A stretch of 64,000 nucleotides of DNA from Spirochaetaceae bacterium (GTDB lineage Bacteria; Spirochaetota; Spirochaetia; DSM-27196; SLST01): contig SKQU01000026.1 in NCBI GenBank assembly GCA_007118855.1, forward strand, positions 4,505 through 68,504. The letters are read 5' to 3'. This document shows, piece by piece, positions 1 to 64,000 of this stretch. How positions within the stretch are numbered: position 1 is the first letter of the stretch; each line of letters opens with the position of its first letter. A program made the translations under genes and the position numbers. Below the pieces are notes generated by a model. The model made no database searches. It was not told the origin of the DNA and saw only the letters and a program-made list of their open reading frames with translations.

Positions 1-131
1 CGGTGTTGGACGCGAGCGAAGCCTCACTCGGAGGCGGCAGGTCCACCGGGAGTCCGTGAAGCGGAACCTCCGGAGCCGGACCGTCGTTCCTGGATGTCAC
101 GACAAGAACGTATGTGCCGTCCCGTTCGGGG

Positions 132-659
132 TCAAGGTCTCCAGCCCTGTTCCGGTCCGGCGGAAGCGAGCCAGCTTCGGTAGCGCGACAGCTCTTCAAG
201 GAAGTTCGGCGTGTAGATCTCGCGTGGGTGTCCGCCTATCTCGGCGATCGACCAGAACCGCCCCTCGGTGATCTCGGTCGGGTCCACCTGCACCGGGCCG
301 TCCCAGAGGGCGCGAAACGTGGCGACCATTTCCGACTCGTACTCGTTGCGGTGCAGATACCGGTAGAGCGGGTCGATCCGTGCGCCGTCTATCCCCAGCT
401 CTTCCCGCATCTCGCGTCTGGCCGCCTGCTCATAGGTTTCGCCGGTGTCAACGTGTCCGCCCACCGAGGTGTCCCACCGGTTGGGCTGGACGTCCTTCTC
501 CGGTGAGCGCAGCTGCAGGAAGAGCTCGCCGAGCGAGTTGAACACGAGCACATGGGCCACGCGATGGATGAGCTGCGGGTTGCCGTGAACCTGCGCGCGA
601 AGCGCGCACCCGACCACCTCGTCGGCTTCGTTCACCACGTCGAAGACTTCTGCGCTCAT
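132..659 (-). CDS. Nudix hydrolase
   Basis: 175-aa ORF with a complete Nudix box GHVDTGETYEQAARREMREELGI (Gx5Ex7REUxEExGU). Its ATG at 659 overlaps the TGA of the upstream gene (ATGA). Confidence 0.8.
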   Translation of the reverse strand: MSAEVFDVVNEADEVVGCALRAQVHGNPQLIHRVAHVLVFNSLGELFLQLRSPEKDVQPNRWDTSVGGHVDTGETYEQAARREMREELGIDGARIDPLYRYLHRNEYESEMVATFRALWDGPVQVDPTEITEGRFWSIAEIGGHPREIYTPNFLEELSRYRSWLASAGPEQGWRP

Positions 660-1813
660 GGGCCCGTCTGGCGCCCTCCCATCGTGAGCGCGTGGATCGT
701 TCCCTGCAGTTCGCGTATCTGCTGCTTCTGCGCCGAGATCAGGCGGATGAACTCCTCCGCCGTGGCCTCGTCCGGATTCTCGTCGAGACGCGTGCCCGGG
801 TGCGGGTTGATCGACCCGTAGTCGTCTTCGGCCTCAATGGTTGCGAGCGCGAAACTGTCCTCGTACTCGTCGAGATCGAGCGGCATCTCCGGAAAGCGTT
901 CGGAGTGGATTATCTTCTGCGCGATCCGGTCGATCTCCTTCAGGATCAGGGAGTCCCGCCCCACGAGCGCGAGCGGTACCGTATCGCTCACCGCCTCCCG
1001 GACGATGTGGTCGTAGTAGAGGAACCCGAGGCAGCTCGGCTCGAGCTGCAGGCGCTCTTCTATCAGCGTCCGCAGGCTCTGGACGATCTCCATGTCCTCC
1101 GGATGATCCGCCATGCTGACGATGATGCTCGGGCGCAGTTGGCTGATCCGGTCGCGAGCGAGCTTCGCGGCACGCTTGCTGATCTTCTCGATGCCTTCGA
1201 CGATCTGCGCGATGCTCGGCGTGGCGTTCGGCTGTCGCTCCTTCACGATGTCCGACAGGAATCGGCTGACACCCTTCTGGTCCGAGAAGGTCTGCTGCAG
1301 GAGCCGGAAGACGGCGTTCTTGAGGAACCCGTAGGCATTCAGGATCGACGGGGTCTGCGGCGTCGTCACCATGAGTCCCGAGTTCGAGATCAGGAAGAAG
1401 TCGAGGGTGTTGAAGTGGCTGCCTGACCCGAGGTCGAGCAGGATGTAGTCGGCATCGAGCTTCTCGATATTCGTGATGATGCTTCGCTTCTGCGCATGAG
1501 AGAGGTTCGCCGCTGCGGCGACCAGTACGTCCCCGGGAATGAACTCGAGGTTGGGGTACGGTGAGCGTACGCGCACATCGTTGAAGCTCACCGAGCGGTC
1601 GGAGAGGAAGTTCCCGATCCCGCGATGGCGGTTCTTCACGCCGAGGTAGGTGTGCAGATTCGACGCGCCGAGGTCGAGATCGATCACCACGGTGCGCTGA
1701 CCGAAGGAAGCGAGCGATATCCCGAGGTTGGCGACGAGCACGCTCTTGCCCACGCCGCCCTTTCCCGATGCGACCGGCAGAATCTTTCGCCGAAGGTCTT
1801 CGTTGATGATCAT
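656..1813 (-). CDS. MinD/ParA-family P-loop ATPase (FlhG/YlxH-like) with an acidic, coiled-coil C-terminal tail
   Basis: 385 aa. Deviant Walker A near the N-terminus (VASGKGGVGKSV) followed by VVIDLDLGASNLH. C-terminal EEFIRLISAQKQQIRELQGTI segment. ATG at 1813 preceded by AGGGGAG. Confidence 0.8.
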   Translation of the reverse strand: MIINEDLRRKILPVASGKGGVGKSVLVANLGISLASFGQRTVVIDLDLGASNLHTYLGVKNRHRGIGNFLSDRSVSFNDVRVRSPYPNLEFIPGDVLVAAAANLSHAQKRSIITNIEKLDADYILLDLGSGSHFNTLDFFLISNSGLMVTTPQTPSILNAYGFLKNAVFRLLQQTFSDQKGVSRFLSDIVKERQPNATPSIAQIVEGIEKISKRAAKLARDRISQLRPSIIVSMADHPEDMEIVQSLRTLIEERLQLEPSCLGFLYYDHIVREAVSDTVPLALVGRDSLILKEIDRIAQKIIHSERFPEMPLDLDEYEDSFALATIEAEDDYGSINPHPGTRLDENPDEATAEEFIRLISAQKQQIRELQGTIHALTMGGRQTGP

Positions 1814-1852
1814 GCCGACTCCCCTGATTCGTAGTATAGTCGGTGTAAGAGT

Positions 1853-1881
1853 TTGCGGAAAGGCGCGACTTGCATTATAGT
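1853..1881 (+). promoter_or_regulatory. Candidate sigma70-type promoter for the 859-aa gene (TTGCGG-N17-TATAGT)
   Basis: TTGCGG at 1853-1858 and TATAGT at 1876-1881 with a 17-nt spacer, 21 nt upstream of ATG 1902. GGGGGTGGG Shine-Dalgarno lies in between. Confidence 0.35.
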
Positions 1882-1901
1882 ATCCAGTCAGCGGGGGTGG
1901 G

Positions 1902-4481
1902 ATGCTAGAGATATTCGATCAGAACCCACAGAGTCGCGTGTTTCACGTGGACCGCGAGTGCTACGTGGTCTACCTCGGATCCCACTGGGAAGACTTCAAG
2001 CCGTTCCTGCGACTGGGAACCTCGCCCGAGCTCCCGCCCGAGCTCCCGCCCATCGTATCCACGATCGTCGTTCCGGACGCGCTCACCGGGAACCCGCTGG
2101 ACGAGCCTGCATGCCTCGCCGGCGATGCCACGCCGGATACGCACTATGTGGGTGATCTGGAGACGGTCGAGCACATGAAGAGCTTCGTCGGTCAGCACAC
2201 GATCCCCGTGGAGGCGATCGAAGCGATCGATCACGAGGACGACGACGGCAAGCACGTGCTCGTCTACTACTATAAGGACGGCAATCTGAAGATCAAGTTT
2301 CGCAGGAACGAGATCTTCGACCTCAGACGCCGTGAGAAGCTCGACGGACACTTCATCGCGCGTGCCCAGGATGCCAAAAACGAATATGGACGCGGGCCCT
2401 TCAAGTTCCCCGGCGATGCGTATCAGCTGCCCGGCTTCATCGTGCTGCGCGGCGCCCCCTACCTCGTAGCGCGCGGAGAGCTCGCGGCGCTGCATCTGAC
2501 CGACGACTACTTCTTTGCGCTCTCGGCGGCCGGTATCGACGCGGACAGGGTATCGACGGTGCAGGCCGAGGAGGCGGACGCCGCGCTCATCCGGTTCTTC
2601 AAGCGCAGTCGTACCCGGAACCGGCTGGTGCGCATCTCCTCGCCTCGCGGTGAGCGGGTTCGCCAGGCATCAGATCTCTTTCCGGCCAACTCGTTGCCTC
2701 CGTTGAAGACGATAGTTCTGGAAGGCCATGGCGGCGTCTTTGATTTCCACAAGTTCCGCGTGACGCGGGCGTCGGGACGGTTCGAGGCCTCGCTCGACGG
2801 GCTCGACGGGCCGATCGTGTTCGGGTCCGCCGCAAAGAAGACACGCGACGGTTCGTACGTGGTCGACGCGACCGCCGGGTCACTCCTGTTCGTCCGGTCA
2901 AAGACGAGCCATCCGCTCGTCGAGGGAACGCTCTACCAGTTCGGCGGGGTCCCCACGAACGACGACGCGAGTCGTTTTCTGCCCGAGAAGAACTACCCCT
3001 ACCGTGATCTGCTCTCCCAGGCCGAGAATACGCTGCTTGCGCAGCTCGAATACTTCTTCAACGAGCTGTTCGGCGGCCGCGACACCGCGAAGGTGATCCG
3101 AACGCTGAAGGGGCTCGATCCTGTGAAGGCGATCGGCAGGGACGACGGCTCGATCCACCCGATCGTTGAGGTCGTGCTTCACAACTACAAGGAGTATGCC
3201 CGGTACGTTCGCGACCATGAAGCGGAGGTCGGTCGCGGGGCGGAGGCCCTTCTGGGTCTGCTCGACCGTCACCAGGTTGGCAGGGCGGATGCCCCTGCCA
3301 ACCTGCCTCTTGTGGGTGAGATCTGCCGCGATGGCGAGCGGGAGTACCTCTTCTACCGCCTTGCCGCACGGATCACCGGCGACCGCTACGCTCATGCGGA
3401 ACAGGTTGCCGCGAAGGTTTACGCGCTCCCGGCCGTTGATTTCGCCGCCGAACGTCAGCGTCTGGTGGACCTCATCGCCGGGCTTGCGACGCCGGAGCAG
3501 ATGGACGAGGCTCGGTTGCGCCGGATCGCCGCGGCGGGAAAGAAGAAGGCTGCCGACCGACGCGCGGGCGAGTCCGAGAAGGAAGGCGCGGGCGGTTCAG
3601 AGCAGGATGCTCACGGCCGGGGAGACGGGACGACACCAGCGGGTGCACGGGAGCGGGGCGGGAAAGCCGCACCTCGCGGGAGAGCCGCCGGGGGCCGAGG
3701 CGCGGGCACCCGACGCAGGACCGGACGGCGCAGATGGGTGCTTCCGACCGCGGTGCTGCTCGTCCTGATCGCGGCGCTCCTGGCGCTGCTTCTCACCGGC
3801 ACGATCCCGAGTCCCTGGTTCGATCCCGTGGAGCCGGCGGCGGTGACCGACGACCCCACGGTTCCGATGCCCGACCCGGACGTCGTCGACCCGGACCTGA
3901 GGGACCCGGATGTCGACCCGGATGTGACCGATCCGGACCTGGTAGATCCGGACGCCGTCGTTCCGGACGCCGTCGATCCGGATGTGGAGCCTCGCCTGCC
4001 CGACGGATGGCCCGAGGAGTCTCTCCCGGCGATTCAGGCGCTCGAGCAGACGCCCGGTGTGACGATCACCGAAACCAGCGTGATCGGTCCGGGCGGGATC
4101 GAGATCACCCTGCGTGACATCATTGACCTGGTCAACCGAATCGCGACCGACAACGGGTATGCGCCCATGGGCGTGATTGACCCCGACCGGCCCGACCCTG
4201 ACTGGATCTATCCGGGAAATCTCTTTGTACTCCCGGACGGCACGCGCTACACTGTAGTGCAAGGTGATACGCTGTGGCACATCACCGTTCGGTATATGGT
4301 GGCTCGTTTGCGCAGCGACTACGACCGGTACACCCGTCTCGTCGCCGAGTACGAAGATGAAGCAACCGGTGAAGCGCGTCGGACCGAGATCGTTGAGTTA
4401 CTGGCGGCGCTCGGTGCTGCTTCGCACACCGAGAATTTCACCCGACTGGTCGAGGAGACCCTTGATCGCTGGGAAGAATAG
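1902..4481 (+). CDS. Uncharacterised bitopic membrane protein: ~590-aa cytoplasmic region, Arg/Gly-rich linker, one TM helix, D-P-D repeat spacer, C-terminal LysM-like segment
   Basis: 859-aa ORF with ATG plus SD. One hydrophobic helix (WVLPTAVLLVLIAALLALLLTG) preceded by an RRRTGRRR positive-inside cluster. (V/L)xDPD repeats follow. LysM-like strings IYPGNLFVLP and YTVVQGDTLWHITVRY sit near the C-terminus. Confidence 0.7.
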   Translation: MLEIFDQNPQSRVFHVDRECYVVYLGSHWEDFKPFLRLGTSPELPPELPPIVSTIVVPDALTGNPLDEPACLAGDATPDTHYVGDLETVEHMKSFVGQHTIPVEAIEAIDHEDDDGKHVLVYYYKDGNLKIKFRRNEIFDLRRREKLDGHFIARAQDAKNEYGRGPFKFPGDAYQLPGFIVLRGAPYLVARGELAALHLTDDYFFALSAAGIDADRVSTVQAEEADAALIRFFKRSRTRNRLVRISSPRGERVRQASDLFPANSLPPLKTIVLEGHGGVFDFHKFRVTRASGRFEASLDGLDGPIVFGSAAKKTRDGSYVVDATAGSLLFVRSKTSHPLVEGTLYQFGGVPTNDDASRFLPEKNYPYRDLLSQAENTLLAQLEYFFNELFGGRDTAKVIRTLKGLDPVKAIGRDDGSIHPIVEVVLHNYKEYARYVRDHEAEVGRGAEALLGLLDRHQVGRADAPANLPLVGEICRDGEREYLFYRLAARITGDRYAHAEQVAAKVYALPAVDFAAERQRLVDLIAGLATPEQMDEARLRRIAAAGKKKAADRRAGESEKEGAGGSEQDAHGRGDGTTPAGARERGGKAAPRGRAAGGRGAGTRRRTGRRRWVLPTAVLLVLIAALLALLLTGTIPSPWFDPVEPAAVTDDPTVPMPDPDVVDPDLRDPDVDPDVTDPDLVDPDAVVPDAVDPDVEPRLPDGWPEESLPAIQALEQTPGVTITETSVIGPGGIEITLRDIIDLVNRIATDNGYAPMGVIDPDRPDPDWIYPGNLFVLPDGTRYTVVQGDTLWHITVRYMVARLRSDYDRYTRLVAEYEDEATGEARRTEIVELLAALGAASHTENFTRLVEETLDRWEE
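3867..3992 (+). repeat. In-frame degenerate Asp-Pro-Asp repeat tract (MPDPDVVDPDLRDPDVDPDVTDPDLVDPDAVVPDAVDPDVEP)
   Basis: Reiterated gacccggac / gatccggat units in the DNA, immediately after the TM helix of the 859-aa protein. Confidence 0.8.
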
Positions 4482-4507
4482 ACCGAAGGAGGAGAGAAGG
4501 GTTTTAG

Positions 4508-4535
4508 TTGTTAACGCTGGAAAGTGTATTATACT
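4508..4535 (+). promoter_or_regulatory. Candidate promoter for the cfpA-like gene (TTGTTA-N16-TATACT)
   Basis: AT-rich patch in the 125-bp intergenic region. TTGTTA at 4508-4513 and TATACT at 4530-4535. Confidence 0.35.
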
Positions 4536-4557
4536 TAGGCCGGGGAGAACGAGAGCC

Positions 4558-4581
4558 GGGCAGAGCGTAGTGCTTCTGCCC
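4558..4581 (+). promoter_or_regulatory. 5' leader stem-loop upstream of the cfpA-like gene
   Basis: GGGCAGA(GC)gtagt(GC)tTCTGCCC gives 7+2 bp with one bulge. It lies between the candidate -10 and the AGGAAGGAG SD. No U-tract follows, so it is not a canonical terminator. Confidence 0.35.
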
Positions 4582-4606
4582 AAAACCACCACAGGAAGGA
4601 GTTAGT

Positions 4607-6583
4607 ATGTCCGATATCCCAAGGAGTCCAAACGTATTTCACCCTCGCAAGCCGTCAGCTGTTGGGTCACGCAACAGTCTGGCCCAGGAAGGGCGAAGCC
4701 AGAAGGACGAGTACAAGCAGGTCATCGCTGAAGAGGTGGAGAACATCCTCAAGGACATCCAGGTCAAGCTGCCGAACGAAGTGCTCGAGCAGCTCGACGT
4801 CATGGGTGGACTGAAGGAGAAGATCTACAACTACTACAACCAGAATTACCAGAACATGTTCAACCGGTACATCGTGACCGCTGAAGATGAGATGGTGAAG
4901 AAGGTTCGTAACTTCATCGACAAGGAAGAGTCGAAGGCCCTCGCGCGGTATTCTCCCAAGGAGATCGCCGAGATGCTCGACCAGATCGGTGGGGCGGACA
5001 AGTTCAACACCGGCGAGATCGAGAAGTCGATGGTCAACATGTACGGCCATCTCCAGGGGCACATCCAGCGAGGGATGAACGATCTCGAGAACGACACCAA
5101 CGCGCTGCTGCGGCAGAAGGCCGACGTCGGTGCCTTCATTCGCGGCGAGAACGCCTATTCGATCGTGAAATGCGCGTTCAAGGACAACCTCCACAAGCCG
5201 AAGAACGTCAGCGACGTGAAGCTCTCGGTGAACATTCTCGACTCCGAGCTCATAAGCCCGATCTTCCAGTACCAGGTGACCGTGGAGTTCCTGATCAAGG
5301 ACCAGATCGCCAAGACGATTACGACGCTGATCGAGCAGGAAGTCGAGCGCTACCAGGACGAGCTCGTTGACGAGGGCAAGGACGAGCTGACCGACAGCGA
5401 GATGATTTTCGAGAAGATCAAGCGGGTTCCGAACTACACCGACGACGATGCGGAGGACGAGAGCTCGAAGCGCTACACCTTCATGGCGAAGGAACTCGTC
5501 GAGAAGATCGAGGGGCTTCGCGCGGAGATCGATCCCAAGGAGTTCGATCCGCTCAACATCCGGGAGAACATCAAGAAGATCATCGACGCGGAGAACATTC
5601 GCAACCGCGGGTTCAACACGGCGATCAACTCGCTGACCTCAATTCTTGACACGTCGAAGATGGGCTATCAGTACATCGAGAACCTGAAGAACGCCCGCGA
5701 GCTCATCGTACGAGAGTACGAGGACACGGACGTCAACAACCTGCCGGACGAACGTTACCAGATGCGCCTGAAGTACTACGACCAGGAGCAGCTGCTGAAG
5801 GAGCGCGACGCGTACGACAAGCAGATGGAAGCGTTCAAGAACGAGATCACGCATGCGTGGGACGTCGTTCGCGCTCTCTACGACAGCAACAAGAGCGGCA
5901 TGCGGGTCAACGACTTCGACGACGTTGCGAAGCGGATGCGCGGTCGGGTTCGGCGTGCAAAGCAGGAGAGCGGAGAGCCGCTGTACGAGGAGATCGAGAA
6001 GACCTGGAACGAGATTCTGCGCATCAAGGCGGAGGAGACCGACGTCGAGCGGCTCAACAACACCTACCTGCACGAGAAGGCTCTGCTGAAGAAGATGCTC
6101 AACCGCTCCCAGGAGACGGTGGCGACGGTATACGGTCATCTCAATCCCAAGGAGCGGGTCGAGGTGGACAAGCGGATCCACTTCCTGCGGCGCGAGTTCG
6201 AGGAGTTCGACTACCTGATCAACCCCTACCATATTCAGCCGGGCCTCATCCTCGACGTGGACATCACCAGCATCAAGCGGAAGAAGTTCACGCTCAACGG
6301 GATGGCGAACGTGCTGAACGAGTTCCTGCACGGTGTCTCCAAGGGCTTCCAGGATGCGGCCTTCGCAACCTTCAAGCGCCGACGCAGCACGGTTCGCGAA
6401 GACCTGAACCAGAGTTTCATGTCCACTGTTGACCAGGAGATCACGGCTCAGGTCCCGGAGGCACAGCACTTCGAGTCGGCAACCGATGACGAGGAGTCGA
6501 GTGATGCCGGAGTGAAGGGCAAGGCTGATGTGACGCCGTCGCGGCGCCGCCGGAAGTCCTCTGACGATCTGCAAGAACTGTAG
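4607..6583 (+). CDS. cfpA: CfpA-like cytoplasmic filament protein (K/E/N-rich, coiled-coil-prone)
   Basis: 658 aa, similar in size to treponemal CfpA as I recall it. Long charged heptad-like stretches. Strongest SD in the window (AGGAAGGAG). Located two genes upstream of ppdK, the order I recall for T. pallidum. No alignment was run. Confidence 0.55.
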
Positions 6584-6586
6584 GGT

Positions 6587-7561
6587 ATGGAAAACACACT
6601 GAATCTTCTGTCGCGCAGGGCCGGTTTCAACACCGCCCTGCGCCACTTCAAGAGCGTCAACGCGTTTGCCGAAGACGTCGGCGAGGGGTACAACCTCGCC
6701 GATGTGCTCAACGAGGCGCTCGAGGACGGGTCGCTTGAGCGATACCAGGTCCGCGCTGTTCTGAACGCGCTCCTGGTCGAGAAGCTCGGTTACGTCACCC
6801 GCGCTCACAATCTCGAGGCCACGATAGACGACGCAGAGCCGATCATTGAAGCCCTTTCGAAGTGGGGGAAGATCCACGTCGTACTGTGCTACTACCATCC
6901 CCAGGCCGGTCTGTACGTCATCAACCCGGCGAACCCGGCGCATTGGGACGGTGTGTTGCCGCTTGTACGGGACGAGTACTTCCTGATGTTGGTGGGTCCG
7001 GCTACCGGGTCCCCGGATCACAGGACGCTTGAACGGGCGGCCGACGACGTTCTGAAGGTGCTCTACGGAAAGAGCGTCAAGGATGATTCCGCCTACCGTG
7101 GCAACCGCCGCGTTCTGAAACCTGCAGCCGATATACCGAGCTTTGACGAGACGCAACCGGCGCGCGCGGTTACATCCGCCGTGACGACGGAGGCTCCTGC
7201 TCAGCCCGCGGCCCAACGCGGCGGCAGCAGAAAACGGATAACCCCCAAGTATTCGGTCGTGGTGACGAACGAGCTCTTCCACAACGGGAACGTGGAGGCC
7301 TGGAAGAAGATCATTGCGAGCTTCCAGGCGAAGTACCCCGGACTCGACGTCCTCATCTGGTACGAGAATGAACGGATCAACGACATCAACTCACTGTTCA
7401 AGTGGGGGAAGGTCAAGCATGGTGTTCCCATCATGTTCAGCGTTGCGGGCGATGAGATCAAGGATGTCCGCAAGCTGCAGCGCTACCTCTACGAGGGGGC
7501 AAGCCCACGATTCGAGGCATTCCTCAAGGGCGGCTACGACCAGGTGCTGGACCTATTCTGA
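6587..7561 (+). CDS. Uncharacterised two-domain protein tightly linked to the cfpA-like gene
   Basis: 324-aa ORF. ATG lies 3 nt after the cfpA-like stop. Balanced composition. Two globular-looking halves joined by an Ala/Pro/Thr/Gln linker (TSAVTTEAPAQPAAQRGG). Confidence 0.7.
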   Translation: MENTLNLLSRRAGFNTALRHFKSVNAFAEDVGEGYNLADVLNEALEDGSLERYQVRAVLNALLVEKLGYVTRAHNLEATIDDAEPIIEALSKWGKIHVVLCYYHPQAGLYVINPANPAHWDGVLPLVRDEYFLMLVGPATGSPDHRTLERAADDVLKVLYGKSVKDDSAYRGNRRVLKPAADIPSFDETQPARAVTSAVTTEAPAQPAAQRGGSRKRITPKYSVVVTNELFHNGNVEAWKKIIASFQAKYPGLDVLIWYENERINDINSLFKWGKVKHGVPIMFSVAGDEIKDVRKLQRYLYEGASPRFEAFLKGGYDQVLDLF

Positions 7562-7620
7562 CGCAGACGATCCGGCGCTCCGGCGCCGCTCGTCGATCGC
7601 TCGCATGATGGAGAGAGGGA

Positions 7621-10278
7621 ATGCAGGAGTATTACTCGTTTAGCAGTACTGAGTATCTCAGTGATCCGGAGATTCTGGAAGCCGTCGGCAGTCGCGGTCG
7701 GCGGATTATGGAGCTTGCATCGCTCGGTGCGCCCATCTCCCCCGGGTTCATCATCACGAACGACACGCTGAACCAGATCGCCGCGGACGAGGCGGGCGTC
7801 TTTGAGATGCTCAAGGATCCGCTCTCGGACATGGAGGCGATCTTTCTCAAAGAGTTCAACAGCAGCTCGAATCCGCTGCTGATCAAGGTCGTGGAGAGTC
7901 CCATGCTCAACATGGTGAACACCTTTTCCACGATTCACAACATCGGGCTGTCAACGCAGACGGTCGATGGCTTCGCGGCGTTCGTGGGCGAACAGTTCGC
8001 CTACCATGAGTTCGGGAACGCGCTCGCGCATATCGCAGAGATGGAGCTTCTGACCGAGGGCGTGCCGGCGCGGCGCAAGACGCAGCTCGAGAAGGCGAGA
8101 AAGGACTTCCACGACGCGGCGGAGAAGGCGGACAGCCGCAAGGCGGTGCTTGCCGCGGTCGACAAGCACGGTGATGTCTTCCCGAGCAAGGTCTTCACCG
8201 ACTGTTACGAACAGTTCCGCTATGTCCTGAAGACATACCACAAGCTCTTCCAGATCAACCAGAGCTCCAGCGATTCTGCAATTCTCGTGCAGACGATGGT
8301 GTTCGGAAACTTCGGGAAGAACAGCCTGTTCGGATACTTCTACACGAGAGACATCATCTCCGGGGAGAGCGGGATCACCGGGGAGTTCTTCGAAGGGTCG
8401 TTCGACGATACCGAGGTCTCCGGGAAGCCGCTTTCGAAGATCGCGAAAGCGGTCAAGACCGAGCTCGACACGATAGGATCGGAGCTCGAGGCGCACTTCC
8501 GGGAGATCCGACGCGTCCGGTTCACGATCGAGCAGGGCAAGTTGTGGGTGATCGACCAGATGGAGGTCATCAACAAGAGCGCTCAGGCGGAGCTGAAGAC
8601 CCTGCTCGATCTGCACAAGAAGAAGGTCATTGACGACAAGTACATCATTGAGACGATCAAGCCGGGTCGTCTGAGCGAGCTGCTGCATCCGGCCCTCGAC
8701 GTTCGATCGGTGAAGGACGCAGGCAGCCAGTCCGGGGGCATCGCCGGCTCGGTCGGCGCGGCGATCGGGCGGGTCTATTTCGACACCGAGGAGCTGATCA
8801 AGGCGTACCGAATGGCCGTGCAGCAGGACGAAGACGCGAACTTCATCCTCGCGATGCCGGCTACCTTCGCCGAGGACGTCAAGGCCATAGAGGTCGCCAC
8901 CGGCGTGCTGTCCAGTGAAGGCGGGTACGCGAGCCATGCACCGGTTGTCGCGCGGAGCCTTGGGAAGGTGGCGCTCGTCAAGCCCGACATCAGCTGGGGC
9001 GACAGGCAGATGAAGATAGGCCGTAAGACGATCAAGCAGGGCGACTACATCACGGTCAACGTACCGTATTACGAGGAGCCTACCGTCTACTACGGACGCG
9101 GCGAGCTGACGAAGCCGAGTCCCGAGGGCAGCGGGCTGCTTGAGTTTCTCGATATCTGTGAAAGACACATCACGCCGGATTTTGACGTGCACTGTAACGG
9201 AGACCAGCCCAAGGACGCGGAGCTCGCGAAGAAGTTCCACGCGCACGGAATAGGTCTCTGCCGAACCGAGCACATGTTCTTCGCGGAGGACCGGATTCTC
9301 AAGTTCCGCACGATGATCATCGCCGGCAACAAGGAGGACCGGGAGAAGGCGCTCGTAGACCTCAAGAAGTTCCAGATCAAGGACTTCTACGAGCTCCTGA
9401 AGATCATGGACGGCATGCCGGTCACGATCCGCCTTCTCGATGCTCCGCTGCATGAGTTCCTTCCGCATACGCGCGAGAGCATGGACGAGTTCGTCAGACA
9501 CTTCCGCAAGCAGTATCCCAAGGTCAGCGAGGCCGAGGTCCGGAATCGGTGCGACCTGCTGAAGGAGTTCAACCCGATGCTCGGCCACCGCGGTATCCGT
9601 GTGGCGATCAGCTACCCGGAGATCTACAACATGCAGGTTGAGGCGATCTTCGAGGCCGCGTACAGGCTCAAGAGCGAGAAGATGAACCCCAGGCCGGAGA
9701 TCATGATTCCGCTCATCATGAGCGCTCACGAGATGAAGACGATCCGCAACGGCAAGCGCATAGAAGGGAAGGCGATCATCGGGATCAAGGAGATAGAGGA
9801 ACGGGTCAAGAAGAAGTTCAAGGCCCGGTCGCTCGACTACAAGGTCGGGACGATGATCGAGCTTCCGGCCGCCGCGCTGAACGCCGACAGTATCGCGCAG
9901 TACGCCGAGTTCTTCAGCTTCGGCACGAACGATCTGACCCAGACGACGAACGGCCTCTCGCGTGACGATTTCAACAGCTTCTTCAGCGACTACAACGAGT
10001 TCGACCTGCTCGAGGCGAATCCGTTCAAAGTGCTCGGGGAACAGGTGAAAGAGCTGATTCGCATTGCGGCCGAACGGGGCCGGCTGACCCGGCCGAGCAT
10101 CTCCATGGGCCTGTGCGGAGAGCACGGTGCGGAGCCTGAGAACATCGCCTACGTTCGAAGCGTCGGTCTGGACTACACCAGTTGCTCGGCATACGGCATC
10201 CCGATAGCCAAGCACGCGGTGGCGAAGATGAACGTCGCAGCCGAAGCCGCTGCCAGGAAGGCCGTCGCCGGCCGCTGA
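7621..10278 (+). CDS. ppdK: Pyruvate, phosphate dikinase
   Basis: 885 aa. Phosphohistidine-domain motif GGYASHAPVVARSLG. PEP-utilising motifs GLCRTEHMFF and FSFGTNDLTQ. SD GGAGAGAGGGA. Confidence 0.95.
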   Translation: MQEYYSFSSTEYLSDPEILEAVGSRGRRIMELASLGAPISPGFIITNDTLNQIAADEAGVFEMLKDPLSDMEAIFLKEFNSSSNPLLIKVVESPMLNMVNTFSTIHNIGLSTQTVDGFAAFVGEQFAYHEFGNALAHIAEMELLTEGVPARRKTQLEKARKDFHDAAEKADSRKAVLAAVDKHGDVFPSKVFTDCYEQFRYVLKTYHKLFQINQSSSDSAILVQTMVFGNFGKNSLFGYFYTRDIISGESGITGEFFEGSFDDTEVSGKPLSKIAKAVKTELDTIGSELEAHFREIRRVRFTIEQGKLWVIDQMEVINKSAQAELKTLLDLHKKKVIDDKYIIETIKPGRLSELLHPALDVRSVKDAGSQSGGIAGSVGAAIGRVYFDTEELIKAYRMAVQQDEDANFILAMPATFAEDVKAIEVATGVLSSEGGYASHAPVVARSLGKVALVKPDISWGDRQMKIGRKTIKQGDYITVNVPYYEEPTVYYGRGELTKPSPEGSGLLEFLDICERHITPDFDVHCNGDQPKDAELAKKFHAHGIGLCRTEHMFFAEDRILKFRTMIIAGNKEDREKALVDLKKFQIKDFYELLKIMDGMPVTIRLLDAPLHEFLPHTRESMDEFVRHFRKQYPKVSEAEVRNRCDLLKEFNPMLGHRGIRVAISYPEIYNMQVEAIFEAAYRLKSEKMNPRPEIMIPLIMSAHEMKTIRNGKRIEGKAIIGIKEIEERVKKKFKARSLDYKVGTMIELPAAALNADSIAQYAEFFSFGTNDLTQTTNGLSRDDFNSFFSDYNEFDLLEANPFKVLGEQVKELIRIAAERGRLTRPSISMGLCGEHGAEPENIAYVRSVGLDYTSCSAYGIPIAKHAVAKMNVAAEAAARKAVAGR

Positions 10279-10280
10279 TC

Positions 10281-10304
10281 CCGCGGCGGTTGGTGCCGCC
10301 GCGG
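10281..10304. terminator. GC-rich hairpin between convergent ppdK and the J-domain gene
   Basis: CCGCGGCGG-ttggtg-CCGCCGCGG, a perfect 9-bp stem with a 6-nt loop starting 3 nt after the ppdK stop. No U-tract. Confidence 0.5.
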
Positions 10305-10323
10305 ATGAACGCCTGAGCCCGGC

Positions 10324-11148
10324 CTATAGTCCGAGCTCAGGCAGACGCTCCGAGATTCCCAGGAGCGCCTGAAACGCGTCCAGCAGACAGAGTTTGACGG
10401 CGGTCTCGGTGACCCAGCTCGAGGTCTTGTAGTTGGTCACCACCGCCATGTACTCGTTGAGGCTCACCGCGAGGCTCTGCGGTGAGGCGAGCTCACCGTG
10501 TGGGGAGAGCTCGTGGCGGAAGAAGGCCCGCCTGATCGCCGCGTCGAGCGCGCGGCTTCCCTCGCGGTAACGACGGTAGGCGCCGTGCTCGTCGCGTGAG
10601 CTCGTCGGCGCAAAGGCGCGGTCGATCTGCATGCACTGGAGAAATGCCCGGGTGAACCCGGTGAAGATCTCAAGGGTTTCGCCGTCGACCGGGTTGGGCA
10701 CACGCAGGCGTTCGAGCTGGGCCAGCGCGTCGGTGATTCGGCGGACCGCCCCGCGGTAGCGGATCCGCGGGGTGCCCGCCCGGCGCTGGTGCGGATTCTC
10801 CAGTCCGTACTGGTAGTAGGTGAACACCCCGTCGAGAACACGATTTGCGATGTTCGAGAACAGCGCGGTGAAATCATCGTGCGCGCGGATCTCCCTGTCC
10901 AGGTGGGCCTGGACCTCTTCGTAGCGCAGCGCGGCGAGGTGCTCGACCGCTACGTCGTACGCTGCGTTTATCTTCACCATTGAGGTATGCGCCCATTCGA
11001 GGCGTTCGGGGTTGTAGTCGGGGTGATAGCGACGAACGAGCCTCCGGTACGAGGTGTTCAGGTCGCGCAGGGACGCCGCAGGGGATATCTTGAAGAGCGC
11101 GAGTGCCTTCTCCGCAGAGACGAAGGCCCGGCCGGAACGCGGCGCCAT
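10324..11148 (-). CDS. J-domain (DnaJ-like) protein with an uncharacterised ~200-aa C-terminal region
   Basis: 274 aa. N-terminal J-domain signature LNTSYRRLVRRYHPDYNP (HPD tripeptide) plus KINAAYDV. Confidence 0.8.
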   Translation of the reverse strand: MAPRSGRAFVSAEKALALFKISPAASLRDLNTSYRRLVRRYHPDYNPERLEWAHTSMVKINAAYDVAVEHLAALRYEEVQAHLDREIRAHDDFTALFSNIANRVLDGVFTYYQYGLENPHQRRAGTPRIRYRGAVRRITDALAQLERLRVPNPVDGETLEIFTGFTRAFLQCMQIDRAFAPTSSRDEHGAYRRYREGSRALDAAIRRAFFRHELSPHGELASPQSLAVSLNEYMAVVTNYKTSSWVTETAVKLCLLDAFQALLGISERLPELGL

Positions 11149-11200
11149 AGCCCGGCAAGTGTAATGATTGCGTCAGACTTCCTCAAGGCGGAAGATGTTT

Positions 11201-11229
11201 TTGACGAAGTCCATGTCGCGACGTATAAT
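11201..11229 (+). promoter_or_regulatory. Near-consensus sigma70 promoter (TTGACG-N17-TATAAT)
   Basis: TTGACG at 11201-11206 and TATAAT at 11224-11229 with an exact 17-nt spacer. GGAGGG SD at 11240-11245 and ATG at 11249. Confidence 0.6.
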
Positions 11230-11248
11230 GGAGTTATTCGGAGGGTAC

Positions 11249-11800
11249 ATGGCGCAGATCAAGGACCTGTTCAAGGCATACATGGCGAGCGAGCTTCCGA
11301 CCGACGGCGGGCTCATCATCACCTCGTTCTTTGACGAGGAGACGACCTATACGAAGTACGAGGTCACCTCCTACAACAACGTCAAGGACATCTACCGCAA
11401 CGAGGAAGGCATCGTCTTCCAGGCCGACGGGTACAAGCAGTTTGTTGTCGTGGAGCCGGCAAGCTACAGCCGCAAACACATGGAACCCGCGATGCGCGAT
11501 CGCGGCCACGCGATCCCGTACCGGTTCAAGGAGGTGGACTCGCTCGTCTCCAAACGGCAGGACAGGATCATGCTGGGCAAGGAACCGGTGATTACGTATA
11601 CCAGTTTCACGATCCTGCAGCCGGTAGGCGAGAACTTCGCCTACGTCGTCTACAAGGAGCCGGACATCCTGCAGACGATCGAGTCGTTCTTCGCGAAGAG
11701 TCTCTGGCAGGATGCGCGTGTGCCCAAGACCGACGCCGAAAAGGTGGCGAAGACGATCGCGCAGAGTCTGCACAAGATACTGAACCCCGCGGAGAATTGA
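11249..11800 (+). CDS. Hypothetical protein (183 aa)
   Basis: The track ORF begins at a TTG (11168). The ATG at 11249 has a proper SD and lies downstream of the consensus promoter. I recognise no motif. Confidence 0.65.
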   Translation: MAQIKDLFKAYMASELPTDGGLIITSFFDEETTYTKYEVTSYNNVKDIYRNEEGIVFQADGYKQFVVVEPASYSRKHMEPAMRDRGHAIPYRFKEVDSLVSKRQDRIMLGKEPVITYTSFTILQPVGENFAYVVYKEPDILQTIESFFAKSLWQDARVPKTDAEKVAKTIAQSLHKILNPAEN

Positions 11801-11806
11801 CCCGGG

Positions 11807-11829
11807 CGCGGAGCGAACAGCTCTCCGCG
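11807..11829 (+). terminator. Hairpin after the hypothetical gene
   Basis: CGCGGAG-N9-CTCCGCG (7-bp stem) starting 7 nt after the stop. No U-tract. Confidence 0.3.
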
Positions 11830-11856
11830 ACGGGCTGGCGGTCGACGGGGTCGATC

Positions 11857-11865
11857 TGATATAGT
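11857..11865 (+). promoter_or_regulatory. Extended -10 element (TGaTATAGT) 7 nt upstream of ATG 11873
   Basis: TG-n-TATAGT with no SD between it and the start codon, which suggests a leaderless transcript. Confidence 0.35.
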
Positions 11866-11872
11866 CTGGCGC

Positions 11873-12919
11873 ATGCAAGCACTCGTTCTGACGCGCAACA
11901 CGACGCTCGAGATCCAGGACCTGCCGCTTCCCGAACCAGGCTTCGGGGAAGTTCGGGTCGATGTTCGTGCGGTCGGCATCTGCGGGAGCGACGTCCACGG
12001 CTACGACGGGTCAAGCGGTCGCCGCGTGCCGCCGCTCGTTATGGGGCACGAGGCCTCGGGCGTGATCGGCGCCGTCGGTGCCGGGGTCGATCGGTGGAAG
12101 CCCGGCGATCGGGTTACCTTTGATTCGACCGTGTACCGGCTGGACGACTGGTACTCGCGCCGCGGCCAGTACAACCTGAGCGACGGGCGCGAGGTTCTCG
12201 GGGTCGCCACGGGTGAGTTCTCGCGCGCGGGATGCTTCGCGGAATCCGTCGTAATGCCCGCGCATGTTCTCTACGCCATACCGCACGGCGTCTCGTTCGA
12301 GCATGCTGCGCTCGTCGAGCCGTACGGCGTTGCGATGCACGCGGTCCGGCTCGGTGCGACAGAGCCCGGCATGGTCGCCGTCGTCGTGGGGTGCGGGACG
12401 ATAGGCCTGTGTCTGATCCAGATCCTTGCGGCGGCCGGCATGCGCAGCGTCGTCGCGGTTGATCTGGACGCCGGGCGCCGGGCGCTCGCCCGGGAGACGG
12501 GGGCGACGCACGACATGGACCCGCGGGACGGCGGCGAGGAGGCGGTGGCGCGGCTGTGCGGATCCCTGACCGAGGGACGCGGCGCGGACTACTCCTTCGA
12601 GGCCGTGGGTACCGCGGCGCCGCTCGGCACGGCGATCGCCGCGGTGCGCCGCGGCGGCACCGTGGTGCTCGTGGGGAATCTTGCGCCCGAGGCGGCTATC
12701 CCTCTGCAACGCATCGTGACGCAGCAGATTCGCCTCCAGGGAAGCTGCGCCATCGCCGGCGAGTTCGACCAGGTGCTCGCCCTGCTCGCCGCAGAGAAAC
12801 TCAGACCTGATCTGCTCGTCTCACGGGTCGCCCCACTCTCAGAGGGTCCTCACTGGTTCGAGCGCCTCTACAATGCCGAACCCGGACTGATGAAGGTGAT
12901 TCTGCGGCCCGGCCGGTAG
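11873..12919 (+). CDS. Zinc-dependent medium-chain alcohol/polyol dehydrogenase (sorbitol/threonine DH family)
   Basis: 348 aa. GICGSDVHGY and GHEASGVIGAVG zinc-ligand motifs. GCGTIGL Rossmann motif. Confidence 0.85.
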   Translation: MQALVLTRNTTLEIQDLPLPEPGFGEVRVDVRAVGICGSDVHGYDGSSGRRVPPLVMGHEASGVIGAVGAGVDRWKPGDRVTFDSTVYRLDDWYSRRGQYNLSDGREVLGVATGEFSRAGCFAESVVMPAHVLYAIPHGVSFEHAALVEPYGVAMHAVRLGATEPGMVAVVVGCGTIGLCLIQILAAAGMRSVVAVDLDAGRRALARETGATHDMDPRDGGEEAVARLCGSLTEGRGADYSFEAVGTAAPLGTAIAAVRRGGTVVLVGNLAPEAAIPLQRIVTQQIRLQGSCAIAGEFDQVLALLAAEKLRPDLLVSRVAPLSEGPHWFERLYNAEPGLMKVILRPGR

Positions 12920-12950
12920 AGAGAGGCCGCGCGAGTCGCTCCTGAGCGTC

Positions 12951-16079
<3,129 letters not shown>

Positions 16080-16083
<4 letters not shown>

Positions 16084-16112
16084 CCGTACGGTTGATGACA
16101 ACCGTTGGGTTG
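16080..16112. promoter_or_regulatory. Operator-like sites upstream of lacZ: a perfect 16-bp palindrome plus an adjacent 12/14 copy
   Basis: TCAACCGTACGGTTGA at 16080-16095. CAACCGTTGGGTTG at 16099-16112 matches CAACCGTACGGTTG at 12 of 14 positions. A further ACCGTACGTTG lies at 16055-16065. Confidence 0.45.
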
Positions 16113-16161
16113 GGACAACTCTGCCCTTGACGCGCCTTCGCGCCGCACGCATCATCCTCGC

Positions 16162-16845
16162 GTGTACCGTCGCCGTGCCCTGCTCGCCTTGCTGCTGCTC
16201 GTCTGCGGGATCGCCTCAGGCGAGGAGGCCGGGCCCCGGGCGACCGTTCGCCACCGTCTGTCGTTTCTGGGGGTCACGCGGTCGCAGGAGGCGGTCCCGT
16301 TGCTCGTGCTGCTCGGCGATCGCGCCGATACGCCTCCAACCGTTGCCGGGGTGCTCGGCTCCGAGCGGATGCGCGCCTACCATCCGCTCTACGTGCTCGC
16401 GATCCAGGCAGAGGGTATTGCGGAGCAGCCGACGGTCCGGACGGTCCGGTCGACGATCGAGCGCGTTCGTGACGCCTATGATGTGGATCCGGCGCGCGTC
16501 TATCTCGTGGGCGAGGGCAGCGGCGCGGACCTGATCTGGCGTCTGCTCGAGTCGTTCCCCCTCGACTATGCGGCGGCGGTGCCCGCGAACGGGCAGGGTG
16601 CACCCCGGCTCGTAGAGCGGTTCGCGGAAGTGCCCATGTGGATCTTCCACGATGCTGATGACGAGCGCGTGCCGGTCGACGTCGCGCGGGCGACCGTGGG
16701 TGCGCTCTGGGCCGCCGGAGCTGATGTCCGGTACACCGAGTACCGGGACCAGGAGACCGACCGATGGGCCGCGCTGCGGCGGGAGGACCGGTTGCTCTTC
16801 TGGCTCTTCATGCAGCGCCGTGAACAGGGTAGAGTCAACCGATGA
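16162..16845 (+). CDS. Secreted or lipoprotein-like alpha/beta-hydrolase-fold protein (putative esterase; non-canonical nucleophile motif)
   Basis: The track ORF starts at a TTG inside the lacZ operator region. An in-frame GTG at 16162 gives the signal-like N-terminus VYRRRALLALLLLVCGIASG. Also LLVLLGD, YLVGEGSGAD and PMWIFHDADDERVPV esterase-like strings. The start is uncertain. Confidence 0.45.
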   Translation: MYRRRALLALLLLVCGIASGEEAGPRATVRHRLSFLGVTRSQEAVPLLVLLGDRADTPPTVAGVLGSERMRAYHPLYVLAIQAEGIAEQPTVRTVRSTIERVRDAYDVDPARVYLVGEGSGADLIWRLLESFPLDYAAAVPANGQGAPRLVERFAEVPMWIFHDADDERVPVDVARATVGALWAAGADVRYTEYRDQETDRWAALRREDRLLFWLFMQRREQGRVNR

Positions 16846-18485
16846 ACAGCGCACCGCAATCGCTTCAGGCCTCTGTGCTCGCCGTGGGGTCCGGCAAGGG
16901 CGGCGTCGGCAAGTCGACCACCAGCGTGAACCTCGCGATCGTCGCCGCAAAGAGCGGGCGGCGCGTCGGGATCGTTGACCTCGATCCTCTGTCGAACATC
17001 GCCACCATCCTCGACGTGCCGGAACGCGACCTCGCTCGCGTCGCCGAGCGGGTCACGCATGAGACCGCATCGCTCCCGGATCAGACGGTTCGGCTCTTCC
17101 GAAACGTCGACCTGCTCTTCCCCCGGCCCAAGCTGGCGCGCGGCGAGAGCGCGAAGCTTCGCGCGGCGCTCTTCGAGCGCAATCGCTCCGTGCTGCTCGA
17201 CCGGTATGACCTGGTGATCTGCGACATGCCGGCCGGAATCGGGCGGGAGGAGAATCTCGCCTTTCTGCCCTTCGTCGACGCTCTGATCATCGTGACGAAT
17301 CCCGAGCCGACGTCGCACGTCTCGGCCGGGGGCTACATCCGGGTCGCCCGTGAGATCCGGCCCGATCTGCCGGTCCTGTTCTGGCACAATCGCCACCGTC
17401 AGACGATGCCCGGGGGATTCAACCCTACGGACGTGATTGGAAACTACAACCGCTATGTCGACGACGAGCTGCGGATCGACCCGGGGACGGCCGCGACGGT
17501 CTCGCACGTGGCGCTCATCCCGGACGACCCATCGTTGAACCTGCTGCAGCAGACGCTCGCCTTTGAGGCGCACGTGCTCGGCAAGCTGCTCGACGCGACG
17601 CAGATGCTTCACAAGGCGGTGATCGCGGGGATCGAGTCGGGCGGTGTGTTCGGCGGCGCGGCGAATCTGCTGCGCTATTACCTGAGCGCTCACCCGGGGC
17701 GACTCGCGCCGGATGAGCTGTCGCAGGAAGCGGTCCGGTACCTCACGGGAGGGGAGGCCGAAGGGTTCGGGCCGGCGGCAGGCGATGCGGACGGCGGGAT
17801 CGACGCGGCGTCGGTCGACTCGTTCGTGCATCGCTACGCCGGCCACCCGTTGACGAACTCGCTTCGCGAGACCGTCTTTGCGATTGAGCGGGCCGCAGAG
17901 CACGTCGTCGACCAGCAGCGGCTCTTCGCAACCGGCCGCGGCGACCGGCGGCCCATCACCCACGCCGCGGCCTGTGTGCGCCGTCTGATCGACGCCGTCG
18001 ACACCCACGCGGTGACGCCGTTCGAGCGGAATCTCGGCGGCATACTCCTGTGCTACCTTGGGATTCTGCTGATCTCCGGGGCGCCGCAGGTGCGTTCGCT
18101 CGTCGCGTCGGTGATTCCACGGCGCAGCGAGGAGGGACGCATCGTCCGCGACCGCCGGCACCAGATCCGCAATCTGATCGAGCGAAACGAGACATACCAC
18201 CGGCGGTACTTCACGCTCGTCCGCAAGGTCTACCCGGTGCTGGTTCACCAGATCAACCGGCTCGCGGACGCCGCCGGGTGGGGCGCAATCGTGCTCCGCG
18301 CGCGTGACGGAAGCGTCAACCGCAACGCCTACCTGAAGCTCCTGACGCACGTGCTGCACGACTCGCTGCACGCCGGACTCGGGATCTACGTTGGCTTCCG
18401 CTACAACCAGGCCGGCCGCGCGATCGAGGAGGGCGCGAAGAAGGTGCTCGCCCGTGTCCCGAGGCGGCAGCCGCCTACTGCCTGA
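16842..18485 (+). CDS. MinD/ParA-family ATPase with a ~300-aa uncharacterised C-terminal extension
   Basis: 547 aa. Deviant Walker A AVGSGKGGVGKSTT, then VGIVDLDPLSN and Walker B-like DLVICDMPAG. The ATG overlaps the upstream stop (ATGA). Confidence 0.8.
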   Translation: MNSAPQSLQASVLAVGSGKGGVGKSTTSVNLAIVAAKSGRRVGIVDLDPLSNIATILDVPERDLARVAERVTHETASLPDQTVRLFRNVDLLFPRPKLARGESAKLRAALFERNRSVLLDRYDLVICDMPAGIGREENLAFLPFVDALIIVTNPEPTSHVSAGGYIRVAREIRPDLPVLFWHNRHRQTMPGGFNPTDVIGNYNRYVDDELRIDPGTAATVSHVALIPDDPSLNLLQQTLAFEAHVLGKLLDATQMLHKAVIAGIESGGVFGGAANLLRYYLSAHPGRLAPDELSQEAVRYLTGGEAEGFGPAAGDADGGIDAASVDSFVHRYAGHPLTNSLRETVFAIERAAEHVVDQQRLFATGRGDRRPITHAAACVRRLIDAVDTHAVTPFERNLGGILLCYLGILLISGAPQVRSLVASVIPRRSEEGRIVRDRRHQIRNLIERNETYHRRYFTLVRKVYPVLVHQINRLADAAGWGAIVLRARDGSVNRNAYLKLLTHVLHDSLHAGLGIYVGFRYNQAGRAIEEGAKKVLARVPRRQPPTA

Positions 18486-19161
18486 GGACGGCCCGCTGGG
18501 CGGCCATGATCTCGTCGATTCCCGCCTCCGCAGCGTCGAGCAGATCGTTGAGCTGCCGGCGGGTGAATGATCCGTTTTCGCCTGTTCCCTGGACCTCTAT
18601 GAGCGCCTCGTCGCGCCGCACGACGTTCATGTCCACATCCGCGTGCGAATCCTGCGCGTAGTCGAGGTCGCAGACGATTTCGCCGTCCACGATGCCGACG
18701 CTGACCGCGGCGATCTGCCCGATCAGATAGTGATGCGGGCCGGGTTGCCCCTGTGCCGCCGCGAGCGCCGCGAGGGCGTCGTGGAGCGCCACCCAGCCCC
18801 CGGTGATTGCGGCGGTCCGGGTGCCTCCGTCGGCCTCCAGGACGTCGCAGTCGACGGTGATCGTGACCTCGCCGAGGAGGCTCAGATCGACCGCGGTGCG
18901 CAGACTCCGGCCGATGAGCCGCTGGATCTCCGTGCTGCGCCCGTCTCGTTTGCCGATCTCACGCGGCTTGCGGCCGCCCGGCGTGCTTCCCGGCAGCATC
19001 GAGTACTCCGCGGTGATCCAGCCCCTCCCCGTGTCGCGCAGGAAGGGCGGTACCGTCGCCTCGATCGTGGCCGAGCAGAGAACCTGCGTCAGTCCGAATT
19101 TGACGAGGCACGATCCGGCCGGATTTCGCAGCGCCTTGCGTGCGAACTCGAGACGCCTCAC
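18475..19161 (-). CDS. rph: Ribonuclease PH
   Basis: WITAEYSMLPGST, GRSTEIQRLIGRSLR and DCDVLEADGGTRTAAITG align by eye with E. coli RNase PH. The track ORF extends into fucU. I place the start at the GTG overlapping the fucU TGA (GTGA). The start is uncertain. Confidence 0.85.
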   Translation of the reverse strand: MRRLEFARKALRNPAGSCLVKFGLTQVLCSATIEATVPPFLRDTGRGWITAEYSMLPGSTPGGRKPREIGKRDGRSTEIQRLIGRSLRTAVDLSLLGEVTITVDCDVLEADGGTRTAAITGGWVALHDALAALAAAQGQPGPHHYLIGQIAAVSVGIVDGEIVCDLDYAQDSHADVDMNVVRRDEALIEVQGTGENGSFTRRQLNDLLDAAEAGIDEIMAAQRAVLRQ

Positions 19162-19592
19162 TGATCCACCACGACGCCCTTCTTCAGAATGACATTCGCG
19201 TAGAGCGCCGACTCTCCAGTCGCCACGATTGCGTACGCGGCCCGGGCGCGGTCGTAGAAGGCGAACCGCTCGACGAACTCGATCTTCGCTGGATGCGGTG
19301 AGCGCTTCTCGACGATCGCACGATAGGTCTCCCAGATCGTCGGCCGCGTGTGGTCGCCCGCGACGACCTCCATGAGCGCGACCGGGGCATCGACGAAGGT
19401 ATCGAGCGGGAAGAACCGCAGGATCGCATCCAGGAGCGCCGGCACATCGTGTCCGTCGCACCTCACGAGACGCCGGGCCATCGACGCCGCCGGGAAGTTG
19501 CCGTCGCCGATCACGAGCTCATCGCCGTGGCCCATTTCCATCATGATCTTCAGAAGCTCGGGGCTCAGTATTGCCGGGACTCCCTTCAGCAT
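19158..19592 (-). CDS. fucU: L-fucose mutarotase (RbsD/FucU family)
   Basis: MLKGVPAILSPELLKIMMEMGHGDELVIGDGNFP and YANVILKKGVV match E. coli FucU by eye. ATG at 19592 is preceded by GGAGG. Confidence 0.85.
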   Translation of the reverse strand: MLKGVPAILSPELLKIMMEMGHGDELVIGDGNFPAASMARRLVRCDGHDVPALLDAILRFFPLDTFVDAPVALMEVVAGDHTRPTIWETYRAIVEKRSPHPAKIEFVERFAFYDRARAAYAIVATGESALYANVILKKGVVVDQ

Positions 19593-19635
19593 GCGCACCT
19601 CCAGTCCTCAGAGCGTAGCGGGGCCGCGGAACCTC

Positions 19636-19686
19636 GTCAATCGACGCGCGCTGTCAGTCGACGCCCGCTGTCAGTCGACGCGCGAG
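19636..19686. repeat. Three tandem copies of a 17-bp unit (GTCA[A/G]TCGACGC[G/C]CG..) spanning the rhaA stop codon
   Basis: Copies at 19636-19652, 19653-19669 and 19670-19686. Copies 2 and 3 carry the palindromic GTCGAC core; copy 1 has ATCGAC. Confidence 0.85.
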
Positions 19687-20936
19687 GCGAGAACCGTTCG
19701 CTCATACTCGGCCACCTCGCTGATCCAGTCCGCCCCGGCGGGAACCTCCTGCCTGCGACAGAACTCGTTCCAGACCGCGCCGAACGGGAGCGTCTTCGCC
19801 TCCTCCTGGAAGGCGAGCCGATCGCCGAGCCTCCCTTCGTCCTCCGCCTCGCGGATGAGCGCCGCCGGCTCGAGCAGCGCATAGAGCGCCGCCTTCAGCG
19901 CCGCCCGCGTCCCGATCACCCACGCCTCAATCCGGTTGATGCTCGCATCGAAGAAGTCGAGCGCGACGAAGACACGGTCCCATGCCTGTGCACGCGCGAT
20001 CTCGCGCATGATCGCCCGGGTCTCGTCGTCGAAGAGCACGACGTGATCGCTGTCCCAGCGAATGGGGCGCGAGACATGCAGGAGCAGCTGCGGGAAGAAG
20101 GGCAGGAGTGCGCTCACCTTCTCCGCGATCGACTCGGTCGGGTGGTAGTGACCCGCGTCCATGCAGAGCACCTTCCCGCGCGACTGCGCGTAGGCGAGGT
20201 AGAACTCGTGCGAACCAACCACGTATGCCTCTGACGCGATGCCGAACAGCTTGCTCTCGACCGCGTCGAGCGTGTGCGCCGGGTCGAGCTCCTTCGCGAA
20301 TATGGCGTCGAGCGACTCGACCAGAAGCTCGCGATGGATGAGCCGGTCCGCCGGCTGATCCTTCCATCCGTCGGGGATCCAGAAGTTGTCGATGCTCGGG
20401 CCCTTCAGGCGTCGGCCCATCTCCGCGGAGATCTCCCGCGACCGGCGGCCGTGCTCCACCCAGAAGCCGCGGATTGACTTGTCACGGTGTGCGAGCGTGA
20501 AGCCGTCGTCGGACTTCGGGTGCGAGAAGAAGGTGGGGTTGAAGTCGAGGCCGATCCCGAGGCCCTGTGCCCACTCGATCCACCCGTTGAAGTGGGAGGG
20601 CTCGACGCGGTCGCGGTCCACCGGCGTGCCGCCGTGCTCGAGATAGCTCGCGTGGAGATTCAGGCGATGGGTGCCGGGGATGAGGCGGTAGGCGGTTTCG
20701 AAGTCGGCGCGCAGCTCATCCGGCGTGCGGGCCTTGCCCGGGTAGTTGCCGGTGGCAAGGATACCGCCGGTCAGCGGCCCGCTGCCCTCGAACCCTGTGA
20801 CATCGTCTCCCTGCCAGCAGTGAATGGATATTTCGACCCCTCCGGCCCGCTCCAGGGCGACTTCGGTGTCGACGCCGAGCTCGGCGTACCCGTCGCGCGC
20901 GTCGGCGTAGTTCTTCGCGATAGTTTCGTCTTTCAT
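19671..20936 (-). CDS. rhaA: L-rhamnose isomerase
   Basis: 421 aa from the ATG at 20936 (SD GGAGGCGGAGGA). Size and strings (ISIHCWQGDDV, RLNLHASY, HVSRPIRWDSDHVV) match the RhaA family. Confidence 0.88.
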   Translation of the reverse strand: MKDETIAKNYADARDGYAELGVDTEVALERAGGVEISIHCWQGDDVTGFEGSGPLTGGILATGNYPGKARTPDELRADFETAYRLIPGTHRLNLHASYLEHGGTPVDRDRVEPSHFNGWIEWAQGLGIGLDFNPTFFSHPKSDDGFTLAHRDKSIRGFWVEHGRRSREISAEMGRRLKGPSIDNFWIPDGWKDQPADRLIHRELLVESLDAIFAKELDPAHTLDAVESKLFGIASEAYVVGSHEFYLAYAQSRGKVLCMDAGHYHPTESIAEKVSALLPFFPQLLLHVSRPIRWDSDHVVLFDDETRAIMREIARAQAWDRVFVALDFFDASINRIEAWVIGTRAALKAALYALLEPAALIREAEDEGRLGDRLAFQEEAKTLPFGAVWNEFCRRQEVPAGADWISEVAEYERTVLASRVD

Positions 20937-20980
20937 GGTTCCTCCGCCTCCATTGTGCCGCAGATCTCGGTTTCCGTGAA

Positions 20981-21009
20981 TGGACAGATCGGTGCCGAGA
21001 ATGTAGATT
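20981..21009 (+). promoter_or_regulatory. Candidate promoter TGGACA-N17-TAGATT ending 6 nt before the AraC-family ATG
   Basis: Exact 17-nt spacer and no SD in the 6-nt gap, in the rhaA/araC divergent region. Confidence 0.4.
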
Positions 21010-21015
21010 TCGGTC

Positions 21016-21927
21016 ATGACCGGCGGCGCGAATCGCATCTACTACCTCACAGTGCCTGGCGCCGTGCGCGAGGTAGGCAGCTGGTGCGTGACCGCGGGAC
21101 GGTCCACGACGCTTCCCGGCGAGCGCTATCCGCCGGATGAGGCGCGCCACCCGTACCGCTACCGTGAGGTGAGCGCCCGCGGCAGGGTGCTCGACGAGCT
21201 GCAGATCGTGCTGATTGCCGAAGGCAGGGGCTCGTTCGAAAGCAGGGCCGGCGAGATTCGACGCGTCGGTGCCGGCTCCTGTCTTGTCCTCATGCCCGGG
21301 ACCTGGCATCGCTACCACCCCGATCAGGACAGCGGCTGGCGCGAATACTGGGTGGGCGTCAGGGGAGACGCGGTGGAGACGGCGGTTCGGCTACTCGGGC
21401 TCGAGGCGCGGGGGCCGGTGATCGATTCCGCGCACGCCGACCCGCTGGTCGAGACGTATGAGCGCCTGCTCGATCTCGCGTCGGTACACGACTCGGCGGC
21501 CCACGTGGAGATCATCGCCGACGTGCTCAGACTCGTCGTGCGGATCGCGAGGGCCGGGGAGTCGTATGCGGGCGGCGCACTCGACCGGAGTCGATCCGAC
21601 GGGAATCGATCAGACGGGGTTGACCGGGCGATCCGGATGATGCAGGCGGCTGTGACGTCGACCGTCGACCTCCCGCGACTTGCGGCACAGTGTGGATTCA
21701 GCGAGACGAGTTTCCGGCGGAGCTTTCGAGGCCGCGTGGGCACCTCTCCGTACCGCTACTTTGTGGCGCTGAAGGTGAATGCCGTCAAGCACGAGCTGGC
21801 CCATTCGGAGCTTCCCCTGAAGGCGATTGCCGAGCGATTCGGGTTTACCGACCAGTATCATCTGTCACGAGTGTTCAGGGAGTACACGGGGGTGCCACCC
21901 GGGCGATGGCGTCGGTTTGGCGGATAG
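21016..21927 (+). CDS. AraC/XylS-family transcriptional regulator (likely rhamnose regulon)
   Basis: 303 aa. C-terminal double HTH (AAQCGFSETSFRRSFRGRVGTSPYRY ... IAERFGFTDQYHLSRVFREYTG). N-terminal cupin-like region. Divergent from rhaA. Confidence 0.85.
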   Translation: MTGGANRIYYLTVPGAVREVGSWCVTAGRSTTLPGERYPPDEARHPYRYREVSARGRVLDELQIVLIAEGRGSFESRAGEIRRVGAGSCLVLMPGTWHRYHPDQDSGWREYWVGVRGDAVETAVRLLGLEARGPVIDSAHADPLVETYERLLDLASVHDSAAHVEIIADVLRLVVRIARAGESYAGGALDRSRSDGNRSDGVDRAIRMMQAAVTSTVDLPRLAAQCGFSETSFRRSFRGRVGTSPYRYFVALKVNAVKHELAHSELPLKAIAERFGFTDQYHLSRVFREYTGVPPGRWRRFGG

Positions 21928-21938
21928 CCCGGGCCCCG

Positions 21939-22661
21939 CTACAGGTGGAAGATCTTGCGAAACTCGCCGTGTCGCTCCCGCAGTTGCTTGTTGATGAAGA
22001 GGATGAGGAAGAAGGCGGAGAGCGTACAGGCGAAGGCGATCAGCGACCAGCTCACCAGGAGCTCGCCGCGCGCCCGGTTGACCAGGAACTCGATGCCCAC
22101 GACTTCGAGTCCGGCCGCAAGGATGCCCGTCGCGATCTTCTGGAGCACGTTGAGCCCGAGCCTCTTCATGGCCAGGACGGATGCGCCGATGAGCGCCGCC
22201 GTCAGAAGCGTCATGGGCAGTCCCAGGTCCAGAAACCAGTTCTGCTCGCCCACCGTGAAGTTCAGCGCAAGGAGGAATCCGGCGATGATCGCCGTCTGCG
22301 CGACGAGCAGAAGCGCCGGCCTGCGCAGCAGGACGATGACGGCAACGGTCGCAGCATAGACGCTGCCGATCGCGAGCAGGGGAAGAATCGACCACGAGAG
22401 CGTGAAGCCGGACGCGATGTCCGCGGCGAACACGATGACACCCGTGGTGAAGGCGATGAGCGACACCATCTCGAACAGCCAGATCTTCGCGTTGCGCACG
22501 GTTCTCCGAGCTTCACTCGTCAGCTCGGTCTCCGGCCGCAGGAGCGCACCGGGTCTGTCCGCTACTCCCTCGTCGCCGTTCCCGGCGACCGGCAGGCCGC
22601 ACAGCGGGCAGCGGTCGCTGCCGTCTTCGATTCTGACCCTGCAGTTTCTGCACTCGTTCAT
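21939..22661 (-). CDS. Zinc-ribbon membrane protein (N-terminal CxxC-N10-CxxC, ~6 TM helices)
   Basis: 240 aa. MNECRNCRVRIEDGSDRCPLCG followed by multiple hydrophobic helices. The ATG overlaps the upstream stop (ATGA). Confidence 0.7.
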   Translation of the reverse strand: MNECRNCRVRIEDGSDRCPLCGLPVAGNGDEGVADRPGALLRPETELTSEARRTVRNAKIWLFEMVSLIAFTTGVIVFAADIASGFTLSWSILPLLAIGSVYAATVAVIVLLRRPALLLVAQTAIIAGFLLALNFTVGEQNWFLDLGLPMTLLTAALIGASVLAMKRLGLNVLQKIATGILAAGLEVVGIEFLVNRARGELLVSWSLIAFACTLSAFFLILFINKQLRERHGEFRKIFHL

Positions 22662-23950
22662 GAGTCACTCTCCGATACGAGGATGTCCACACCGTCGGCG
22701 GCCACCTTCCGGAAGAACTCGCGCTCGACGGTGCGATCCTCGATGACGCTGCCGATCGTGATGGACAGGTTATTGGCGTAGCTGATTACCGCGCAGCCGG
22801 TCTTGTACGCGGCGTTCGGGCCGAGCACGACTCCTGCCGACTCCACGTAGGGTTCCAGCCCGTCCGGCAGGATGAATCTGCCGAGATTGGACACGACGCC
22901 GGAGTAGCTGCGGTCGCCGATCGTCCGGCGCAGGTGACTGAGGTAGAGGTCCTTGGCTGCTCGCGGGACGACTCTCACGAAGGAGCTGCGCTCGCCGCCG
23001 ACGTTCCTCGAGATCTGACGCGAGAGCTCCGCCGGGTCGAGCTGGATGTTCATCTGGTGATGGACGCGACGCACGATCCTCTCAAACGACCACTCGCCGA
23101 GTCCGAGGTCGATCTCAGGGGAGACGAAGAGCGAAAAGTTCCGCATCGTCTGCGACGGGTGGATCCGGCGCATGTTGACCGGCACTTCGATCCGGATGAT
23201 CCTGTGACGCGGCTTCAGCAGTCCCGCCGCCTGCTCGTCGAATGCCGCCTTGATGGCGTTCATGTAGGCCGCAACGAGATACTCTGTGAGCGTCGCTCCG
23301 TAGCGTCTGGCCGTCTGAAGCGTTACGTCGACCGGCATCTGCGCGGTCACGGTCCGATACCTGTTCATCAACGGGACGCCCGGGAGATGGTAGGCGGGTT
23401 CGAGATCCGGAGCCCCGGGCACTCCGTGGCGATAGTGCTCCTGAAAGGCGTCTTCGAACTCGGCATCCGGCACCGGTTCTTCGGGCCGCATCAGCAGGGC
23501 CCCCGGTTCCACCGGTTCGCCGAGCCGTCGCAGGTAGTCGACGATGAGCGATCCGAGGAACCGCATGGCCCCGTACCCGTCGGTGAGGACGTGGGAGAAG
23601 TCGGCGGCCACCGTTGCGCCGTGCGCATAGACGTGCAGCAGCTGCTCGCCTCTGCGGTGCAGCATGATCGGCGTCACCACCGGAGCGGCAGGCAGCGGTG
23701 CGAGGCGCACGGGCTCGGTGTGTCGCTGCAGGTAGTACCAGAAGAAGCCCCGCCGCAGATGCACCCGGTAGTATGGAACGCGCTCCATGACGGCGCCGAG
23801 CGCGTCCTGAAGCGTCCGGGCGCGGACGGGCTGCCGAAGCGTCACCGAGACGCGAAACACCGCCGGCGCGGCGTCGTGCCGGGTGGCGGGGTAGATCTTG
23901 GCCGCGTTGTCGAGGCGCAGCCAGTCCTCGGTAGCGGTTGCGTTGCTCAT
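22658..23950 (-). CDS. HxxxD-motif acyltransferase (condensation / alcohol-acetyltransferase-like superfamily)
   Basis: N-terminal WLRLDNAAKIYPA string and catalytic-type HVLTDGYG motif. The ATG at 23950 is preferred over the track start 23989, which overlaps the upstream gene. Confidence 0.65.
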   Translation of the reverse strand: MSNATATEDWLRLDNAAKIYPATRHDAAPAVFRVSVTLRQPVRARTLQDALGAVMERVPYYRVHLRRGFFWYYLQRHTEPVRLAPLPAAPVVTPIMLHRRGEQLLHVYAHGATVAADFSHVLTDGYGAMRFLGSLIVDYLRRLGEPVEPGALLMRPEEPVPDAEFEDAFQEHYRHGVPGAPDLEPAYHLPGVPLMNRYRTVTAQMPVDVTLQTARRYGATLTEYLVAAYMNAIKAAFDEQAAGLLKPRHRIIRIEVPVNMRRIHPSQTMRNFSLFVSPEIDLGLGEWSFERIVRRVHHQMNIQLDPAELSRQISRNVGGERSSFVRVVPRAAKDLYLSHLRRTIGDRSYSGVVSNLGRFILPDGLEPYVESAGVVLGPNAAYKTGCAVISYANNLSITIGSVIEDRTVEREFFRKVAADGVDILVSESDS

Positions 23951-23969
23951 GTCCACCACAAAGGTACCG

Positions 23970-24563
23970 TCAGAAGCGTGCCGCCTCAAGCAGGGGCGTC
24001 AGCGGATCATGGCGCAACACGAGGAAGTAGAAGAGGGTGGCGAACCACCCGTGCAGCAGTCCGACCATCCAGAGGTTGCGCGTCCTGAAGAAGATGAGCG
24101 TCGTTGCGGTGCCGAGGAAGAAGGTGGCGATCATCAGCTCGGTCTCCGGAACGTGGACGGCGCTGAACACGAGTGCGGCCACCATGACCACCACGAACTC
24201 GGGTGTCCGCTCGCGCATCAGCGCCATCAGGTTGTCGGCGAGCAGCGCGACGACGAGGAACTGTTGAACCAGTCCCCAGGCCGGATACAGGAGGAGCAGC
24301 AGCGCGAGGTTCCAGTTGACCAGCGCTTCGCCCGAGATCAGCGCGTATCCGACGCAGAATCCCCCCCCGGCCAGGAAGGCGAGTCCGCTCAGCACGGCCG
24401 CCTCCCGCAGACCGGCGTGGCGGAATCCCCAACGCCTCACGACCGATTCGTCGGCCTTGTGGCGCAGCATCACGTAGGCGGCCCAGAAGATGATCGCACC
24501 CACGGTGTACGGCAGCTGGTACTCGAGCCAGTCGGTGAAGACGAACTTCCCCGCCGCGGTCAT
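23970..24563 (-). CDS. CPBP/Abi-family intramembrane protease homologue with a degenerate catalytic motif
   Basis: Polytopic. FSAVH and LLHGWF motifs are present, but the usual EExxxR position reads QQFLVV. Start chosen at the internal ATG (MTAAGKF). The start is uncertain. Confidence 0.55.
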   Translation of the reverse strand: MTAAGKFVFTDWLEYQLPYTVGAIIFWAAYVMLRHKADESVVRRWGFRHAGLREAAVLSGLAFLAGGGFCVGYALISGEALVNWNLALLLLLYPAWGLVQQFLVVALLADNLMALMRERTPEFVVVMVAALVFSAVHVPETELMIATFFLGTATTLIFFRTRNLWMVGLLHGWFATLFYFLVLRHDPLTPLLEAARF

Positions 24564-24695
24564 CGCGGCTGCGCAGAGCTCAAAGGCACGGCCGCGCGGG
24601 GATTCGCGCAGGCTCGGAAGCTGGATGTGTCGCACGAGTGCTCCTGGGCGGCAGCATACCGGAAAGGCCGCAGGGTATCCATGGACGCCGAGGTC

Positions 24696-24724
24696 GTGAC
24701 ACCATCGACCGAGTCGACTATGAT
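24696..24724 (+). promoter_or_regulatory. Candidate promoter GTGACA-N17-TATGAT
   Basis: GTGACA at 24696-24701 and TATGAT at 24719-24724 with an exact 17-nt spacer, 15 nt upstream of ATG 24740. Confidence 0.45.
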
Positions 24725-24739
24725 AGCCCGACATTCGGT

Positions 24740-26695
24740 ATGCGGATTTCCAACATCAACACCTACTACGAGTATCCGGGAGACAGCTCATTTGCCCAGC
24801 GGTGCGCCGAGTACCGCGATCTGACGCTGGCGTCTCCCGCGGACGGACCCTTTACCGAGCTCATCCGACTGATCGAGGCTCGTATGCCCGATCGCAATCT
24901 GCTGCTCGACGCCGCGCAAGGGGTTGAGGACCGGATCGACGGATCGGGATTGCTCCTCCACGGAATCATCGCCGTTCTTGGGAGGTTCCCCGAGCCGGCT
25001 GACGCCGGGCGCGATCTGATCGACGTCGAGGTGCGTGAGCGGCTGCGCGACTCCGTTCTGGGCTTCCGGTACTGGCCGGACGAGCCCGGCGGCGACACGC
25101 TGTGCAGCTGGATCGAGAGCAGCCAGATCGCGTTCGCCGCCGCGGCGTACCTTGCCGGCCAGCTGTTTCCGGAGGATCGCTTCGGGAATACCGGGCGCAC
25201 CGGACGCGAACAGATGAACCGGTTCCGGCCGCGCGTGGAGCGGTGGCTCGATCTTCGTTTCCGAACCGGATTCAGCGAGTGGCTGAGCGGACAGCCGTAC
25301 GACGAGAGCCTCGCCGCACTGCTCAACCTCATCGAGTTCGCGCATGACCCGAAGCTCGTGCGTGCGGCGACCATGGTAGCCGACACGGTCCTGCTCGACG
25401 TCGTGCTCAACCACTTTCGCGGCGTCTTCGGCTGTACTCACGGGCGCACCGTCGACTGCCGGCCGGGTCCAGGAGCGTATGAGCGCATGGGCTCGACGAT
25501 CCGGCTCGTTGCGGGTACCAACCGGTACCGGGTGGGTGACCCCGGCGCGTCGCTGCTCTCGGTGAGCACCCGGTACAAGGTGCCGGCGGTTCTCGCCGCG
25601 ATCGCGGCGGACGCCGAGCGGCCGGAAGTGGAGAATCGTCAGCGCATGGGCATCCGGGTCGACGAGGCCGACCAGTGGGGGCTCGGCTTCCGCTCGCTCG
25701 AGGACGGAATCGTCTTCCTCGGTCTCGGGGCCTGCCTGCACGAGCGGACGGTCGGGCTTACGCTTCGAGTGCTCGACGAGTACCGCCTCTGGGATCACCC
25801 CTTCTTCGCACCGCTTCGCCGCCGCCGCGCGCTCATCGCGCTCGCCCGGGGGCTCGGACTGCTGCGGCCGCTCGTTCGACGTCTGGAGAAGAGGCTGACG
25901 AGCACGGCCCGCGAGGAAGTGAACGCGTACACCTATCGGACTCCTGACTACATGCTGAGCTGCGCCCAGGACTACCGGTCCGGCTACGGCGCCGATGCCC
26001 AGCATCTGTGGCAGGCGACGCTCGGGCCCGATGCGAAGGTCTTCCTCGCGCCTCCCGGTGGCCGTGACGAGCGGTTCGAGGTGCTCGGAGACGCCGAGGC
26101 GATTCTCCCGCGCGCGGTGCAGTACAAGAACGTGGTCATCTGTCACGTCCGGGGTGAGCCGTCGGTATGGTTTGCGGGGGCGGCCTTTGACGAGATAGAG
26201 GATGTGCCCGGTTGGCTCTGTGCTCGACGGGGCTCAGGCTATCTTGCCCTTTGGGCGCAGCGCCCCTGGCAGCAGCAGGCAGGCGACGGCTGGGAGCCGG
26301 GCCACATCACCGTCCCGGGCGCCTCTGCGATCCTGATCTGCGTCTGCGGCCGTGAGGTGACGCACGGGTCTTTCGAGAGCTTCGTCAGGGCGATGGCGGG
26401 AGCCCCGGTAGAGGTGAGCGGCCGCGGATCGCGCGAGCGTGTTGAGATCGATCTCGCCCCGCACGGACGGATCTCGCTCGGCCGACGGGGGCCTCTCACG
26501 GTGGGCGGATGGCAGATGCCGATCACCTCGCACGTTCACGGCAGCCCCTATCCGGCGGTTGAGGGATACCGGCGCTACGACAACCCGTACGTGGGCGCCG
26601 AGTTTCCGGCGAATGCGGTGCGGATACGGTGCGCGGACGAGATGCTCGCGCTCAACTGGCGTGACCAGTCCCGTTCGGCGAGCTCGTTTCTGTAG
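24740..26695 (+). CDS. Uncharacterised 651-aa cytoplasmic protein
   Basis: Long ORF with balanced composition and no signal peptide. The track start is GTG 24638. ATG 24740 lies downstream of a good promoter. The helix-rich N-terminal half and beta-rich C-terminal half are an impression only. Confidence 0.65.
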   Translation: MRISNINTYYEYPGDSSFAQRCAEYRDLTLASPADGPFTELIRLIEARMPDRNLLLDAAQGVEDRIDGSGLLLHGIIAVLGRFPEPADAGRDLIDVEVRERLRDSVLGFRYWPDEPGGDTLCSWIESSQIAFAAAAYLAGQLFPEDRFGNTGRTGREQMNRFRPRVERWLDLRFRTGFSEWLSGQPYDESLAALLNLIEFAHDPKLVRAATMVADTVLLDVVLNHFRGVFGCTHGRTVDCRPGPGAYERMGSTIRLVAGTNRYRVGDPGASLLSVSTRYKVPAVLAAIAADAERPEVENRQRMGIRVDEADQWGLGFRSLEDGIVFLGLGACLHERTVGLTLRVLDEYRLWDHPFFAPLRRRRALIALARGLGLLRPLVRRLEKRLTSTAREEVNAYTYRTPDYMLSCAQDYRSGYGADAQHLWQATLGPDAKVFLAPPGGRDERFEVLGDAEAILPRAVQYKNVVICHVRGEPSVWFAGAAFDEIEDVPGWLCARRGSGYLALWAQRPWQQQAGDGWEPGHITVPGASAILICVCGREVTHGSFESFVRAMAGAPVEVSGRGSRERVEIDLAPHGRISLGRRGPLTVGGWQMPITSHVHGSPYPAVEGYRRYDNPYVGAEFPANAVRIRCADEMLALNWRDQSRSASSFL

Positions 26696-26747
26696 GATTC
26701 AGTGCCGGCCGGAAGGTCGATGACAATGGAAGCATCGAGGAGGATGT

Positions 26748-27557
26748 ATGGAGCTTGGGTTGCAGAGTTACTGTCTGAGAGGCATCAAGGACAACGAAGC
26801 GGTAGCGAAGACGGTCAAGGAGTGCGGGTTGCGCAGGATCGAAGTGTGTGCCGTGCACACAGCCTTCGACGACCCGGCAGGTTTCGAGGCGCTCGCCGGG
26901 CAATACCGGGCAGGCGGAGTGCCGATCGTCAGCATAGGCGTCAACAGGATCGGCACCGATCGAAGGGCCGCCACGACGCTCTTCGAGTGCGCGAAGGCTG
27001 CAGGGCTCGAGCGGATGAGCGTCGACTTCCCGCTGGAAGGGATCGACGATGCACTTGCGATCGCCGATGAGCTCAGCGAACGGTACGGCGTCAGGCTCGG
27101 CATCCACAACCACGGCGGGCGTCACTGGCTCGGCTCGGTCACCGCGCTTCGATGGGTCTTCGGCAGGACGAGCGAGCGGGTAGGGCTGAGCCTCGACACG
27201 GCGTGGGCGGTAGACTCGCGGGAGGATCCCGTGGCCATGGTGCGGGAGTTCGGAGACAGGCTGCACCTCGTGCACATCAAGGACTTCGTGTTCGCCCGTG
27301 ACCGCACCCCGGAAGACGTCGTCGTGGGTACCGGCACGCTCGATCTGGCGGCGCTCGACCGCGCGATGGCGGAGGTCGGGTTCGCCGGAGAGGCGATTCT
27401 CGAGTACGAGGGCGACGTCGAAAACCCCGTTCCGGCGCTGCGCGACTGCGTGAAGGCGGTCGGCCGGACCATGGAGCTCGTGACGGTACCGGTGGACCGA
27501 CCAGCGACAGAGTCTCTTCATCGATCTACGAGTCGGCTCGAACCGGAGCAGCCGTGA
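26748..27557 (+). CDS. Sugar phosphate isomerase/epimerase (xylose-isomerase-like TIM barrel)
   Basis: 269 aa. RLGIHNH, SLDTAW and LVHIKD strings typical of the AP-endonuclease-2 / xylose-isomerase-like fold. SD GAGGAGGA. Confidence 0.8.
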   Translation: MELGLQSYCLRGIKDNEAVAKTVKECGLRRIEVCAVHTAFDDPAGFEALAGQYRAGGVPIVSIGVNRIGTDRRAATTLFECAKAAGLERMSVDFPLEGIDDALAIADELSERYGVRLGIHNHGGRHWLGSVTALRWVFGRTSERVGLSLDTAWAVDSREDPVAMVREFGDRLHLVHIKDFVFARDRTPEDVVVGTGTLDLAALDRAMAEVGFAGEAILEYEGDVENPVPALRDCVKAVGRTMELVTVPVDRPATESLHRSTSRLEPEQP

Positions 27558-27575
27558 AGCCTGACTGGTCGTTTC

Positions 27576-27604
27576 TCGACTAGCCATAGCGCAACCGGTA
27601 TACT
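27576..27604 (+). promoter_or_regulatory. Candidate promoter TCGACT-N17-TATACT ending 6 nt before ATG 27611
   Basis: Exact 17-nt spacer and no SD in the gap. Confidence 0.4.
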
Positions 27605-27610
27605 GCACCA

Positions 27611-28219
27611 ATGAGCGATTCCAGGGGCGACTCTCTCGAGCGGCTGCGGGAACACGTGATTGATCAGCTGTCCACCGGCTACTCGCGCGACTTCCTGAGC
27701 GAGGAGGAGTTCGAGCAGCGGCTGGAGACCGCAACGGCCGCGGACCGGCACGCCGAGCTGCGAAGCCTGATCGTCGATCTTCCACCGGCCGGCTCTCCGA
27801 ACCCGCCTGCCGTCTCCGGCGAGTCGGCGGCTGCCGACGGTCGCCTCGAGCGGTTCGCGATTAACCGGGCTGAGGTCTCAGCCGAGTCTTCGCTCATCGC
27901 GGTGTTCTCCGGAGCCGATCGCAAGGGCGTGTGGGAACCCCCGAGGACGTTGAACGTCGTGGCGATCTTCGGGGGCAGCGACATAGATCTGCGGGAGGCG
28001 CGCTTTCCTCCCGGCGGGCTCACGATCAAGGTGGTCGCGATGTTCGGAGGCGTGGACATCATCGTTTCCGAGGGGACCAATGTCGAGGTGAGCGGGGCCG
28101 GGATCTTCGGCGCCTTCGAAGCGGGGAAACGGAAGTCACCGGCGATCCCCGGGGCGCCCACCGTGAAGGTGGAGGGCGCCGCGATCTTCGGTGGCGTGGA
28201 AGTCAGATTCAAGGGGTGA
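27611..28219 (+). CDS. DUF1707-like N-terminus plus LiaF-like C-terminal domain protein
   Basis: 202 aa. N-terminal RLREHVIDQL..GYSRDFLSEEEFEQRLETATAADRHAELRSLIVDLP pattern. C-terminal repetitive beta-strand motif (AIFGGSDIDL, AMFGGVDIIV, AIFGGVEV). Confidence 0.6.
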   Translation: MSDSRGDSLERLREHVIDQLSTGYSRDFLSEEEFEQRLETATAADRHAELRSLIVDLPPAGSPNPPAVSGESAAADGRLERFAINRAEVSAESSLIAVFSGADRKGVWEPPRTLNVVAIFGGSDIDLREARFPPGGLTIKVVAMFGGVDIIVSEGTNVEVSGAGIFGAFEAGKRKSPAIPGAPTVKVEGAAIFGGVEVRFKG

Positions 28220-28221
28220 GC

Positions 28222-29304
28222 ATGAGTGACGGGATGAAGTACGCGCCTCGTGCGCAGGGACGACGGGTCGTTGAAGCCGGCGAGTTCCGGGTCGGTGTCG
28301 CAGGGCTTGACCACGGACACATCGTCGGCATGTGCCACGGACTCCAGGATGCCGGCGCGCAGATCGTCGCGGTCCACGATCCCGACTCGTCGAAAATGGA
28401 GGGGTTTCGCGGCGAGTTTCCGGATGTGGAACTCGTCGCTGAAGAGCGGGCGCTTCTCGAGCGCGAGGATCTGCACCTTGTGGCCTCCGCCGCGGTCCCA
28501 GCGGACCGCGGGCCGCTCGGGCTGCGCGTCATGGATCACGGGAAACACTACTTCTCGGACAAGGCGCCGTTTACGACGCTCGATCAGCTCGAGGCGGCGA
28601 GGGCGAAGGTGCGCGAGACCGGGCTCATCTGGGCGGTCTGCTACAGCGAGCGAGTCCAGAGCGAGAGCGGTGTCTTCGCCTCGCAGCTCATAGAGCAGGG
28701 AGCGATCGGGACCGTGCTTCAGGTAATCGGGCTCGGGCCGCACCGGCTCGGTGCCTCCGCCCGCCCCGAGTGGTTCTTCAGGAAGGAGCGATACGGCGGG
28801 ATCCTGGTTGACATCGGCAGCCACCAGGCAGAGCAGTTTCTCTACTATGCCGGTGCGAACGATGCCAAGGTTCTGCACAGCAAGGTGGCGAACTACAACC
28901 ATCCGGAATACCCGGAGCTCGAGGATTTCGGCGATGCAACGCTCGTCGCGGACAACGGCGTGACCAACTACTTTCGCGTCGACTGGTTTACGCCGGACGG
29001 TCTTTCGACCTGGGGAGACGGACGGACCTTCATCATGGGAACCGAGGGGTACCTGGAGCTTCGCAAGTACACCGACGTGGCCCGGGACGCCGGCGGAGAC
29101 CAGGTCTACCTCGTGAACGGCGAGGGGGAGAAGCACTTCTCGGTCGCCGGGAGCGTGGGGTTTCCCTACTTCGGGGACCTGATCCTCGATTGCCTGAACG
29201 GGAGTGAGAACGCGATGAGGCAGGAGCATACGTTCAAGGCCGCAGAGCTGTCGCTCATCGCGCAGCGCGACGCGATCACGCTCAACACCTCCCCCGTCGG
29301 ATGA
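28222..29304 (+). CDS. Gfo/Idh/MocA-family oxidoreductase
   Basis: 360 aa from the ATG 3 nt after the upstream stop. N-terminal Rossmann RVGVAGLDHGH and family-typical layout. The track ORF has a spurious 5' extension. Confidence 0.8.
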   Translation: MSDGMKYAPRAQGRRVVEAGEFRVGVAGLDHGHIVGMCHGLQDAGAQIVAVHDPDSSKMEGFRGEFPDVELVAEERALLEREDLHLVASAAVPADRGPLGLRVMDHGKHYFSDKAPFTTLDQLEAARAKVRETGLIWAVCYSERVQSESGVFASQLIEQGAIGTVLQVIGLGPHRLGASARPEWFFRKERYGGILVDIGSHQAEQFLYYAGANDAKVLHSKVANYNHPEYPELEDFGDATLVADNGVTNYFRVDWFTPDGLSTWGDGRTFIMGTEGYLELRKYTDVARDAGGDQVYLVNGEGEKHFSVAGSVGFPYFGDLILDCLNGSENAMRQEHTFKAAELSLIAQRDAITLNTSPVG

Positions 29305-29305
29305 G

Positions 29306-30817
29306 ATGAGCCGACCCGAGCACGCAATCACCAACGGTCCGCGCTGCTCCGGGGTGCTGCTCCACCCGACTTCGCTTCCGGGCGCACTCGGTATCGGGAG
29401 CCTGGGACCTGAAGCCGGCGCCTTCGTCGACTTTCTCGCCCGCGCCGGACAGCGTCTCTGGCAGGTCTGCCCGCTCGGTCCGACCGGCTACGGTGACTCA
29501 CCGTACCAGTGTTTCAGCGCCTTCGCCGGGAACCCGCTCCTGATCGGAATCGAGCCGCTGGTCGCAGAGGGTCTGCTCGAGGAGGCCGATCTCCGGAACG
29601 CCCCTGAGAACCGCGATCGCGTGGACTACGGCGAGGTGATCCCCTGGAAGACCGATCTGCTGTGCCGGGCATACGAGCGGTTCCGCCGTGATGCGTCCTC
29701 GGCCATGCGCGCGCGGCTGCGCCAGTTTTCGCACCTGCACGCGCACTGGCTCGACGACTACGCCGTGTTCATGGCGCTGAAGGATGCCTACGAGGGCAGG
29801 CCCTGGACCGAGTGGGACGCGAAGCATCGCGACCGGGACCCTGAGGCGCTCGGTGCGTTCGTCTCCTCGCACGAGGAACGCATAGGGCGAAGCACCTTCC
29901 TCCAGTGGCTCTTTCACACGCAGTGGTACGCGCTGCGCGCCCAGGCCGGCTCGTACGGGATCCGCATCATAGGGGATCTACCTATCTTCGTCGCGCACGA
30001 CAGCGCCGACGTCTGGGCGCATCGCGAGCTGTTCAAGCTCGACGCGAAGGGAAGGCCGTCGGTGATTGCCGGGGTTCCTCCCGATTACTTCAGCGCGACC
30101 GGGCAACTGTGGGGTAACCCGATCTACGACTGGGAGGTTCACGAGCGCAGCGGGTTCGCCTGGTGGGTCGACGTGCTTGCGAGCAAGTTCTCCCTCTACG
30201 ACTACGTGCGCATCGACCACTTCCGCGGGTTCAGCGCGTACTGGTCGGTGCCCGCCGGAGAGTCGACCGCCATGAGAGGCTCCTGGGTGCCCTCGCCCGG
30301 GCGTACACTGTTCGAGACCGTCGAGCGTCGACTCGGCCGCCTGCCGGTGATCGCCGAAGACCTCGGGGTGATCACGCCGGACGTGGTCGAGCTCATCGAG
30401 CACTTCGGGTTCGCCCGGATGAAGGTCCTGCAGTTCGCCTTTCAGGCGCACGAGCGCAACGAGTACCTGCCGTACCGCTACGAGAGGAACTCGATCGTGT
30501 ACACGGGCACCCACGACAACGACACGGTGGTCGGGTGGCTTTCTGAAGCGGAGACGGCCGACCGTGCCTTCGCGCTGGGATACCTTGGGAGCGACGGAAA
30601 CGACCCGGCATGGGACTTCATCAGGGCGGCGCTCGCCTCGCCGGCTCACTTCGCCGTGGTTCCGGCACAGGACCTCCTTGGGCAGGGCAGCGAGGCGCGG
30701 ATGAACACCCCGGGCACCACGGGCGGCAACTGGCAGTACAGACTCCGGCCGCACGATCTCACCGCCGACGTCGCGGATCGCCTGCGATCGCTCTGCGATC
30801 TGTACGGCAGGCTGTAG
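29306..30817 (+). CDS. malQ: 4-alpha-glucanotransferase (amylomaltase, GH77)
   Basis: 503 aa. GVLLHPTSLPG, YGDSPYQCFSAFAGNPLLI, IDHFRGF, PVIAEDLGVITPDV and YTGTHDNDT. Confidence 0.92.
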   Translation: MSRPEHAITNGPRCSGVLLHPTSLPGALGIGSLGPEAGAFVDFLARAGQRLWQVCPLGPTGYGDSPYQCFSAFAGNPLLIGIEPLVAEGLLEEADLRNAPENRDRVDYGEVIPWKTDLLCRAYERFRRDASSAMRARLRQFSHLHAHWLDDYAVFMALKDAYEGRPWTEWDAKHRDRDPEALGAFVSSHEERIGRSTFLQWLFHTQWYALRAQAGSYGIRIIGDLPIFVAHDSADVWAHRELFKLDAKGRPSVIAGVPPDYFSATGQLWGNPIYDWEVHERSGFAWWVDVLASKFSLYDYVRIDHFRGFSAYWSVPAGESTAMRGSWVPSPGRTLFETVERRLGRLPVIAEDLGVITPDVVELIEHFGFARMKVLQFAFQAHERNEYLPYRYERNSIVYTGTHDNDTVVGWLSEAETADRAFALGYLGSDGNDPAWDFIRAALASPAHFAVVPAQDLLGQGSEARMNTPGTTGGNWQYRLRPHDLTADVADRLRSLCDLYGRL

Positions 30818-30891
30818 CCCGGCCGGCGGCGCCCGCAGCACCACGGTCCGTGACAGTCTTCACCGCTTGCGCCATCTGCGGCTTCGTGCTA

Positions 30892-30907
30892 TTGTTGCAT
30901 GCAACAA
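30892..30907. promoter_or_regulatory. Perfect 16-bp palindrome TTGTTGCATGCAACAA overlapping the lacI-family start region
   Basis: Seen directly. It overlaps a candidate TTGCGC-N17-TATTGT promoter (30867-30895) and both candidate ATGs (30899, 30908). Confidence 0.5.
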
Positions 30908-31897
30908 ATGGAAGCACGAGCCGGCCGGGTGACCGTCTATGATGTCGCGAAGGCGGCGGGAACGTCCGCCAGCACCGTATCCCGGGTTCTGAACGGTTCC
31001 GCGCTGATCGCGCCCGAGACCAGGGCCACCGTCCTCGACGCCGCCGACGAGCTTGGGTATCGCCAGCGCAGAGTACGCCGCTCCGCATCGCGGTCGGTGC
31101 TGAACGTCGTGGTGTTTCTTCCTCGCGCGGCCGAGGCGCATGCCCATCTCTTCTACGACGCGGCCGCGCTTTTCGCCGGGATCCAGAAGGGGCTCGAGCC
31201 CGTGCGGACGCATACGATCGCGGCGCTTGTGGGGTCGACTTCACCGTTCGAGGGCAAGAAGCTCGGTGACATCGACGGGTGCATCTTCGCCTTCTGCGAC
31301 CCGCCCGGGAAGGCGCGTCGGCTCCTCATCGAGCGCGGAATTCCGGCCGTGGTGATCAACCGGCTCGACGAGCAGTTCGCCTGCGTGGTCAACGACCACG
31401 AGGCGGGCATGGCCGCGATCGCCGCACTCGTTGCGGCAAGACGCCCGCAGGCGCGGCCGGCCTGGGTAACGGTTGCGACGGCGAACCCGGTCGCAGGGTA
31501 CCGGCGTCGGGCCCTGCTCGGCTGCGAAGCTCTGCGGATGGCCGATGCCGATTGTTTCGAGTTCGGCTCGATCGCACAAATCGGGACCGAATCGGTGGCC
31601 TCGATGCTCGAGGCCGGGTACGACACGCTGATCTGCGTGAACGACCTCGTCGCGATCGCGGCCTACGAGCGGCTGTCGCTGCTCGGTGTCCGGGTGCCTC
31701 ACGGGGTGGGTCTCACCGGCTACGATGCGGCCCCGGTGCGGGAGCTCCTCTCTCAGGAGATCGTGACCGTCGATCTTGCCGGCGAGGCGATGGGGCGGCA
31801 GGCGGCGGAGCAGCTCGTGGAAGCGATACTGCGAAGGGAGCTGCCGCGGGGACGGACCATGGTAGCCGGCGGCCTGATTGCCGGGTCGACGCTGTAG
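30899..31897 (+). CDS. LacI/GalR-family transcriptional regulator
   Basis: 332 aa. N-terminal HTH VTVYDVAKAAGTSASTVSRVLNG plus a periplasmic-binding-protein-like core. The start could instead be ATG 30908. Confidence 0.88.
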   Translation: MQQMEARAGRVTVYDVAKAAGTSASTVSRVLNGSALIAPETRATVLDAADELGYRQRRVRRSASRSVLNVVVFLPRAAEAHAHLFYDAAALFAGIQKGLEPVRTHTIAALVGSTSPFEGKKLGDIDGCIFAFCDPPGKARRLLIERGIPAVVINRLDEQFACVVNDHEAGMAAIAALVAARRPQARPAWVTVATANPVAGYRRRALLGCEALRMADADCFEFGSIAQIGTESVASMLEAGYDTLICVNDLVAIAAYERLSLLGVRVPHGVGLTGYDAAPVRELLSQEIVTVDLAGEAMGRQAAEQLVEAILRRELPRGRTMVAGGLIAGSTL

Positions 31898-31908
31898 AGG
31901 AGGAGGAT

Positions 31909-32766
31909 ATGGGAGCGATTCTGGTGACCGGGGCAAGCCGTGGCATTGGACGCGGGATTGCGCTCGAGCTTGCACGCGCGGGAAAGGTCGTCGCGGTTCA
32001 CTACAACGGCAATCGCGAGGCGGCGCTTGCCACCGCGAAGGAGTGTGGACCGGGTCCCGACGGCGCCCGGTGCGCGGTCTTTCAGGCCGACATCTCGAAA
32101 GCGGACGACCGGGCGCGCCTCGTGAACGAGGTGGTCGATACCTATGGCTCGATCGACGGCCTCGTGAACAATGCCGGTATCGCGCCGCGCAGGCGGGACG
32201 ACATCGTCGAGGCCGATGAAGAGATCTTCAACGAGGTCATCCAGGTCAACCTCACCGGTCCCTATTTCCTGACGCAGCTCGTCGCGCGCCGGTGGCTCGA
32301 GCACGATGCGCCCGCGACGGGGAATGCGCCCGCGACGGGGAATGCGCCCGCGACGGAAGGGGCCCCCGCGGCGAGTCCACCCGCGGACGGTGGACCGTCC
32401 GCACCGCAGCCGCGACGCATCGTCTTCGTCACGTCGATCAGCGCGACGATGGTCTCCACCTCGCGCGGCGAGTACTGTGTGAGCAAGGCGGGTCTCGCGA
32501 TGGGGGCCGCGCTCTTCGCCGCGCGTCTTGCGCCCGAAGGCATCCTCGTCTTCGAAGTACGACCCGGCATCACGAAGACCGACATGACCGCCGGCGTCAC
32601 CGGGAAGTACGACCGGCTCATCGCCGACGGGCTCGTGCCGCAGCGGCGGTGGGGGCTCCCCGAGGATACCGGCAAGGTGGTCCGCTCGATCATGGACGGC
32701 CACCTCGACTTCTCGCCCGGTTCGGTTATCTACACCGACGGCGGATTGAACATTCCAAGATTGTAG
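31909..32766 (+). CDS. Short-chain dehydrogenase/reductase (KduD/FabG-like) with a low-complexity insertion
   Basis: 285 aa from the ATG after AGGAGGAGGA. TGASRGIGRGIA cofactor motif, NNAG, and YCVSK catalytic Tyr/Lys. The track ORF has a spurious 5' extension. Confidence 0.85.
   Translation: MGAILVTGASRGIGRGIALELARAGKVVAVHYNGNREAALATAKECGPGPDGARCAVFQADISKADDRARLVNEVVDTYGSIDGLVNNAGIAPRRRDDIVEADEEIFNEVIQVNLTGPYFLTQLVARRWLEHDAPATGNAPATGNAPATEGAPAASPPADGGPSAPQPRRIVFVTSISATMVSTSRGEYCVSKAGLAMGAALFAARLAPEGILVFEVRPGITKTDMTAGVTGKYDRLIADGLVPQRRWGLPEDTGKVVRSIMDGHLDFSPGSVIYTDGGLNIPRL
32308..32360 (+). repeat. In-frame 18-bp tandem repeat (gcgcccgcgacggggaat x2 plus a partial third), encoding APATGN-APATGN-APATEG
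   Basis: Two identical copies at 32308-32325 and 32326-32343, and a diverged third at 32344-32360, inside the SDR gene. Confidence 0.9.
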
Positions 32767-32775
32767 GAGGAGAGG

Positions 32776-34191
32776 ATGATCGCGATCGACACGAAGGTTA
32801 CGGCGGCTGATCTGGTCCCGGGCCTCGAATCGCTCTCTGCCGTGGCGCGCAGATGCGTCGATCTGCTGCGCGAACGGTGGAACGAGGCGGACGGCACGCC
32901 GGTCTTCACGGAGGCGGGCAGGTACACCAGTCGCGGCTGGACCGAGTGGACGCAGGGGTTCCAGTACGGCATCGCGCTCCTGCTCTTCGAGACGACCGGA
33001 AACGAAGAGTATCTGGAGTACGGCCGACGCGAAACGGTGAAGAAGATGGCCCCCCACCTCACGCACATTGGGGTTCACGACCACGGCTTCAACAATGTGA
33101 GCACCTATGGGAATCTCCTGCGCATGATGAGCGAAGGCACGATCCCGCAGGACGAGTGGCAGCGGGAGTTCTACGAGCTCGCGCTCAAGCTCTCGGGAGC
33201 CGTTCAGGCGAGCCGGTGGACCGCGCTACCCGACGGTCTCGGGTACGTGTGCAGCTTCAACGGCCGGCACAGTCTCTTCTCGGACACGATTCGCAGCATG
33301 CGCTCGCTCGCGCTCGCGCACCAGCTCGGGCACGTCCTCATGGGCGAGCAGGATGAGCGGATATCGCTGCTCGGACGCCTGCTCGCGCACGCGGAGACGA
33401 CCGGCCGCTACAACGTCTACTTCGGCGAGGGACGCGATGCCTACGACGTTCGGGGCCGTGTCGTGCACGAGAGCATCTTCAACGTCGACTCCGGCGCCTA
33501 CCGCTGTCCGTCGACGCAGCAGGGCTACTCGCCGTTCTCGACCTGGACCCGCGGGCTCGCGTGGATCCTCGCCGGCTATCCGGAGGAGCTCGAGTGGCTC
33601 GAGACCCTGTCCGACGACGAGGTGCGCGCGTGCGGGTTTCCCGCAGGCGGCGTTGCGGAGATCAGCGCCCGTTACCTCGAGATCGCGCGGGCGACGGCCG
33701 ACTTCTTCATCGAACAGAGCCCGACCGACGGTATACCCTACTGGGACACCGGCGCGCCGGGGCTCTCGCGCATGGGAGACTACCGCGACCGTCCCGCCGA
33801 TCCGTACAACGAGCACGAACCGGTGGACAGTTCGGCGGCCGCGATCGGCGCGCAGGGGTTGCTGCGGCTCGGAGGCTATCTTGCCCGGAATGCCGGCTCG
33901 AAGGCCGACGAGCAGGCCGCGGCCCGCTATACGCAGGCCGGCCTCACGGTGTCCCGGACGCTGCTCGGAGAGCCGTACCTCTCGCTTGCCGCCGGGCACG
34001 AGGGCATCCTCCTGCACTCGGTCTATCACCGTCCGAACGGCTGGGACTACGTGCCTCCGGGACAGACGGTGCCCAACGGCGAGTCGGCGATGTGGGGCGA
34101 CTACCACCTGATGGAGCTCGGACTCATGGTGAAGCGGCTTGCCGAGGGCAAGGCGCCGCAGCGCTTCTTCGACATCAGGAGGCCGGCATGA
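32776..34191 (+). CDS. GH88-family unsaturated glucuronyl hydrolase-like protein
   Basis: 471 aa. WTEWTQGFQYG, VHDHGFNN, STWTRGLAWILAGY, YWDTGAP and AMWGDYHLMEL align by eye with Bacillus GL1 UGL (DWTDGFWSG, HHDIGF, STWTRGQAWGIYGF, TIWGDYYYLE). Confidence 0.75.
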   Translation: MIAIDTKVTAADLVPGLESLSAVARRCVDLLRERWNEADGTPVFTEAGRYTSRGWTEWTQGFQYGIALLLFETTGNEEYLEYGRRETVKKMAPHLTHIGVHDHGFNNVSTYGNLLRMMSEGTIPQDEWQREFYELALKLSGAVQASRWTALPDGLGYVCSFNGRHSLFSDTIRSMRSLALAHQLGHVLMGEQDERISLLGRLLAHAETTGRYNVYFGEGRDAYDVRGRVVHESIFNVDSGAYRCPSTQQGYSPFSTWTRGLAWILAGYPEELEWLETLSDDEVRACGFPAGGVAEISARYLEIARATADFFIEQSPTDGIPYWDTGAPGLSRMGDYRDRPADPYNEHEPVDSSAAAIGAQGLLRLGGYLARNAGSKADEQAAARYTQAGLTVSRTLLGEPYLSLAAGHEGILLHSVYHRPNGWDYVPPGQTVPNGESAMWGDYHLMELGLMVKRLAEGKAPQRFFDIRRPA

Positions 34192-35051
34192 GCGCGATGA
34201 ACCGTACGACCGACGATCTCAGGGATCGCGGCAGAACTCCGCCGGATCAAAGCCGACTGTGTATTCACACCGCGACGACGCGTCCGCTGCCGCTCGAGGC
34301 GGCGGTCGACGAGTACGTCCGCGCGGGTGTCCGCGGTATCACCGTCTGGCGCGACGCGCTCGCCGGCCGCAGCGCTCGGGCCGCCGGTGATCGGATTCGC
34401 AGGGCCGGCCTCGAAGTGGTCTCGCTCTGCCGCGGAGGGTTCTTCGTGAATGCCGACGAGGAAGAGCGTATCGTCGCGATCGAGGAGAACCGTTCCGCCG
34501 TCCGGGAGGCAGCCGAGCTCGGGGCGCCGCTGGTCGTGCTCGTCTGCGGGGCCGATCCGGCGGTGCCGCTGCCGCTCGCGCGCGAGCAGATCCGGACGGG
34601 CATCGAGGCGGTACTCCCGCTCGCCTCGCAGCTCGGCGTCAAGCTTGCGATCGAACCGCTGCACCCCATGTACGCCGACACGCGCAGCGCGATCACGGAC
34701 CTCGCGACCGCGAATCGGATGTGCGAGGAGATCGACTCGCCGGCGCTCGGCGTCGCGGTGGACGTCTACCACCTGTGGTTCGACCCCTCGCTCGAGACCG
34801 AGATCGAGCGCGCAGGTGAGCGCGTCCTCGCCTTTCACGTCTGCGACTGGAGGACCCCCACGCGCGACTTGCTCACCGACCGGGGGCTCATGGGCGAGGG
34901 GTGCATCGACATTCCCGCGATTCGCGGCTGGGTGGAAGCGGCCGGATTCGACGGGTTCATCGAAGTCGAGATCTTCTCGACCGAGTACTGGGCCCTCGAG
35001 CAGCGCAGCTATATTGAACGAATCGTCGGCGCCTACGAAGCGCACGTATAA
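34188..35051 (+). CDS. Sugar phosphate isomerase/epimerase (xylose-isomerase-like TIM barrel)
   Basis: 287 aa. ATGA overlap with the GH88 gene. LAIEPLHP and VDVYHLW strings. The track ORF has a spurious 5' extension in this frame. Confidence 0.8.
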   Translation: MSAMNRTTDDLRDRGRTPPDQSRLCIHTATTRPLPLEAAVDEYVRAGVRGITVWRDALAGRSARAAGDRIRRAGLEVVSLCRGGFFVNADEEERIVAIEENRSAVREAAELGAPLVVLVCGADPAVPLPLAREQIRTGIEAVLPLASQLGVKLAIEPLHPMYADTRSAITDLATANRMCEEIDSPALGVAVDVYHLWFDPSLETEIERAGERVLAFHVCDWRTPTRDLLTDRGLMGEGCIDIPAIRGWVEAAGFDGFIEVEIFSTEYWALEQRSYIERIVGAYEAHV

Positions 35052-35071
35052 GAAGCAGCAGAGGAGGAACA

Positions 35072-36214
35072 ATGGACCGCCATATTGGAGTTATCATGAA
35101 CGGGGTGACCGGGCGCATGGGAACGAACCAGCACCTGGTGCGAAGCATCCTCGCGATCCGCGCGCAGGGCGGAGTCCCCGCGAAGAACGGTGACCGGATC
35201 ATCCCACAGCCCATACTCGTAGGCCGCAACGAGGCGAAGCTCGCGCGGCTGGCCGCCGCGCACGGCGTGGAACGCTATACGACCGACCTCGACGCGGCGC
35301 TCGGCGACGATCGCGCGCCGGTCTACTTCGACTCGGCGACGACCGAACAGCGGGTCCACGGCGTGGGGAAGGCGATCGACGCGGGCAAGTCGATCTACTG
35401 CGAGAAGCCCACGGCGACGACGCTCGACGAGGCGATCGCCCTCGCACGGAAGGCCCGGCTCGCCGGCGTGAAGAACGGCGTCGTCCAGGACAAGCTGTGG
35501 CTGCCCGGGCTGCTGAAGCTGCGCTATCTCATCGAGACCGGGTTCTTCGGCAGAATCCTGAGCGTGCGCGGTGAGTTCGGCTACTGGGTCTTCGACGGCT
35601 TCCACCAGCCGACGCAGCGACCGAGCTGGAACTACCGCAAGGAGGACGGCGGCGGCATCATGATCGACATGTTCTGCCACTGGCGGTACGTGATCGACAA
35701 CCTGTTCGGTCCGGTACGCCGTCTCTCGGCGATCGGTGCGACGCATGTTCCCGAACGGGTCGACGAGCAGGGCCGAACGTACACCTGTACGGCCGACGAT
35801 GCAGCCTACGGGACATTCGAGCTCGAGGACGGGGTCATCTGCCACTTCAACAGCTCCTGGGCGGTGCGCGTGCGGCGCGACGACCTGCTCACGCTGCAGG
35901 TCGACGGCACGAACGGCACCGCGGTCGCGGGGCTCACCCAGTGCGTGGTGCAGCCCGACGCGACGACTCCGAAGCCGGTGTGGAACCCCGACCTCGAGAG
36001 CCCGATCGACTACTTCGACGACTGGAAGCTCGTGCCCACCCGGGACCCCGCGGACAACGCGTTCAAGGCGCAATGGGAGCTCTTCCTGCGCCACGTCGTC
36101 GACGACGAGCCGTTCCCCTGGGATCTCATGGAGGGCGCGAAGGGCGTGCAGCTCGCGGAGCTCGGGCTTCAGTCGTGGCGCGAGCGTCGCTGGGTCGACG
36201 TCGAGCCGCTGTGA
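35072..36214 (+). CDS. Gfo/Idh/MocA-family oxidoreductase
   Basis: 380 aa. N-terminal IGVIMNGVTGRMG Rossmann motif and an EKP motif (IYCEKPTA). SD GAGGAGGA. Confidence 0.8.
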   Translation: MDRHIGVIMNGVTGRMGTNQHLVRSILAIRAQGGVPAKNGDRIIPQPILVGRNEAKLARLAAAHGVERYTTDLDAALGDDRAPVYFDSATTEQRVHGVGKAIDAGKSIYCEKPTATTLDEAIALARKARLAGVKNGVVQDKLWLPGLLKLRYLIETGFFGRILSVRGEFGYWVFDGFHQPTQRPSWNYRKEDGGGIMIDMFCHWRYVIDNLFGPVRRLSAIGATHVPERVDEQGRTYTCTADDAAYGTFELEDGVICHFNSSWAVRVRRDDLLTLQVDGTNGTAVAGLTQCVVQPDATTPKPVWNPDLESPIDYFDDWKLVPTRDPADNAFKAQWELFLRHVVDDEPFPWDLMEGAKGVQLAELGLQSWRERRWVDVEPL

Positions 36215-36221
36215 CCGGGCT

Positions 36222-36250
36222 TTGGCACGTCGAGGTTGAGCTGGTATAGT
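36222..36250 (+). promoter_or_regulatory. Candidate promoter TTGGCA-N17-TATAGT upstream of kdgK
   Basis: Exact 17-nt spacer, 18 nt upstream of ATG 36269, with a GGAGGG SD in between. Confidence 0.45.
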
Positions 36251-36268
36251 GGATGAAACGGAGGGCTT

Positions 36269-37366
36269 ATGGATTCGCTTTCGATTCGACCGGCTGACGA
36301 GTGCCTGTGGGACCAGGTGTCGCTCGGCGAGATCATGCTGCGGCTCGATCCGGGAGAGGGGAGAGTCAAGACCGCACGCACGTTCACGGTGTGGGAAGGC
36401 GGCGGCGAGTACAATGTCGCGCGGGGGCTTCGGCGCTGCTTCGGGATGCGCACGGCCGTGGTGACGGCGATTCCGCGTACCGACGTCGGCTACCTGCTCG
36501 AGGACCTCATCCTGCAGGGCGGGGTCGACATGCGTCACGTGAAGTGGGTCGACTACGACGGGATCGGGCGGGAGAACCGCGTGGGACTGAACTTCACCGA
36601 ACGCGGGTTCGGCGTCCGGGGAGCGCTCGGGGTCTCCGATCGCGCGCACTCGGCCGCGAGTGCCCTGCGGAAAGGCGACATCGACTGGCAGCGCATCTTC
36701 GGGAAGGAGGGCGCCCGCTGGTTCCACTGCGGCGGCATCTTCGCGGGACTCAGCGAGACGTGCCCCGATGTCGTCATCGAGGCGATGCAGGCGGCGCACG
36801 AGCATGGGACGATCGTCAGCTACGACCTCAACTACCGTGCGTCCCTGTGGAAGAACAACGGCGGGAAGAAACGGGCGCAGGAAGTCAACCGCGAGATTGC
36901 GAAGTACGTGGACGTGATGATCGGAAACGAAGAGGATTTCACCGCGTCGCTCGGTTTCGAGGTAGAGGGTGTGGACAAGTCGCTCACGGGGCTCGACCCG
37001 GCGAAGTTCACCTCGATGATCAAGCGGGTCGTCGAGGAGTTCCCCAACTTCCGGGCGGTGGCGACGACGCTGCGGGACGTGCATTCAGCGACCTCCAACG
37101 GCTGGAGCGCGGTGCTCTCCTATGACGGGTTTCACCAGGCGACCAATCGCGAGCGGCTCGAGATCATGGACCGCGTCGGCGGCGGGGACAGCTTCGCGAG
37201 CGGGCTCATCTACGGCTTCCTCTGCGGGAAGTCGCCGCAGGAATGCGTCGAGTACGGCGCGGCGCACGGAGCGCTCGCGATGACCACTCCCGGGGACACG
37301 TCGATGGCCTCGCTCGCCGAAGTGGAGAAACTCGTCGGCGGCGGCAGCGCGAGGGTTGAGCGATGA
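36269..37366 (+). CDS. kdgK: 2-dehydro-3-deoxygluconokinase (PfkB family)
   Basis: 365 aa. PfkB signature GGGDSFASGLIYG near the C-terminus and GGGEYNVA near the N-terminus. Followed by eda with an ATGA overlap. Confidence 0.8.
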   Translation: MDSLSIRPADECLWDQVSLGEIMLRLDPGEGRVKTARTFTVWEGGGEYNVARGLRRCFGMRTAVVTAIPRTDVGYLLEDLILQGGVDMRHVKWVDYDGIGRENRVGLNFTERGFGVRGALGVSDRAHSAASALRKGDIDWQRIFGKEGARWFHCGGIFAGLSETCPDVVIEAMQAAHEHGTIVSYDLNYRASLWKNNGGKKRAQEVNREIAKYVDVMIGNEEDFTASLGFEVEGVDKSLTGLDPAKFTSMIKRVVEEFPNFRAVATTLRDVHSATSNGWSAVLSYDGFHQATNRERLEIMDRVGGGDSFASGLIYGFLCGKSPQECVEYGAAHGALAMTTPGDTSMASLAEVEKLVGGGSARVER

Positions 37367-38151
37367 GCGGTTCAGCAGACAGGGCGGATCTCGATCGACG
37401 ACTGAACGAGTACGGCGTCGTCCCGGTCATCGTGCTCAGCGACCCGGCGCAGGCCGAACCGCTCGGCGAGGCGCTTCTTGCCGGAGGGCTGCCGGTTGCC
37501 GAGATTACCTTTCGCTCGGACGCGGCGCTCGAGGGAATCCGGACGATGGCGAAGACCTACCCGCAGATGCTGCTCGGTGCCGGGACGGTGCTCTCGGTCG
37601 ACCAGGCGAAAGCGGCGGCGGACGCGGGTGCGCGGTTCATCGTGACGCCCGGATTCAACACCGGCGTGGTCGACCACTGCATCGATGCGGGCCTGCCGGT
37701 CTATCCCGGTATCAGCGGGACCGGCGAGATAGAGCTGGCGATCAGCCGCGGGCTGGAGGTGGTGAAGTTCTTCCCCGCGGAGGCGCTCGGCGGGGTCGCG
37801 ATGCTCAAGGCGCTCTCCGGTCCCTATAGGAGCCTTCGCTTCATGCCGACCGGCGGGATCAGCCTTGCGAATCTCCACGACTACCTTTCGCTCCCGCAGG
37901 TGCTCGCCTGCGGCGGAAGCTGGCTCGTCTCGAGCGACGCGCTCGCGGCCGGCGACTACGCGAAGATCGTGAGTACGGTCCGCACGACGCTGCTCGAGAT
38001 CTACGGCTGCCTGGTCTCTGACGTCGGGGTCGAGGTGCGTACTCGCTACCCACGGCGCACAAAGGCCTATCTCGAGCGCGAGGAGGTGGGAACGAGGGAT
38101 ACCGACGCCGGTATCACCATTGCCGCCACGGACGTCGTGCTTCGCGGATGA
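37363..38151 (+). CDS. eda: KDPG / KHG aldolase with a ~45-aa C-terminal extension
   Basis: VVPVIV, AEITFRS, GAGTVL, FIVTPG, VKFFPAE and RFMPTGGI (Schiff-base Lys region). 262 aa versus the ~210 typical for the family. Confidence 0.85.
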   Translation: MSGSADRADLDRRLNEYGVVPVIVLSDPAQAEPLGEALLAGGLPVAEITFRSDAALEGIRTMAKTYPQMLLGAGTVLSVDQAKAAADAGARFIVTPGFNTGVVDHCIDAGLPVYPGISGTGEIELAISRGLEVVKFFPAEALGGVAMLKALSGPYRSLRFMPTGGISLANLHDYLSLPQVLACGGSWLVSSDALAAGDYAKIVSTVRTTLLEIYGCLVSDVGVEVRTRYPRRTKAYLEREEVGTRDTDAGITIAATDVVLRG

Positions 38152-39434
38152 CCTTTCCAGACTTCCATCACGAGGCCGACTACCTCTCGTTTCTCGAGGC
38201 CCGTTCGGCCCTCCCGGCCGGGTTTCGCGCCGCCGTCTCGCGGATCGCGTTCACGCCGCAGGAGCGCCCCACCCTCGAGCCGTACCGGATGAACCTCGCA
38301 CTCCTCTGCGCCGACGAGCCGGTTGAGAGCTTTGGCGGCGTATTCACGAGGAACGCCTTCCCGGGGGCGCCGGTGATTCTCGGTCGTGAGCGTCTCGCCG
38401 AGCCTGTGGTCCAGGGAGTGCTCGTCAACAACAAGATCGCCAATGTGCGGGCGGCGACCGGGCTCGAGGACGCGCGTCGCCTCACCGCGGCGCTCGGGGA
38501 ACGCCTCGGGCTGCCGGCCGAGCGTCTGTTCAGCGTGTCCACCGGTATCATCGGGTGGACGCTTCCGGTCGCCGAGATAGAAGGTGCGATCCCGTCGCTC
38601 TGCGACGGGCTGCACCGCGGGAGCGCGCTCGACGTGGCGCAGGCGATCATGACGACCGACGGCTTCCCCAAGGTCCGACGCGTAGAGATCGGCGGCGGCT
38701 CGATTCTGGGGATCGTCAAGGGCGCCGGGATGATCGAGCCGAACATGGCGACGATGCTTGCCTTCGTGCTGACCGACGTGGCGATTCGGCGGGAAGCGGC
38801 GCGCCGTGCCCTGGCGCAGGCCGTGCGGGAATCCTTCAACGCGATCACGGTCGACGGGGACATGAGCACGAGCGACATGGCGCTGCTCCTCTCCTCCGGA
38901 CGGGTCGCGGGCGTCGCGGAGGACGACTTCGTGCAGGCACTTGCCCGGCTTTGTGGACTTCTCGCGCAGGATGTGGTACGTAACGGGGAAGGCGCAGGGC
39001 ACGTGCTGCAGCTGACGGTTTCCGGCCTGCAGACCGACGAGCTTGCCCGGGGAGTCGCCAAGGCGGTGGCGAACAGCCCCCTGGTGAAGACCGCGGTCTA
39101 CGGGAACGATCCGAACGTTGGGAGGCTGCTGTCGGCCGTGGGGGACTATCTCGGGTCGGCCGGGCTGTCCGTTGATCCTCGGCTGATCACGATTCGCGTG
39201 GGTGAGGAAACCGTGTTCGCCGAAGGAGCCTTCAGGATAGACCGGGAGAAGGAAGTCCGGCTCTCCGACTACCTGAAGTCGGCGGCGATGAATCCGCGGG
39301 TGACCGGGTATCCGCAGCATCAGCGGAGCGTTGAGATCGCCATTGACTGCGGGATGGGCCGAGCGGACGCGAGAGTGTGGGGCTCCGACCTGTCGGACCA
39401 GTACGTGCACGAGAACGCGGATTACAGGACGTAG
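38148..39434 (+). CDS. argJ: Bifunctional ornithine acetyltransferase / N-acetylglutamate synthase
   Basis: 428 aa. GAGMIEPNMATMLAFVLTDV (autocleavage ATML site) and C-terminal ENADYRT. Confidence 0.9.
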   Translation: MTFPDFHHEADYLSFLEARSALPAGFRAAVSRIAFTPQERPTLEPYRMNLALLCADEPVESFGGVFTRNAFPGAPVILGRERLAEPVVQGVLVNNKIANVRAATGLEDARRLTAALGERLGLPAERLFSVSTGIIGWTLPVAEIEGAIPSLCDGLHRGSALDVAQAIMTTDGFPKVRRVEIGGGSILGIVKGAGMIEPNMATMLAFVLTDVAIRREAARRALAQAVRESFNAITVDGDMSTSDMALLLSSGRVAGVAEDDFVQALARLCGLLAQDVVRNGEGAGHVLQLTVSGLQTDELARGVAKAVANSPLVKTAVYGNDPNVGRLLSAVGDYLGSAGLSVDPRLITIRVGEETVFAEGAFRIDREKEVRLSDYLKSAAMNPRVTGYPQHQRSVEIAIDCGMGRADARVWGSDLSDQYVHENADYRT

Positions 39435-39442
39435 GACGAATC

Positions 39443-40447
39443 ATGAACAAAGGTACAACGACGACCTCGGCGGCCGGCCCGGAGTTCGCGGCAGAGGTGT
39501 CGCGCGCGCGCGACCTGATCGAGCGGTGCCGCCAGGAGATCGCGCGGGCGATCATCGGTCAGACCGGCATGGTCGACGGCATGCTCATGGGCATTCTCAC
39601 CGGAGGACACGTCCTGCTCGAGGGAGTGCCCGGGCTCGCGAAGACGCTCGCCATCACGAGTCTGGCGCGGGTGATGGACGCGAGCTTCAAACGAATCCAG
39701 TTCACGCCGGATCTGCTGCCGGCCGACCTGATCGGGACGATGGTGTATCGCCAGCAGACCGGCGAGTTCATGGCTCGCAAGGGGCCCATCTTCTCCAACA
39801 TCATCCTGGCCGACGAGGTGAACCGCGCACCGGCGAAGGTTCAGTCGGCAATGCTCGAGTCGATGCAGGAGCGGCAGGTCACGATCGGAGAGACGACCTT
39901 TCCGCTGCCCGCGCCGTTCTTCGTGCTCGCGACCCAGAACCCCATCGAGCAGGAAGGAACCTACCCGCTTCCGGAAGCACAGCTCGACCGGTTCATCATG
40001 AAACTCGCGGTTACCTACCCCTCTCCGGAGGAGGAGCTGCAGATCCTCAAGCGGGTGGGGGTGGAGCACGATCCCAGGCTCAAGACGATCCTGTTCGCTT
40101 CGGACGTCAAGCGGCTCCAGGAGACCGCGTCGAAGATCCAGGTCGACGACCGGATCCAGGAATACATCGTCGCCCTGGTGATGAGCTCACGCAAGCAGAA
40201 CGAGTCACGTTCGTTCCACCGGTACGTGGAGTTTGGAGCGTCGCCCCGCGCAACCATCTTCCTGTACCGCTGTGCCAAGGTCCGTGCGCTGTTCGACGGA
40301 CGACCGCACGTACTGCCCGACGATGTGAAGGCAGTGGCCCCCTCGGTGCTGCGCCACCGTATCGTGCCGTCGTACGAGGCGGAAGCCGAGCAGCTTACCT
40401 CCGATGACCTGGTCGGTCTGCTCCTGTCGACGGTGCCCGTTCCCTGA
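39443..40447 (+). CDS. moxR: MoxR-family AAA+ ATPase
   Basis: 334 aa from ATG 39443. Walker A region GHVLLEGVPGLAKT, RIQFTPDLLPADLIGT, and Walker B ILADEVNRA. Confidence 0.9.
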   Translation: MNKGTTTTSAAGPEFAAEVSRARDLIERCRQEIARAIIGQTGMVDGMLMGILTGGHVLLEGVPGLAKTLAITSLARVMDASFKRIQFTPDLLPADLIGTMVYRQQTGEFMARKGPIFSNIILADEVNRAPAKVQSAMLESMQERQVTIGETTFPLPAPFFVLATQNPIEQEGTYPLPEAQLDRFIMKLAVTYPSPEEELQILKRVGVEHDPRLKTILFASDVKRLQETASKIQVDDRIQEYIVALVMSSRKQNESRSFHRYVEFGASPRATIFLYRCAKVRALFDGRPHVLPDDVKAVAPSVLRHRIVPSYEAEAEQLTSDDLVGLLLSTVPVP

Positions 40448-40452
40448 GAAAT

Positions 40453-41325
40453 ATGGATAGATCCCGGCTCCTGGCCAGCGTAAAACGCATCCAGCTCGTA
40501 GCCAGCCGACTGGTGGAGAACCTGCTCGCCGGTGATTACCGCAGTGTCTTTCGCGGCCCGGGGATGGAGTTCGACGAAGTGCGCGAGTACGTGGAGGGCG
40601 ACGACGCTCGCCTGATCGACTGGAACGTCAGCTCGCGCATGGACGCGCCGTACACCAAGACCTTCCGCGAGGAGCGGGAGCTGACCCTCGCCCTGGTTGT
40701 CGATGTCTCGGCGAGCCTCTTCTCCGGACCGTCGCACAGGACGAGGCGTGAGGTCGTCGTGGAGCTCTTCGCCCTGCTCAGTCTTGCCGCGATCGTCAAC
40801 AATGATCGTGTGGGAGCGGTTCTCTTCTCCGACCGGATCGAGAGCTGGGTCGCCCCGCGCAAGGGGAAGCGGCACGCGCTACGCCTCATCACAGACCTGG
40901 TGGGGGTGGAGCCGCGGGGGGTCGGCTCGGATCTCGCACTGGCGCTCCGGACGACCGGCGAAGCGCTCAAACGGCGAGGCGTCGTGGTCGTGCTCTCCGA
41001 CTTCAAGACGAGCGGATACCTGGCGGACCTGACGCTGATGGGGCGCCGGCATGACGTCATTGCGATACGCGTGACCGATCCGGTCGACCGGGCGTTCCCC
41101 GTCACCGGGCTCATCCGTCTCGACGATCCCGAGACGAGGCGAACAGTCGCCGCGGCCGGCTACTCGGCGCGGTTTCGCGCCTCCTACGAGGCGTACCGGG
41201 AACAGCAGCGGAAGACCTGGCTTGCCGAGTGCCGCAAGCGCAATATCGGCACGCTCGACGTTTCGACTGATCAGGATCCGGCCGCTCAGCTGATCCGGTA
41301 CTTCGAGCACAGGAAGGCGCAATGA
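40453..41325 (+). CDS. DUF58-family protein (vWA-like, MoxR partner)
   Basis: 290 aa. FRGPGMEFDEVREYVEGDDARLIDWNVSSR and VVDVSASL. Confidence 0.85.
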   Translation: MDRSRLLASVKRIQLVASRLVENLLAGDYRSVFRGPGMEFDEVREYVEGDDARLIDWNVSSRMDAPYTKTFREERELTLALVVDVSASLFSGPSHRTRREVVVELFALLSLAAIVNNDRVGAVLFSDRIESWVAPRKGKRHALRLITDLVGVEPRGVGSDLALALRTTGEALKRRGVVVVLSDFKTSGYLADLTLMGRRHDVIAIRVTDPVDRAFPVTGLIRLDDPETRRTVAAAGYSARFRASYEAYREQQRKTWLAECRKRNIGTLDVSTDQDPAAQLIRYFEHRKAQ

Positions 41326-42263
41326 GCACGGTTGCCCGGCGCGTGCTTTTGGTGGCCATGCTCGCCCTGGCATGGACGTCATCGGTCGCCCTGGCCCAGT
41401 CACTCACGATCGTCGAGTCGGTCCGGCTGCCGGCCGAATCCTTCGTCGCGGACGCCGTCGAGCTGCGCTACAGGGTGCGGTCTGCCGTTGAGCTCGAGAC
41501 GCCTCTACGGGTGCCGGAACCCGCCTGGGGGGATATCACGTCGGTTCGCGTTGTCGAGCGCGGGGACGAGTACGACGTGCGGCTGGTGGTTCTGCCGTAT
41601 GAGCCGGGCACGCTGACCATCCCTCCCATCGATCTCGGGGGCGCGGTGCTCGACGGGTTGAGCTTCGTCGTCTCGAGCGTCGCCGAGGATCGCGTCGAGA
41701 TACGCGGCATCCGCGGTCCCCAACGATTGCCGGGCACCCGTCTCGTGGTGCTCGCGGCGGTCCTCGTGGTGGCCCTGCCGCTGCTCGCGGCTCTCTACTT
41801 CGCGGGCCCGGGCAGAGCGGCCGTGCGCCGCATCCTCGCCCGACGACAGGCTCGCGTCCCGTACAGGAGGCTGTTGCGCACGATCGATCAGCTCGAGAAG
41901 AACGTTCGCTATGATACGGCGCGGCACTTCTACACGGAGCTCGTGGGTGCGGTTCAGGACCTCATGACGGGCCGTCTCGGGTTCGACTGCCGGTCCGCGA
42001 CTTCCACAGAGCTGACCTCCTACCTGCCTGCCCTTGCCGCCCAGTGCGGAGCCGAAGCCCGGGCGGCCGGCCCGCTCGCAAAGATCTTCGAAGCGGCCGA
42101 CAACGCCAAGTTTGCCGGTGCCCAGATCCGGCGGAAGACCCGGCTCGAGCAGCTGCAGCTGTGCCGGGAGCTGATGGTCGAGCTCGAAAGCCTTCGCAGG
42201 CGCAGACTGAGAGCGCGCCGAAGCTCGTCCGGATCGCCGGAGGTCGCCGATGCTGGTGTTTGA
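41322..42263 (+). CDS. Bat-locus membrane protein (signal peptide, beta-rich ectodomain, one TM, cytoplasmic tail)
   Basis: 313 aa. ATGA overlap with DUF58. Signal-like LLVAMLALAWTSSVALA and TM LVVLAAVLVVALPLLAALYFAG. Confidence 0.6.
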   Translation: MSTVARRVLLVAMLALAWTSSVALAQSLTIVESVRLPAESFVADAVELRYRVRSAVELETPLRVPEPAWGDITSVRVVERGDEYDVRLVVLPYEPGTLTIPPIDLGGAVLDGLSFVVSSVAEDRVEIRGIRGPQRLPGTRLVVLAAVLVVALPLLAALYFAGPGRAAVRRILARRQARVPYRRLLRTIDQLEKNVRYDTARHFYTELVGAVQDLMTGRLGFDCRSATSTELTSYLPALAAQCGAEARAAGPLAKIFEAADNAKFAGAQIRRKTRLEQLQLCRELMVELESLRRRRLRARRSSSGSPEVADAGV

Positions 42264-43251
42264 GCGACCCGCCCTCCTCCTTCTGCTGCTCGCGGTCCCG
42301 GGGCTCGTCTACCTGAGGCACTTCTGGCGGGGCAGGGGCGGCACTTTCTCCTTTCCCTTCGGGGTCTGGGGCGGCAAGGGGTTCGTCCCGCCGACCACTG
42401 CCGCCTCCGTATTCGTCGCCGTTGCGGCAGCCTCCTTCTGGGTGGGACTGATCGTGCTTCTCGTGGCCTTCGCCGGGCCGCAGCGCGTCACCCGCGAGCG
42501 CAGCTTTCTCACGCGCGGCGTGGATATCGTGTTCGTGCTCGACCAGTCCCCGACGATGGCGGCGCGGGACTTCCTGCCCGGGAACCGGTTTGAGGCAGCG
42601 CGTGGTGTGATCCGCAGATTCGTTTCGCTTCGCGAGAATGATCCTGTGGGTATCGTCGGGTTCGGACTCGAGGCCTCGCTGCGCGTACCGCCCACGATCG
42701 ACTACGAGCACTTCCTTGCGGTGCTCGACACGATGGAGGTCTTCGAGATGGGCGACGGGACGGCGATCGGGATGGGCATCGCAACCGCCGCGCTTCATCT
42801 CGAACGGTCGAATGCGCCGCGCAGGGCGATCATTCTGCTGACCGACGGCGTCAACAATGCCGGCGAGATCCAGCCGGAGACGGCGGCTCGCGCCGTCCGG
42901 TCGCTCGGCATCAACCTCTACATCATCGGGATCGGGAGTGACGGTGAAGTGGAGATTGAAATCCGTGATCCGGAGACAGGTCGGCTGCTGCGGGGGACGA
43001 TTCGCGAGAGTTACGACCAGGAGGCGATGCTCGAGATCGCCGATATCGCCGGCGGGCGTTTCTTCTACGCCGGCTCGAGCGGGGCACTGCAGGCGGCGTT
43101 CGACGCGATCGACACGATCGAGCGCGTCGAGCAACGTTCGCTTCTGCGTGTTGTCCGGCAGCCGCTCGACCAGCTGCTGATCTTCTGGGGCGTCGGCCTG
43201 ATCGGGATCGACTTCCTGATCCGGCGGCTCTTCGTCCGCGAGGTCGTATGA
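42250..43251 (+). CDS. batA: vWA-domain membrane protein BatA
   Basis: 333 aa. N-terminal TM pair and MIDAS-type DIVFVLDQSPTM ... LLTDGVNNAG. Confidence 0.85.
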   Translation: MLVFERPALLLLLLAVPGLVYLRHFWRGRGGTFSFPFGVWGGKGFVPPTTAASVFVAVAAASFWVGLIVLLVAFAGPQRVTRERSFLTRGVDIVFVLDQSPTMAARDFLPGNRFEAARGVIRRFVSLRENDPVGIVGFGLEASLRVPPTIDYEHFLAVLDTMEVFEMGDGTAIGMGIATAALHLERSNAPRRAIILLTDGVNNAGEIQPETAARAVRSLGINLYIIGIGSDGEVEIEIRDPETGRLLRGTIRESYDQEAMLEIADIAGGRFFYAGSSGALQAAFDAIDTIERVEQRSLLRVVRQPLDQLLIFWGVGLIGIDFLIRRLFVREVV

Positions 43252-43263
43252 CGGGGAGGGGTT

Positions 43264-44253
43264 GTGACGGTTGAGAGCCCCCGGGTGCTCATGGGATTCC
43301 TCATCCTTGTGCCGGTTATCGCCCTTCAGGTGCGCGCCTTTCTCAAGGGGCGTTCGGAGATCGCGCTGCTCGGGGCGATCTGGTCACACGACACGACCGT
43401 CCGGCTCTATACGGTGAAGTGGTTCTTCTCTTCCTTCGTGTTTGACGTGTTTCTGGTCTTTGCCGTGCTTGCCGCGGCAGACGTCACCTGGGGCGAGCGT
43501 CCCGTGGAGGAGGACCGTTCGGGGCTCGACGTGGTGATCGCTCTCGACGTCTCGCACAGTATGCTCGCGAGAGACATCGAGCCGTCGCGCCTTGAGCGGG
43601 CCGTGGGCGTGGTGCGGGCGATGACGAGGCAACTGCCGGCGGCGAGAACCGCGCTCGTCGCGTTCAAGGGGGCCGCGGTGACCGTCACCCCGTTGACCGA
43701 GGACGGCAATTCGTTGGAGGTTGTGCTCGACGGGGTGGGTCCCGGTCTGGTCTCCGCCCCCGGTACGAACATTGAGCAAGGCCTCTCAGAGGCCCTGCGA
43801 ACGCTTCCTGAGGCGAGTTTCGCTCACCGCGCGATCGTGCTGCTGAGCGACGGCGAAGCGCTTGGCGGGGACGTGGACGGGCCGATCGCGGAACTGCGCC
43901 GACGCGGGATTCCGGTCATGACCGTCATGACCGGGACGACCGCCGGCTCCACGATACCTACCTCAGACGGAACGCCGGTCCTCGACCGTGACGGCCGGCC
44001 GGCGATCAGCCGGGCGGATCCGCTGACGCTCGAGAGGATCGCGACGAGGACCGGCGGAGCGTTCTTCGACGTGGCCTCGCCGGATCTCGTGGCGGAGCTC
44101 AGCGGCTCGCTTTCGCGTTTCGCCGTGATACGCGGGCGTGAAGGATTCCGTCTGGTACCCAGACGGCGGTACCGGCTGTTTCTGGGAGTAGCGATCGTGG
44201 CGCTCCTGGCATCGTCGGCGGTGAGGGTGGTGAGATGGCGCGGAATAGTGTGA
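43264..44253 (+). CDS. batB: vWA-domain membrane protein BatB
   Basis: 329 aa. GTG start after GGGGAGGGG. DVVIALDVSHSM ... LLSDGEALGG. C-terminal TM. Confidence 0.85.
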   Translation: MTVESPRVLMGFLILVPVIALQVRAFLKGRSEIALLGAIWSHDTTVRLYTVKWFFSSFVFDVFLVFAVLAAADVTWGERPVEEDRSGLDVVIALDVSHSMLARDIEPSRLERAVGVVRAMTRQLPAARTALVAFKGAAVTVTPLTEDGNSLEVVLDGVGPGLVSAPGTNIEQGLSEALRTLPEASFAHRAIVLLSDGEALGGDVDGPIAELRRRGIPVMTVMTGTTAGSTIPTSDGTPVLDRDGRPAISRADPLTLERIATRTGGAFFDVASPDLVAELSGSLSRFAVIRGREGFRLVPRRRYRLFLGVAIVALLASSAVRVVRWRGIV

Positions 44254-44879
44254 GGCTGGGCGTCTTGAGCGGATTGATGAGCGGCGTGCTGGTTCTGGTG
44301 CTCGGCTGCTCCTCTGCCGGACCGGTTCTGGCCGTGATCCGTGGAAACATGGCGTACGGCAGGGGCGACTATCAGGCCGCGCTCCTGCGCTACCTGAGCG
44401 CTGACGACGAGGCGTATCAGGGGTGGCTGCTGTACAATGCCGGCAACGTCTATTTCGCGCTCGGTGAGCAGGATGCTGCCCTCGAGGCATGGGATCAGGC
44501 GCGGAAGGCGGTGATCGAAGGCAATGCCGTGAGTCGGGCGGCGGCCGCGACACTGGTCCATGCGGCGAGCTACAATCGAGGAGTGCTGTTCTACCAGCGA
44601 GGCGAGTACCGGGCCGCATACGACGAGTTTCGCTACGCGCTCACGGTGGAGTCGGGCAATGTCGCCGCGAAGGAGAACCTTGAGCTCTCGCTGCACAAGA
44701 CCCGTGCAGCCGAGCAGGGGTCGCAGATCGGTTCAGGCGTCGATCCGGTATCCGGGCAGACCGACGACGACCGGGGACCGACGACCATGCGGATACTCGA
44801 GTACGTTCGTCGGAAGGAAGCACAGCGATGGTACGCAAGCCGCGAAATCGACGCCATCACCGATCCGCGCGACTGGTAG
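44235..44879 (+). CDS. batC: TPR-repeat protein (BatC-like)
   Basis: 214 aa. N-terminal hydrophobic segment and TPR-like repeats (YGRGDYQAALLRY, NAGNVYFALGEQDAAL, YQRGEYRAAYDEF). Confidence 0.65.
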   Translation: MARNSVRLGVLSGLMSGVLVLVLGCSSAGPVLAVIRGNMAYGRGDYQAALLRYLSADDEAYQGWLLYNAGNVYFALGEQDAALEAWDQARKAVIEGNAVSRAAAATLVHAASYNRGVLFYQRGEYRAAYDEFRYALTVESGNVAAKENLELSLHKTRAAEQGSQIGSGVDPVSGQTDDDRGPTTMRILEYVRRKEAQRWYASREIDAITDPRDW

Positions 44880-46894
44880 TCTGCCTGCTGGGCATCTGCG
44901 TCGGCGCGCACCCACAGGTGACGCATGCCCAGGTGACGCACGGCCGGGTGACGACGGAGCTCTCCGAGCAGTCGCTCGCCGTGGGTGAACGCGTCACCCT
45001 GCTCCTCACGGTCGACTACGAGGAACCGGCCGATGTCGATGTCCCGGAGCTGACAGTTCCCGGGCTGCGGGTCGTGGACGGCCCCACGATACGCCCCGTC
45101 TCGCTCTTGACTGACACGGGGCGCGAGCGCGCGGTGGAGATCCGGTACGTGCTCGAAGCCGCGACCGCCGGTCGGTTCGTGCTTCCGGCAACGGAGGTGC
45201 GGGTCGCCGGTCAGCTTTTCCTGACTGAGGAGCGTCTGATCGCGATCGGCGAGCGGCAGAATCGCAACCGGGTGCCGTTTCTCGCCCGGTGGACCGGCCC
45301 ATCCGGAGCGCCGTCTGCCGGTGAGGCCCGCGTCTACGCGGTGGAGATCTACAACGTGCCGGACTACCTCTACCCCTCCTCGGTCTCGGTCGGATCACCG
45401 CAAAACGCGATCGTGGAGGAGGTTCCGGGTCTCGGCTCGATCGCCCGGTATACCGTGGACGGAGTCACCCTCCACTCCATTCCCGTGGCGGTGTTCATGG
45501 TGACACCGTCTGAGCCGGGCACCATGAGACTGCCGGAGGTCGAGATCATCGCCGAGTCGCTCCGTGCGGTGGCACCGGCCACGACCATCAACGTCCGGGC
45601 GCTGCCCGAATCAGTCCGGCCGAGCGGCGCTGTCGGCGAGCTCGACTACGCGGTCCAGCTTGATCCCACCACGCTCCTGCGATCCGAGAGCGCTGTCCTC
45701 CGTATACGGGTCTCCGGCCGCGGCAATCTGCACTTCCTGGCCATCCCTGAGCCGCAGATCACCGGGTTTCTCGTGGAGCACGAGGAGACCCGCGGCTCGT
45801 TCATTCCCACCGAAGGCGGGTACGAGGGCTTTGTCGAGCTGGTGATGCGCCTTCGTCCGACCTCTGCTGATCGTCATGGAGTGGAACCGGCGGATCTTGT
45901 CTTCTACGACCCCTCGCGCGCACAGGTTCACCGGCTGGGCGCCGCGCCCATCGGCGTGACGGTGCAGGACATCAACGTGCCCGTTGATGACTCGGGAGCG
46001 GAGGTTGCACTCGAGCTGCTCGGACGTGAAGAGATCGCGTCCATGGAGCGGCGCATCTGGTACCGTGACCCCCTGGCGTACGGTTGGTTTGCGCCCGGGA
46101 TCCTCGCCTTCGTGGCCGGCCGGATCTGGAAGCGTCGGCACCCCGTTCTGCTCGTCCTCGCGGCCCTGGGGTCACTGTTTCTCACCAATGCGGTGTCGGA
46201 CCGGTTGCCGTGGTCGGACATCGACCGCGGCCTGCGCCGGTATGCGGAGGGTGACCTCCCGGCAGCGATTGCGGCTTTTGAGCGCTGCTCGCGGGCAGTG
46301 CCCGACTCCCCCGGCATCAACTACAACCTCGCGGTGCTCTACTTCCAGGTGGGCGATGTGCCGCGTTCGGTGTACGCCGCGCGGGAGGCGATTCGCCTCA
46401 ACCCCCTCGCCGATCACCCCCGTCAGCTGCTCCGCACGGTTGAGCAGTGGGCCGGCATAGAGCGGACGGTCGCCCCGCCTCACCACGTGCATCCTGACCT
46501 CATGTTTCTCGTTCTTGCGATCCTCGTGAACCTTCTCTTCGTGGGGGCTGCCTTCGAGCGTACCCGGCGCCGGGCAAGGACCGTCATCGTCGGCATATTC
46601 GTGGTGTTCCTCATTGGAGGCGCGGTCGCGGGTCTCGTTGCGACTGCCATCGGACACGAGCAACAGGTCGGCGTCGTGCGGGAAGACGTCACCCTGCGGC
46701 GGATCCCCGGTTCCGACGCGGCCGGGTGGCTGCCGGTCAGCAGCGGCGCCGCCGTCAACGTCCTCGCTCGCCATGGAAACTCACTGCTCGTACAGACCGT
46801 CCTGGGGCTCGAAGGATGGGTCGATCTCGACGAGATTCTGTGGCACGGTGTGCCGGCCTTCTCAGTGCTGCGGTACCGGGGGTTCGCCCTGTAA
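44828..46894 (+). CDS. batD: BatD-like protein fused to a TPR plus SH3-like (BatE-like) C-terminus
   Basis: 688 aa. Signal-like N-terminus and a long beta-rich region. TM helices, one TPR unit (AIAAFERCSRAVPDSPGINYNLAVLYFQVGD), and a C-terminal SH3-like strand pattern (VTLRRIPGSDAAGWLPVSSGAAVNVL..GWVDLDEI). Confidence 0.6.
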   Translation: MVRKPRNRRHHRSARLVVCLLGICVGAHPQVTHAQVTHGRVTTELSEQSLAVGERVTLLLTVDYEEPADVDVPELTVPGLRVVDGPTIRPVSLLTDTGRERAVEIRYVLEAATAGRFVLPATEVRVAGQLFLTEERLIAIGERQNRNRVPFLARWTGPSGAPSAGEARVYAVEIYNVPDYLYPSSVSVGSPQNAIVEEVPGLGSIARYTVDGVTLHSIPVAVFMVTPSEPGTMRLPEVEIIAESLRAVAPATTINVRALPESVRPSGAVGELDYAVQLDPTTLLRSESAVLRIRVSGRGNLHFLAIPEPQITGFLVEHEETRGSFIPTEGGYEGFVELVMRLRPTSADRHGVEPADLVFYDPSRAQVHRLGAAPIGVTVQDINVPVDDSGAEVALELLGREEIASMERRIWYRDPLAYGWFAPGILAFVAGRIWKRRHPVLLVLAALGSLFLTNAVSDRLPWSDIDRGLRRYAEGDLPAAIAAFERCSRAVPDSPGINYNLAVLYFQVGDVPRSVYAAREAIRLNPLADHPRQLLRTVEQWAGIERTVAPPHHVHPDLMFLVLAILVNLLFVGAAFERTRRRARTVIVGIFVVFLIGGAVAGLVATAIGHEQQVGVVREDVTLRRIPGSDAAGWLPVSSGAAVNVLARHGNSLLVQTVLGLEGWVDLDEILWHGVPAFSVLRYRGFAL

Positions 46895-46924
46895 CGATCG
46901 CCGGGGCAGGGTGTTTTGGAGTAT

Positions 46925-47413
46925 ATGGGAGACTTCGCCAGCATACTCGAGGAGTGGGAGTCGATGCGTCGCGGCTCCCAGCGGCAGGGTTCCGACGGGT
47001 CGCGGCTGCCCAGACCGCATGTGACAGATCCGCAGGAGGACACCGCCTGGCTTGAGCGGGCGATCGACCGGTACCCTGTCGTCGACAAGGATGCCGGTGA
47101 GGAGCCTGAGCCTGGCGAGACGGTACGTCCCGAGGATCTGCCCGTTGACGACTCGCTCGACCTGCACGGGTATACGCTCGCAGAGGCGCTGACCGCGACC
47201 GAGCAGTTCGTCAGCGCCAGTCTCGCGCGTGGACTGCGCAAAGTCATGGTCATCCATGGAAAGGGCAGGAACGGCGAGGGTGTGCTCAGGCGTGAGGTGC
47301 GACGCTACCTCGAACGCCACCCGTCGGTCGGTCGGATGGGCTATGCGAGAGGCCCGGACGGCGGGCGAGGCGCGCTATGGTCGCTGCTGCGGTACGGGGG
47401 GCAGGATCGCTGA
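46925..47413 (+). CDS. Smr-domain protein
   Basis: LDLHGYTLAEAL ... VIHGKGRNGEGVLRREVRRYL. The track start is TTG 46916; ATG at 46925 is preferred. Confidence 0.8.
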   Translation: MGDFASILEEWESMRRGSQRQGSDGSRLPRPHVTDPQEDTAWLERAIDRYPVVDKDAGEEPEPGETVRPEDLPVDDSLDLHGYTLAEALTATEQFVSASLARGLRKVMVIHGKGRNGEGVLRREVRRYLERHPSVGRMGYARGPDGGRGALWSLLRYGGQDR

Positions 47414-47423
47414 GTGGCCTCGT

Positions 47424-47642
47424 CTATCGTTCGCGGTAAATGATCCTGCCTCGGGTCAGGTCGTAGGGAGAGAGCGCAACTTTGACCTTGTCGCCCGGTA
47501 CGATGCGGATGTAGTGTTTTCGCATCTTCCCCGAGAGGTGAGTGAGGATATTGTGGCCGTTCTTGAGCTCCACGCGAAACATGGTGTTTGGAAGAGACTC
47601 CGTGACGACCCCTTCTACTTCGATTGCTTCCTCTTTTGCCAC
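47424..47642 (-). CDS. infA: Translation initiation factor IF-1
   Basis: 72 aa: [72 protein letters not shown] start after AAGGAG. Confidence 0.95.
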
Positions 47643-47661
47643 AGCAACTCCTTTTCACGAG

Positions 47662-47691
47662 ATCTTACGTAATTGATTGCGTCGTTGTCAA
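47662..47691 (-). promoter_or_regulatory. Candidate infA promoter (TTGACA-N18-TAAGAT)
   Basis: On the minus strand, TTGACA is at 47691-47686 and TAAGAT at 47667-47662. Confidence 0.4.
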
Positions 47692-47787
47692 TTCCACCGC
47701 CGGATCAGCAATCGGACATTCGCGCCGTGTTGACTTTATGTGCGGGATTCACCAGATTAAGGGACCTTTGGGTCTGGGAGGCGGTCC

Positions 47788-48144
47788 ATGGACAAGGATT
47801 TCGTCGAGCGGATGAAGGTCAAGTTGCTCGATATGAAGGCGGAGATTCTGCAGAATCTCCTCGCCGAGGACGAAGAGTTTCGGGACATCATCGAGAAGGA
47901 TGACTCCAAGGATCTCGTTGATATCGCGAGTACGGATATTGACAAGACTACACTGGAGGCGCTCGGAAGTCAGGAGATCAAGCGTTTGCGGCTGATCGAG
48001 GCGGCTCTTTCGAGAATCGACAGCGGCAGCTACGGCCTCTGTCTCAAGAGTGGCGAACCGATTCCCAGAGAACGTCTCGAAGCGATCCCGTACGCGCTCT
48101 ACCGCATTGAGTACCAGAACGAGGTGGAACGCAGGAACCGGTAA
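47788..48144 (+). CDS. dksA: DksA/TraR-family protein with a degenerate (single-Cys) zinc finger
   Basis: 118 aa. Coiled-coil N-terminus. The C-terminal GSYGLCLKSGEPIPRERLEAIPYALYRIEYQ retains only 1 of the 4 Cys of the CxxC-N17-CxxC motif. Confidence 0.8.
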   Translation: MDKDFVERMKVKLLDMKAEILQNLLAEDEEFRDIIEKDDSKDLVDIASTDIDKTTLEALGSQEIKRLRLIEAALSRIDSGSYGLCLKSGEPIPRERLEAIPYALYRIEYQNEVERRNR

Positions 48145-48173
48145 ACTCCCCTCACCATCCTTCCGATCATAAG

Positions 48174-48578
48174 ATGGAGGGTATGGTGATGATCGGTATA
48201 CAGGCACAGCAGGTATCTGGTCGATCGGTTCATCTGGCAAACATCCTCCGCGCGCAATACTCACAGGCCAAGGTCTCTTTGCCGGTCAACAACGGACTGT
48301 ACGCCCGGCTCAAACACGTTCAGGGTGTGCCCAGCCAATCGAGCACGGGATACTCACTGTCAAAGCTGCAGATGATCGATCTCATGGTCGAACGGCTCAC
48401 GAGCCTGCGCGGGCAGCCGGTTGGCATTCCCCGGCCGTCGTCCGAGCAGGAGGCCGGCAGGGCGGTTGAGTCACTCGCGCGTGAGCTTCACCAGGCGCTG
48501 AAAGGCGCCGCGACGAACCTCGGCTCCTTCGCCTCCGGAGTCGTGGAGAGCGGAATGCTGATAGACCTCGTCGCGTAG
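48174..48578 (+). CDS. Hypothetical protein (~130 aa)
   Basis: ORF 29 nt after dksA. Three in-frame ATGs (48174, 48183, 48189). GGAGGG is best placed for 48189. I recognise no motif. Confidence 0.5.
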   Translation: MEGMVMIGIQAQQVSGRSVHLANILRAQYSQAKVSLPVNNGLYARLKHVQGVPSQSSTGYSLSKLQMIDLMVERLTSLRGQPVGIPRPSSEQEAGRAVESLARELHQALKGAATNLGSFASGVVESGMLIDLVA

Positions 48579-48592
48579 CCGGCTCGCGCCGG

Positions 48593-49273
48593 TCAGATCT
48601 GCGGATTCGGGGAGAAATCGTTGTTGGCTATCTCGCGCTCGAGCGTTGAGTGCGGGCCGTGCCCGGGAAAGAGGCGCGTCTCGGGGGGGAGCTCGAACAG
48701 CCTTCTGCGGATGCTCTTCGTCAGTTTTTCCAGATCGGCGCCGACGACATCCGTGCGTCCTACCTTCTTGAAGAAGAGCGTGTCCCCGGAGAAGAGGATC
48801 CCCCGCTCCTCGCTGTACAGGCAGACGCTGCCCTGACTGTGGCCCGGCGTGTGGATCGTCACGAAGTCGGTGTTGAGCACCGGATCTCCGTCCTTGAGGA
48901 AGAATGTCGGTCTCGGCAATTCGGTGTAGAGCGCGTCGAACGCCTCGATCGCGTCGGGGCCGAGAGCCTCGAAGAGCTCTCGATTGGTCTGCTCACCTTT
49001 GGGAGGAAGGTAGGGTCGATCGCTGCGATGGATTCCTACCTCCATCTTCTCGACGCGGTCGCGGTAGCGCTCAATGATCGCCCGGGCCGCGGCCGTATGG
49101 TCGAGGTGCCCGTGTGTGAAGACGATTGCCGTGGGAACGACGTTCAGGATCTCCAGTCGCGACAGGAGCAGTGGTGCGTCCGCGCCCGGGTCGACAACCA
49201 TGCACTCCTTCTTGCCGGTAGCAACCACATATGCGTTCGTGTACAGTGAACCGACAATGATGCGCTCTACCAT
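48593..49273 (-). CDS. MBL-fold metallo-hydrolase (glyoxalase II-like)
   Basis: 226 aa from ATG 49273. THGHLDHTAA metal motif, HTPGHSQGS, and C-terminal PGHGPHSTLERE. The track ORF has a spurious 5' extension. Confidence 0.85.
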   Translation of the reverse strand: MVERIIVGSLYTNAYVVATGKKECMVVDPGADAPLLLSRLEILNVVPTAIVFTHGHLDHTAAARAIIERYRDRVEKMEVGIHRSDRPYLPPKGEQTNRELFEALGPDAIEAFDALYTELPRPTFFLKDGDPVLNTDFVTIHTPGHSQGSVCLYSEERGILFSGDTLFFKKVGRTDVVGADLEKLTKSIRRRLFELPPETRLFPGHGPHSTLEREIANNDFSPNPQI

Positions 49274-49315
49274 TATTGATAAAAATATACCATTTATACT
49301 AATTGGGCAAGCTGC

Positions 49316-50449
49316 GTGATCTCCCCTCTCATGGCGGTCATCCTGGTCTCCCTGCTCTTCTACCTCGTCATTCCCGGCGTCGGTGCGTTCAACGTGCGCC
49401 GCCAATGGCGCATGTTCCGTCGCAGGGTGATCGATGCGAGCCTTCTGCCCCCGGTGACCTTTGCGTCTGCGAGGCGTCCGCGGGACGACCACGGGACACC
49501 ACTGAAGGCTCGTTTCGTGGGAACCCTTGAGAGTATACAGGGGGAAAACACCGCCTGGATCCGGGGGCCGGACATCACCGTCGCCGTCGACATGAGCGTG
49601 AGCGACGTCTACCTCGTCGCGCACAGCCCGACCGACCGACCGGACACACCCCCGGCCCGTACGAGCTGGTCACGCCTTGGATCTCTTCCGGGGGGGATGA
49701 AGGTGCTCGTGAGCGGAATCCTGGACTCCAGCGAGCCGCACCCGGCCATCCGTTCGGGCCACGGGGAACCGGTGCTCGCCGTTTTCTACGACGGGCCGGA
49801 ATCGACGCTTGTGCGCCGCTGCGTATGGAGCGGGAGGCAGCTCAACGAGTACTGGAACTCCGCGACCCCGCTCGCGCTCGCCGGAGGCACCTTCGCCCTG
49901 ATCGTGGTCGCATACGTGCTCCTGAGGCAACCACTTGCGCTTCCCCTCGCACGACTGGCCATCGCGCTCGCCGCGGTTCCGGTGCTTCCGCTGCTGCCGC
50001 CCGGGATCGTGTTCTTCTACCTGTACCGTCTGGGCTGGAGACGCGGCCGAGTCCTCAGGGCCCACCGGGACGTCATCCAGCTTCCGTTGCGCTACCTCCC
50101 GGACGACGCCCGGTGCGCAACGTTGCCCAACGGCGAGCTCTACTGCATGGATGACTATCCGCTGGAAGCAGCAGGCGCCCTGCAGCAGGAGGGGCTGACT
50201 GTGATCGATCCGCCGCTCGGCGGGAACCCGAACTCGTGCACGGTCTTCGGGCGAGCGGCGGAGGGGCGGCTTGCCCCGCCGCTCGACGCGCTGTGCGAAT
50301 GGACCGCCGTCCACGGAGATCCGCGCCTTGCGTCGGCCCAATGCCAACGACGGGCGCGACGATACGAGCTCGGCTCGGTGGTGATCCTCGGCGTCGGCCT
50401 GCTGGTGAACTTCCTGCTCACGATGGCCGTACTCGTTATGGTCCTGTGA
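49316..50449 (+). CDS. Uncharacterised polytopic membrane protein
   Basis: 377 aa (GTG 49316, or ATG 49331). Hydrophobic helices at the N-terminus, middle and C-terminus. Divergent from the MBL gene across an AT-rich 42-bp gap. Confidence 0.55.
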   Translation: MISPLMAVILVSLLFYLVIPGVGAFNVRRQWRMFRRRVIDASLLPPVTFASARRPRDDHGTPLKARFVGTLESIQGENTAWIRGPDITVAVDMSVSDVYLVAHSPTDRPDTPPARTSWSRLGSLPGGMKVLVSGILDSSEPHPAIRSGHGEPVLAVFYDGPESTLVRRCVWSGRQLNEYWNSATPLALAGGTFALIVVAYVLLRQPLALPLARLAIALAAVPVLPLLPPGIVFFYLYRLGWRRGRVLRAHRDVIQLPLRYLPDDARCATLPNGELYCMDDYPLEAAGALQQEGLTVIDPPLGGNPNSCTVFGRAAEGRLAPPLDALCEWTAVHGDPRLASAQCQRRARRYELGSVVILGVGLLVNFLLTMAVLVMVL

Positions 50450-50453
50450 GTTC

Positions 50454-50481
50454 CGCCTGAGAGGCTCTCGCCTGAGAGGCT
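50454..50481. repeat. Tandem 15-bp duplication (CGCCTGAGAGGCT x2) between convergent genes
   Basis: Copies at 50454-50466 and 50469-50481. Each contains a GCCT-gag-AGGC mini-palindrome. Confidence 0.8.
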
Positions 50482-51619
50482 ACTTCTTGCGGGCGAAGTT
50501 CACCGTGAGCTTTCGTCCCCGCAGCTCCTTGCCATTCAGCTCATCGACGGCGGTCTGCGCCTTCTCCAGAGCGACTTCCACGAACGAGTAGTTGTCGAGC
50601 ACCTTCACCTGGCCTATATCATCCTGGCTGATCGCGTCCGCGCTCGTGAAGAAGGTGATCAGGTCACGGGATCGAACCCTCTTGCTGCGGCCGATGCTGA
50701 CGAAGATGCTCTGCTTGTCGGAGGTCGATTTGTCAGAGTTCGTTTCGTCCTGCTTCCTGGCCGTCCGTTCCTTCCGCGGTCGTCCGCCGCCGGCCTGGCC
50801 CTCCAGACTCTGTTTGAGCAGATAGGCAAGGATATAGCCGCGGTTGAACGGCGTGGTGTACTTGCGAGCGAGCTTTCTGTACTGGTTGAGCTCGACGGGA
50901 TCCTCTTCGTGATGGATCGCGTGCACCGCAGCGTCAATGAGCCGCTTCAGCTGCTCGGGGTCAAACGGCAGGTCACTCATGGTTCTCTCCTCGTGGTTTG
51001 ATCTGGAGGGAGCGGATTGGGGAACCCAAGAACAATCGGTCGCAGTTATCGGGCGCCGCAGCAGGTCCTCGAGCAGGTCGAACTCCTTGCCGAGATCGGC
51101 GACGAGGACGATCGTGGTCGGTCGTCGTCCGAGCTTGGCGTAGATGAAATGGAGGTCCGCGCTGAACTGCTCGGCATTCTCGTCCCTGGGCAGGGAGATT
51201 GCGACGGTCGAGACTGCCGACAGATCGATCGTATCCCGGCGAATGTGATCGATGATTCGCGCCGGCGGGGCGATCAGCACGTCAGGACGCCGCTCCGCCA
51301 CGCCTTCTTCTCGCCGCCCGCCGGTCTCCGGCCGGAGGCTCACGACCGTCAAATCCAGACCCGGCTCAATCCGCGCCATGACCTCGCTGGTCAGCGACGA
51401 GACCGACTCGCTCGAACCGGTCACCACGATCGACTCGAGACGAGAGCGAGGGGGTCGGGACCTTCGGCCGCCGATGCGCGACGAGGCGTAGCGGGCCACA
51501 GCCGCGCGCGCAACTGCCCTCATACGGTCACCGGCGTCCGGTGCCTCAGCGATGAGATCACGTCGATGGCGGACGTGCCGGGCGATCAGCCGCTCCAGGG
51601 CGTCCAGCTCGCGTGCCAT
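50480..51619 (-). CDS. DbpA-type RNA-binding-domain protein with a degenerate partial DEAD-box RecA1-like region
   Basis: The C-terminal ~75 aa (IFVSIGRSKRVRSRDLITFF..VKVLDNYSFVEV..LNGKELRGRKLTVNFARKK) resembles the DbpA/YxiN RBD. The N-terminal half aligns by eye to DEAD-box motifs Ia-III, but all are substituted. ATG 51619 is preferred over the TTG track start. Confidence 0.65.
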   Translation of the reverse strand: MARELDALERLIARHVRHRRDLIAEAPDAGDRMRAVARAAVARYASSRIGGRRSRPPRSRLESIVVTGSSESVSSLTSEVMARIEPGLDLTVVSLRPETGGRREEGVAERRPDVLIAPPARIIDHIRRDTIDLSAVSTVAISLPRDENAEQFSADLHFIYAKLGRRPTTIVLVADLGKEFDLLEDLLRRPITATDCSWVPQSAPSRSNHEERTMSDLPFDPEQLKRLIDAAVHAIHHEEDPVELNQYRKLARKYTTPFNRGYILAYLLKQSLEGQAGGGRPRKERTARKQDETNSDKSTSDKQSIFVSIGRSKRVRSRDLITFFTSADAISQDDIGQVKVLDNYSFVEVALEKAQTAVDELNGKELRGRKLTVNFARKK

Positions 51620-51811
51620 AGTCTTTCTCGAACCCTGTGCGTTTCCGCGAGCCACGTACAATCCGTCTCTCTTTCCTGATGAGAGAATAGCGAGGTACGC
51701 TAAGTCGTGTCAACGGCACGATTTCGGGACCCCCCGGGTCAGTGGACAGAATATGGGCTACAATCTTATCAAGTCGTCGGTCCGAGTGACCGATCTACAT
51801 GGCAGGTGAGC

Positions 51812-53020
51812 ATGAAATACGCAGGAATAATGATGTGGGCGGTGTGTGCGGCACTTTCGTGGGCCGAACCGACCGTACGGCTCGAGTACGTCTACGAAGA
51901 GGGCGAGCAGTACCGGGTGCTCTCCACCGTTGAGCAGGATGTCTGGCTCAACGGCCGGTTTTCGCACCATGCGACAATCCTCAACCGCATATCGATCTCG
52001 GTCCCTCGCGTTTCCGACGGCCGTGGATACCACCGGGCGATCTTCGTGACTTCAGAGGAGGCCGTGGGAGGAGCCGGAATCTCGGAGGTCTTCACCTGGG
52101 GTACCGAGTACGAGTCCGAGTTCTGGCGCGACAGGCTCGGGTACTACGAGATCGAGCCGCAGTACTACATGCCGGTCGTGCGCGACGTGCCGGTCTTCCC
52201 GGACCGGCCGCTTCGCCCCGGAGAGACCTGGAGCGCAGCGGGCAACGAAGTTCACGATTTCCGGCGCAGCTTTGGTATTCCTGAACCGTACGAGTTTCCG
52301 ATTCCCGTCACCTACCGGTTTCTCAGCGTCGAGAAGCGCGACGGGAGGGAGTTTGCGCTGATCAACGTTCGTTACAACGTGTACTACCGGCCCGACCGCA
52401 GGTATCCCGGCGCCGTCTACCCGGTGAGAATCTCCGGCTACAGCGACCAGCTCTTGTACTGGGATCTGCGCGCAGGGCGCCCGCACGAGTACGAGGAGCG
52501 CTATGAGTTCGTGTTCGTGCTCTCCTCCGGTGATGAGGTCGTCTACGAAGGGACCGCCGGCGCCCGGGTGATCGAGGCCTCACGCATGGACCGCAGCCTT
52601 ATCGCCGCGGAGGTGCGGCGCGATCTCGATGAGCTCGGGTTCGAGGATCAGGACGTCGTGGAGGACGAACGAGGCGTTACGATACGGCTCGACAATATTC
52701 TGTTCCCGCCCGATTCGCCTCTGCTGCGGGCGAGCGAGAAGGAGAAGCTCGACGGCATCGCCGAAATACTCCGCCGCTACCCGGAGCGTGACATCCTGAT
52801 CAGCGGTCATACCGCGCTCGCGGGCACCGAGGCGGGCCGCATGCAACTTTCTCAGGAGCGTGCCGCGGCGGTCGCCGGCTACCTGCTCGAGCTCGGCGTT
52901 CGCGATCGCGACCAGATGATCCTCCGAGGTTTCGGGGCAACCGTCCCCGTCGCGGACAACGCGACGGAGGCGGGACGCCGACGCAACCGGCGCGTTGAGA
53001 TCACGATTCTCGAAAACTGA
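51812..53020 (+). CDS. OmpA-family (peptidoglycan-associating C-terminal domain) protein with a signal peptide
   Basis: 402 aa from ATG 51812 (SD AGGTGAG). Signal MKYAGIMMWAVCAALSWA. C-terminal ILFPPDS...ISGHTALAGTEAGRMQLSQERAAAV...RRRNRRVEITI. Confidence 0.8.
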   Translation: MKYAGIMMWAVCAALSWAEPTVRLEYVYEEGEQYRVLSTVEQDVWLNGRFSHHATILNRISISVPRVSDGRGYHRAIFVTSEEAVGGAGISEVFTWGTEYESEFWRDRLGYYEIEPQYYMPVVRDVPVFPDRPLRPGETWSAAGNEVHDFRRSFGIPEPYEFPIPVTYRFLSVEKRDGREFALINVRYNVYYRPDRRYPGAVYPVRISGYSDQLLYWDLRAGRPHEYEERYEFVFVLSSGDEVVYEGTAGARVIEASRMDRSLIAAEVRRDLDELGFEDQDVVEDERGVTIRLDNILFPPDSPLLRASEKEKLDGIAEILRRYPERDILISGHTALAGTEAGRMQLSQERAAAVAGYLLELGVRDRDQMILRGFGATVPVADNATEAGRRRNRRVEITILEN

Positions 53021-53041
53021 CCCGCCCGGCAACCGAGCCAC

Positions 53042-53098
53042 TTGCCGCTTCCCGGTCGATATGGTATCCTAAAGTCAACCAATACAGTTGGTTTACTT
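53042..53098 (+). promoter_or_regulatory. Candidate cysK promoter (TTGCCG-N17-TATCCT) followed by an 11-bp-arm inverted repeat
   Basis: TATCCT at 53065-53070. Inverted repeat AAGTcAACCAA-tacag-TTGGTTtACTT at 53072-98 (one mismatch), ending 14 nt upstream of ATG 53112. Confidence 0.35.
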
Positions 53099-53111
53099 GG
53101 GTAGGTATGCC

Positions 53112-54047
53112 ATGCCAATCGCACAGGACATGACGGATCTCATCGGCCGCACTCCCATGGTGCGGCTGAACCGGCTCGGTGCGGGTCTCCCGGGGACCGT
53201 GGTGGTGAAGCTCGAGAGCTTCAACCCGGGCTCGAGCGTCAAGGACCGGATCGGGCTCGCGATGATCGAGGCAGCCGAGGCCGACGGCACGCTCAAGCCC
53301 GGCGCGACCATCGTGGAGGCGACCAGCGGGAATACCGGGATCGCGCTCGCCTACGTAGCCGCGGTCAAGGGGTACCGGGTGATCCTTACCATGCCTGACA
53401 CGATGAGTGTGGAGCGCCGACGCCTGCTCCGCGCCTACGGAGCGGAGCTCGAGCTCACCCCCGGCCCGCAGGGGATGCGCGCCGCGGTTGCACGCGCCGA
53501 GCAGATCGTCGCCGAGAATCCGGGGGCAATCATGGCGAGCCAGTTCCGCAACGAGGCGAACCCGCGGGTCCATCGGCGCACGACCGCCGAAGAGATCTGG
53601 ACCGACACGGACGGCGCGGTGGATATCTTCGTGGCGGCGGTGGGAACAGGCGGTACGATAACCGGCGTGGGCGGGCGGCTGAAGGAGCTCAAGCCTTCGG
53701 TCGCAGCGATCGCGGTGGAGCCTGACACCTCTGCGGTGCTCTCAGGCGGGCAACCGGGGCCGCACAAGATTCAGGGGATCGGCGCGGGGTTCATCCCGGA
53801 CGTTCTTGACCGGTCGGTGATCGACGAGATCGTTCGGGTGACTTCCGATGATGCGACGCGGATCTCCCGCAGGCTCGCAGCGGAGGAGGGGATCCTCTGC
53901 GGGGTCTCGGCCGGGGCGAACGTCTCGGCGGCGCTGGAAGTCGCCGCAAGGCCGGAGAACCGTGAGCGGATGATCGTCACCGTGATCTGTGACACCGGCG
54001 AGAGATACCTGAGTACCTGGCTCTTCGAGCAGAAGGAGGATTCATGA
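53112..54047 (+). CDS. cysK: Cysteine synthase A (O-acetylserine sulfhydrylase)
   Basis: 311 aa. [13 protein letters not shown] (PLP Lys), [10 protein letters not shown] and GTGGTITG. Confidence 0.92.
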
Positions 54048-55333
54048 GCTACCAATTCGAGACGCTGGCGCTTCACGCCGGGCAGGTCAAGAGCGCCGAG
54101 ACGCCGAGCCGGGCGGTTCCGGTGCACCGCACGACCGCCTACAATTTCCGTGACACCGAGCACGCGGCGAATCTCTTCGCCCTCAAGGAGCTCGGGTACA
54201 TATACACGCGGATCATGAACCCCACGCAGGAGACGCTCGAGCAGCGGATCGCCGCGCTCGACGGCGGGGCGGCGGCGCTTGCGCTCGCGAGCGGCACGTC
54301 GGCGATCTACTACTCGATCATCAATATCGCGGAGGCCGGCGACGAAATCGTGTCGAGCTCGCACCTCTACGGCGGCACCTATACGATGTTCAACGACATC
54401 CTGCCGCACTACGGTATCACCGTTCGCTTCGCCGACCCGAACGACATCGACGCGATGGAGGCGGCGATCAACGAGAAGACGCGGGCGCTCTTCGTCGAGT
54501 CGATCGGCAATCCGGCCCTCTCGGTGCCGGATCTTGAAGCGCTCGCGGGTCTCGCCCACGCGCACCACCTGCCGCTGATCGTCGACTCGACTTTCACCAC
54601 GCCCTATCTCTTGCGGCCTGTAGAGCACGGGGCCGACATCGTGTGCCATTCGCTGACCAAGTGGATCGGCGGTCACGGAACGGGTATAGGCGGGATCGTC
54701 GTTGACTCCGGCACCTTCGACTGGACGAAGGGGCCGTTCCGCACGATGAACGAGCCGGAGCCGAGCTATCACGGCATCCGGTTTGCCCGCGACCTCGGCG
54801 ATCTGAACCCGATCGGGTACATCCTGCGCATGCGCGTGGTTCCGTTGCGAAATCTCGGGTCGGCCATTGCGCCGGACAATGCGTGGATGTTCATCCAGGG
54901 CACGGAGACGCTTGCCCTGCGCATGGAGCGCCACTCGCAGAATGCCATGGCGGTTGCCGAGTATCTGGAGAAGCATCCGGAGGTTGACTGGGTCCGGTAT
55001 CCCGGCCTTCCGAGCCATCCGACGCACGCGAATGCCGCCAAGTACCTCAAGAAGGGGTACGGAGGGATGGTCGTCTTCGGCATCAAGGGCGGAAGATTCG
55101 CAGGTGAGCGCTTCATCAACCGGCTCGAGCTGTTCAGCCACGTGGCGAACGTGGGCGACGCAAAGAGCCTCGCGATCCACCCGGCGAGCACCACCCACTC
55201 CCAGCTCGACGAAGAGGCGCAGGACTCCGCCGGGTCGCATCCGGAGCTCGTCCGGCTTTCGATCGGGCTCGAGCACGTAGATGACATTGTCGCCGACCTC
55301 GAACACGGGCTCGGCGGCGCCGGGAGCCGGTGA
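54044..55333 (+). CDS. metY: O-acetylhomoserine (thiol)-lyase / sulfhydrylase
   Basis: 429 aa. [16 protein letters not shown] and [11 protein letters not shown] (PLP Lys). ATGA overlap with cysK. Confidence 0.9.
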
Positions 55334-56412
55334 TGAGCATGGAACACCGATTCGTCGTGCTCGACGGTGATCAGACCGGACAGGAGCTGCTCGAAGAGGC
55401 CCTGCGCGTGCTCGACGAACGGGTCATCGGCTTCAAGCTCGAGCCGGTGCGCTACGACCTGTCGCTCGGCCACCGCCGCGAGACCGGGAACCGGGTCGTG
55501 TACGAGGCGGGCGCGGCGATCCGCGAGCACCGGGTGGCGATCAAGGCGGCAACGATCACCCCGGAGGGATCCGATGACGTCGGCAGTCCCAACCGGATTC
55601 TGCGGGAGGAGATCGACGCACAGGTGATCCTGCGCACTGGCCGCCGCATTCCCGGCGTTCGACCCATCGCCGGCGTCTTCGCGCCGATCAGCGTGGTGCG
55701 CATGGCGCGTGACGACGCCTACGGCGCGAAGGAGTGGCGCGAAGCCTCGGACGGCGACGAGATCGCATACCGGACCGAGAAGATCTCGCGCAGCGTCTGC
55801 CGCGCCGTGGCCCGTTACGCCTTCATCCACGCCAAGCGCGTGGGAGCAAAGGTGTTCGGCGGCCCCAAGTTCACGGTCAGCCCGGTCTACGAAGGGATGT
55901 TCAAGGAGGAGATGGACGCGGCCGCGGCGGAACACCCGGAGGTGGAGTACGAACCGCAGCTCATCGACGCCACCTTCGCGCTCCTGCTGGCGACCAGCGG
56001 TGATCCGCTCGTCATACCTTCGCTCAACCGCGACGGAGACCTGCTTTCGGACATGGTCCTGCAGATGTTCGGCTCGATTGCCGGGTCGGAGTCCATGGTC
56101 ATCTCGCTCGACGAAGCCGGGAACGTCGCCGGTGTCATGGCCGAGGCGCCGCACGGAACCGCGCCTGGACTGCAGGGCAGGAACGTCGCGAACCCCATGG
56201 CGATGGTACTCGCCGCGGCCGGCATGCTCGCGCATCTGCGCATGCCGCAGGCGCAACGCGCGAGCCGCGCGGTGTACGAGGCGACGCTCGAGAGCGTCTA
56301 TGAGGGAAACCGCACCGCGGATCTCGGGGGGACGTCGAGCACCACCGCCTTCACCGACGAGGTCATTCGGCGGGTGAAGAGCAAGGTTGAGGTGTGGGCT
56401 GCGATGGGGTGA
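55333..56412 (+). CDS. Isocitrate/isopropylmalate-dehydrogenase-family protein (short type-II NADP-IDH-like)
   Basis: VVLDGDQTGQELL, AIKAATITPEG, NRDGDLLSD and HGTAPGLQGRNVANP. 359-360 aa. The start overlaps the metY stop (GTGATG). Confidence 0.8.
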   Translation: MSMEHRFVVLDGDQTGQELLEEALRVLDERVIGFKLEPVRYDLSLGHRRETGNRVVYEAGAAIREHRVAIKAATITPEGSDDVGSPNRILREEIDAQVILRTGRRIPGVRPIAGVFAPISVVRMARDDAYGAKEWREASDGDEIAYRTEKISRSVCRAVARYAFIHAKRVGAKVFGGPKFTVSPVYEGMFKEEMDAAAAEHPEVEYEPQLIDATFALLLATSGDPLVIPSLNRDGDLLSDMVLQMFGSIAGSESMVISLDEAGNVAGVMAEAPHGTAPGLQGRNVANPMAMVLAAAGMLAHLRMPQAQRASRAVYEATLESVYEGNRTADLGGTSSTTAFTDEVIRRVKSKVEVWAAMG

Positions 56413-57022
56413 GGGGCGGGAGTCCCACGGGTCGCGGCCCGAAGGCAACGGTCCCGCGGCCCAGCGCGTCGAGAGCCGCCCGGCGGGCGTCTGCGGCCGC
56501 CAGAGAGCGGACCGTCAGACTCAGCAGGGCCGACGAGACGCCGACGACGGTCGCGGGGATCAGTTCGGCCGGTGTGAGCGACCGCCAGCGCGTTCTGATC
56601 GCGTCGCAGCTGCTCTGCAGGTAGTTCAGGTTGCGCGACTGCACCGACGGCGGCAACAGCCTCGCGACCAGGATTGCGCTCATCACGCCGAGCGCGAGGT
56701 CCGCGGCGGCGAAGACGACCGAGGCCCCCCGCTCGCCGTTGATGTAGTGACCGAGCCCGGGGGCGATCCACGACGAAACCGCCGAGCGATGGACGTGGGC
56801 ACGCTCCTGCCCCGCGACCGACATCAGGTCCAGACCCGTGCCGATCTCACCGGCCGTCAGGCTCACGAGTGGTCTGTCGTGCCACGCCGCGCGAAGTGAC
56901 GCCAGTTGCTCTTCGGCCGGCGTGAGCGCCGCCGGCGGCTCGTCCGCCGCGAGCCGCGCGGACCCCGCGGTCAGGAGAGCCAGGAGGGCGAGCCACCAGA
57001 CCGTGCGGCGGGTCGGTCGCAT
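56363..57022 (-). CDS. Uncharacterised exported/membrane protein
   Basis: 219 aa. Signal-like MRPTRRTVWWLALLALLTAGSA and an internal PGLGHYINGE plus TM segment. Its ATG lies 2 nt after the upstream stop. The 3' end overlaps the convergent IDH-like gene by 50 nt. Confidence 0.55.
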   Translation of the reverse strand: MRPTRRTVWWLALLALLTAGSARLAADEPPAALTPAEEQLASLRAAWHDRPLVSLTAGEIGTGLDLMSVAGQERAHVHRSAVSSWIAPGLGHYINGERGASVVFAAADLALGVMSAILVARLLPPSVQSRNLNYLQSSCDAIRTRWRSLTPAELIPATVVGVSSALLSLTVRSLAAADARRAALDALGRGTVAFGPRPVGLPPLTPSQPTPQPCSSPAE

Positions 57023-57023
57023 C

Positions 57024-57704
57024 TCACGCTTCCAGGTACCGCTCGTAGTCCGACACGAGCAGATGAACCGGCTTCTCGTCCTCCTCGATCTCCGGATACC
57101 GGCCGAGCGGCGTGTAGAAGCGATTGTCCGTCTCGTCGTCGTTGACCTTGCTCACCTCGCCGGTGAGGACGAGGCCTGATCCGGGTTCTCCGTAGAACCG
57201 ATGGTAGAGTCGCGGCACGAGGGTGATGCTCTCCCCCGGTTCGAGCACGACGGTCCCGCCGGCGTCGACGGTGCGGTCGATCGCGTCGACCGACACGGTC
57301 ACCGGCTCATCCGAGAACTCGTCGTCGTCGGTGGCGCCGTAGAGCTCGAGGACGAGGCGGCCGCCTCCCCGGTTGATAATGTCCTCGGTCTTGTTCCAGT
57401 GATAGTGAAAGGGCGTCTCCTGGTTCTCGCGGACGATCATGATCTTCTCCGCGTAGGGGCGGATCGGATCGCCGGCCTCTCCGTTGCGCATGGCAAAAAG
57501 CAGCAGCCCGCGCTCCAGGTAGGGGCCTCCCCCGAAGTCGGTGACGTCCCACCCGAGCTTGTGCCGCACGATTCGACCGCAGGATGACGACCTGCGCCTC
57601 CATTCGTCCGGCTCCCAGAATGCCCACGGCGGGAGGTGAAAGCGCATGGAGGCGAAGAACTCCTTCGCCTCGACGATATAGCGGTTGATCTCACTGCGTG
57701 TCAT
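57024..57704 (-). CDS. D-lyxose/D-mannose ketol-isomerase (cupin)
   Basis: 226 aa. AEKIMIVRENQETPFHYHWNKTEDIINRGGGRLVLEL and GEVSKVNDDETDN align closely by eye with the E. coli O157 D-lyxose isomerase I recall. Confidence 0.85.
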   Translation of the reverse strand: MTRSEINRYIVEAKEFFASMRFHLPPWAFWEPDEWRRRSSSCGRIVRHKLGWDVTDFGGGPYLERGLLLFAMRNGEAGDPIRPYAEKIMIVRENQETPFHYHWNKTEDIINRGGGRLVLELYGATDDDEFSDEPVTVSVDAIDRTVDAGGTVVLEPGESITLVPRLYHRFYGEPGSGLVLTGEVSKVNDDETDNRFYTPLGRYPEIEEDEKPVHLLVSDYERYLEA

Positions 57705-57924
57705 TGTGCGTATTCTGCGGGTAAGGCTCGAGGTCGTCAATACGATCTGGACGCTCAGAAAGCACGAGCATCGCGATGACGTACACGATGATGCCTGCGC
57801 CGGCCGCCAGTCCCAGCAGCACGAATCCTGCACGAACCGGCATGGGCTCTATGCCCATGGCATCGGCCAGCCCGCTGCATACACCAGCGATCACCTTGTC
57901 CCTTCCCAGATACACAGCGCGCAT
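57691..57924 (-). CDS. PspC-domain membrane protein
   Basis: 77 aa. LGRDKVIAGVCSGLADAMGIEPMPVRAGFVL followed by a TM helix. ATG 57924 is preferred over TTG 57930. Confidence 0.7.
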   Translation of the reverse strand: MRAVYLGRDKVIAGVCSGLADAMGIEPMPVRAGFVLLGLAAGAGIIVYVIAMLVLSERPDRIDDLEPYPQNTHNDTQ

Positions 57925-58005
57925 GGACAACTACTACAACCAATTCGGCCGGTTGACAACTGCCGCGGGGCCCGGAGATACTTTCCGACGAAGGACCGGG
58001 GAGCC

Positions 58006-58599
58006 ATGAACGACAAGGTGGGACGCAAGAGCGCCAACCGCGAGAGGATCATCCGCGCGGCGGCGAAGCTGATCATCGAGAAAGGGGTTGCCAACACCAG
58101 CCTTGCAGACATTGCCGATGAAGCCGGGATCAGCAAGGGCACGCTCTACTACTACTACCCGACGAAGGGTGATCTGGTCTTCGACATCAGCGTGCGCCAT
58201 ATGGACCATATCACCACCTCGATCCGCTCGTGGATCGCGGGGCACGGACGCGAAGAGGGTGCTGAACGGGTGCTCCAGATGGTCGTGGAGACGATTCTGA
58301 AGTCGGAGACCCGCGGCTATATCCATTTCTACCTGATCCAGGAGGCCCTCAGCGGGAACCACGAGTCACTGCGTCTGCGGTTCACCGAGGAGTACGATCG
58401 ATGGCTCGAGCTGATCGCGGAAGGCCTGCGGCAGATCATGGAGCCGCAGACCGACTTCGCGACCGTGTCGCGCATCATTCTCTCGAGCATAGACGGACTG
58501 CTCCTGCAGAATCTGCTCCGGGTCGGCCCCATCCCGCTCGAACGGATCAGCAGGTATTTCGCGTCCAACCAGATTGCCGGTGAATCTCCTCCTGCTTGA
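58006..58599 (+). CDS. TetR/AcrR-family transcriptional regulator
   Basis: 197 aa. HTH RIIRAAAKLIIEKGVANTSLADIADEAGISKGTLYYYYPTKGDL. Divergent from the pspC-like operon. Confidence 0.88.
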   Translation: MNDKVGRKSANRERIIRAAAKLIIEKGVANTSLADIADEAGISKGTLYYYYPTKGDLVFDISVRHMDHITTSIRSWIAGHGREEGAERVLQMVVETILKSETRGYIHFYLIQEALSGNHESLRLRFTEEYDRWLELIAEGLRQIMEPQTDFATVSRIILSSIDGLLLQNLLRVGPIPLERISRYFASNQIAGESPPA

Positions 58600-59317
58600 G
58601 CCGGACGAGCGCGTCCTCGGGCCCCGCGATGTGCGGACGAGGCACATCCGCCGGGTGCTGCGACTCGGCCCCGGCGACAGGGTCCGCGCCGGAGAAATCG
58701 GCGGGCGTATCGGCATCGCCCGGATCGTCCGGGTGGCCGCAGGGGGATTGGAGCTCGATTTCGAGCCGTCTCTCGACCCGCCGGCACTGCCTCCGGTGGA
58801 GATCCTGCTCGGTCACCCTCGCCCGATCGTTCTCAGGCGGTTGCTCCGGGATCTGGCGGCGATAGGGCCGGCGCGCGTGCTGGTTGTCGCCACGGAGCTC
58901 GGTGAGCGCAGCTACTTCGATTCCACCCTCTGGGACGACACACGCACGCCCATGCTCGAGGGCGCTTCACAGGGCGGCTCAACCCTCGTGCCGCAGCTCG
59001 AGAGGGCCCGTTCGCTGGAAACGGCCGTGAGTCTGCTGCGTTCCCCGCTTTCCCGACGGCTCGTGCTCCATCAGCGCGAGGGGGCTGCGCATTTCGGCCG
59101 CGAATCCGTCTCCGCGGGCGCGCGATGGGCCGCCGTCGCGGTCGGCTCGGAGCGGGGGTGGAGTGACCGCGAGGTCGAGCTGCTCCTGGCGCACGGCTTC
59201 TCGCCGTGCACTCTCGGCCCGCGTACTCTTCGCACCGAGACGGCTGCCGTGATCGCCGCCTGGCAAGCGGTTTCGTGGTACCATGGGCGACATGAAGGGA
59301 GTACGGCTGGCGACTGA
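58580..59317 (+). CDS. rsmE: 16S rRNA (uracil1498-N3)-methyltransferase
   Basis: C-terminal AVGSERGWSDREVELL..GF..CTLGPRTLRTETAA motif. The start is ambiguous (TTG 58574 or GTG 58580, which gives VNLLLLE). Confidence 0.8.
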   Translation: MNLLLLEPDERVLGPRDVRTRHIRRVLRLGPGDRVRAGEIGGRIGIARIVRVAAGGLELDFEPSLDPPALPPVEILLGHPRPIVLRRLLRDLAAIGPARVLVVATELGERSYFDSTLWDDTRTPMLEGASQGGSTLVPQLERARSLETAVSLLRSPLSRRLVLHQREGAAHFGRESVSAGARWAAVAVGSERGWSDREVELLLAHGFSPCTLGPRTLRTETAAVIAAWQAVSWYHGRHEGSTAGD

Positions 59318-59888
59318 CCGCCTTATGGTGCGGGATCTGCCGCCGCGCGATGCACAGCGGGTCGCACGATTTCACCACGAGAATTGGCATTTTCACCGGC
59401 AGTGGGAGCCGTACAGGAACGGTGAGTACTTCACCGCACAGATGCAGCGGCGGGTGCTGCGCCTGGAAGCCCGGTCGGATTCGAAGCTCCACCTCTGGCT
59501 TCTGCTGCGCGAGGGCCGCGGCACGAGCCGGGCAGACCTGCCGATCATCGGGTCGCTCGCCCTCTCGTCAATCGAGCGCGGCTCGTTGAAGAGCTGCCAG
59601 GTGGGGTACAAGATCGACGCGAGGTACGCCAGACGGGGCTACATGACGGAGGCGCTCGCCGCGGTGATCACGCACGCCTTCACGACGATGGATCTGCACC
59701 GTATGGAGGCGACCGTCATGCCGCGCAATCGGCCGTCCCGCGCGCTCCTCGAGCACCTCGGGTTCCGTGACGAGGGGTGTGCCCGCGCGCTCATACTCAT
59801 CCAGGGCGTCTGGGAGGATCACCTGCGGCTGGCGATGCTTCGCGACGAGTGGCGCGGCGTCGGCGACAAAGGCGACGCCCGGTCTTGA
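59292..59888 (+). CDS. GNAT-family N-acetyltransferase (RimJ/RimL-like)
   Basis: QVGYKIDARYARRGYMTEAL and HRMEATVMPRNRPSRALLEHLGFRDEG. An alternative ATG lies at 59283. Confidence 0.8.
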   Translation: MKGVRLATDRLMVRDLPPRDAQRVARFHHENWHFHRQWEPYRNGEYFTAQMQRRVLRLEARSDSKLHLWLLLREGRGTSRADLPIIGSLALSSIERGSLKSCQVGYKIDARYARRGYMTEALAAVITHAFTTMDLHRMEATVMPRNRPSRALLEHLGFRDEGCARALILIQGVWEDHLRLAMLRDEWRGVGDKGDARS

Positions 59889-59913
59889 CCCGCGGATCGG
59901 GCTTTACTATATC
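59885..59913 (+). promoter_or_regulatory. Candidate rpmB promoter (TTGACC-N17-TATATC)
   Basis: TTGACC at 59885-59890 and TATATC at 59908-59913. AGGAG SD precedes ATG 59938. Confidence 0.35.
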
Positions 59914-59937
59914 TTATCTCTACCAAGGCAGGAGTGT

Positions 59938-60177
59938 ATGGCCAGGAAATGTACGATCACCGGTAAGAAGCCGCTTTCAGGGAACAATATCTCGCACGCT
60001 CACAACAAGACGCGGCGGATGCAACTGCCGAATATCCGAAAGAAACGGATCTACGTGCCGGAGCTCGGACGATTTGTACGCCTTACGGTATCCACGCGCG
60101 CCCTGCGTTCAATCAGCAAGGTCGGGCTGCTCGCCTATCTGAAGAAGCACGACCTGCAGCTCAAAGACGTCACCTGA
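59938..60177 (+). CDS. rpmB: 50S ribosomal protein L28
   Basis: 79 aa. MARKCTITGKKPLSGNNISHAHNKTRR is a typical L28 N-terminus. Confidence 0.93.
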   Translation: MARKCTITGKKPLSGNNISHAHNKTRRMQLPNIRKKRIYVPELGRFVRLTVSTRALRSISKVGLLAYLKKHDLQLKDVT

Positions 60178-60196
60178 TCTCATCCCGGGCCTCCGG

Positions 60197-62764
60197 CTAC
60201 AGCTTGCCGGATTCCTTCGCGATCTTCAGCGCCGTCGTCACGTCGATCTTCTCGATTTCCTCACCGCTGCGCCGCTCCTCCGGGAGCGTGATATTCTTCT
60301 TGCCCACCTTGATGTACGGCCCGTACTTCCCGTCGTGAATCGCTACTCGCTTCCCTGAACCCGGGTCCGTTCCCAGGTCCTTGAGTACGCGCGACTGTCC
60401 GCGGCCACGCTTGGGCTCAGCAAGGATCTCCAGTGCCCGGTCGAGATCTATATCGTACGCGTTGTCCTCGCCCTTCAGGCTTCGGAAGTCCCCGTCGTGC
60501 ACGATGTAGGGGCCGAATCTCCCGTTATTGGCCACGATCTGCGTCCCCGTCTCCGGGTGGACTCCAAGGGTACGGGGCAGGCTCAGGAGCCGGACCGCCT
60601 CCGCCACCGTCACCTCCTTTGGAGAGGCCTCCTTCGGCAGGGTGGCCCGCTTTGGCTTTGGGTTCTCCTCGGTCTTCTCACCGAGCTGGAGGTACGGCCC
60701 GTATCGCCCCACGAGCGAGAAGATGGGCTCCCCGCTGTCAGGGTGATGCCCAATGGGCACGGGACCGTTCTTCTGGATCTCAATGATCTCCCTGACATCC
60801 TCTTCGGTCAGATCGGCCGGCGCGATTTCCTCCGGGATGGACGCGTGGATCTCCTGCCCGTCGATCTGTTCGACGACGTACGGACCGAACTTGCCGATCC
60901 TGATGTTCGGGACCGACTTCAGCTGCGGCAGCGACACCTTGCGGCATTCCTCGGGTTCGATCTCCGACTCGCGCTCGTCCACGCGCTGCTTCAGACCGTT
61001 CCCGCCACAGTAGAAACCGCGAAGATAGTCGAGTCGGTCCCGCTCCCCGTACGAGATCTCGTCAAGTGCCGCCTCCATCTCGGAGGTGAAGCTGTACTCG
61101 ATCAGGTAGTGGAAGTGCTGTTCGAGCAGCTGCATGACCGCGTAGCCGGTGAAAGTGGGGACGAGGGCGTTGCCCTGCTTTCGGATGTATCCGCGCTCGA
61201 AGAGCACGCTGATGATCGACGCATAGGTCGACGGGCGACCGATGCCTTCCTTCTCGAGCCGCTGGACCAGGCTTGCTTCCGTGTAGCGTGCCGGCGGCTT
61301 GGTCTCGTGGAACACGCTCTCGAGGGCGGCCACACGGAGCGTCTGGCCCTCGCGCAGCTCAGGGAGAAAGGTCTCCTTGTCGTCGAGCGCGGCCTCCGGG
61401 TCGTCCTTCCCCTCAACGTAGACCCGGATGTACCCGGGGAACAGAATCCGTGTGCCGGTGGCGGTGAACACCGCATCGCCTACTTCTATCTTGGCAGTTA
61501 CCGAGGATTTTCGCGCCTCCGCCATCTGACTCGCGAGGGTGCGTTTCCAGATAAGCTCGTAGAGCGAGCGTTCCTTGCCCTCGAGGTCCGTGTCGTCGGG
61601 ATGGACGAACCGCTCACCGGCGGGGCGGATCGCCTCGTGCGCCTCCTGGGCGTCGCGACTGTTCGCGGCGAAACGTCGCGGTTCGGCCGAGAGGAACTCA
61701 TCGCCGTAGAGCTCGCTGACACTCGATCTCGCCCCGGTCAGGCCTTCCTGGGACAGGGCGGGGGAGTCGGTCCTCATGTAGGTGATGAACCCTCTCTCGT
61801 AGAGGCGCTGCGCGGTGCGCATCGTATCACGGGCCGAGAGCCGCAGTTTCCTGTTGCCCTCCTGCTGAAGGCTCGAGGTGATGAAGGGAGCCGCCGGACG
61901 TGAGCTGAACTGCTTCTCCGTGAGCGACCGGACGGTCCACTCCCGATTCCGTATGTCGTCGGCGAGTTTCTTCGCCGCAGCCTCGTCGAGGACCACGACG
62001 TCGCGATCCTTGAGCACGCTCCCGTCTATCGCGTCGAAGTCCCTGCCGCCTGCCACTCGAGTGCCGCCCACCGACTCGAGCCGGGCGTCAAACGGCGGTT
62101 CGGTGTCGCCCGCCTCCTCCGCGCAACGCTGCAGTTGGGCCCGCAGGTCCCAGTAGACGGCCTTGCGAAAGGCTATCCGCTCGCGTTCCCGCTCCACGAT
62201 CAGGCGCAGACCCGGCGATTGCACGCGACCGGCGGACAGCCCGTAGGCGATCTTCTTCCAGATGAGCGGGCTCAAGGTGTAGCCGTAGAGCCGGTCGAGG
62301 ATCCGCCTCGTCTCCTGGGCGTTCACGAGGTTCATGTCGATGGGTCGACCGTGCTCGAGGGCGTGTTCGATCGCCGTGCGGGTTATCTCGTGGAACACCA
62401 TACGACGTACCGGGACCTTCGGCTTCAGCACCTCGACGAGGTGCCACGAGATGCTCTCGCCTTCACGGTCTTCGTCGGTAGCCAGGAGCACCTCGTCGGC
62501 ATCCTTCAGGCGGTCCTTCAGCTCACGCACGATCTTGGCCTTGTCGCGCGGAGTGATGTAGAACGGGCTGAAGTCGTTCTCCACATCGATGCCGAGCCTG
62601 GCCCAGTCGAGCCCCTTGAGCTTTCGGGGGATGTCCGAGGCGCGCTGAGGGAGATCGCGGATGTGCCCTATGCTTGCCTCGACGTGATAGTCCGAGCCGA
62701 GGAACCGCTTGATTGTGCGCGCCTTGGTCGGCGATTCTACGATTACCAGTTTCTTTGCTGCCAT
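60197..62764 (-). CDS. topA: DNA topoisomerase I (Cys-less C-terminal repeat type)
   Basis: 855 aa from ATG 62764. Toprim LVIVESPTKARTIKRFLG. Active-site region ITYMRTDS. Four C-terminal G(K/R)(F/Y)GPY repeats without CxxC. The track ORF has a spurious 117-codon 5' extension. Confidence 0.95.
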   Translation of the reverse strand: MAAKKLVIVESPTKARTIKRFLGSDYHVEASIGHIRDLPQRASDIPRKLKGLDWARLGIDVENDFSPFYITPRDKAKIVRELKDRLKDADEVLLATDEDREGESISWHLVEVLKPKVPVRRMVFHEITRTAIEHALEHGRPIDMNLVNAQETRRILDRLYGYTLSPLIWKKIAYGLSAGRVQSPGLRLIVERERERIAFRKAVYWDLRAQLQRCAEEAGDTEPPFDARLESVGGTRVAGGRDFDAIDGSVLKDRDVVVLDEAAAKKLADDIRNREWTVRSLTEKQFSSRPAAPFITSSLQQEGNRKLRLSARDTMRTAQRLYERGFITYMRTDSPALSQEGLTGARSSVSELYGDEFLSAEPRRFAANSRDAQEAHEAIRPAGERFVHPDDTDLEGKERSLYELIWKRTLASQMAEARKSSVTAKIEVGDAVFTATGTRILFPGYIRVYVEGKDDPEAALDDKETFLPELREGQTLRVAALESVFHETKPPARYTEASLVQRLEKEGIGRPSTYASIISVLFERGYIRKQGNALVPTFTGYAVMQLLEQHFHYLIEYSFTSEMEAALDEISYGERDRLDYLRGFYCGGNGLKQRVDERESEIEPEECRKVSLPQLKSVPNIRIGKFGPYVVEQIDGQEIHASIPEEIAPADLTEEDVREIIEIQKNGPVPIGHHPDSGEPIFSLVGRYGPYLQLGEKTEENPKPKRATLPKEASPKEVTVAEAVRLLSLPRTLGVHPETGTQIVANNGRFGPYIVHDGDFRSLKGEDNAYDIDLDRALEILAEPKRGRGQSRVLKDLGTDPGSGKRVAIHDGKYGPYIKVGKKNITLPEERRSGEEIEKIDVTTALKIAKESGKL

Positions 62765-62819
62765 ACACCTACCTGAATTGCCACTATGAATACAATCACT
62801 GTCGGCAAAGAGTAAAGGG

Positions 62820-63152
62820 CTACCGTTTTCGACGACGCAGGAAGTGACGGTAGCTGCCCAGGAGGTAGCCTGCCGTGAGGCGGTCGGGAACCGGGTCCTC
62901 GCCTCCGGTGAACAGCCCACCGGCGCACCGAAGGACTCGCAGAAGCCCGGCAAGGGCGCCGAGCAGCCCGTGCTTGAGGATCGCGTCACGCATATAGTGC
63001 GAGCAGGTCGGGTTGTAGATGCAGTGAGGCGGCAGACCGGGAGAGATGACGTGTTGGTAGAGCCAGACGGGGGCGGTCGCCAGCACCCGCACGGCGTGTC
63101 GCACGCGGTGCCCACGCGATCGCCCGGCTGCTTGATCTTGATCGGGCGCCAT
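62820..63152 (-). CDS. yidD: Membrane protein insertion efficiency factor YidD
   Basis: 110 aa from ATG 63152. WLYQHVISPGLPPHCIYNPTCSHYMRDAILKHG ... GGEDPVP. Confidence 0.8.
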   Translation of the reverse strand: MAPDQDQAAGRSRGHRVRHAVRVLATAPVWLYQHVISPGLPPHCIYNPTCSHYMRDAILKHGLLGALAGLLRVLRCAGGLFTGGEDPVPDRLTAGYLLGSYRHFLRRRKR

Positions 63153-63195
63153 TGGTATCCTTTGGAAGGTAACGATCAGGGAAAGGAACGCCAAG

Positions 63196-63756
63196 GTGGC
63201 ACGACGAAGCGGCAGGGGGCGCTCCCGCAAGCGGGGCGACCGGCAGCAGAAGAACGACCAGCAGCAGAAGAGGTCTTCGAAGACGACCGAGCGTCGGCGG
63301 AGCTTCGATCCTGAGAAGCATTTCATGCCTCCTCCCGTGCCCAAGCGCGAGTACGATCCGGATCCCGTCACCGGTGAGCCGATCTCTGACATCCTGTCGG
63401 CCGTCGCCGATCCGGAGACCGGCAGACCGGCGAACTTCGACTCGATGGTGCGGCGCCTCGAGGAAGAGGAGTCGGTCGGCGAGAACGAGCGGATCGTCTA
63501 CATCGGCAGAGGAGCGTTCGCCATTCTCGTGGACGACAAGAGCCGCAAACCCCGCTTCACGATTCGCAAGCGTATCCAGGTTGAAGACGAGTTCCAGAAG
63601 TACGAGTGGCGACGTGAGTTGAGCCCGGGCATATCGCGCGACTACACGCCCAATCCCCAGCCCCTTGCCGAGTTGCACGATGAGGCGGCCGCGAGCGTGC
63701 GCGACAGCGGGTACGGGAAGGCCCAACCGTCGGTCTACCTGCCAAAGAACGACTGA
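63196..63756 (+). CDS. Hypothetical protein with a highly basic N-terminus
   Basis: 186 aa. GTG start. N-terminal RRSGRGRSRKRGDRQQKNDQQQKR, then a globular-looking region. No motif recognised. Confidence 0.55.
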   Translation: MARRSGRGRSRKRGDRQQKNDQQQKRSSKTTERRRSFDPEKHFMPPPVPKREYDPDPVTGEPISDILSAVADPETGRPANFDSMVRRLEEEESVGENERIVYIGRGAFAILVDDKSRKPRFTIRKRIQVEDEFQKYEWRRELSPGISRDYTPNPQPLAELHDEAAASVRDSGYGKAQPSVYLPKND

Positions 63757-63824
63757 TCTCCGTGACGGCCCCTACGACACGTCATAAGCTGTTCCAAGGT
63801 ACGGGAATAGACTATGATGGCGCC

Positions 63825-64000
63825 ATGTCCGCGCCCGCTCTTCCTGCCCAGCTCGCCGGGCTCAACGTCTACATGGTCGGCATCAAGGGCACGGGAATGG
63901 CCGCGCTCGCCGAGATTCTCGTTGCCCGCGGGGTGAGGGTCACCGGATCGGACGTAGAGGAGACCTTCTATACCGACGCGCTCCTCGCCCGGGCACGGAT
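63825..64000 (+). CDS. murC: UDP-N-acetylmuramate--L-alanine ligase, 5' fragment (runs off the window)
   Basis: My manual translation from ATG 63825 gives MSAPALPAQLAGLNVYMVGIKGTGMAALAEILVARGVRVTGSD. This is the Mur-ligase N-terminal GxxGxGMxxLAxxL..G..V.GSD pattern. Confidence 0.6.
   Translation, partial: MSAPALPAQLAGLNVYMVGIKGTGMAALAEILVARGVRVTGSDVEETFYTDALLARAR

Follow-up and report, generated by a model that had tools for sequence, protein, structure and literature searches.

To judge by sequence, the locus at 656–11800 of the window, the 64,000-nucleotide stretch of DNA analyzed here, carries a genuine cfpA, the gene for cytoplasmic filament protein A, within a conserved gene cluster. 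The universal core of this cluster comprises cfpA, the TP0747-family gene p324 and a PPDK-like gene, with p210 usually alongside; one large clade adds p859, a J-protein and a ParA-like ATPase to this core. Taken as a whole, the best explanation, which we consider reasonably probable, is a conserved cfpA cluster whose partner genes act on the filament. CfpA filaments lie immediately below the membrane and run parallel to the flagella (PMC13398306), and Izard 2004, as cited in PMC3398590, describes "bridging and anchoring components" in the ribbon as unidentified. The cluster genes would thus offer the first concrete set of candidate factors for anchoring, positioning or regulating this ribbon. 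The features of the locus are listed in Table 1; the four open reading frames of the first-pass annotation were verified in coordinates and strand.

Table 1. Features of the cfpA locus, in window coordinates
Feature	Position	Strand	Basis
ParA/MinD-superfamily ATPase, 385 aa	656..1813	-	Pfam CbiA, ParA, AAA_31; divergent from p859
p859, bitopic inner-membrane protein, 859 aa	1902..4481	+	Alignment and AF2 model
Sigma-70-like promoter candidate TTGTTA-16-TATACT	4508..4535	+	Consensus match only; in p859–cfpA intergenic patch
Shine-Dalgarno GGAAGGAG, 5 nt upstream of cfpA ATG	4594..4601	+	Anti-SD pairing -8.3 kcal/mol
cfpA, cytoplasmic filament protein A, 658 aa	4607..6583	+	NF040882 cfpA_ASD equivalog
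p324, TP0747-family protein, 324 aa	6587..7561	+	PF27497 = TP_0747_N
PPDK-like protein, 885 aa, TP0746/TDE0844 family	7621..10278	+	Full-length alignment to C. symbiosum PPDK
J-domain protein, 274 aa, convergent with PPDK-like gene	10324..11148	-	Pfam DnaJ 31.9 bits
Sigma-70-like promoter candidate TTGACG-17-TATAAT, 11/12 matches	11201..11229	+	Upstream of p210
p210/p183, conserved uncharacterised protein, 183 aa	11249..11800	+	Linkage and conservation

The proposal that the 658-aa protein is CfpA was borne out by the NCBIfam equivalog NF040882 (cfpA_ASD), which scored 1094.6 bits (cutoff 500) and aligned residues 3–605 with profile positions 1–604 of 605, a full-length match. Charged residues are frequent in the protein (E 10.6%, K 8.4%, D 7.9%, N 6.5%), in agreement with its earlier description as K/E/N-rich. 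PF27473 (CfpA_C) was found in 2778 homologues, and at least 429 GTDB species representatives encode a relative. An AT-rich promoter patch had been ascribed to cfpA alone, and at about 4465–4554 GC does drop as low as 0.38, compared with 0.65 over the whole window; this minimum ranks fourth lowest in the 64 kb, and the patch contains a sigma-70-like candidate. The Shine-Dalgarno (SD) sequence GGAAGGAG is strong, though surpassed within the window: pairing reaches -12 kcal/mol in several other genes, so that the claim of the strongest SD in the window was wrong. The 324-aa protein begins, as had been noted, 3 nt past the cfpA stop (6583, then 6587), and no SD was recognisable in its start region; because of this short gap and missing SD, p324 is probably translationally coupled to cfpA.

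Conservation of the cluster was surveyed in 80 species-representative genomes, 76 metagenome loci and 1 further contig. The genome loci were the best 80 of at least 429 GTDB species representatives, ranked by score, and the sample is therefore biased towards relatives of the window, whose lineage is high in GC (65%) and lies outside Treponema; the nearest locus, from a soda-lake Spirochaetales MAG, has a CfpA identity of 98%. The main clade comprised 64 loci, and the denominators for each gene count assessable loci only. p324 adjoined cfpA in 72 of 74 loci (59/59 in the main clade), and the PPDK-like gene was present in 61 of 63 (51/51 in the main clade). These two genes co-occurred strictly, both being missing from L065 and L067, the only such loci. 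The core was retained across CfpA-bearing Spirochaetota, down to CfpA identities of 44–65%; the triad of cfpA, p324 and the PPDK-like gene was found in L081, at 44–54% identity, and in Treponema-like loci as well. The flanking genes in the main clade were not kept (Nudix 2/38, ADH 0/38), indicating that the cluster is under selection. Both the similarity to CfpA and the conservation of its neighbours in other spirochaetes, on which the first-pass annotation had staked its proposal of a four-gene module, were checked and found; the gene set itself had to be revised, since the partners found throughout are p324 and the PPDK-like gene, usually with p210, and the J-protein is linked as tightly as p859.

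The triad is recognisable in Treponema. In T. denticola, TDE0842 (cfpA), TDE0843 (hypothetical) and TDE0844 (putative PPDK) were all repressed together in co-culture (PMC3914990). The T. pallidum order TP0748–TP0747–TP0746, given in the first-pass annotation, proved right, to judge by the Pfam name TP_0747_N and the TDE0842–TDE0844 order. These Treponema loci and the window share the same filament protein, by the CfpA equivalog, and a downstream TP0747-family gene, judged via the Pfam name, and TP0746 equals the window PPDK-like protein in length (885 aa). Unlike the Treponema-like loci, the window has p859, the ParA-like gene and the J-protein linked to cfpA.

The gene after p324, two genes downstream of cfpA, had been taken as a ppdK landmark. 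Its position was correct, with a gap of 59 nt from p324; its bystander status was not, as it encodes a degenerate dikinase that travels with p324. The protein aligns full length with C. symbiosum PPDK (478 bits) and has in common with canonical PPDK (PDB 1KBL/1GGO) the three-domain architecture, the catalytic His455 and the PEP/pyruvate-site residues, whereas K22, R92, G101, R135, D321, E323 and R337 are replaced. Across all 61 orthologues, H455, R561, R617, E745, N768, D769 and C831 were invariant, and the phospho-His swivel domain and the PEP/pyruvate TIM barrel site were kept intact. Changes in the ATP-grasp residues were equally consistent (61/61): K22 to R; R92 to V, A, L or I; D321 to R, Q, S and others; E323 to R, K, T or I; and R337 to P, A, E or S, with G101 and R135 replaced in addition. 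Ala or Ser replaces the regulatory Thr453. Constraint is weakest in the N-domain, where the retained fold-defining glycines and a mean pairwise identity of 44% indicate that some of it remains. The TIGR01828 score (655.9) lies under the cutoff of 843.45, and that of Pfam PPDK_N (21.5) under the threshold of 27. From these residues, "ppdK" is a degenerate, atypical dikinase, with ATP-binding residues lost and the His and PEP/pyruvate sites kept.

We consider it unlikely that the PPDK-like protein is an ordinary glycolytic PPDK with a divergent nucleotide site, p324 its metabolic partner or regulator, and the adjacency to cfpA an ancient operon without a filament link. Consistent with that reading, TP0746 is annotated as and assumed to be a glycolytic ATP-forming enzyme and is among the most highly transcribed T. 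pallidum genes (PMC8525777, PMC10013896); the conservation of the N-domain, the co-occurrence of p324 with the PPDK-like gene as strictly as with cfpA, and the cfpA genes standing alone in L065 and L067 point the same way. However, the residues stated to contact ATP have become hydrophobic or oppositely charged in every orthologue, both dikinase models fall short, the 3-nt gap without an SD ties translation of p324 to cfpA rather than to the dikinase, and the triad, unlike the flanking genes, has been kept over very large divergence.

Among the clade-specific genes, p859 lies directly upstream of cfpA in 47 of 48 main-clade loci, and in the reverse search cfpA was directly downstream of a p859-like gene in 43 of 65 metagenome loci. 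The AF2 model (mean pLDDT 76) and alignment define a conserved cytoplasmic region (~10–555) followed by a basic, disordered segment, a single, confidently predicted TM helix (613–632) with a basic RRRTGRRR on its N-terminal side, a hypervariable periplasmic linker that is acidic and Pro/Asp-rich, and a conserved periplasmic domain (705–858) with a partial LysM-like motif, YTVVQGDTLWHI, at 783–798. The bitopic topology ascribed to this protein thus stood, and the LysM assignment proved weaker than had been stated: the match is sub-threshold (14 bits against a cutoff of 20.9, profile positions 1–16 of 43), though seen in 21 of 28 family members. A partial metallo-beta-lactamase-fold match (E 3e-4, TM ~0.35) was obtained, and the HxHxDH motif was absent from every p859 family member searched.

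The ParA-like protein, previously described as a divergent MinD/ParA ATPase, does belong to the ParA/MinD superfamily: it has the deviant Walker A GKGGVGKS and exceeds the Pfam cutoffs for CbiA (59.6 bits), ParA (48.3) and AAA_31 (46.5). MinD equivalog models fell far short (63.8 against 212.9), and every specific equivalog model tried failed. Its C-terminal extension of about 80 aa consists of an acidic stretch and then one short, partly conserved helix. Full-length orthologues lie -4.5 to +9.9 kb from cfpA in 23 of 26 assessable main-clade loci, 11 upstream and divergent and 12 downstream of p210. The J-protein passes the Pfam DnaJ cutoff (27.8) and also matches J-domains in the PDB; it follows the PPDK-like gene in 47 of 48 main-clade loci, and its HPD motif is invariant in 38 orthologues, the rest of the protein being unassigned and poorly conserved. 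For p210, the promoter candidate upstream supports 11249 as the true start, and public databases hold the protein in its 183-aa form. It had no match in Pfam, NCBIfam or the PDB, and was linked in 35 of 42 main-clade loci and in 7 of 10 Treponema-like loci, where it immediately follows the PPDK-like gene on the other strand.

That p859, the ParA-like ATPase and the J-protein merely share a synteny inherited in one clade, with general envelope, division or chaperone roles unrelated to CfpA, appears distinctly unlikely. In 16 Treponema-like loci, none of the three turned up in the 10 kb around cfpA, even by profile search, and the gene upstream of cfpA there encodes a divergent secreted or TM protein; the three therefore cannot be universal requirements for ribbon assembly. 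In addition, p859-family proteins occur at 13 loci without cfpA within 7 kb and with different conserved neighbours, so p859 is not a dedicated CfpA protein, and the ParA-like protein is generic, matching no diagnostic subfamily. Against simple inheritance, the genes just outside the cluster already differ at 90–93% CfpA identity (L002, L003), whereas the cluster persists while p859 and J-protein identities drop to 24%; the ParA-like gene has switched cluster ends and stayed attached, and in L143 the p859-like gene has moved downstream of the PPDK-like gene with linkage kept.

The p324 family is small: only 208 representatives turned up among 1.84e9 proteins, and exhaustive searching with HMMER gave no relatives outside the family. 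Alignment divides p324 into an N-domain (~1–170) and a nearly invariant C-domain (~216–324), joined by a variable Pro/Ala linker; His232 and His278 of the C-domain are invariant. In the AF2 model the C-domain is moderately confident (His232 loop pLDDT <50), with a DSSP topology of beta-alpha-beta-beta-alpha-beta-alpha, as in HPr. HPr made up about 35 of the top 50 Foldseek matches in the PDB (probability 0.75–0.99; TM ~0.6–0.69, HPr-normalised; rmsd ~3 A), all weak (E 0.07–0.3), with no match at E <= 1e-3. The invariant segment TNELFHNGNVEAW sits just before helix 1, the site of His15 in HPr; His232, however, lies about 4 residues ahead of the helix rather than at its N-cap, and the position matching HPr Ser46 varies between S and A. 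A C-domain profile did not recover HPr from the PDB at E <= 10, hhalign against HPr gave P = 0.08 (probability 0.7%), and Pfam returned no match at E <= 10. The predicted C-domain fold thus resembles HPr weakly, and the sequence tests lend this no support.

On this evidence, the least likely of the alternatives, and an improbable one, is that p324 and the PPDK-like protein act as a PEP-dependent phosphotransfer pair, similar to Enzyme I and HPr, that modulates CfpA filaments, the swivel His being autophosphorylated from PEP and passing phosphate to His232 or His278; high TP0746 expression, suggestive of bulk metabolism, also speaks against it. Such a pair would link division and the organisation of the nucleoid to the state of glycolysis. 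Besides the fold matches, its appeal lies in the unbroken association of the two genes and in the features shared with PTS Enzyme I, namely PEP use, a swivelling phospho-His domain and no ATP site in any of the 61 orthologues, with the gene near a domain of predicted HPr-like fold. Unlike Enzyme I, the PPDK-like protein is without the HPr-binding helical subdomain, and in p324, unlike HPr itself, the HPr-like domain shares its polypeptide with an unrelated N-domain of 170 aa. There is a precedent for PPDK homologues becoming kinases with new roles: VadK (M. tuberculosis Rv1127c; PMC13400623) has left the ancestral metabolic role. As its model (NCBIfam NF004531, 534 aa) reads, VadK has the ATP-grasp and His domains without the PEP domain, and the window protein is the opposite case, its PEP site kept and its ATP site degenerate.

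Under the favoured explanation, of partner genes acting on the filament, we infer the roles of tether, positioning, remodelling and phosphotransfer from gene order and domain content. With its own promoter and a strong SD, CfpA would be produced in large amounts and polymerise into a ribbon under the inner membrane, and p324, made in lesser amount by translational coupling, would act on the filament. p859 may act as a tether between ribbon and envelope, contacting the filament through its cytoplasmic domain and the peptidoglycan through its LysM-like domain in the periplasm. The ParA-like ATPase could position or partition the ribbon or the nucleoid, a role in keeping with the defects in division and chromosomes that cfpA mutants show, and the J-protein might bring DnaK for filament remodelling. 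The PPDK-like protein presumably retains the PEP-to-histidine partial reaction without a canonical ATP site, and would thus work non-canonically or pass phosphate or a signal to a partner, p324 being the obvious candidate recipient.

A comparable filament and positioning system is the bactofilin–PadC–ParA system of Myxococcus xanthus (BacNOP/PadC/ParAB), in which a non-tubulin, non-actin polymer is encoded beside a ParA/MinD-type ATPase and adaptors, and whose phenotypes concern chromosome organisation and division, as with the cfpA system. Bactofilin and PadC are not known to be related in sequence to CfpA, p324 or p859.

Against the favoured explanation, the high transcription of TP0746 and its assumed glycolytic role fit housekeeping better than an association with the filament (PMC8525777, PMC10013896).

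The product of the 658-aa gene is CfpA: it scored 1094.6 bits against the NF040882 cfpA_ASD equivalog model (cutoff 500), with residues 3-605 aligned to model positions 1-604 of 605. P0001, a public record identical to the window protein, has the Pfam domain PF27473 (CfpA_C), as do all of the thousands of close CfpA homologues. This identification agrees with the first-pass annotation, as do the four open reading frames it had named, all present as described, the charged composition of CfpA (high in E, K, D and N) and a low-GC patch 5' of the gene, which holds a predicted sigma-70-like promoter match. A good Shine-Dalgarno (SD) sequence precedes cfpA; it had been called the strongest in the window and is not, at -8.3 kcal/mol against -12 in several other genes. 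At the C-terminus (window 6460-6583; CfpA alignment A1), a variable low-complexity tail is followed by a conserved short end peptide, ...G-x-A-x-VTP...DDLQEL, which in Treponema-like CfpA reads ...GGLKEI or GGIREL. This end peptide looks like a possible docking motif for a partner protein.

Conservation of the locus was assessed by scanning the CfpA alignment against one genome per GTDB species, and relatives were present in at least 429 species representatives. The best 80 of these at least 429 were taken as genome loci with 10-kb flanks, a selection biased towards relatives of the window, and the window genes were searched against them by tblastn, counting only loci with sufficient flank. 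Sixty-four loci, with CfpA identities of 65-98%, form a main clade, and 16 are Treponema-like.

Genes of the cfpA locus and its flanks in the window, with their occurrence beside cfpA in the main clade (tblastn)
Gene	Position	Strand	Product	Main-clade occurrence
Nudix hydrolase	132-659		Pfam NUDIX, 74.8 bits	just outside cluster, 2/38 assessable loci
ParA-like ATPase	656-1813	-		inside cluster, 23/26 assessable loci: upstream and divergent (the arrangement in the window) in 11, downstream of p210 in 12
p859	1902-4481	+		directly upstream of cfpA, 47/48 assessable loci
cfpA	4607-6583	+	658 aa
p324	6587-7561	+		59/59 assessable loci
PPDK-like gene (ppdK)	7621-10278	+	885 aa	51/51 assessable loci
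J-domain protein	10324-11148	-		after PPDK-like gene on opposite strand, 47/48 assessable loci
p210	11249-11800	+	183 aa	35/42 assessable loci
Alcohol dehydrogenase	11873-12919	+	348 aa, zinc-type alcohol dehydrogenase-like	just outside cluster, 0/38 assessable loci
GH2-like gene	12951-16049	-	1032 aa, like GH2 beta-galactosidase by eye

The cluster was kept even where p859 and the J-domain protein had dropped to 24% identity, and p324 adjoined cfpA in 72 of 74 loci overall; the only two loci without p324 (L065 and L067) were also missing the PPDK-like gene. Treponema-like loci retained p324 (13/15), the PPDK-like gene (10/12) and p210 (7/10); the other cluster genes were gone, and another, divergently oriented gene stood upstream of cfpA. 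Queries with divergent p859 family members and an N-terminal profile found no p859-like gene in the Treponema-like cfpA loci. The GH2-like, alcohol dehydrogenase-like and Nudix flanks were not conserved beside cfpA elsewhere. Taken together, these results demonstrate that the cfpA locus sits in a selected, conserved cluster with a universal core that is extended in one clade. The four-gene module proposed in the first-pass annotation (cfpA, p859, p324 and the ATPase) stands in that cfpA has conserved neighbours in other spirochaetes. Its composition changes: the universal core is cfpA, p324, the PPDK-like gene and, most often, p210, and excludes the flanking genes. Co-repression of T. denticola TDE0842 (cfpA), TDE0843 (hypothetical) and TDE0844 ('pyruvate phosphate dikinase, putative') on co-culture arrays (PMC3914990) provides independent support for the cluster.

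A distant locus, L081 (GCA_016746295.1, JAEAOA010001653.1, 8001-15467; GC 42%, CfpA identity 44-54%), has the order cfpA, p324, PPDK-like gene and then a second cfpA paralogue. The first three genes are each broken by frameshifts, and the second cfpA is intact (619 aa, 54% identity). The assembly containing this spirochaete-like contig was annotated with spliced gene calls of eukaryote style, and the contig's public gene models falsely fuse cfpA with p324 and the PPDK-like gene with the second cfpA. The 841-aa CfpA-p324 fusion record P0429, a candidate for Rosetta-stone evidence, was rejected as a gene-model artefact of such spliced calls, because the DNA of L081 contains separate, frameshift-broken genes.

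The universal partner p324 belongs to the TP0747 family: P0121, a public record 100% identical to it, has PF27497 (TP_0747_N) as a precomputed hit. The name of this Pfam family bears out the T. pallidum gene order given at first reading, in which TP0747 lies between cfpA and ppdK; no mention of TP0747 by name was found in the literature searched. The start of p324 lies 3 nt past the cfpA stop, as had been read initially, and p324 has no SD of its own; the short gap and the absent SD suggest that p324 is translationally coupled to cfpA. Exhaustive HMMER searching of 1.84 billion representatives recovered a family of only 208 members and no relatives outside it. In family members, a variable Pro/Ala linker joins a conserved N-domain to a near-invariant C-domain, and the AF2 model of p324 has high confidence in the N-domain and moderate confidence in the C-domain.

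In a Foldseek search of the PDB with p324, approximately 35 of the top 50 matches were HPr, with probabilities up to 0.99, TM scores of 0.6-0.69 on HPr and an rmsd of ~3 A, none reaching E <= 1e-3. The modelled C-domain has the beta-alpha-beta-beta-alpha-beta-alpha topology of HPr. Sequence tests gave no support: a Pfam search for HPr homology at E <= 10 was empty, the C-domain profile found no HPr in the PDB, hhalign of the C-domain against seven HPr/NPr/Crh sequences gave P = 0.08, and no sequence-profile relation to PF00381/HPr was established. With these outcomes, the likeness of the C-domain to HPr is taken as a fold-level hint.

The PPDK-like protein aligns end to end with C. symbiosum PPDK, and it falls below the cutoffs of TIGR01828 (655.9 bits, cutoff 843.45) and Pfam PPDK_N (21.5, cutoff 27). 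Across the window protein and 60 orthologues, the phospho-His and PEP/pyruvate-site residues H455, R561, R617, E745, N768, D769 and C831 were invariant (61/61), and the ATP-grasp positions K22, R92, G101, R135, D321, E323 and R337 were replaced, variably, in all 61, Treponema-like proteins included. From the C. symbiosum mutagenesis literature, we take K22, G101, R135, D321 and R337 to be nucleotide- or phosphate-binding sites. The N-domain was the least constrained, with 44% mean pairwise identity versus 63% and 69% in the other two domains. The position of C. symbiosum Thr453, two residues before the catalytic His and, in plants and some bacteria, the target of phosphorylation by the PPDK regulatory protein, was Ala in 52 and Ser in 9 of the 61. 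ATP is bound directly by the counterparts of R92 and E323, whose mutation should abolish activity (PMC5507339). On the residue pattern and the lower N-domain constraint, the family is predicted to keep the Enzyme-I-like half reaction from PEP to histidine, and it has lost the canonical nucleotide site.

This loss is relevant to the reconstructed metabolism of the syphilis agent, in which TP0746 is assumed to make ATP from PEP, AMP and PPi (PMC10013896). A more far-reaching reading would make the cfpA-linked 'PPDK', probably including TP0746 and TDE0844, not a dikinase but an Enzyme-I-like PEP:protein phosphotransferase with the HPr-like domain of p324 as acceptor; the relay would act on CfpA and place filament behaviour, division and nucleoid organisation under the control of the PEP/pyruvate ratio. 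We consider this reading improbable, and the high transcription of TP0746 (PMC8525777) argues that the enzyme still has a bulk role. If the phosphotransferase reading were true, treponemal glycolysis would have to be re-examined at its last step, now accepted as ATP-yielding.

In the alignment and AF2 model of p859, a folded cytoplasmic region leads through a basic disordered segment into a single transmembrane (TM) helix, beyond which a hypervariable acidic linker connects to a folded periplasmic domain, and the charge distribution indicates a predicted N-in, C-out topology. The periplasmic end had been described as LysM-like; LysM (PF01476) scored 14.0 bits against a threshold of 20.9 and covered profile positions 1-16 of 43. 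The domain contains a partial LysM-like motif, short of the complete beta-alpha-alpha-beta LysM unit, with sub-threshold hits in 21 of 28 family members (best E 1.2e-4). A metallo-beta-lactamase fold partially matched the cytoplasmic region (TM score ~0.35), and the HxHxDH metal motif was absent in all 28 family members. Of 65 assessable metagenome loci with p859 homologues, 43 have cfpA as the next gene. Among the other 22, nine match the LysM-like segment only; in 13 the relatives are full-length, the conserved neighbours are different, and cfpA is absent within 7 kb; one locus (L143) has its p859-like gene downstream of the PPDK-like gene instead. Given these relatives away from cfpA, p859 belongs to a wider family, from which one clade has recruited it.

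In the ATPase the deviant Walker A motif is intact (GKGGVGKS, matching KGGxxK[ST]), and the protein's initial placement in the MinD/ParA superfamily is confirmed by Pfam CbiA (59.6, cutoff 25.4), ParA (48.3, cutoff 27.1) and AAA_31 (46.5, cutoff 27). All specific MinD, ParA and FlhG-type models scored below cutoff; for MinD proper, TIGR01968 gave 63.8 against 212.9 and TIGR01969 73.1 against 201.75, with residues ~10-160 alone matching. Its tail is acidic, with a single short helix that is partly conserved. The J-domain protein matches PF00226 (31.9 bits, cutoff 27.8) with an HPD tripeptide invariant in 38 orthologues, and a full DnaJ is excluded (TIGR02349, 29.9 against 377). The true start of p210 is at 11249, and no relatives of known function were found in Pfam, NCBIfam or the PDB.

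CfpA ribbons have been known for decades, and we know of no report identifying their bridging or anchoring components; no names for them were found in the literature searched. Tomography, as relayed from Izard 2004 by PMC3398590, revealed 'bridging and anchoring components' of the ribbon, and T. denticola cfpA mutants have division, chromosome and virulence defects (PMC3398590). The roles proposed here for the cluster proteins fit those components and the sub-membrane position of the ribbon. The universal partner p324 would be an accessory protein associated with the filament and produced by translational coupling, and the PPDK-like protein, which always accompanies it, would either be a non-canonical enzyme or donate phosphate to p324. 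Three proteins are specific to one clade. The domain make-up of p859 suits a trans-envelope anchor, and it may serve as one; that of the ATPase suits a positioning ATPase, and it may be a positioning or partitioning factor; that of the J-protein suits a chaperone adaptor, and it may recruit DnaK to remodel the filaments. A single-gene story thereby becomes a defined, conserved set of directly testable candidates, and TDE0843, the p324 counterpart, is present in a genetically tractable species.

Scans of the whole window (1-64000) for tRNA genes and, at gathering thresholds, for Rfam families were empty, hence no riboswitch or sRNA in its intergenic regions at those thresholds. PADLOC defence models gave no meaningful match, and the window proteins are nameless in their public sequence clusters. 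In the Treponema-like loci L061-L080, the divergent gene lies ~150-1600 nt upstream of cfpA on the minus strand; by eye, its product has a signal peptide, a C-terminal TM helix and a D-x-S-x-S sequence like a vWA MIDAS motif, and a DHH-type phosphoesterase-like gene comes after it. A p859-like out-group (L125:4127-10161; also L123, L128, L130, L145 and L148) has its own conserved neighbourhood, with no cfpA within 7 kb: upstream and divergent is a gene for a ~810-aa membrane protein with a BNR-repeat-like domain, and the 3' end of the p859-like gene is overlapped by a gene for a conserved 193-aa protein.

Follow-up and report, generated by a model that had tools for sequence, protein, structure and literature searches.

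The 859-aa protein encoded in the window, the 64,000-nucleotide stretch of spirochaete DNA analysed here, is real, conserved and undescribed, and founds a family confined to spirochaetes. Tentatively, with confidence a little short of even, it is interpreted as a type-II protein that extends from the cytoplasm into the peptidoglycan layer and docks a partner through its cytoplasmic face, the partner in the window's lineage most likely being the cytoplasmic filament protein CfpA. The predicted domains and the neighbouring genes are listed in Table 1.

Table 1. Predicted regions of the 859-aa protein and adjacent genes (positions in the window)
Feature	Position	Strand	Basis or remark
MinD/ParA-like deviant Walker-A ATPase, 385 aa	656..1813	-	CbiA/ParA/MinD matches
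859-aa bitopic protein, complete ORF	1902..4481	+	ATG start; stop codon 4479-4481
Residues ~10-200, predicted metallo-beta-lactamase (MBL)-like alpha-beta/beta-alpha fold without His ligands	1929..2501	+	Most conserved cytoplasmic module
Residues 201-530, beta-rich and helical cytoplasmic subdomains	2502..3491	+	Structure model
Residues 531-611, long helix, then disordered Arg/Gly/Lys-rich juxtamembrane tail	3492..3734	+	Model, composition
Residues 612-635, single transmembrane helix WVLPTAVLLVLIAALLALLLTGTI	3735..3806	+	Hydropathy, charge bias
Residues 636-704, acidic Pro/Asp-rich periplasmic spacer	3807..4013	+	Composition
Residues 705-859, folded periplasmic C-terminal domain (155 residues)	4014..4478	+	pLDDT 87, pTM 0.75
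Residues 733-800, putative LysM-derived core	4098..4301	+	Profile matches in two pieces, reversed order
Residues 791-858, three-helix bundle	4272..4475	+	Helices 791-818, 824-840 and 844-858; pLDDT >93
cfpA (cytoplasmic filament protein A)	4607..6583	+	NCBIfam NF040882, 1094.6 bits; 125 bp downstream
TP_0747-family gene, in conserved cfpA-TP0747-PPDK core	6587..7561	+	PF27497 (precomputed)

The gene is present in a single copy in the window, and its ATG start is considered correct because the homologues begin with the same N-terminus, MLEIFDQNP. An identical protein (P0001) is encoded in the metagenome-assembled genome GCA_007132295.1, 41 close homologues were found, and at E<=1e-3 the family comprises 827 cluster representatives, for which there is no Pfam or NCBIfam model. 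A word-indexed search for the family returned 18 matches, none of them from named Treponema or Leptospira. Of the 155 full-length members, 150 share the architecture of Table 1, far beyond chance, and conservation is concentrated at the two ends of the protein, with mean identity peaking in residues 1-150 (69%) and 716-800 (71%) and falling to 30-35% in the linkers. A match to the NCBIfam model SCO2400 (E 0.0013, residues 545-630) was rejected as compositional because the matched stretch runs from the helix through the Arg/Gly tail into the transmembrane segment.

An inner-membrane bitopic topology with the N-terminus inside and the C-terminus outside is well supported by sequence features, in agreement with the initial annotation, which had placed the large domain in the cytoplasm and the C-terminus in the periplasm on either side of one helix. 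The only hydrophobic segment comprises residues 612-635 (Kyte-Doolittle 19-residue maximum 2.96), no signal peptide was found in the protein, and a single helix is likewise predicted for all but five of the 155 full-length family members. The helix directly follows the string GTRRRTGRRR, and 12 Lys or Arg residues occur in the 30 positions before it, compared with none in the 30 after; the N-terminal side is the richer in these residues in 124 of the 150 single-helix members. The structure model contains a helix at residues 531-560, beyond which pLDDT falls below 50, and residues 561-611, ending in RRRTGRRR, are dominated by glycine (15), arginine (12) and alanine (9). This basic juxtamembrane region varies among the homologues.

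The periplasmic spacer had been described as a rigid-looking segment of about 40 residues. It is in fact about 65-70 residues long (636-~704), and proline (20), aspartate (19) and valine (13) account for most of the 85 residues at 636-720. At the DNA level, positions 3872..3982 contain 7.6 imperfect copies of a 15-nt tandem unit (71% matches). The model, which takes in the spacer from residue 677, shows that part as disordered (pLDDT ~50), and in the family as a whole the spacer is acidic and varies in length from 14 to 438 residues (median 88.5 aa, median net charge -15). A rigid conserved spacer was thus ruled out, only the acidic low-complexity character being kept across the family.

The C-terminal domain is present in all full-length family members. 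Profile comparisons support a LysM-derived core in which the second half comes before the first and to which a helical bundle is fused, and the domain is likely to be a peptidoglycan-binding module. The strings IYPGNLFVLP and YTVVQGDTLWHITVRY, singled out in the initial annotation as LysM-like and unusual in their succession, were both found in that order, and matches to PDB profiles likewise place the second half of the motif before the first. The core comprises a strand (IEIT), a helix (DIIDLVNRIATDNG), a loop, the second-half motif DPDWIYPGNLFVLP, the residues DGTR and the first-half motif YTVVQGDTLWHITVRY, with only 4 residues between the two motifs. In canonical LysM domains the order is beta-alpha-alpha-beta, the first half being followed by the second within ~44 residues; here DPDWIYPGNLFVLP precedes YTVVQGDTLW. 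Residues 731-779 were ruled out as a full LysM on their own, only the second half being matched. The three-helix bundle continues from the LysM-like first helix and carries a conserved S-x-S/T-E-N-F motif.

In direct scoring with the Pfam LysM model (PF01476), the native protein stays below threshold, reaching 14 bits (residues 783-798 against profile positions 1-16) compared with the gathering cut-off of 20.9 bits. Sub-threshold matches occur in 21 of 27 family members (best E 1.2e-4), and a PF01476 match is listed for one distant member in precomputed annotation. The family profile matches SafA (E 4e-7), 4uz2 (E 4e-6), LytE, TsaP and Kbp, with E-values ranging from 4e-7 to 2e-3. Both glycan-groove motifs of LysM, GDT(L/I)W and DPxWI(Y/F)PG, are kept, and conservation in 37 diverse members is 90% or more at D74 and W77 of GDTxW and at P51, I54 and P56 of DPxWIxPG (numbering of alignment A4). 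An in-silico construct with the halves re-ordered aligns end to end with residues 2-46 of the SafA LysM (E 7e-10) and scores 23.0 bits with Pfam; a native-order control reached the same total score, and since the totals are similar in both orders, re-ordering does not separate a circular permutation from 1.5 tandem units. A Foldseek search of the C-terminal model against the PDB yielded no LysM match (best E 0.41), and its superposition on a phage LysM protein (65 columns, 3.0 A, E 0.34) was not significant.

The N-terminal ~590 residues had been reported to lack any recognisable motif; structural comparison revealed more. The model of this region (pLDDT 83, pTM 0.82) predicts an MBL-like fold for the first ~200 residues. 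The top 50 Foldseek matches in the PDB are all MBL-fold proteins (best E 5.7e-4, probability ~1.0; E 6e-4 to 1e-2 over 150-190 aligned columns), including RNase Z/ELAC, Apyc1 and an arylsulfatase, with modest TM-scores of 0.33-0.37 per target. Since Foldseek gives no query ranges, the module boundaries (~10-200) were derived from the secondary-structure pattern. No Lactamase_B or other MBL match was obtained by sequence in Pfam, NCBIfam or a PDB profile search. Among 168 sequences no His column reaches 85% conservation, the highest being H150 (81%) and H15 (56%), and the HxHxDH and other His metal ligands are not found. Because these ligands are absent, the module is most likely a non-catalytic binding module. 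Its conserved positions are R12, F14, D17, E19, C20, G26, F35, R37, G39, D59, G63, P65 and E68. Further confident elements of the cytoplasmic part are strands at 217-348, helices at 353-453, a hairpin at 470-487 and helices at 493-527.

The gene immediately downstream, described earlier as a filament gene, is cfpA, and the adjacency is strict in the window's lineage, where cfpA directly follows the family gene in all 39 informative species loci. A MinD-like ATPase is divergently encoded upstream in 37 of 45 informative loci of this lineage; in the window, 88 bp separate the two start codons. On the far side of cfpA, a TP_0747-family match was found in 68 of 80 cfpA metagenome loci. No terminator-like site was detected between the 859-aa protein gene and cfpA, and a promoter-like site in the 125-bp spacer weighs against assuming co-transcription.

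Phylogenetic linkage to cfpA, the absence of which the initial annotation would have taken as a refutation, is specific to this lineage. Among the 42 cfpA loci that are informative, namely those with enough upstream DNA, a family member lies upstream in 8, with 4 partial ones in addition, and is missing in 34. These 34 are Treponema-type loci, and all three upstream regions scanned for this type contain VWA, DHH or pallilysin genes. Adjacency is therefore not conserved wherever the cfpA-TP0747-PPDK cluster occurs. The T. pallidum gene upstream of cfpA, TP0749, was ruled out as an ortholog, its product being a miniprotein: published models extend to residue 65, and C61 is part of the peptide studied (PMC9200625). 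TDE0843 and TDE0844 are located on the other side of cfpA. From the family's side, the gene-cfpA arrangement is kept in the distant members P0143 and P0125 (~20-25% identical), and six of the eight sampled distant members do not adjoin cfpA. Loci L059-L062 have an OmpL37 context without adjacent cfpA, and loci of this context carry a different, overlapping ~195-aa downstream partner gene. In L145 no cfpA is adjacent, in L146 the family gene is convergent with those for ZapA and ZapB, again without adjacent cfpA, and in L147 the MinD-like ATPase is kept beside the family member and cfpA is missing. Linkage to cfpA is thus weakened: it runs one way and is lineage-specific. A dedicated CfpA tether is plausible on the strength of synteny, and would not be a general feature.

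CfpA ribbons were described decades ago, and the way in which they are held beneath the membrane, aligned with the periplasmic flagella, is not known to have been worked out. The title of Izard et al. 2004 reports bridging and anchoring components yet to be identified. CfpA filaments lie just beneath the cytoplasmic membrane, parallel to the periplasmic flagella (PMC13398306). No link of cfpA to a LysM protein was found in the literature searched.

In the proposed mechanism, the 611-residue N-terminal part stays in the cytoplasm, one helix crosses the membrane, and the acidic spacer lets the folded 155-residue domain reach into the periplasm, where it would probably bind the glycan strands of peptidoglycan. 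The conserved cytoplasmic face (R12, E19, C20, R37, E68 and neighbouring residues) would dock a cytoplasmic partner, in the window's lineage most likely the CfpA ribbon encoded directly downstream, possibly with a contribution from the divergently encoded MinD-like ATPase. As a result, the position of a sub-membrane structure relative to the sacculus would be fixed. A more specific version, in which the CfpA ribbon of non-treponemal spirochaetes is anchored to the membrane by this protein, a catalytically dead MBL-fold domain clamping the ribbon, a naturally circularly permuted LysM (alpha2-beta2-turn-beta1-alpha1) pinning it across the membrane to peptidoglycan and the MinD-like ATPase setting the position, is rated unlikely.

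The genomic evidence can also be read in terms of a general envelope-spanning scaffold that would have the MinD/ParA-like ATPase or the division machinery as its main cytoplasmic partner, its adjacency to cfpA reflecting shared regulation or history only. The sampled distant members away from cfpA and the many cfpA loci without the family gene fit such a scaffold, as do the frequent divergent ATPase, its retention without cfpA in L147, the convergence with ZapA and ZapB in L146, and the alternative downstream partner in OmpL37-context loci. Against it, the adjacency to cfpA is perfect in the lineage and tighter than that to the ATPase (39/39 compared with 37/45), and it persists in P0125 and P0143 in spite of their low identity. 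This explanation is considered somewhat unlikely.

The bitopic layout, with an ectodomain of glycan-binding type and a large conserved cytoplasmic domain, would also suit a transmembrane sensor comparable to LysM receptor kinases or PASTA kinases; peptidoglycan or muropeptides would be sensed by the LysM-like domain and the signal passed on to the cytoplasmic domain. However, searches with Pfam and NCBIfam revealed no output domain such as a kinase, cyclase or HTH domain, and the linkers on both sides of the helix are variable and, where modelled, of low confidence, which makes conformational signalling unlikely; a sensory role is rated very unlikely. Least probable of all, and regarded as extremely so, is a membrane-anchored active MBL-fold hydrolase (a nuclease, phosphodiesterase or similar) localised by the wall-binding domain. 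The uniformly MBL-fold enzyme matches of the model and the conserved acidic/Cys cluster (D17, E19, C20, D59, E68) would fit such an enzyme, but the sequence IVVPDALTG stands where HxHxDHxxG would be expected from the secondary-structure register, the only His columns of note are the two incompletely conserved ones given above, and sequence searches did not recover the superfamily. An active MBL enzyme was rejected on the missing metal ligands.

If the preferred reading of a cytoplasm-to-peptidoglycan linker is right, the protein could link the wall to a structure inside the cell, for example the CfpA filament ribbon, the CfpA link applying to one lineage only. With its clear architecture and two conserved 'business ends', the family is a concrete candidate for holding CfpA ribbons. 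The value of this is limited because the Treponema-type cfpA loci, from the group in which the ribbons were studied, are without the gene at that position. The protein may also be a structural curiosity on two counts, an MBL fold put to use, minus its metal site, in a structural membrane protein, and a LysM module whose second half precedes its first.

Compared with the MBL superfamily, represented by RNase Z/ELAC1 and Apyc1, the N-terminal module displays a fold-level likeness without a match at the sequence level; HxHxDH and the other His ligands are missing, and the module is placed, unlike in that superfamily, inside a membrane-anchored structural protein. The solved LysM proteins SafA (7r1l), the Thermus thermophilus NlpC/P60 protein (4uz2), TsaP (3jc8) and Kbp/YgaU (7pvc) share the GDT(L/I)W and NPxxI(Y/F)PGQ motifs. 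In contrast to these, the halves are reversed in the 859-aa protein, the segment preceding the second half is unlike a LysM first half, and the helix that follows the first half continues into the helical bundle.

In its bitopic N-in/C-out layout with a periplasmic domain of wall-binding type, the protein is rated, by analogy, as a variant of the known cytoskeleton-to-wall linkers RodZ, Csd5 and FtsN, a functional class and not a homology family; its link to a filament rests on synteny. RodZ is an MreB-associated N-in/C-out protein with a single membrane pass; its cytoplasmic domain binds a filament lying under the membrane, and on the periplasmic side a disordered linker is followed by a folded C-terminal domain. 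The 859-aa protein would share this general principle of joining a cytoplasmic filament to the envelope. In RodZ the cytoplasmic domain is a small one of the XRE-type helix-turn-helix kind and LysM is absent, whereas the 859-aa protein has a ~600-residue cytoplasmic part with a predicted MBL-like fold, no HTH detected and no sequence relationship to RodZ. FtsN resembles it in orientation and in the long low-complexity periplasmic linker ending in a glycan-binding domain; this domain is SPOR instead of LysM, and the cytoplasmic tail is very short. In Helicobacter pylori, Csd5 is reportedly bitopic (Blair et al. 2018), with a periplasmic C-terminus that binds peptidoglycan and another end that joins the filament-forming bactofilin CcmA. 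Csd5 has an SH3b domain, a short cytoplasmic N-terminus and no MBL-like or LysM-like module, and serves a different filament system, yet it would be the closest functional analogue of the mechanism proposed here.

The gene directly upstream of cfpA, which encodes cytoplasmic filament protein A (CfpA), codes for a protein with a single hydrophobic segment, residues 612-635 (maximum 2.96), and no hydrophobic segment at the N-terminus, as found by a hydropathy scan. The window is matched by the metagenome-assembled genome GCA_007132295.1 (contig SLOX01000153.1), and the start codon is correct because homologues line up flush with the N-terminal MLEIFDQNP. The 30 residues preceding the helix comprise 12 K/R and one D/E, and the 30 residues following it no K/R and eight D/E. 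Since long N-terminal domains cannot be exported without a signal peptide, the positive-inside rule and the absence of an N-terminal hydrophobic segment place the 611-residue N-terminal part in the cytoplasm. The bitopic N-in/C-out topology proposed in the initial annotation is well supported, and all of the elements listed there were found in the protein, with corrections only to the spacer length and the N-terminal region.

Coordinates of features in the window, in related loci and in the model of residues 677-859
Feature	Coordinates	Strand	Remarks
MinD/ParA-like deviant Walker-A ATPase	656..1813	-	385 aa; divergent upstream, 88 bp between start codons
Window protein ORF	1902..4481	+	859 aa, ATG start
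15-nt repeat array	3872..3982		7.6 imperfect copies of CGACCCGGACGTCGT, coding for part of the Pro/Asp spacer
Promoter-like site	4508..4535		TTGTTA-16-TATACT, in the 125-bp gap before cfpA
cfpA	4607..6583	+	downstream of the window-protein gene; NF040882, 1094.6 bits
TP_0747-family gene	6587..7561	+	downstream, with cfpA
Pyruvate phosphate dikinase (PPDK) gene			after the TP_0747-family gene
DnaJ-like gene	10324..11148	-	274 aa, weak J-domain; after PPDK, opposite strand
~195-aa gene	L059:10504-11097; L061:8006-8590; L062:5862-6440		overlaps family gene by 8-20 nt
Helix	residues 705-715		short strands next
Helix	residues 737-750		23-residue loop next
Strands	residues 774-776 and 782-784		separated by a turn
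Helix	residues 791-818
Helices	residues 824-840 and 844-858

The window protein represents a new family that is not covered by the curated models of Pfam and NCBIfam, where a sub-threshold LysM fragment and an NCBIfam match to SCO2400 were the sole hits. The SCO2400 match is compositional and was rejected. A word-indexed search yielded 41 homologues, all from metagenome-assembled genomes of Spirochaetota and all annotated as 'hypothetical'; when 1.84 billion cluster representatives were searched exhaustively with a profile, 827 proteins passed E<=1e-3 and 214 passed E<=1e-30. All 155 members retrieved with a length of 700 aa or more carry the C-terminal domain; a single hydrophobic segment is present in 150 of them, of which 124 show a K/R excess on its N-terminal side. 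The 22 family sequences without the C-terminal domain are truncated fragments. Identity to the window protein averages 69% over residues 1-150 and 71% over residues 716-800, its two peaks, and drops to its minimum in the two linkers (35% and 30%); therefore, selection acts mainly on the two ends.

The model of residues 677-859 (pLDDT 87, pTM 0.75) is confident from about residue 705. A profile, A4, built from 37 diverse C-terminal domains and searched against solved structures, matched SafA (4.1e-7), T. thermophilus 4uz2 (3.8e-6), LytE (9.8e-6), the LysM protein of 6ve2 (2.6e-5), TsaP (4.1e-4) and Kbp/YgaU (2.1e-3). Every match to LysM structures was split into two pieces, A4 positions 38-61 (..DPDWIYPGNxxxLP) aligning to the second half of LysM and positions 62-80 (xYTVxxGDTLWxIA) to the first. 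With the halves re-ordered in silico, the profile matched the SafA LysM end to end (1-44 versus 2-46, one gap, E 7.2e-10), as well as Ecp6, Kbp and CVNH-LysM, and the re-ordered window sequence scored 23.0 bits against the Pfam LysM cut-off of 20.9. At the sequence level, a LysM ancestry of the C-terminal core, with compatible lengths, is clearly indicated. The core may be one circularly permuted LysM, or else a complete but divergent unit (733-778) plus a half unit, the helix of which now belongs to the helical bundle; the data fit either, since the native-order control reached the same summed score as the re-ordered form, but in two stretches. The native-order profile matches the junction of consecutive LysM repeats in 4uz2. 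Ahead of the second-half motif, strand IEIT and helix DIIDLVNRIATDNG form a segment with a LysM-like topology and no detectable LysM sequence signal.

The LysM-like strings in unusual order reported initially thus correspond to LysM-derived sequence with reversed halves, although the native sequence scores only 14 bits (residues 783-798 versus profile positions 1-16) and falls outside LysM by both formal threshold and motif order. Foldseek found no LysM match for the C-terminal model in the PDB; among viral models, it can be superposed on a LysM protein from a phage (65 columns, 3.0 A, probability 0.91, E 0.34), which supports the fold weakly. The most conserved positions in A4 are loop residues lining the LysM glycan groove, and peptidoglycan binding by the periplasmic end would be the natural reading.

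The N-terminal region, initially described as devoid of recognisable motifs, yielded a confident AlphaFold2 model (residues 1-570, 27-sequence alignment, pLDDT 83.4, pTM 0.82) whose top 50 Foldseek matches in the PDB are exclusively metallo-beta-lactamase (MBL)-fold proteins, including arylsulfatase (8gyg), RNase Z/ELAC1, Apyc1, PqqB and IMP-1 (best E 5.7e-4, probabilities near 1.0, 150-190 aligned columns, TM-score per target 0.33-0.37). The strand and helix order predicted for residues 13-200 agrees with the MBL pattern, and Pfam, NCBIfam and PDB profile searches gave no sequence-level MBL signal. The model supports, with moderate strength, an MBL fold assigned at fold level only. In the secondary-structure register, which we inferred, query ranges not being given by Foldseek, the HxHxDHxxG position would read I55-V-V-P-D59-A-L-T-G63. 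No His column is conserved among 168 family sequences (highest H150, 81%, and H15, 56%), and therefore the canonical di-metal site is absent; R12, F14, D17, E19, C20, G26, F35, R37, G39, D59, G63, P65 and E68 each show conservation of 85% or more. We favour reading the module as a putative non-catalytic scaffold with a conserved surface; a non-canonical metal site is conceivable. Beta-rich and helical subdomains are followed by a long helix (531-560) and an Arg/Gly-rich disordered tail reaching the membrane.

The spacer, residues 636-~704, is rich in Pro/Asp/Val and was initially described as rigid-looking and ~40 residues long; it measures ~65-70 residues, and across the family it ranges from 14 to 438 (median 88.5) and is not conserved in sequence. 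Its composition is rich in A/D/G/E/S/T/P and net negative in 80% of members, and in the window protein it is disordered where the model covers it, from residue 677 (pLDDT about 50). The spacer is a flexible acidic tether and not a conserved rod. The repeat array in its coding DNA could lengthen or shorten.

The position directly upstream of cfpA holds in the window and in all 39 species loci with enough downstream DNA (median spacing about 143 bp), among 54 family loci found by scanning one genome per GTDB species, all in Spirochaetota (Spirochaetaceae, Alkalispirochaeta, Salinispira). The MinD-like ATPase, a possible positioning partner, occupies the divergent position in 37 of the 45 loci whose upstream DNA is long enough. 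Between the window-protein gene and cfpA there is no terminator-like site; the promoter-like site is followed by a strong ribosome-binding site, AGGAAGGAG, and such sites show no excess over chance in the region. CfpA is conserved far more strongly than its upstream neighbour (98% versus 80% identity in locus L004, 93% versus 63% in L005). The cfpA-TP0747-PPDK block (4607..10278) has a lower GC content (0.57-0.60 versus about 0.66) and a strongly positive AT skew, and the DnaJ-like gene is kept after PPDK in many related loci.

Among 80 cfpA-anchored loci on metagenome contigs, TP0747 is kept in 68 and PPDK in 53, and a directly upstream family gene is confined to loci whose CfpA shares 69% identity or more with the window copy (eight complete genes and four C-terminal fragments at contig ends). 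Even permissive HMM thresholds revealed none in 34 loci that have 2.5 kb or more of DNA upstream; there, the upstream genes are on the opposite strand. In T. pallidum, TP0749 lies upstream of cfpA, followed by TP0750/TP0751; the VWA, DHH/DHHA1 and pallilysin beta-barrel domain proteins encoded upstream of cfpA in the three such loci that were scanned (L077, L108, L124) correspond to this TP0750/TP0751-type arrangement. TP0749 is a miniprotein (PMC9200625). Of the eight distant family members sampled, just two (P0143, P0125) adjoin cfpA. Three (L059, L061, L062) occur in an OmpL37-family gene context, and each runs into a conserved ~195-aa gene (57-66% identity among the three, no Pfam match), a possible alternative partner where a lineage has no adjacent cfpA. 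One is located near LDH and ankyrin genes; at L146:7409-8077, another (P0131) is convergent with neighbouring ZapA and ZapB genes, a hint of a connection to cell division; and one (L147) keeps the divergent MinD-like ATPase without cfpA. The proposed linkage to cfpA is thus complete in the window lineage, but fails in the 34 cfpA loci and in six of the eight distant members.

A conserved cytoplasmic module and a LysM-derived periplasmic module joined by flexible linkers are well supported, and this anatomy is that of a trans-membrane tether, in which the periplasmic end would bind peptidoglycan and the cytoplasmic end would dock a partner. Because adjacency is perfect in the window lineage, the CfpA ribbon is the leading candidate there, and CfpA filaments sit directly under the cytoplasmic membrane (PMC13398306); the MinD-like ATPase is the second candidate. 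Our literature search found no paper tying cfpA to a LysM protein. A universal or obligatory role of the window protein as CfpA anchor is excluded, since the family also occurs where cfpA is not a neighbour and is missing from Treponema-type cfpA loci; a more general scaffold is a serious rival to a CfpA-dedicated tether. The missing metal ligands make an enzymatic role unlikely, and a sensor role is unlikely too, given the lack of an output domain and linkers that are variable and, where modelled, of low confidence.

The window protein belongs to the MBL superfamily at fold level only. Its functionally closest analogues are RodZ, Csd5 and FtsN, which are likewise bitopic with a periplasmic wall-directed domain and whose cytoplasmic ends engage filaments or the divisome, although none is homologous to it.

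Follow-up and report, generated by a model that had tools for sequence, protein, structure and literature searches.

The 547-aa protein encoded in the region described here belongs to an uncharacterised family of FlhG/MinD-like ATPases with a new, strongly basic, helical domain at the C-terminus. Its gene lies in a window of 64,000 nucleotides (the whole stretch of DNA that was analysed) from a Spirochaetaceae bacterium. The tail of ~310 residues is conserved and nearly always fused to an FlhG/MinD-like core, and the named members of the family all come from metagenome-assembled genomes of Spirochaetota. The nearest relatives of the protein are FlhG and MinD, yet it falls outside both. The features discussed below are collected in Table 1.

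Table 1. Features of the two genes and their products (positions in the window)
Feature	Position	Strand	Basis and remarks
Sigma-70-like promoter match TTGACG-17 nt-CATCAT	16127..16155	+	consensus match only, weak
Gene of an exported alpha/beta-hydrolase-fold protein, 227 aa	16162..16845	+	gene call, homology, dN/dS, GC3
Signal-peptide-like N-terminus MYRRRALLALLLLVCGIASGEE	16162..16227	+	read from sequence; possible atypical lipobox LLVC
Degenerate nucleophile elbow GEGSGA	16510..16527	+	residues 117-122; canonical Ser position is Gly
ATGA start/stop overlap of the hydrolase-like and ATPase genes	16842..16845	+	TGA stop over the ATPase ATG
ATPase ORF	16842..18485	+	547 aa; real
FlhG/MinD-like deviant Walker-A ATPase domain	16842..17546	+	residues 1-235; Pfam, NCBIfam, Foldseek
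Deviant Walker A GSGKGGVGKST	16887..16919	+	residues 16-26; signature Lys19 and Lys24 included
Variable all-helical linker/middle region	17547..18011	+	residues 236-390; AF2; low-confidence loop 305-317
Conserved, strongly basic C-terminal module	18012..18461	+	residues 391-540; ~150 aa
Hydrophobic helix LGGILLCYLGILLISGA	18033..18083	+	residues 398-414; Kyte-Doolittle, AF2

The ATPase core is intact and of the deviant Walker-A type. Membership in the ParA/MinD (deviant Walker A, SIMIBI) superfamily was judged by the motif xKGGxGK[ST] with the signature lysine, the switch I aspartates, the Walker B aspartate and a Pfam score above the gathering threshold, and the 547-aa protein has the Walker A motif, the signature lysine, the aspartates and the Pfam matches. 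The models ParA, AAA_31 and CbiA all scored above their cut-offs on residues 11-170 (PF10609, 57.6 with a cut-off of 27.1; PF13614, 55.4 with 27; PF01656, 46.3 with 25.4). In the family alignment, G18, G20-T26, D46, D48, and D128 are invariant, the catalytic residues as a whole are invariant or nearly so, and the mean identity of the domain is 58%. Its average pI is 6.6, in contrast to that of the basic C-terminal module. The full-length AF2 model (pLDDT 85, pTM 0.84) was matched by Foldseek through the N-terminal domain alone, to FlhG, MinD and FleN, with ~232 aligned columns to the best matches (FlhG 4rz3 and MinD). The dN/dS values of 0.10-0.24 for the ATPase gene and 0.27-0.31 for the hydrolase-like gene upstream mark both as true coding genes, not as open frames that arose by chance in a genome of 67% GC. 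An antisense ORF of 601 aa (16566..18371), placed entirely inside the conserved plus-strand ATPase gene, is probably a by-product of the high GC content. PADLOC returned for the ATPase a match at the level of Walker A only, and a defence system is unsupported.

The tail consists of two parts. The linker is poorly conserved (26-33% mean identity across the family), while the C-terminal module reaches 50% mean identity and is recognizable by the motifs RNLGG, IPxRxExGRxVRDRRxQI, YHRRYF, NAYLKLLT, and HDxLHAGLGxxVG. The module is helical, with a beta-hairpin modelled by AF2 at residues 427-436, and it is basic in all 30 members compared (pI 9.6-11.6, net charge +7 to +19). The original prediction had recognised no motif in this part of the protein, and its novelty held up in every comparison made. 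Sequence searches of Pfam, NCBIfam and the PDB left residues 236-547 unmatched, and a Pfam search with the tail alone and with 21 tails singly, at E-values up to 5, produced no recurrent match. A PDB profile search yielded only marginal, coiled-coil-like matches, the best being IRSp53 (E = 0.008). The tail modelled alone (pLDDT 83, pTM 0.80) found no fold match in Foldseek, reaching at best E = 0.5 and TM 0.22. In 1.84 billion representatives, a profile of the tail found only ~145 clusters, and almost all of these matched at positions ~230-550 of proteins of 500-610 aa; in that search, the basic module was found only in this family. A reading of H453...H506-D507 as an HD-phosphohydrolase site was rejected, since both H506 and D507 vary within the family (QD or HN in some members) and no HD fold was matched. 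In the alignments, the tail stands where FlhG and MinD have their short helix for membrane targeting. Its terminal helix (residues 523-537) is amphipathic, with a hydrophobic moment of 0.59 compared with 0.60-0.69 in the membrane-targeting sequences of FlhG; it is modelled inside the folded domain, and may bind the membrane.

Full-length homologues, which combine the ATPase domain and the tail, range from 500 to 610 aa and from 87% down to about 27% identity. All members whose source is named are assigned to Spirochaetota, Spirochaetales, Spirochaetaceae, Spirochaetia or Alkalispirochaetaceae, these being the names attached to the sequence-search matches, as cluster look-ups yielded almost no organism names. 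The family thus named is apparently restricted to spirochaetes, and literature searches returned nothing on it. A scan of genome contigs with the full-length alignment retrieved only ordinary FlhG, Mrp, and MinD loci, the generic Walker-A pattern being dominant, and these loci were reused as outgroups. The family tree was built by neighbour-joining from 278 columns and rooted with FlhG, without support values.

The MinD-like ATPase FlhG determines how many flagella are formed and where they are placed. The family resembles FlhG (YlxH/FleN) in its deviant Walker A with the signature lysine, its switch aspartates, a PEPTS motif and, presumably, an ATP-dependent dimer switch. FlhG also provided the best structural match to the N-terminal domain (4rz3, E = 9e-8; also 5j1j), and among 80 genome loci this domain was matched best (73 and 63.5 bits) by FlhG genes preceded by flhF. 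These similarities, together with the FlhG label given to many members by the JGI pipeline, speak for a divergent FlhG that regulates the number and placement of periplasmic flagella and bears the tail as a spirochaete-specific add-on. We nevertheless consider this reading improbable. The N-terminal DQAxxLR, which is the FlhG element that activates FlhF, occurs in 7/7 aligned FlhF-linked FlhG sequences and in 0/7 family members. At the position of GFFKRLxxxF in eight aligned FlhG/MinD-like proteins, the family runs on into the helical tail; the C-terminal amphipathic membrane-targeting helix of FlhG is missing there, and ~310 extra residues constitute the new basic helical domain. Inserts specific to the family (FPRPKLxRGES, WHN(K/R), NYNRY) are present as well, and identity to FlhG is only 23-35%. 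While all seven control FlhG loci have flhF upstream, the genes of the family lack an flhF/fliA context, and no flhF, fliA or other flagellar gene adjoins them in ~16 distinct neighbourhoods; the metagenome loci L096-L104 were screened by tblastn with seven query proteins only. Spirochaete FlhG was reported to couple flagellation to cell division, which favours a flagellar role, but BB0269, the spirochaete FlhG that has been characterised, is distinct from the protein discussed here (bioRxiv 10.64898/2026.04.08.717139).

MinD has the same fold as ATPase residues 1-235 and gave the best NCBIfam and PDB sequence matches (6riq, 48 bits; TIGR01968, 61.1 bits against an equivalog cut-off of 212.9). 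In the protein studied here, the membrane-targeting sequence of MinD is replaced by the tail. Neither minC nor minE was found within ~5 kb on either side of the gene, nor in related neighbourhoods with Pfam-annotated gene calls.

A further reading, which we regard as quite unlikely, is that of a DNA-segregation ParA with a built-in DNA-binding domain, which would partition a chromosome or another replicon without a separate ParB. It draws on the strongly basic character of the conserved C-terminal module and on the mode of action of ParA-type ATPases, which bind the nucleoid via basic C-terminal residues, unlike MinD and FlhG with their membrane-targeting sequences (PMC10241942). Against it, the N-terminal domain scores higher with MinD and FlhG than with Soj, ParA or ParF, and the NCBIfam model ParA_partition gave 45.9 bits with a cut-off of 180. 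No ParB-family gene or parB/parS-like partner adjoins the gene in neighbourhoods with Pfam-annotated gene calls, and two distant members are located beside a ribosomal protein and rpoA cluster, with no evident plasmid. ParA-type ATPases with an appended domain include type Ia ParA/SopA (an N-terminal HTH) and TadZ/CpaE (an N-terminal receiver-like domain), and archaeal MinD4 is reported to carry an extended C-terminus. The present family shares with them a ParA/MinD core supplemented by an extra domain that gives localisation or matrix binding. It differs from them in that the addition is C-terminal, ~310 aa long, all-alpha and basic, with no detected homology to those domains.

The gene is an orphan also in its immediate surroundings. 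In line with what had been noticed from the sequence for the adjacent genes, no par (parB included), min, flagellar or chemotaxis genes occur within ~5 kb, where the neighbours include genes for a GH2 beta-galactosidase, a Zn-dependent alcohol dehydrogenase, RNase PH, FucU/RbsD, a RhaA-like isomerase and an AraC regulator. The description of the protein as an orphan ATPase of the MinD/ParA type is upheld. Directly upstream lies the hydrolase-like gene, whose translation from GTG 16162 the original prediction had proposed to check. Gene callers place the start at this codon, and it is favoured because GC3 is 0.82 inside the ORF and 0.58 in the extension to TTG-16105; the dN/dS values given above likewise support translation. 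The promoter match, with 1 such site found versus 0.3 expected, ends 6 nt before the GTG and is the sole candidate in the 112-nt divergent intergenic region. The protein begins with the signal-peptide-like sequence MYRRRALLALLLLVCGIASG, in which LLVC (residues 12-15) is atypical for a lipobox at the -1 position. The signal peptide of the L090 orthologue shows AAA-E and lacks a Cys, and the L089 orthologue has an in-frame hydrophobic N-terminal extension; the lipoprotein-like status proposed earlier appears not to be conserved.

Over its C-terminal two thirds, the exported protein is homologous to carboxylesterases of the Abhydrolase_2/S9-like type, matching Thermotoga EstA (3DOH, E = 6.2e-19), LC-Est1C (3WYD, E = 1.7e-13) and 4Q82 (E = 6e-8), and the acidic position of the triad (DADDERVPV) is largely kept. 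The non-canonical nucleophile motif noted earlier was borne out: GEGSGA aligns to GLSMGG of 3DOH, and active relatives have GPSMGG or GFSMGA, while the elbows of the orthologues read GEARGA, GENEGA, and GHDSCA. In place of the nucleophilic Ser stands Gly, Ala, Asn or Asp, and 4/4 orthologues lack the catalytic His (T, P or other residues); the active relatives P0283 and P0284 retain both GxSMG and the His. The Ser of GEGSGA was considered as a shifted nucleophile and rejected, as orthologues have R or E there and the His of the triad has disappeared as well. The protein, which has lost the Ser and His of the triad, is probably a pseudo-enzyme, and it is still under purifying selection.

It had been proposed that this exported protein and the ATPase are translationally coupled, and a functional two-gene module can be imagined in which the cytoplasmic positioning ATPase influences how a periplasmic (lipo)protein is exported or where it is placed. 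The two genes share their orientation between divergent and convergent neighbours, both are under purifying selection, and the pair occurs in four lineages (the window, L089, L090, and L096). The ATGA overlap is real, but it is unique to the window's genome and is not kept elsewhere, with spacers of ~14 nt in L090, ~15 nt in L089, and >100 nt in L096. The hydrolase-like gene stands upstream of the ATPase gene only in its own clade (relatives at 87, 73, and 57% ATPase identity), and it is missing in the clade member L085 (65-66% identity) and in all more distant members inspected. Moreover, the hydrolase-like family is tiny, with only 3 close clusters among 5.8 billion, as opposed to the far broader ATPase family, its active site is dead, and the two products would occupy different compartments. 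Such a module is accordingly assigned a low probability, and the pairing does not characterise the family: the overlap with the esterase-like gene reflects no conserved partnership and probably arose by chance from the local order of genes in this clade. The two-gene arrangement is probably a lineage-specific co-transcription unit without shared function, and a functional link confined to the clade may exist, the pair having persisted in four lineages whose ATPases are as little as 57% identical.

The hydrophobic stretch LGGILLCYLGILLISGA, singled out in the original prediction, is present and is not conserved as a membrane segment. A membrane-anchored ATPase, tethered to the inner membrane by this stretch as a transmembrane or re-entrant helix, is very improbable: the Kyte-Doolittle 19-residue mean of 1.69 in the query just exceeds the usual transmembrane threshold of 1.6, but the mean is below 1.6 in 23/30 members, Lys or Arg occurs inside the stretch in 17/30, the segment is the single one of its kind, and it has basic soluble helices on both sides. 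AF2 places a helix at residues 393-412 (pLDDT ~94-97) within a confidently modelled helical bundle (overall pTM 0.84), and residues 398-414 are read as a predicted buried core helix.

A better candidate for a partner than the esterase-like gene is a bPH-AAA+ ATPase gene (SpoVK/EccA/CbbX type, ~630 aa), which lies directly downstream of the ATPase gene in L091, L093, L101/L102, L095, and L105. The orthologues share 41-63% identity over their full length, and the two genes are separated by a 3-nt gap in L095 and overlap by 8 nt in L105. The lineages with this arrangement include the two deepest branches of the FlhG-rooted neighbour-joining tree, which bears no support values, and the bPH-AAA+ gene was probably the ancestral partner of the ATPase. 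It adjoins the ATPase gene in only 5 of ~16 independent neighbourhoods. The gene is absent from the 64-kb window, and the window's organism may lack it. PADLOC gave only weak IetA-like matches for the bPH-AAA+ protein. In L085, a 339-aa gene overlapping the ATPase stop was considered as an AAA+ remnant and discarded, with no similarity found by BLASTP.

By analogy with its relatives, the 547-aa protein would most likely work as a switch that dimerises under the control of ATP and attaches through the basic module to nucleoid DNA or the membrane. Like other ParA/MinD ATPases, it would form an ATP-sandwich dimer, and dimerisation would bring two basic modules together and thereby enable the protein to bind a polyanionic matrix. 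This matrix would most likely be nucleoid DNA, with the acidic inner membrane as an alternative, and ATP hydrolysis would release the protein again. It would in this way serve as a switch for positioning or spatial regulation. We infer matrix binding from the charge of the basic module only, in which no DNA- or lipid-binding fold was recognised. A broader and distinctly tentative proposal, which we hold to be unlikely, is that the ATPase and the bPH-AAA+ protein form an undescribed, Spirochaetota-specific two-ATPase system that organises a spirochaete-specific cellular structure. In such a system, a switch derived from FlhG would attach to the nucleoid or membrane via the new basic fold and would recruit, or be reset by, the SpoVK/EccA/CbbX-type remodeller, sometimes with a CbpA-like J-protein.

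The spatial organisation of bacterial cells depends mainly on ParA/MinD ATPases, and we know of no cargo for most orphan members of this group. The architecture of spirochaetes is unusual, with periplasmic flagella, cytoplasmic filaments, and very long cells, and to our knowledge, only canonical FlhG has begun to be studied among their ParA/MinD ATPases. Recognition of the clade-specific nature of the overlap with an exported, dead esterase gene removes a misleading lead, and comparative genomics offers the AAA+ ATPase as a concrete candidate partner. The family described here would join a new domain fold to a well understood switch, and its uniformly basic module provides a testable hypothesis for how such a switch may bind its matrix.

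The original prediction described the 547-aa protein as an orphan MinD/ParA-type ATPase with a novel tail, and both parts of that description stand; we hold its identity and architecture with high confidence. The Pfam families ParA, AAA_31 and CbiA all match residues 11-170 above their cut-offs, and the Walker A motif is conserved. The top NCBIfam match is bacterial MinD (61 bits, cut-off 212.9), and ParA_partition reaches 46 bits (cut-off 180). Sequence matches in the PDB rank as MinD, FlhG, FleN, ApbC, archaeal MinD and Soj, all at 40-48 bits, with MipZ and ParF at ~18 bits. A confident full-length AF2 model, built from a 30-sequence alignment (pLDDT 85, pTM 0.84), aligned in Foldseek over only ~232 columns, with FlhG 4rz3 as the best match, followed by MinD and FleN. 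A genome scan yielded 80 ordinary Walker-A loci, from which FlhG controls were taken; the top two N-domain matches among them (73 and 63.5 bits) are FlhG genes with flhF upstream. Aligned with these controls, the family shares the PEPTS motif with FlhG but adds inserts of its own, and it lacks both the N-terminal DQAxxLR motif and the C-terminal amphipathic membrane-targeting helix of FlhG. Across 30 diverse members, the Walker A residues, D46, D48, D128 and Lys19, the signature lysine, show little or no variation, so an active, dimerising ATPase is expected.

The tail (residues 236-547) is a real, conserved domain. Its profile found 145 clusters among 1.84 billion representatives; nearly all matches are proteins of 500-610 aa with the tail at positions ~230-550, and the shorter ones look like fragments. 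Two very divergent members, P0245 (765 aa) and P0261 (731 aa), carry an extra ~310-aa N-terminal region before the ATPase core. The core averages 58% identity to the query and residues 391-547 average 50%, against 26-33% for residues 236-390. The C-terminal module (residues 391-540) is basic in 30/30 members, with a pI of 9.6-11.6 and a net charge of +7 to +19, whereas the core has a mean pI of 6.6. The hydrophobic stretch 398-414 was rejected as a membrane segment: apart from close relatives of the query and a few others, members do not pass the Kyte-Doolittle threshold there, and 17 of 30 aligned sequences have a Lys or Arg inside it. We read it as a core helix, since AF2 models it as a helix at high confidence (pLDDT ~94-97). 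The last helix (523-537) has a hydrophobic moment of 0.59, resembling FlhG membrane-targeting sequences; its pLDDT is 89-93 in the full-length model versus 46-71 in a tail-only model, and the modelling hints that it packs against the ATPase core.

The two same-strand ORFs are present exactly as claimed, with the stop codon of the hydrolase-like ORF overlapping the ATG of the ATPase ORF (ATGA). The start at GTG 16162 is favoured by the gene calls made independently for four public contigs with the identical protein and by GC3, which is 0.82 inside the ORF and 0.86 in the ATPase gene, but just 0.58 if the ORF is extended over 16105-16161. The end of a weak sigma-70-like match lies 6 nt 5′ of this GTG, and no terminator-like hairpin was found in 15900-18800. 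Compared with orthologues, the ATPase gene has a dN/dS of 0.10-0.24, with no difference between core and tail, and the hydrolase-like gene one of 0.27-0.31; both are therefore judged to be expressed coding genes. A 601-aa antisense ORF, wholly inside the ATPase gene and covering most of it, probably arises from the 67% GC content, since the plus strand encodes a conserved, domain-bearing protein. The RNase PH gene converges on the ATPase gene with an 11-nt tail-to-tail overlap (18475-18485). The absence of adjacent par, min, flagellar or chemotaxis genes was likewise borne out: the genes flanking the ATPase within ~5 kb in the window are all of other kinds (GH2 beta-galactosidase, Zn-dependent alcohol dehydrogenase, RNase PH, FucU/RbsD, a RhaA-like isomerase and an AraC regulator).

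The upstream protein (227 aa) is, as predicted, alpha/beta-hydrolase-like, with homology to the esterases 3DOH, LC-Est1C and 4Q82, and bears a signal peptide; the Cys of a possible lipobox is not conserved. Its nucleophile motif is indeed non-canonical: the site reads GEGSGA, GEARGA, GENEGA or GHDSCA in four orthologues, whereas active relatives carry GxSMG, and the catalytic His kept in those relatives is missing in 4/4 orthologues. The Ser of GEGSGA is therefore ruled out as a conserved, shifted nucleophile. A set of 5.8 billion proteins contains just three close clusters. We read this protein as an exported pseudo-esterase under continuing selection.

A meaningful pairing of the two genes, in contrast, was not sustained when ~16 independent neighbourhoods were compared. 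The hydrolase-like gene lies 5′ of the ATPase gene in the window and in three loci of relatives, L089 (87% ATPase identity), L090 (73%) and L096 (57%); all other lineages lack it, as does L085 (65-66%), whose ATPase gene adjoins one for an EamA transporter. The ATGA coupling is unique to the window's genome, because the spacers in relatives are ~14, ~15 and >100 nt. Elsewhere (L091, L093, L101/L102, L095 and L105), a ~630-aa AAA+ orthologue follows immediately 3′ of the ATPase gene; 3 nt separate the two genes in L095, and in L105 they overlap by 8 nt. Full-length identity among these orthologues is 41-63%, with a weak N-terminal bPH_3 match and an AAA + AAA_lid_6 region nearest to SpoVK, EccA and CbbX; three of the loci also have a divergent CbpA-type DnaJ gene upstream. 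The ParA-tail and AAA+ genes of the two most distant members abut an rplQ-rpoA-rpsK-rpsM-secY cluster. In an FlhG-rooted neighbour-joining tree without support values, the two deepest branches fall among AAA+-linked members, and those linked to the hydrolase-like gene group together in a single derived clade. No AAA+ homologue was found within the 64-kb window. The ATPase gene of L085 ends in an 8-nt overlap with a gene for a 339-aa protein, which matches no family and has a hydrophobic, signal-like segment at the N-terminus. This protein is not related to the AAA+ gene product and has no counterpart in the window.

Coordinates of the genes and conserved gene arrangements (window positions unless a locus is named)
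Feature	Location	Strand	Remark
Hydrolase-like ORF	16162 (GTG) to 16845	+	TTG at 16105
ATPase ORF, 547 aa	16842-18485	+	
Antisense ORF, 601 aa	16566-18371	-	
RNase PH gene	18475-19161	-	
ParA/MinD-like ATPase, 385 aa	656-1813	-	Walker A SGKGGVGKS
ORF, 859 aa	1902-4481		no family match
CfpA ORF, 658 aa	4607-6583	+	full length
DUF6320 gene, then 443-aa ORF	21939-23989	-	4-nt overlap
CbpA-type DnaJ (three loci), ParA-tail, bPH-AAA+	L091 3545-8615; L093 3777-8636; L101 ~3590-8470; L095 5001-8620; L105 5001-8484	-, +, +	conserved synteny
339-aa gene	L085 7643-8662	+	

Elsewhere in the window, ~10 kb upstream of the pair, lies the gene for the spirochaete cytoplasmic filament protein CfpA (NCBIfam NF040882 equivalog, 1094.6 bits, cut-off 500; no Pfam match), which confirms spirochaete origin. 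A 324-aa ORF without family match and then a PEP-utilising-enzyme (PPDK-type) gene, 7621-10278, follow 3′ of cfpA. GC drops to 0.57-0.60 in 4001-10000, a region including cfpA and the PPDK-type gene, and to 0.62-0.63 in 46001-52000, against ~0.66 elsewhere. The DUF6320 membrane protein gene (240 aa) and its 443-aa neighbour, called as 430 aa in public records and without Pfam or NCBIfam match, also occur together in L089. The first orphan ATPase of the window, divergently transcribed from the 859-aa ORF, shares 30% identity over 170 residues with the N-domain of the 547-aa ATPase and no tail similarity. It lies 2.8 kb from cfpA, and this proximity of a ParA-like gene to the gene for cytoplasmic filaments may merit separate study.

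The family is uncharacterised yet already in databases under generic names (MinD/ParA family, P-loop NTPase; FlhG or BcsQ in the JGI pipeline). All source-named matches come from Spirochaetota, Spirochaetales, Spirochaetaceae, Spirochaetia or Alkalispirochaetaceae metagenome-assembled genomes. No paper describing it was found in the literature searched, and the recently characterised spirochaete FlhG, BB0269, is a distinct protein. Beyond the observed domain architecture, conservation, charge, distribution and gene-order patterns, a specific mechanism can be offered only tentatively. The conserved catalytic residues suggest that the ATPase would form an ATP-sandwich dimer, whose paired basic modules may serve as its matrix-binding element. 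MinD and FlhG bind their matrix through a membrane-targeting sequence, and ParA, McdA and ParC through basic C-terminal residues (PMC10241942), where this spirochaete family would use a basic module.
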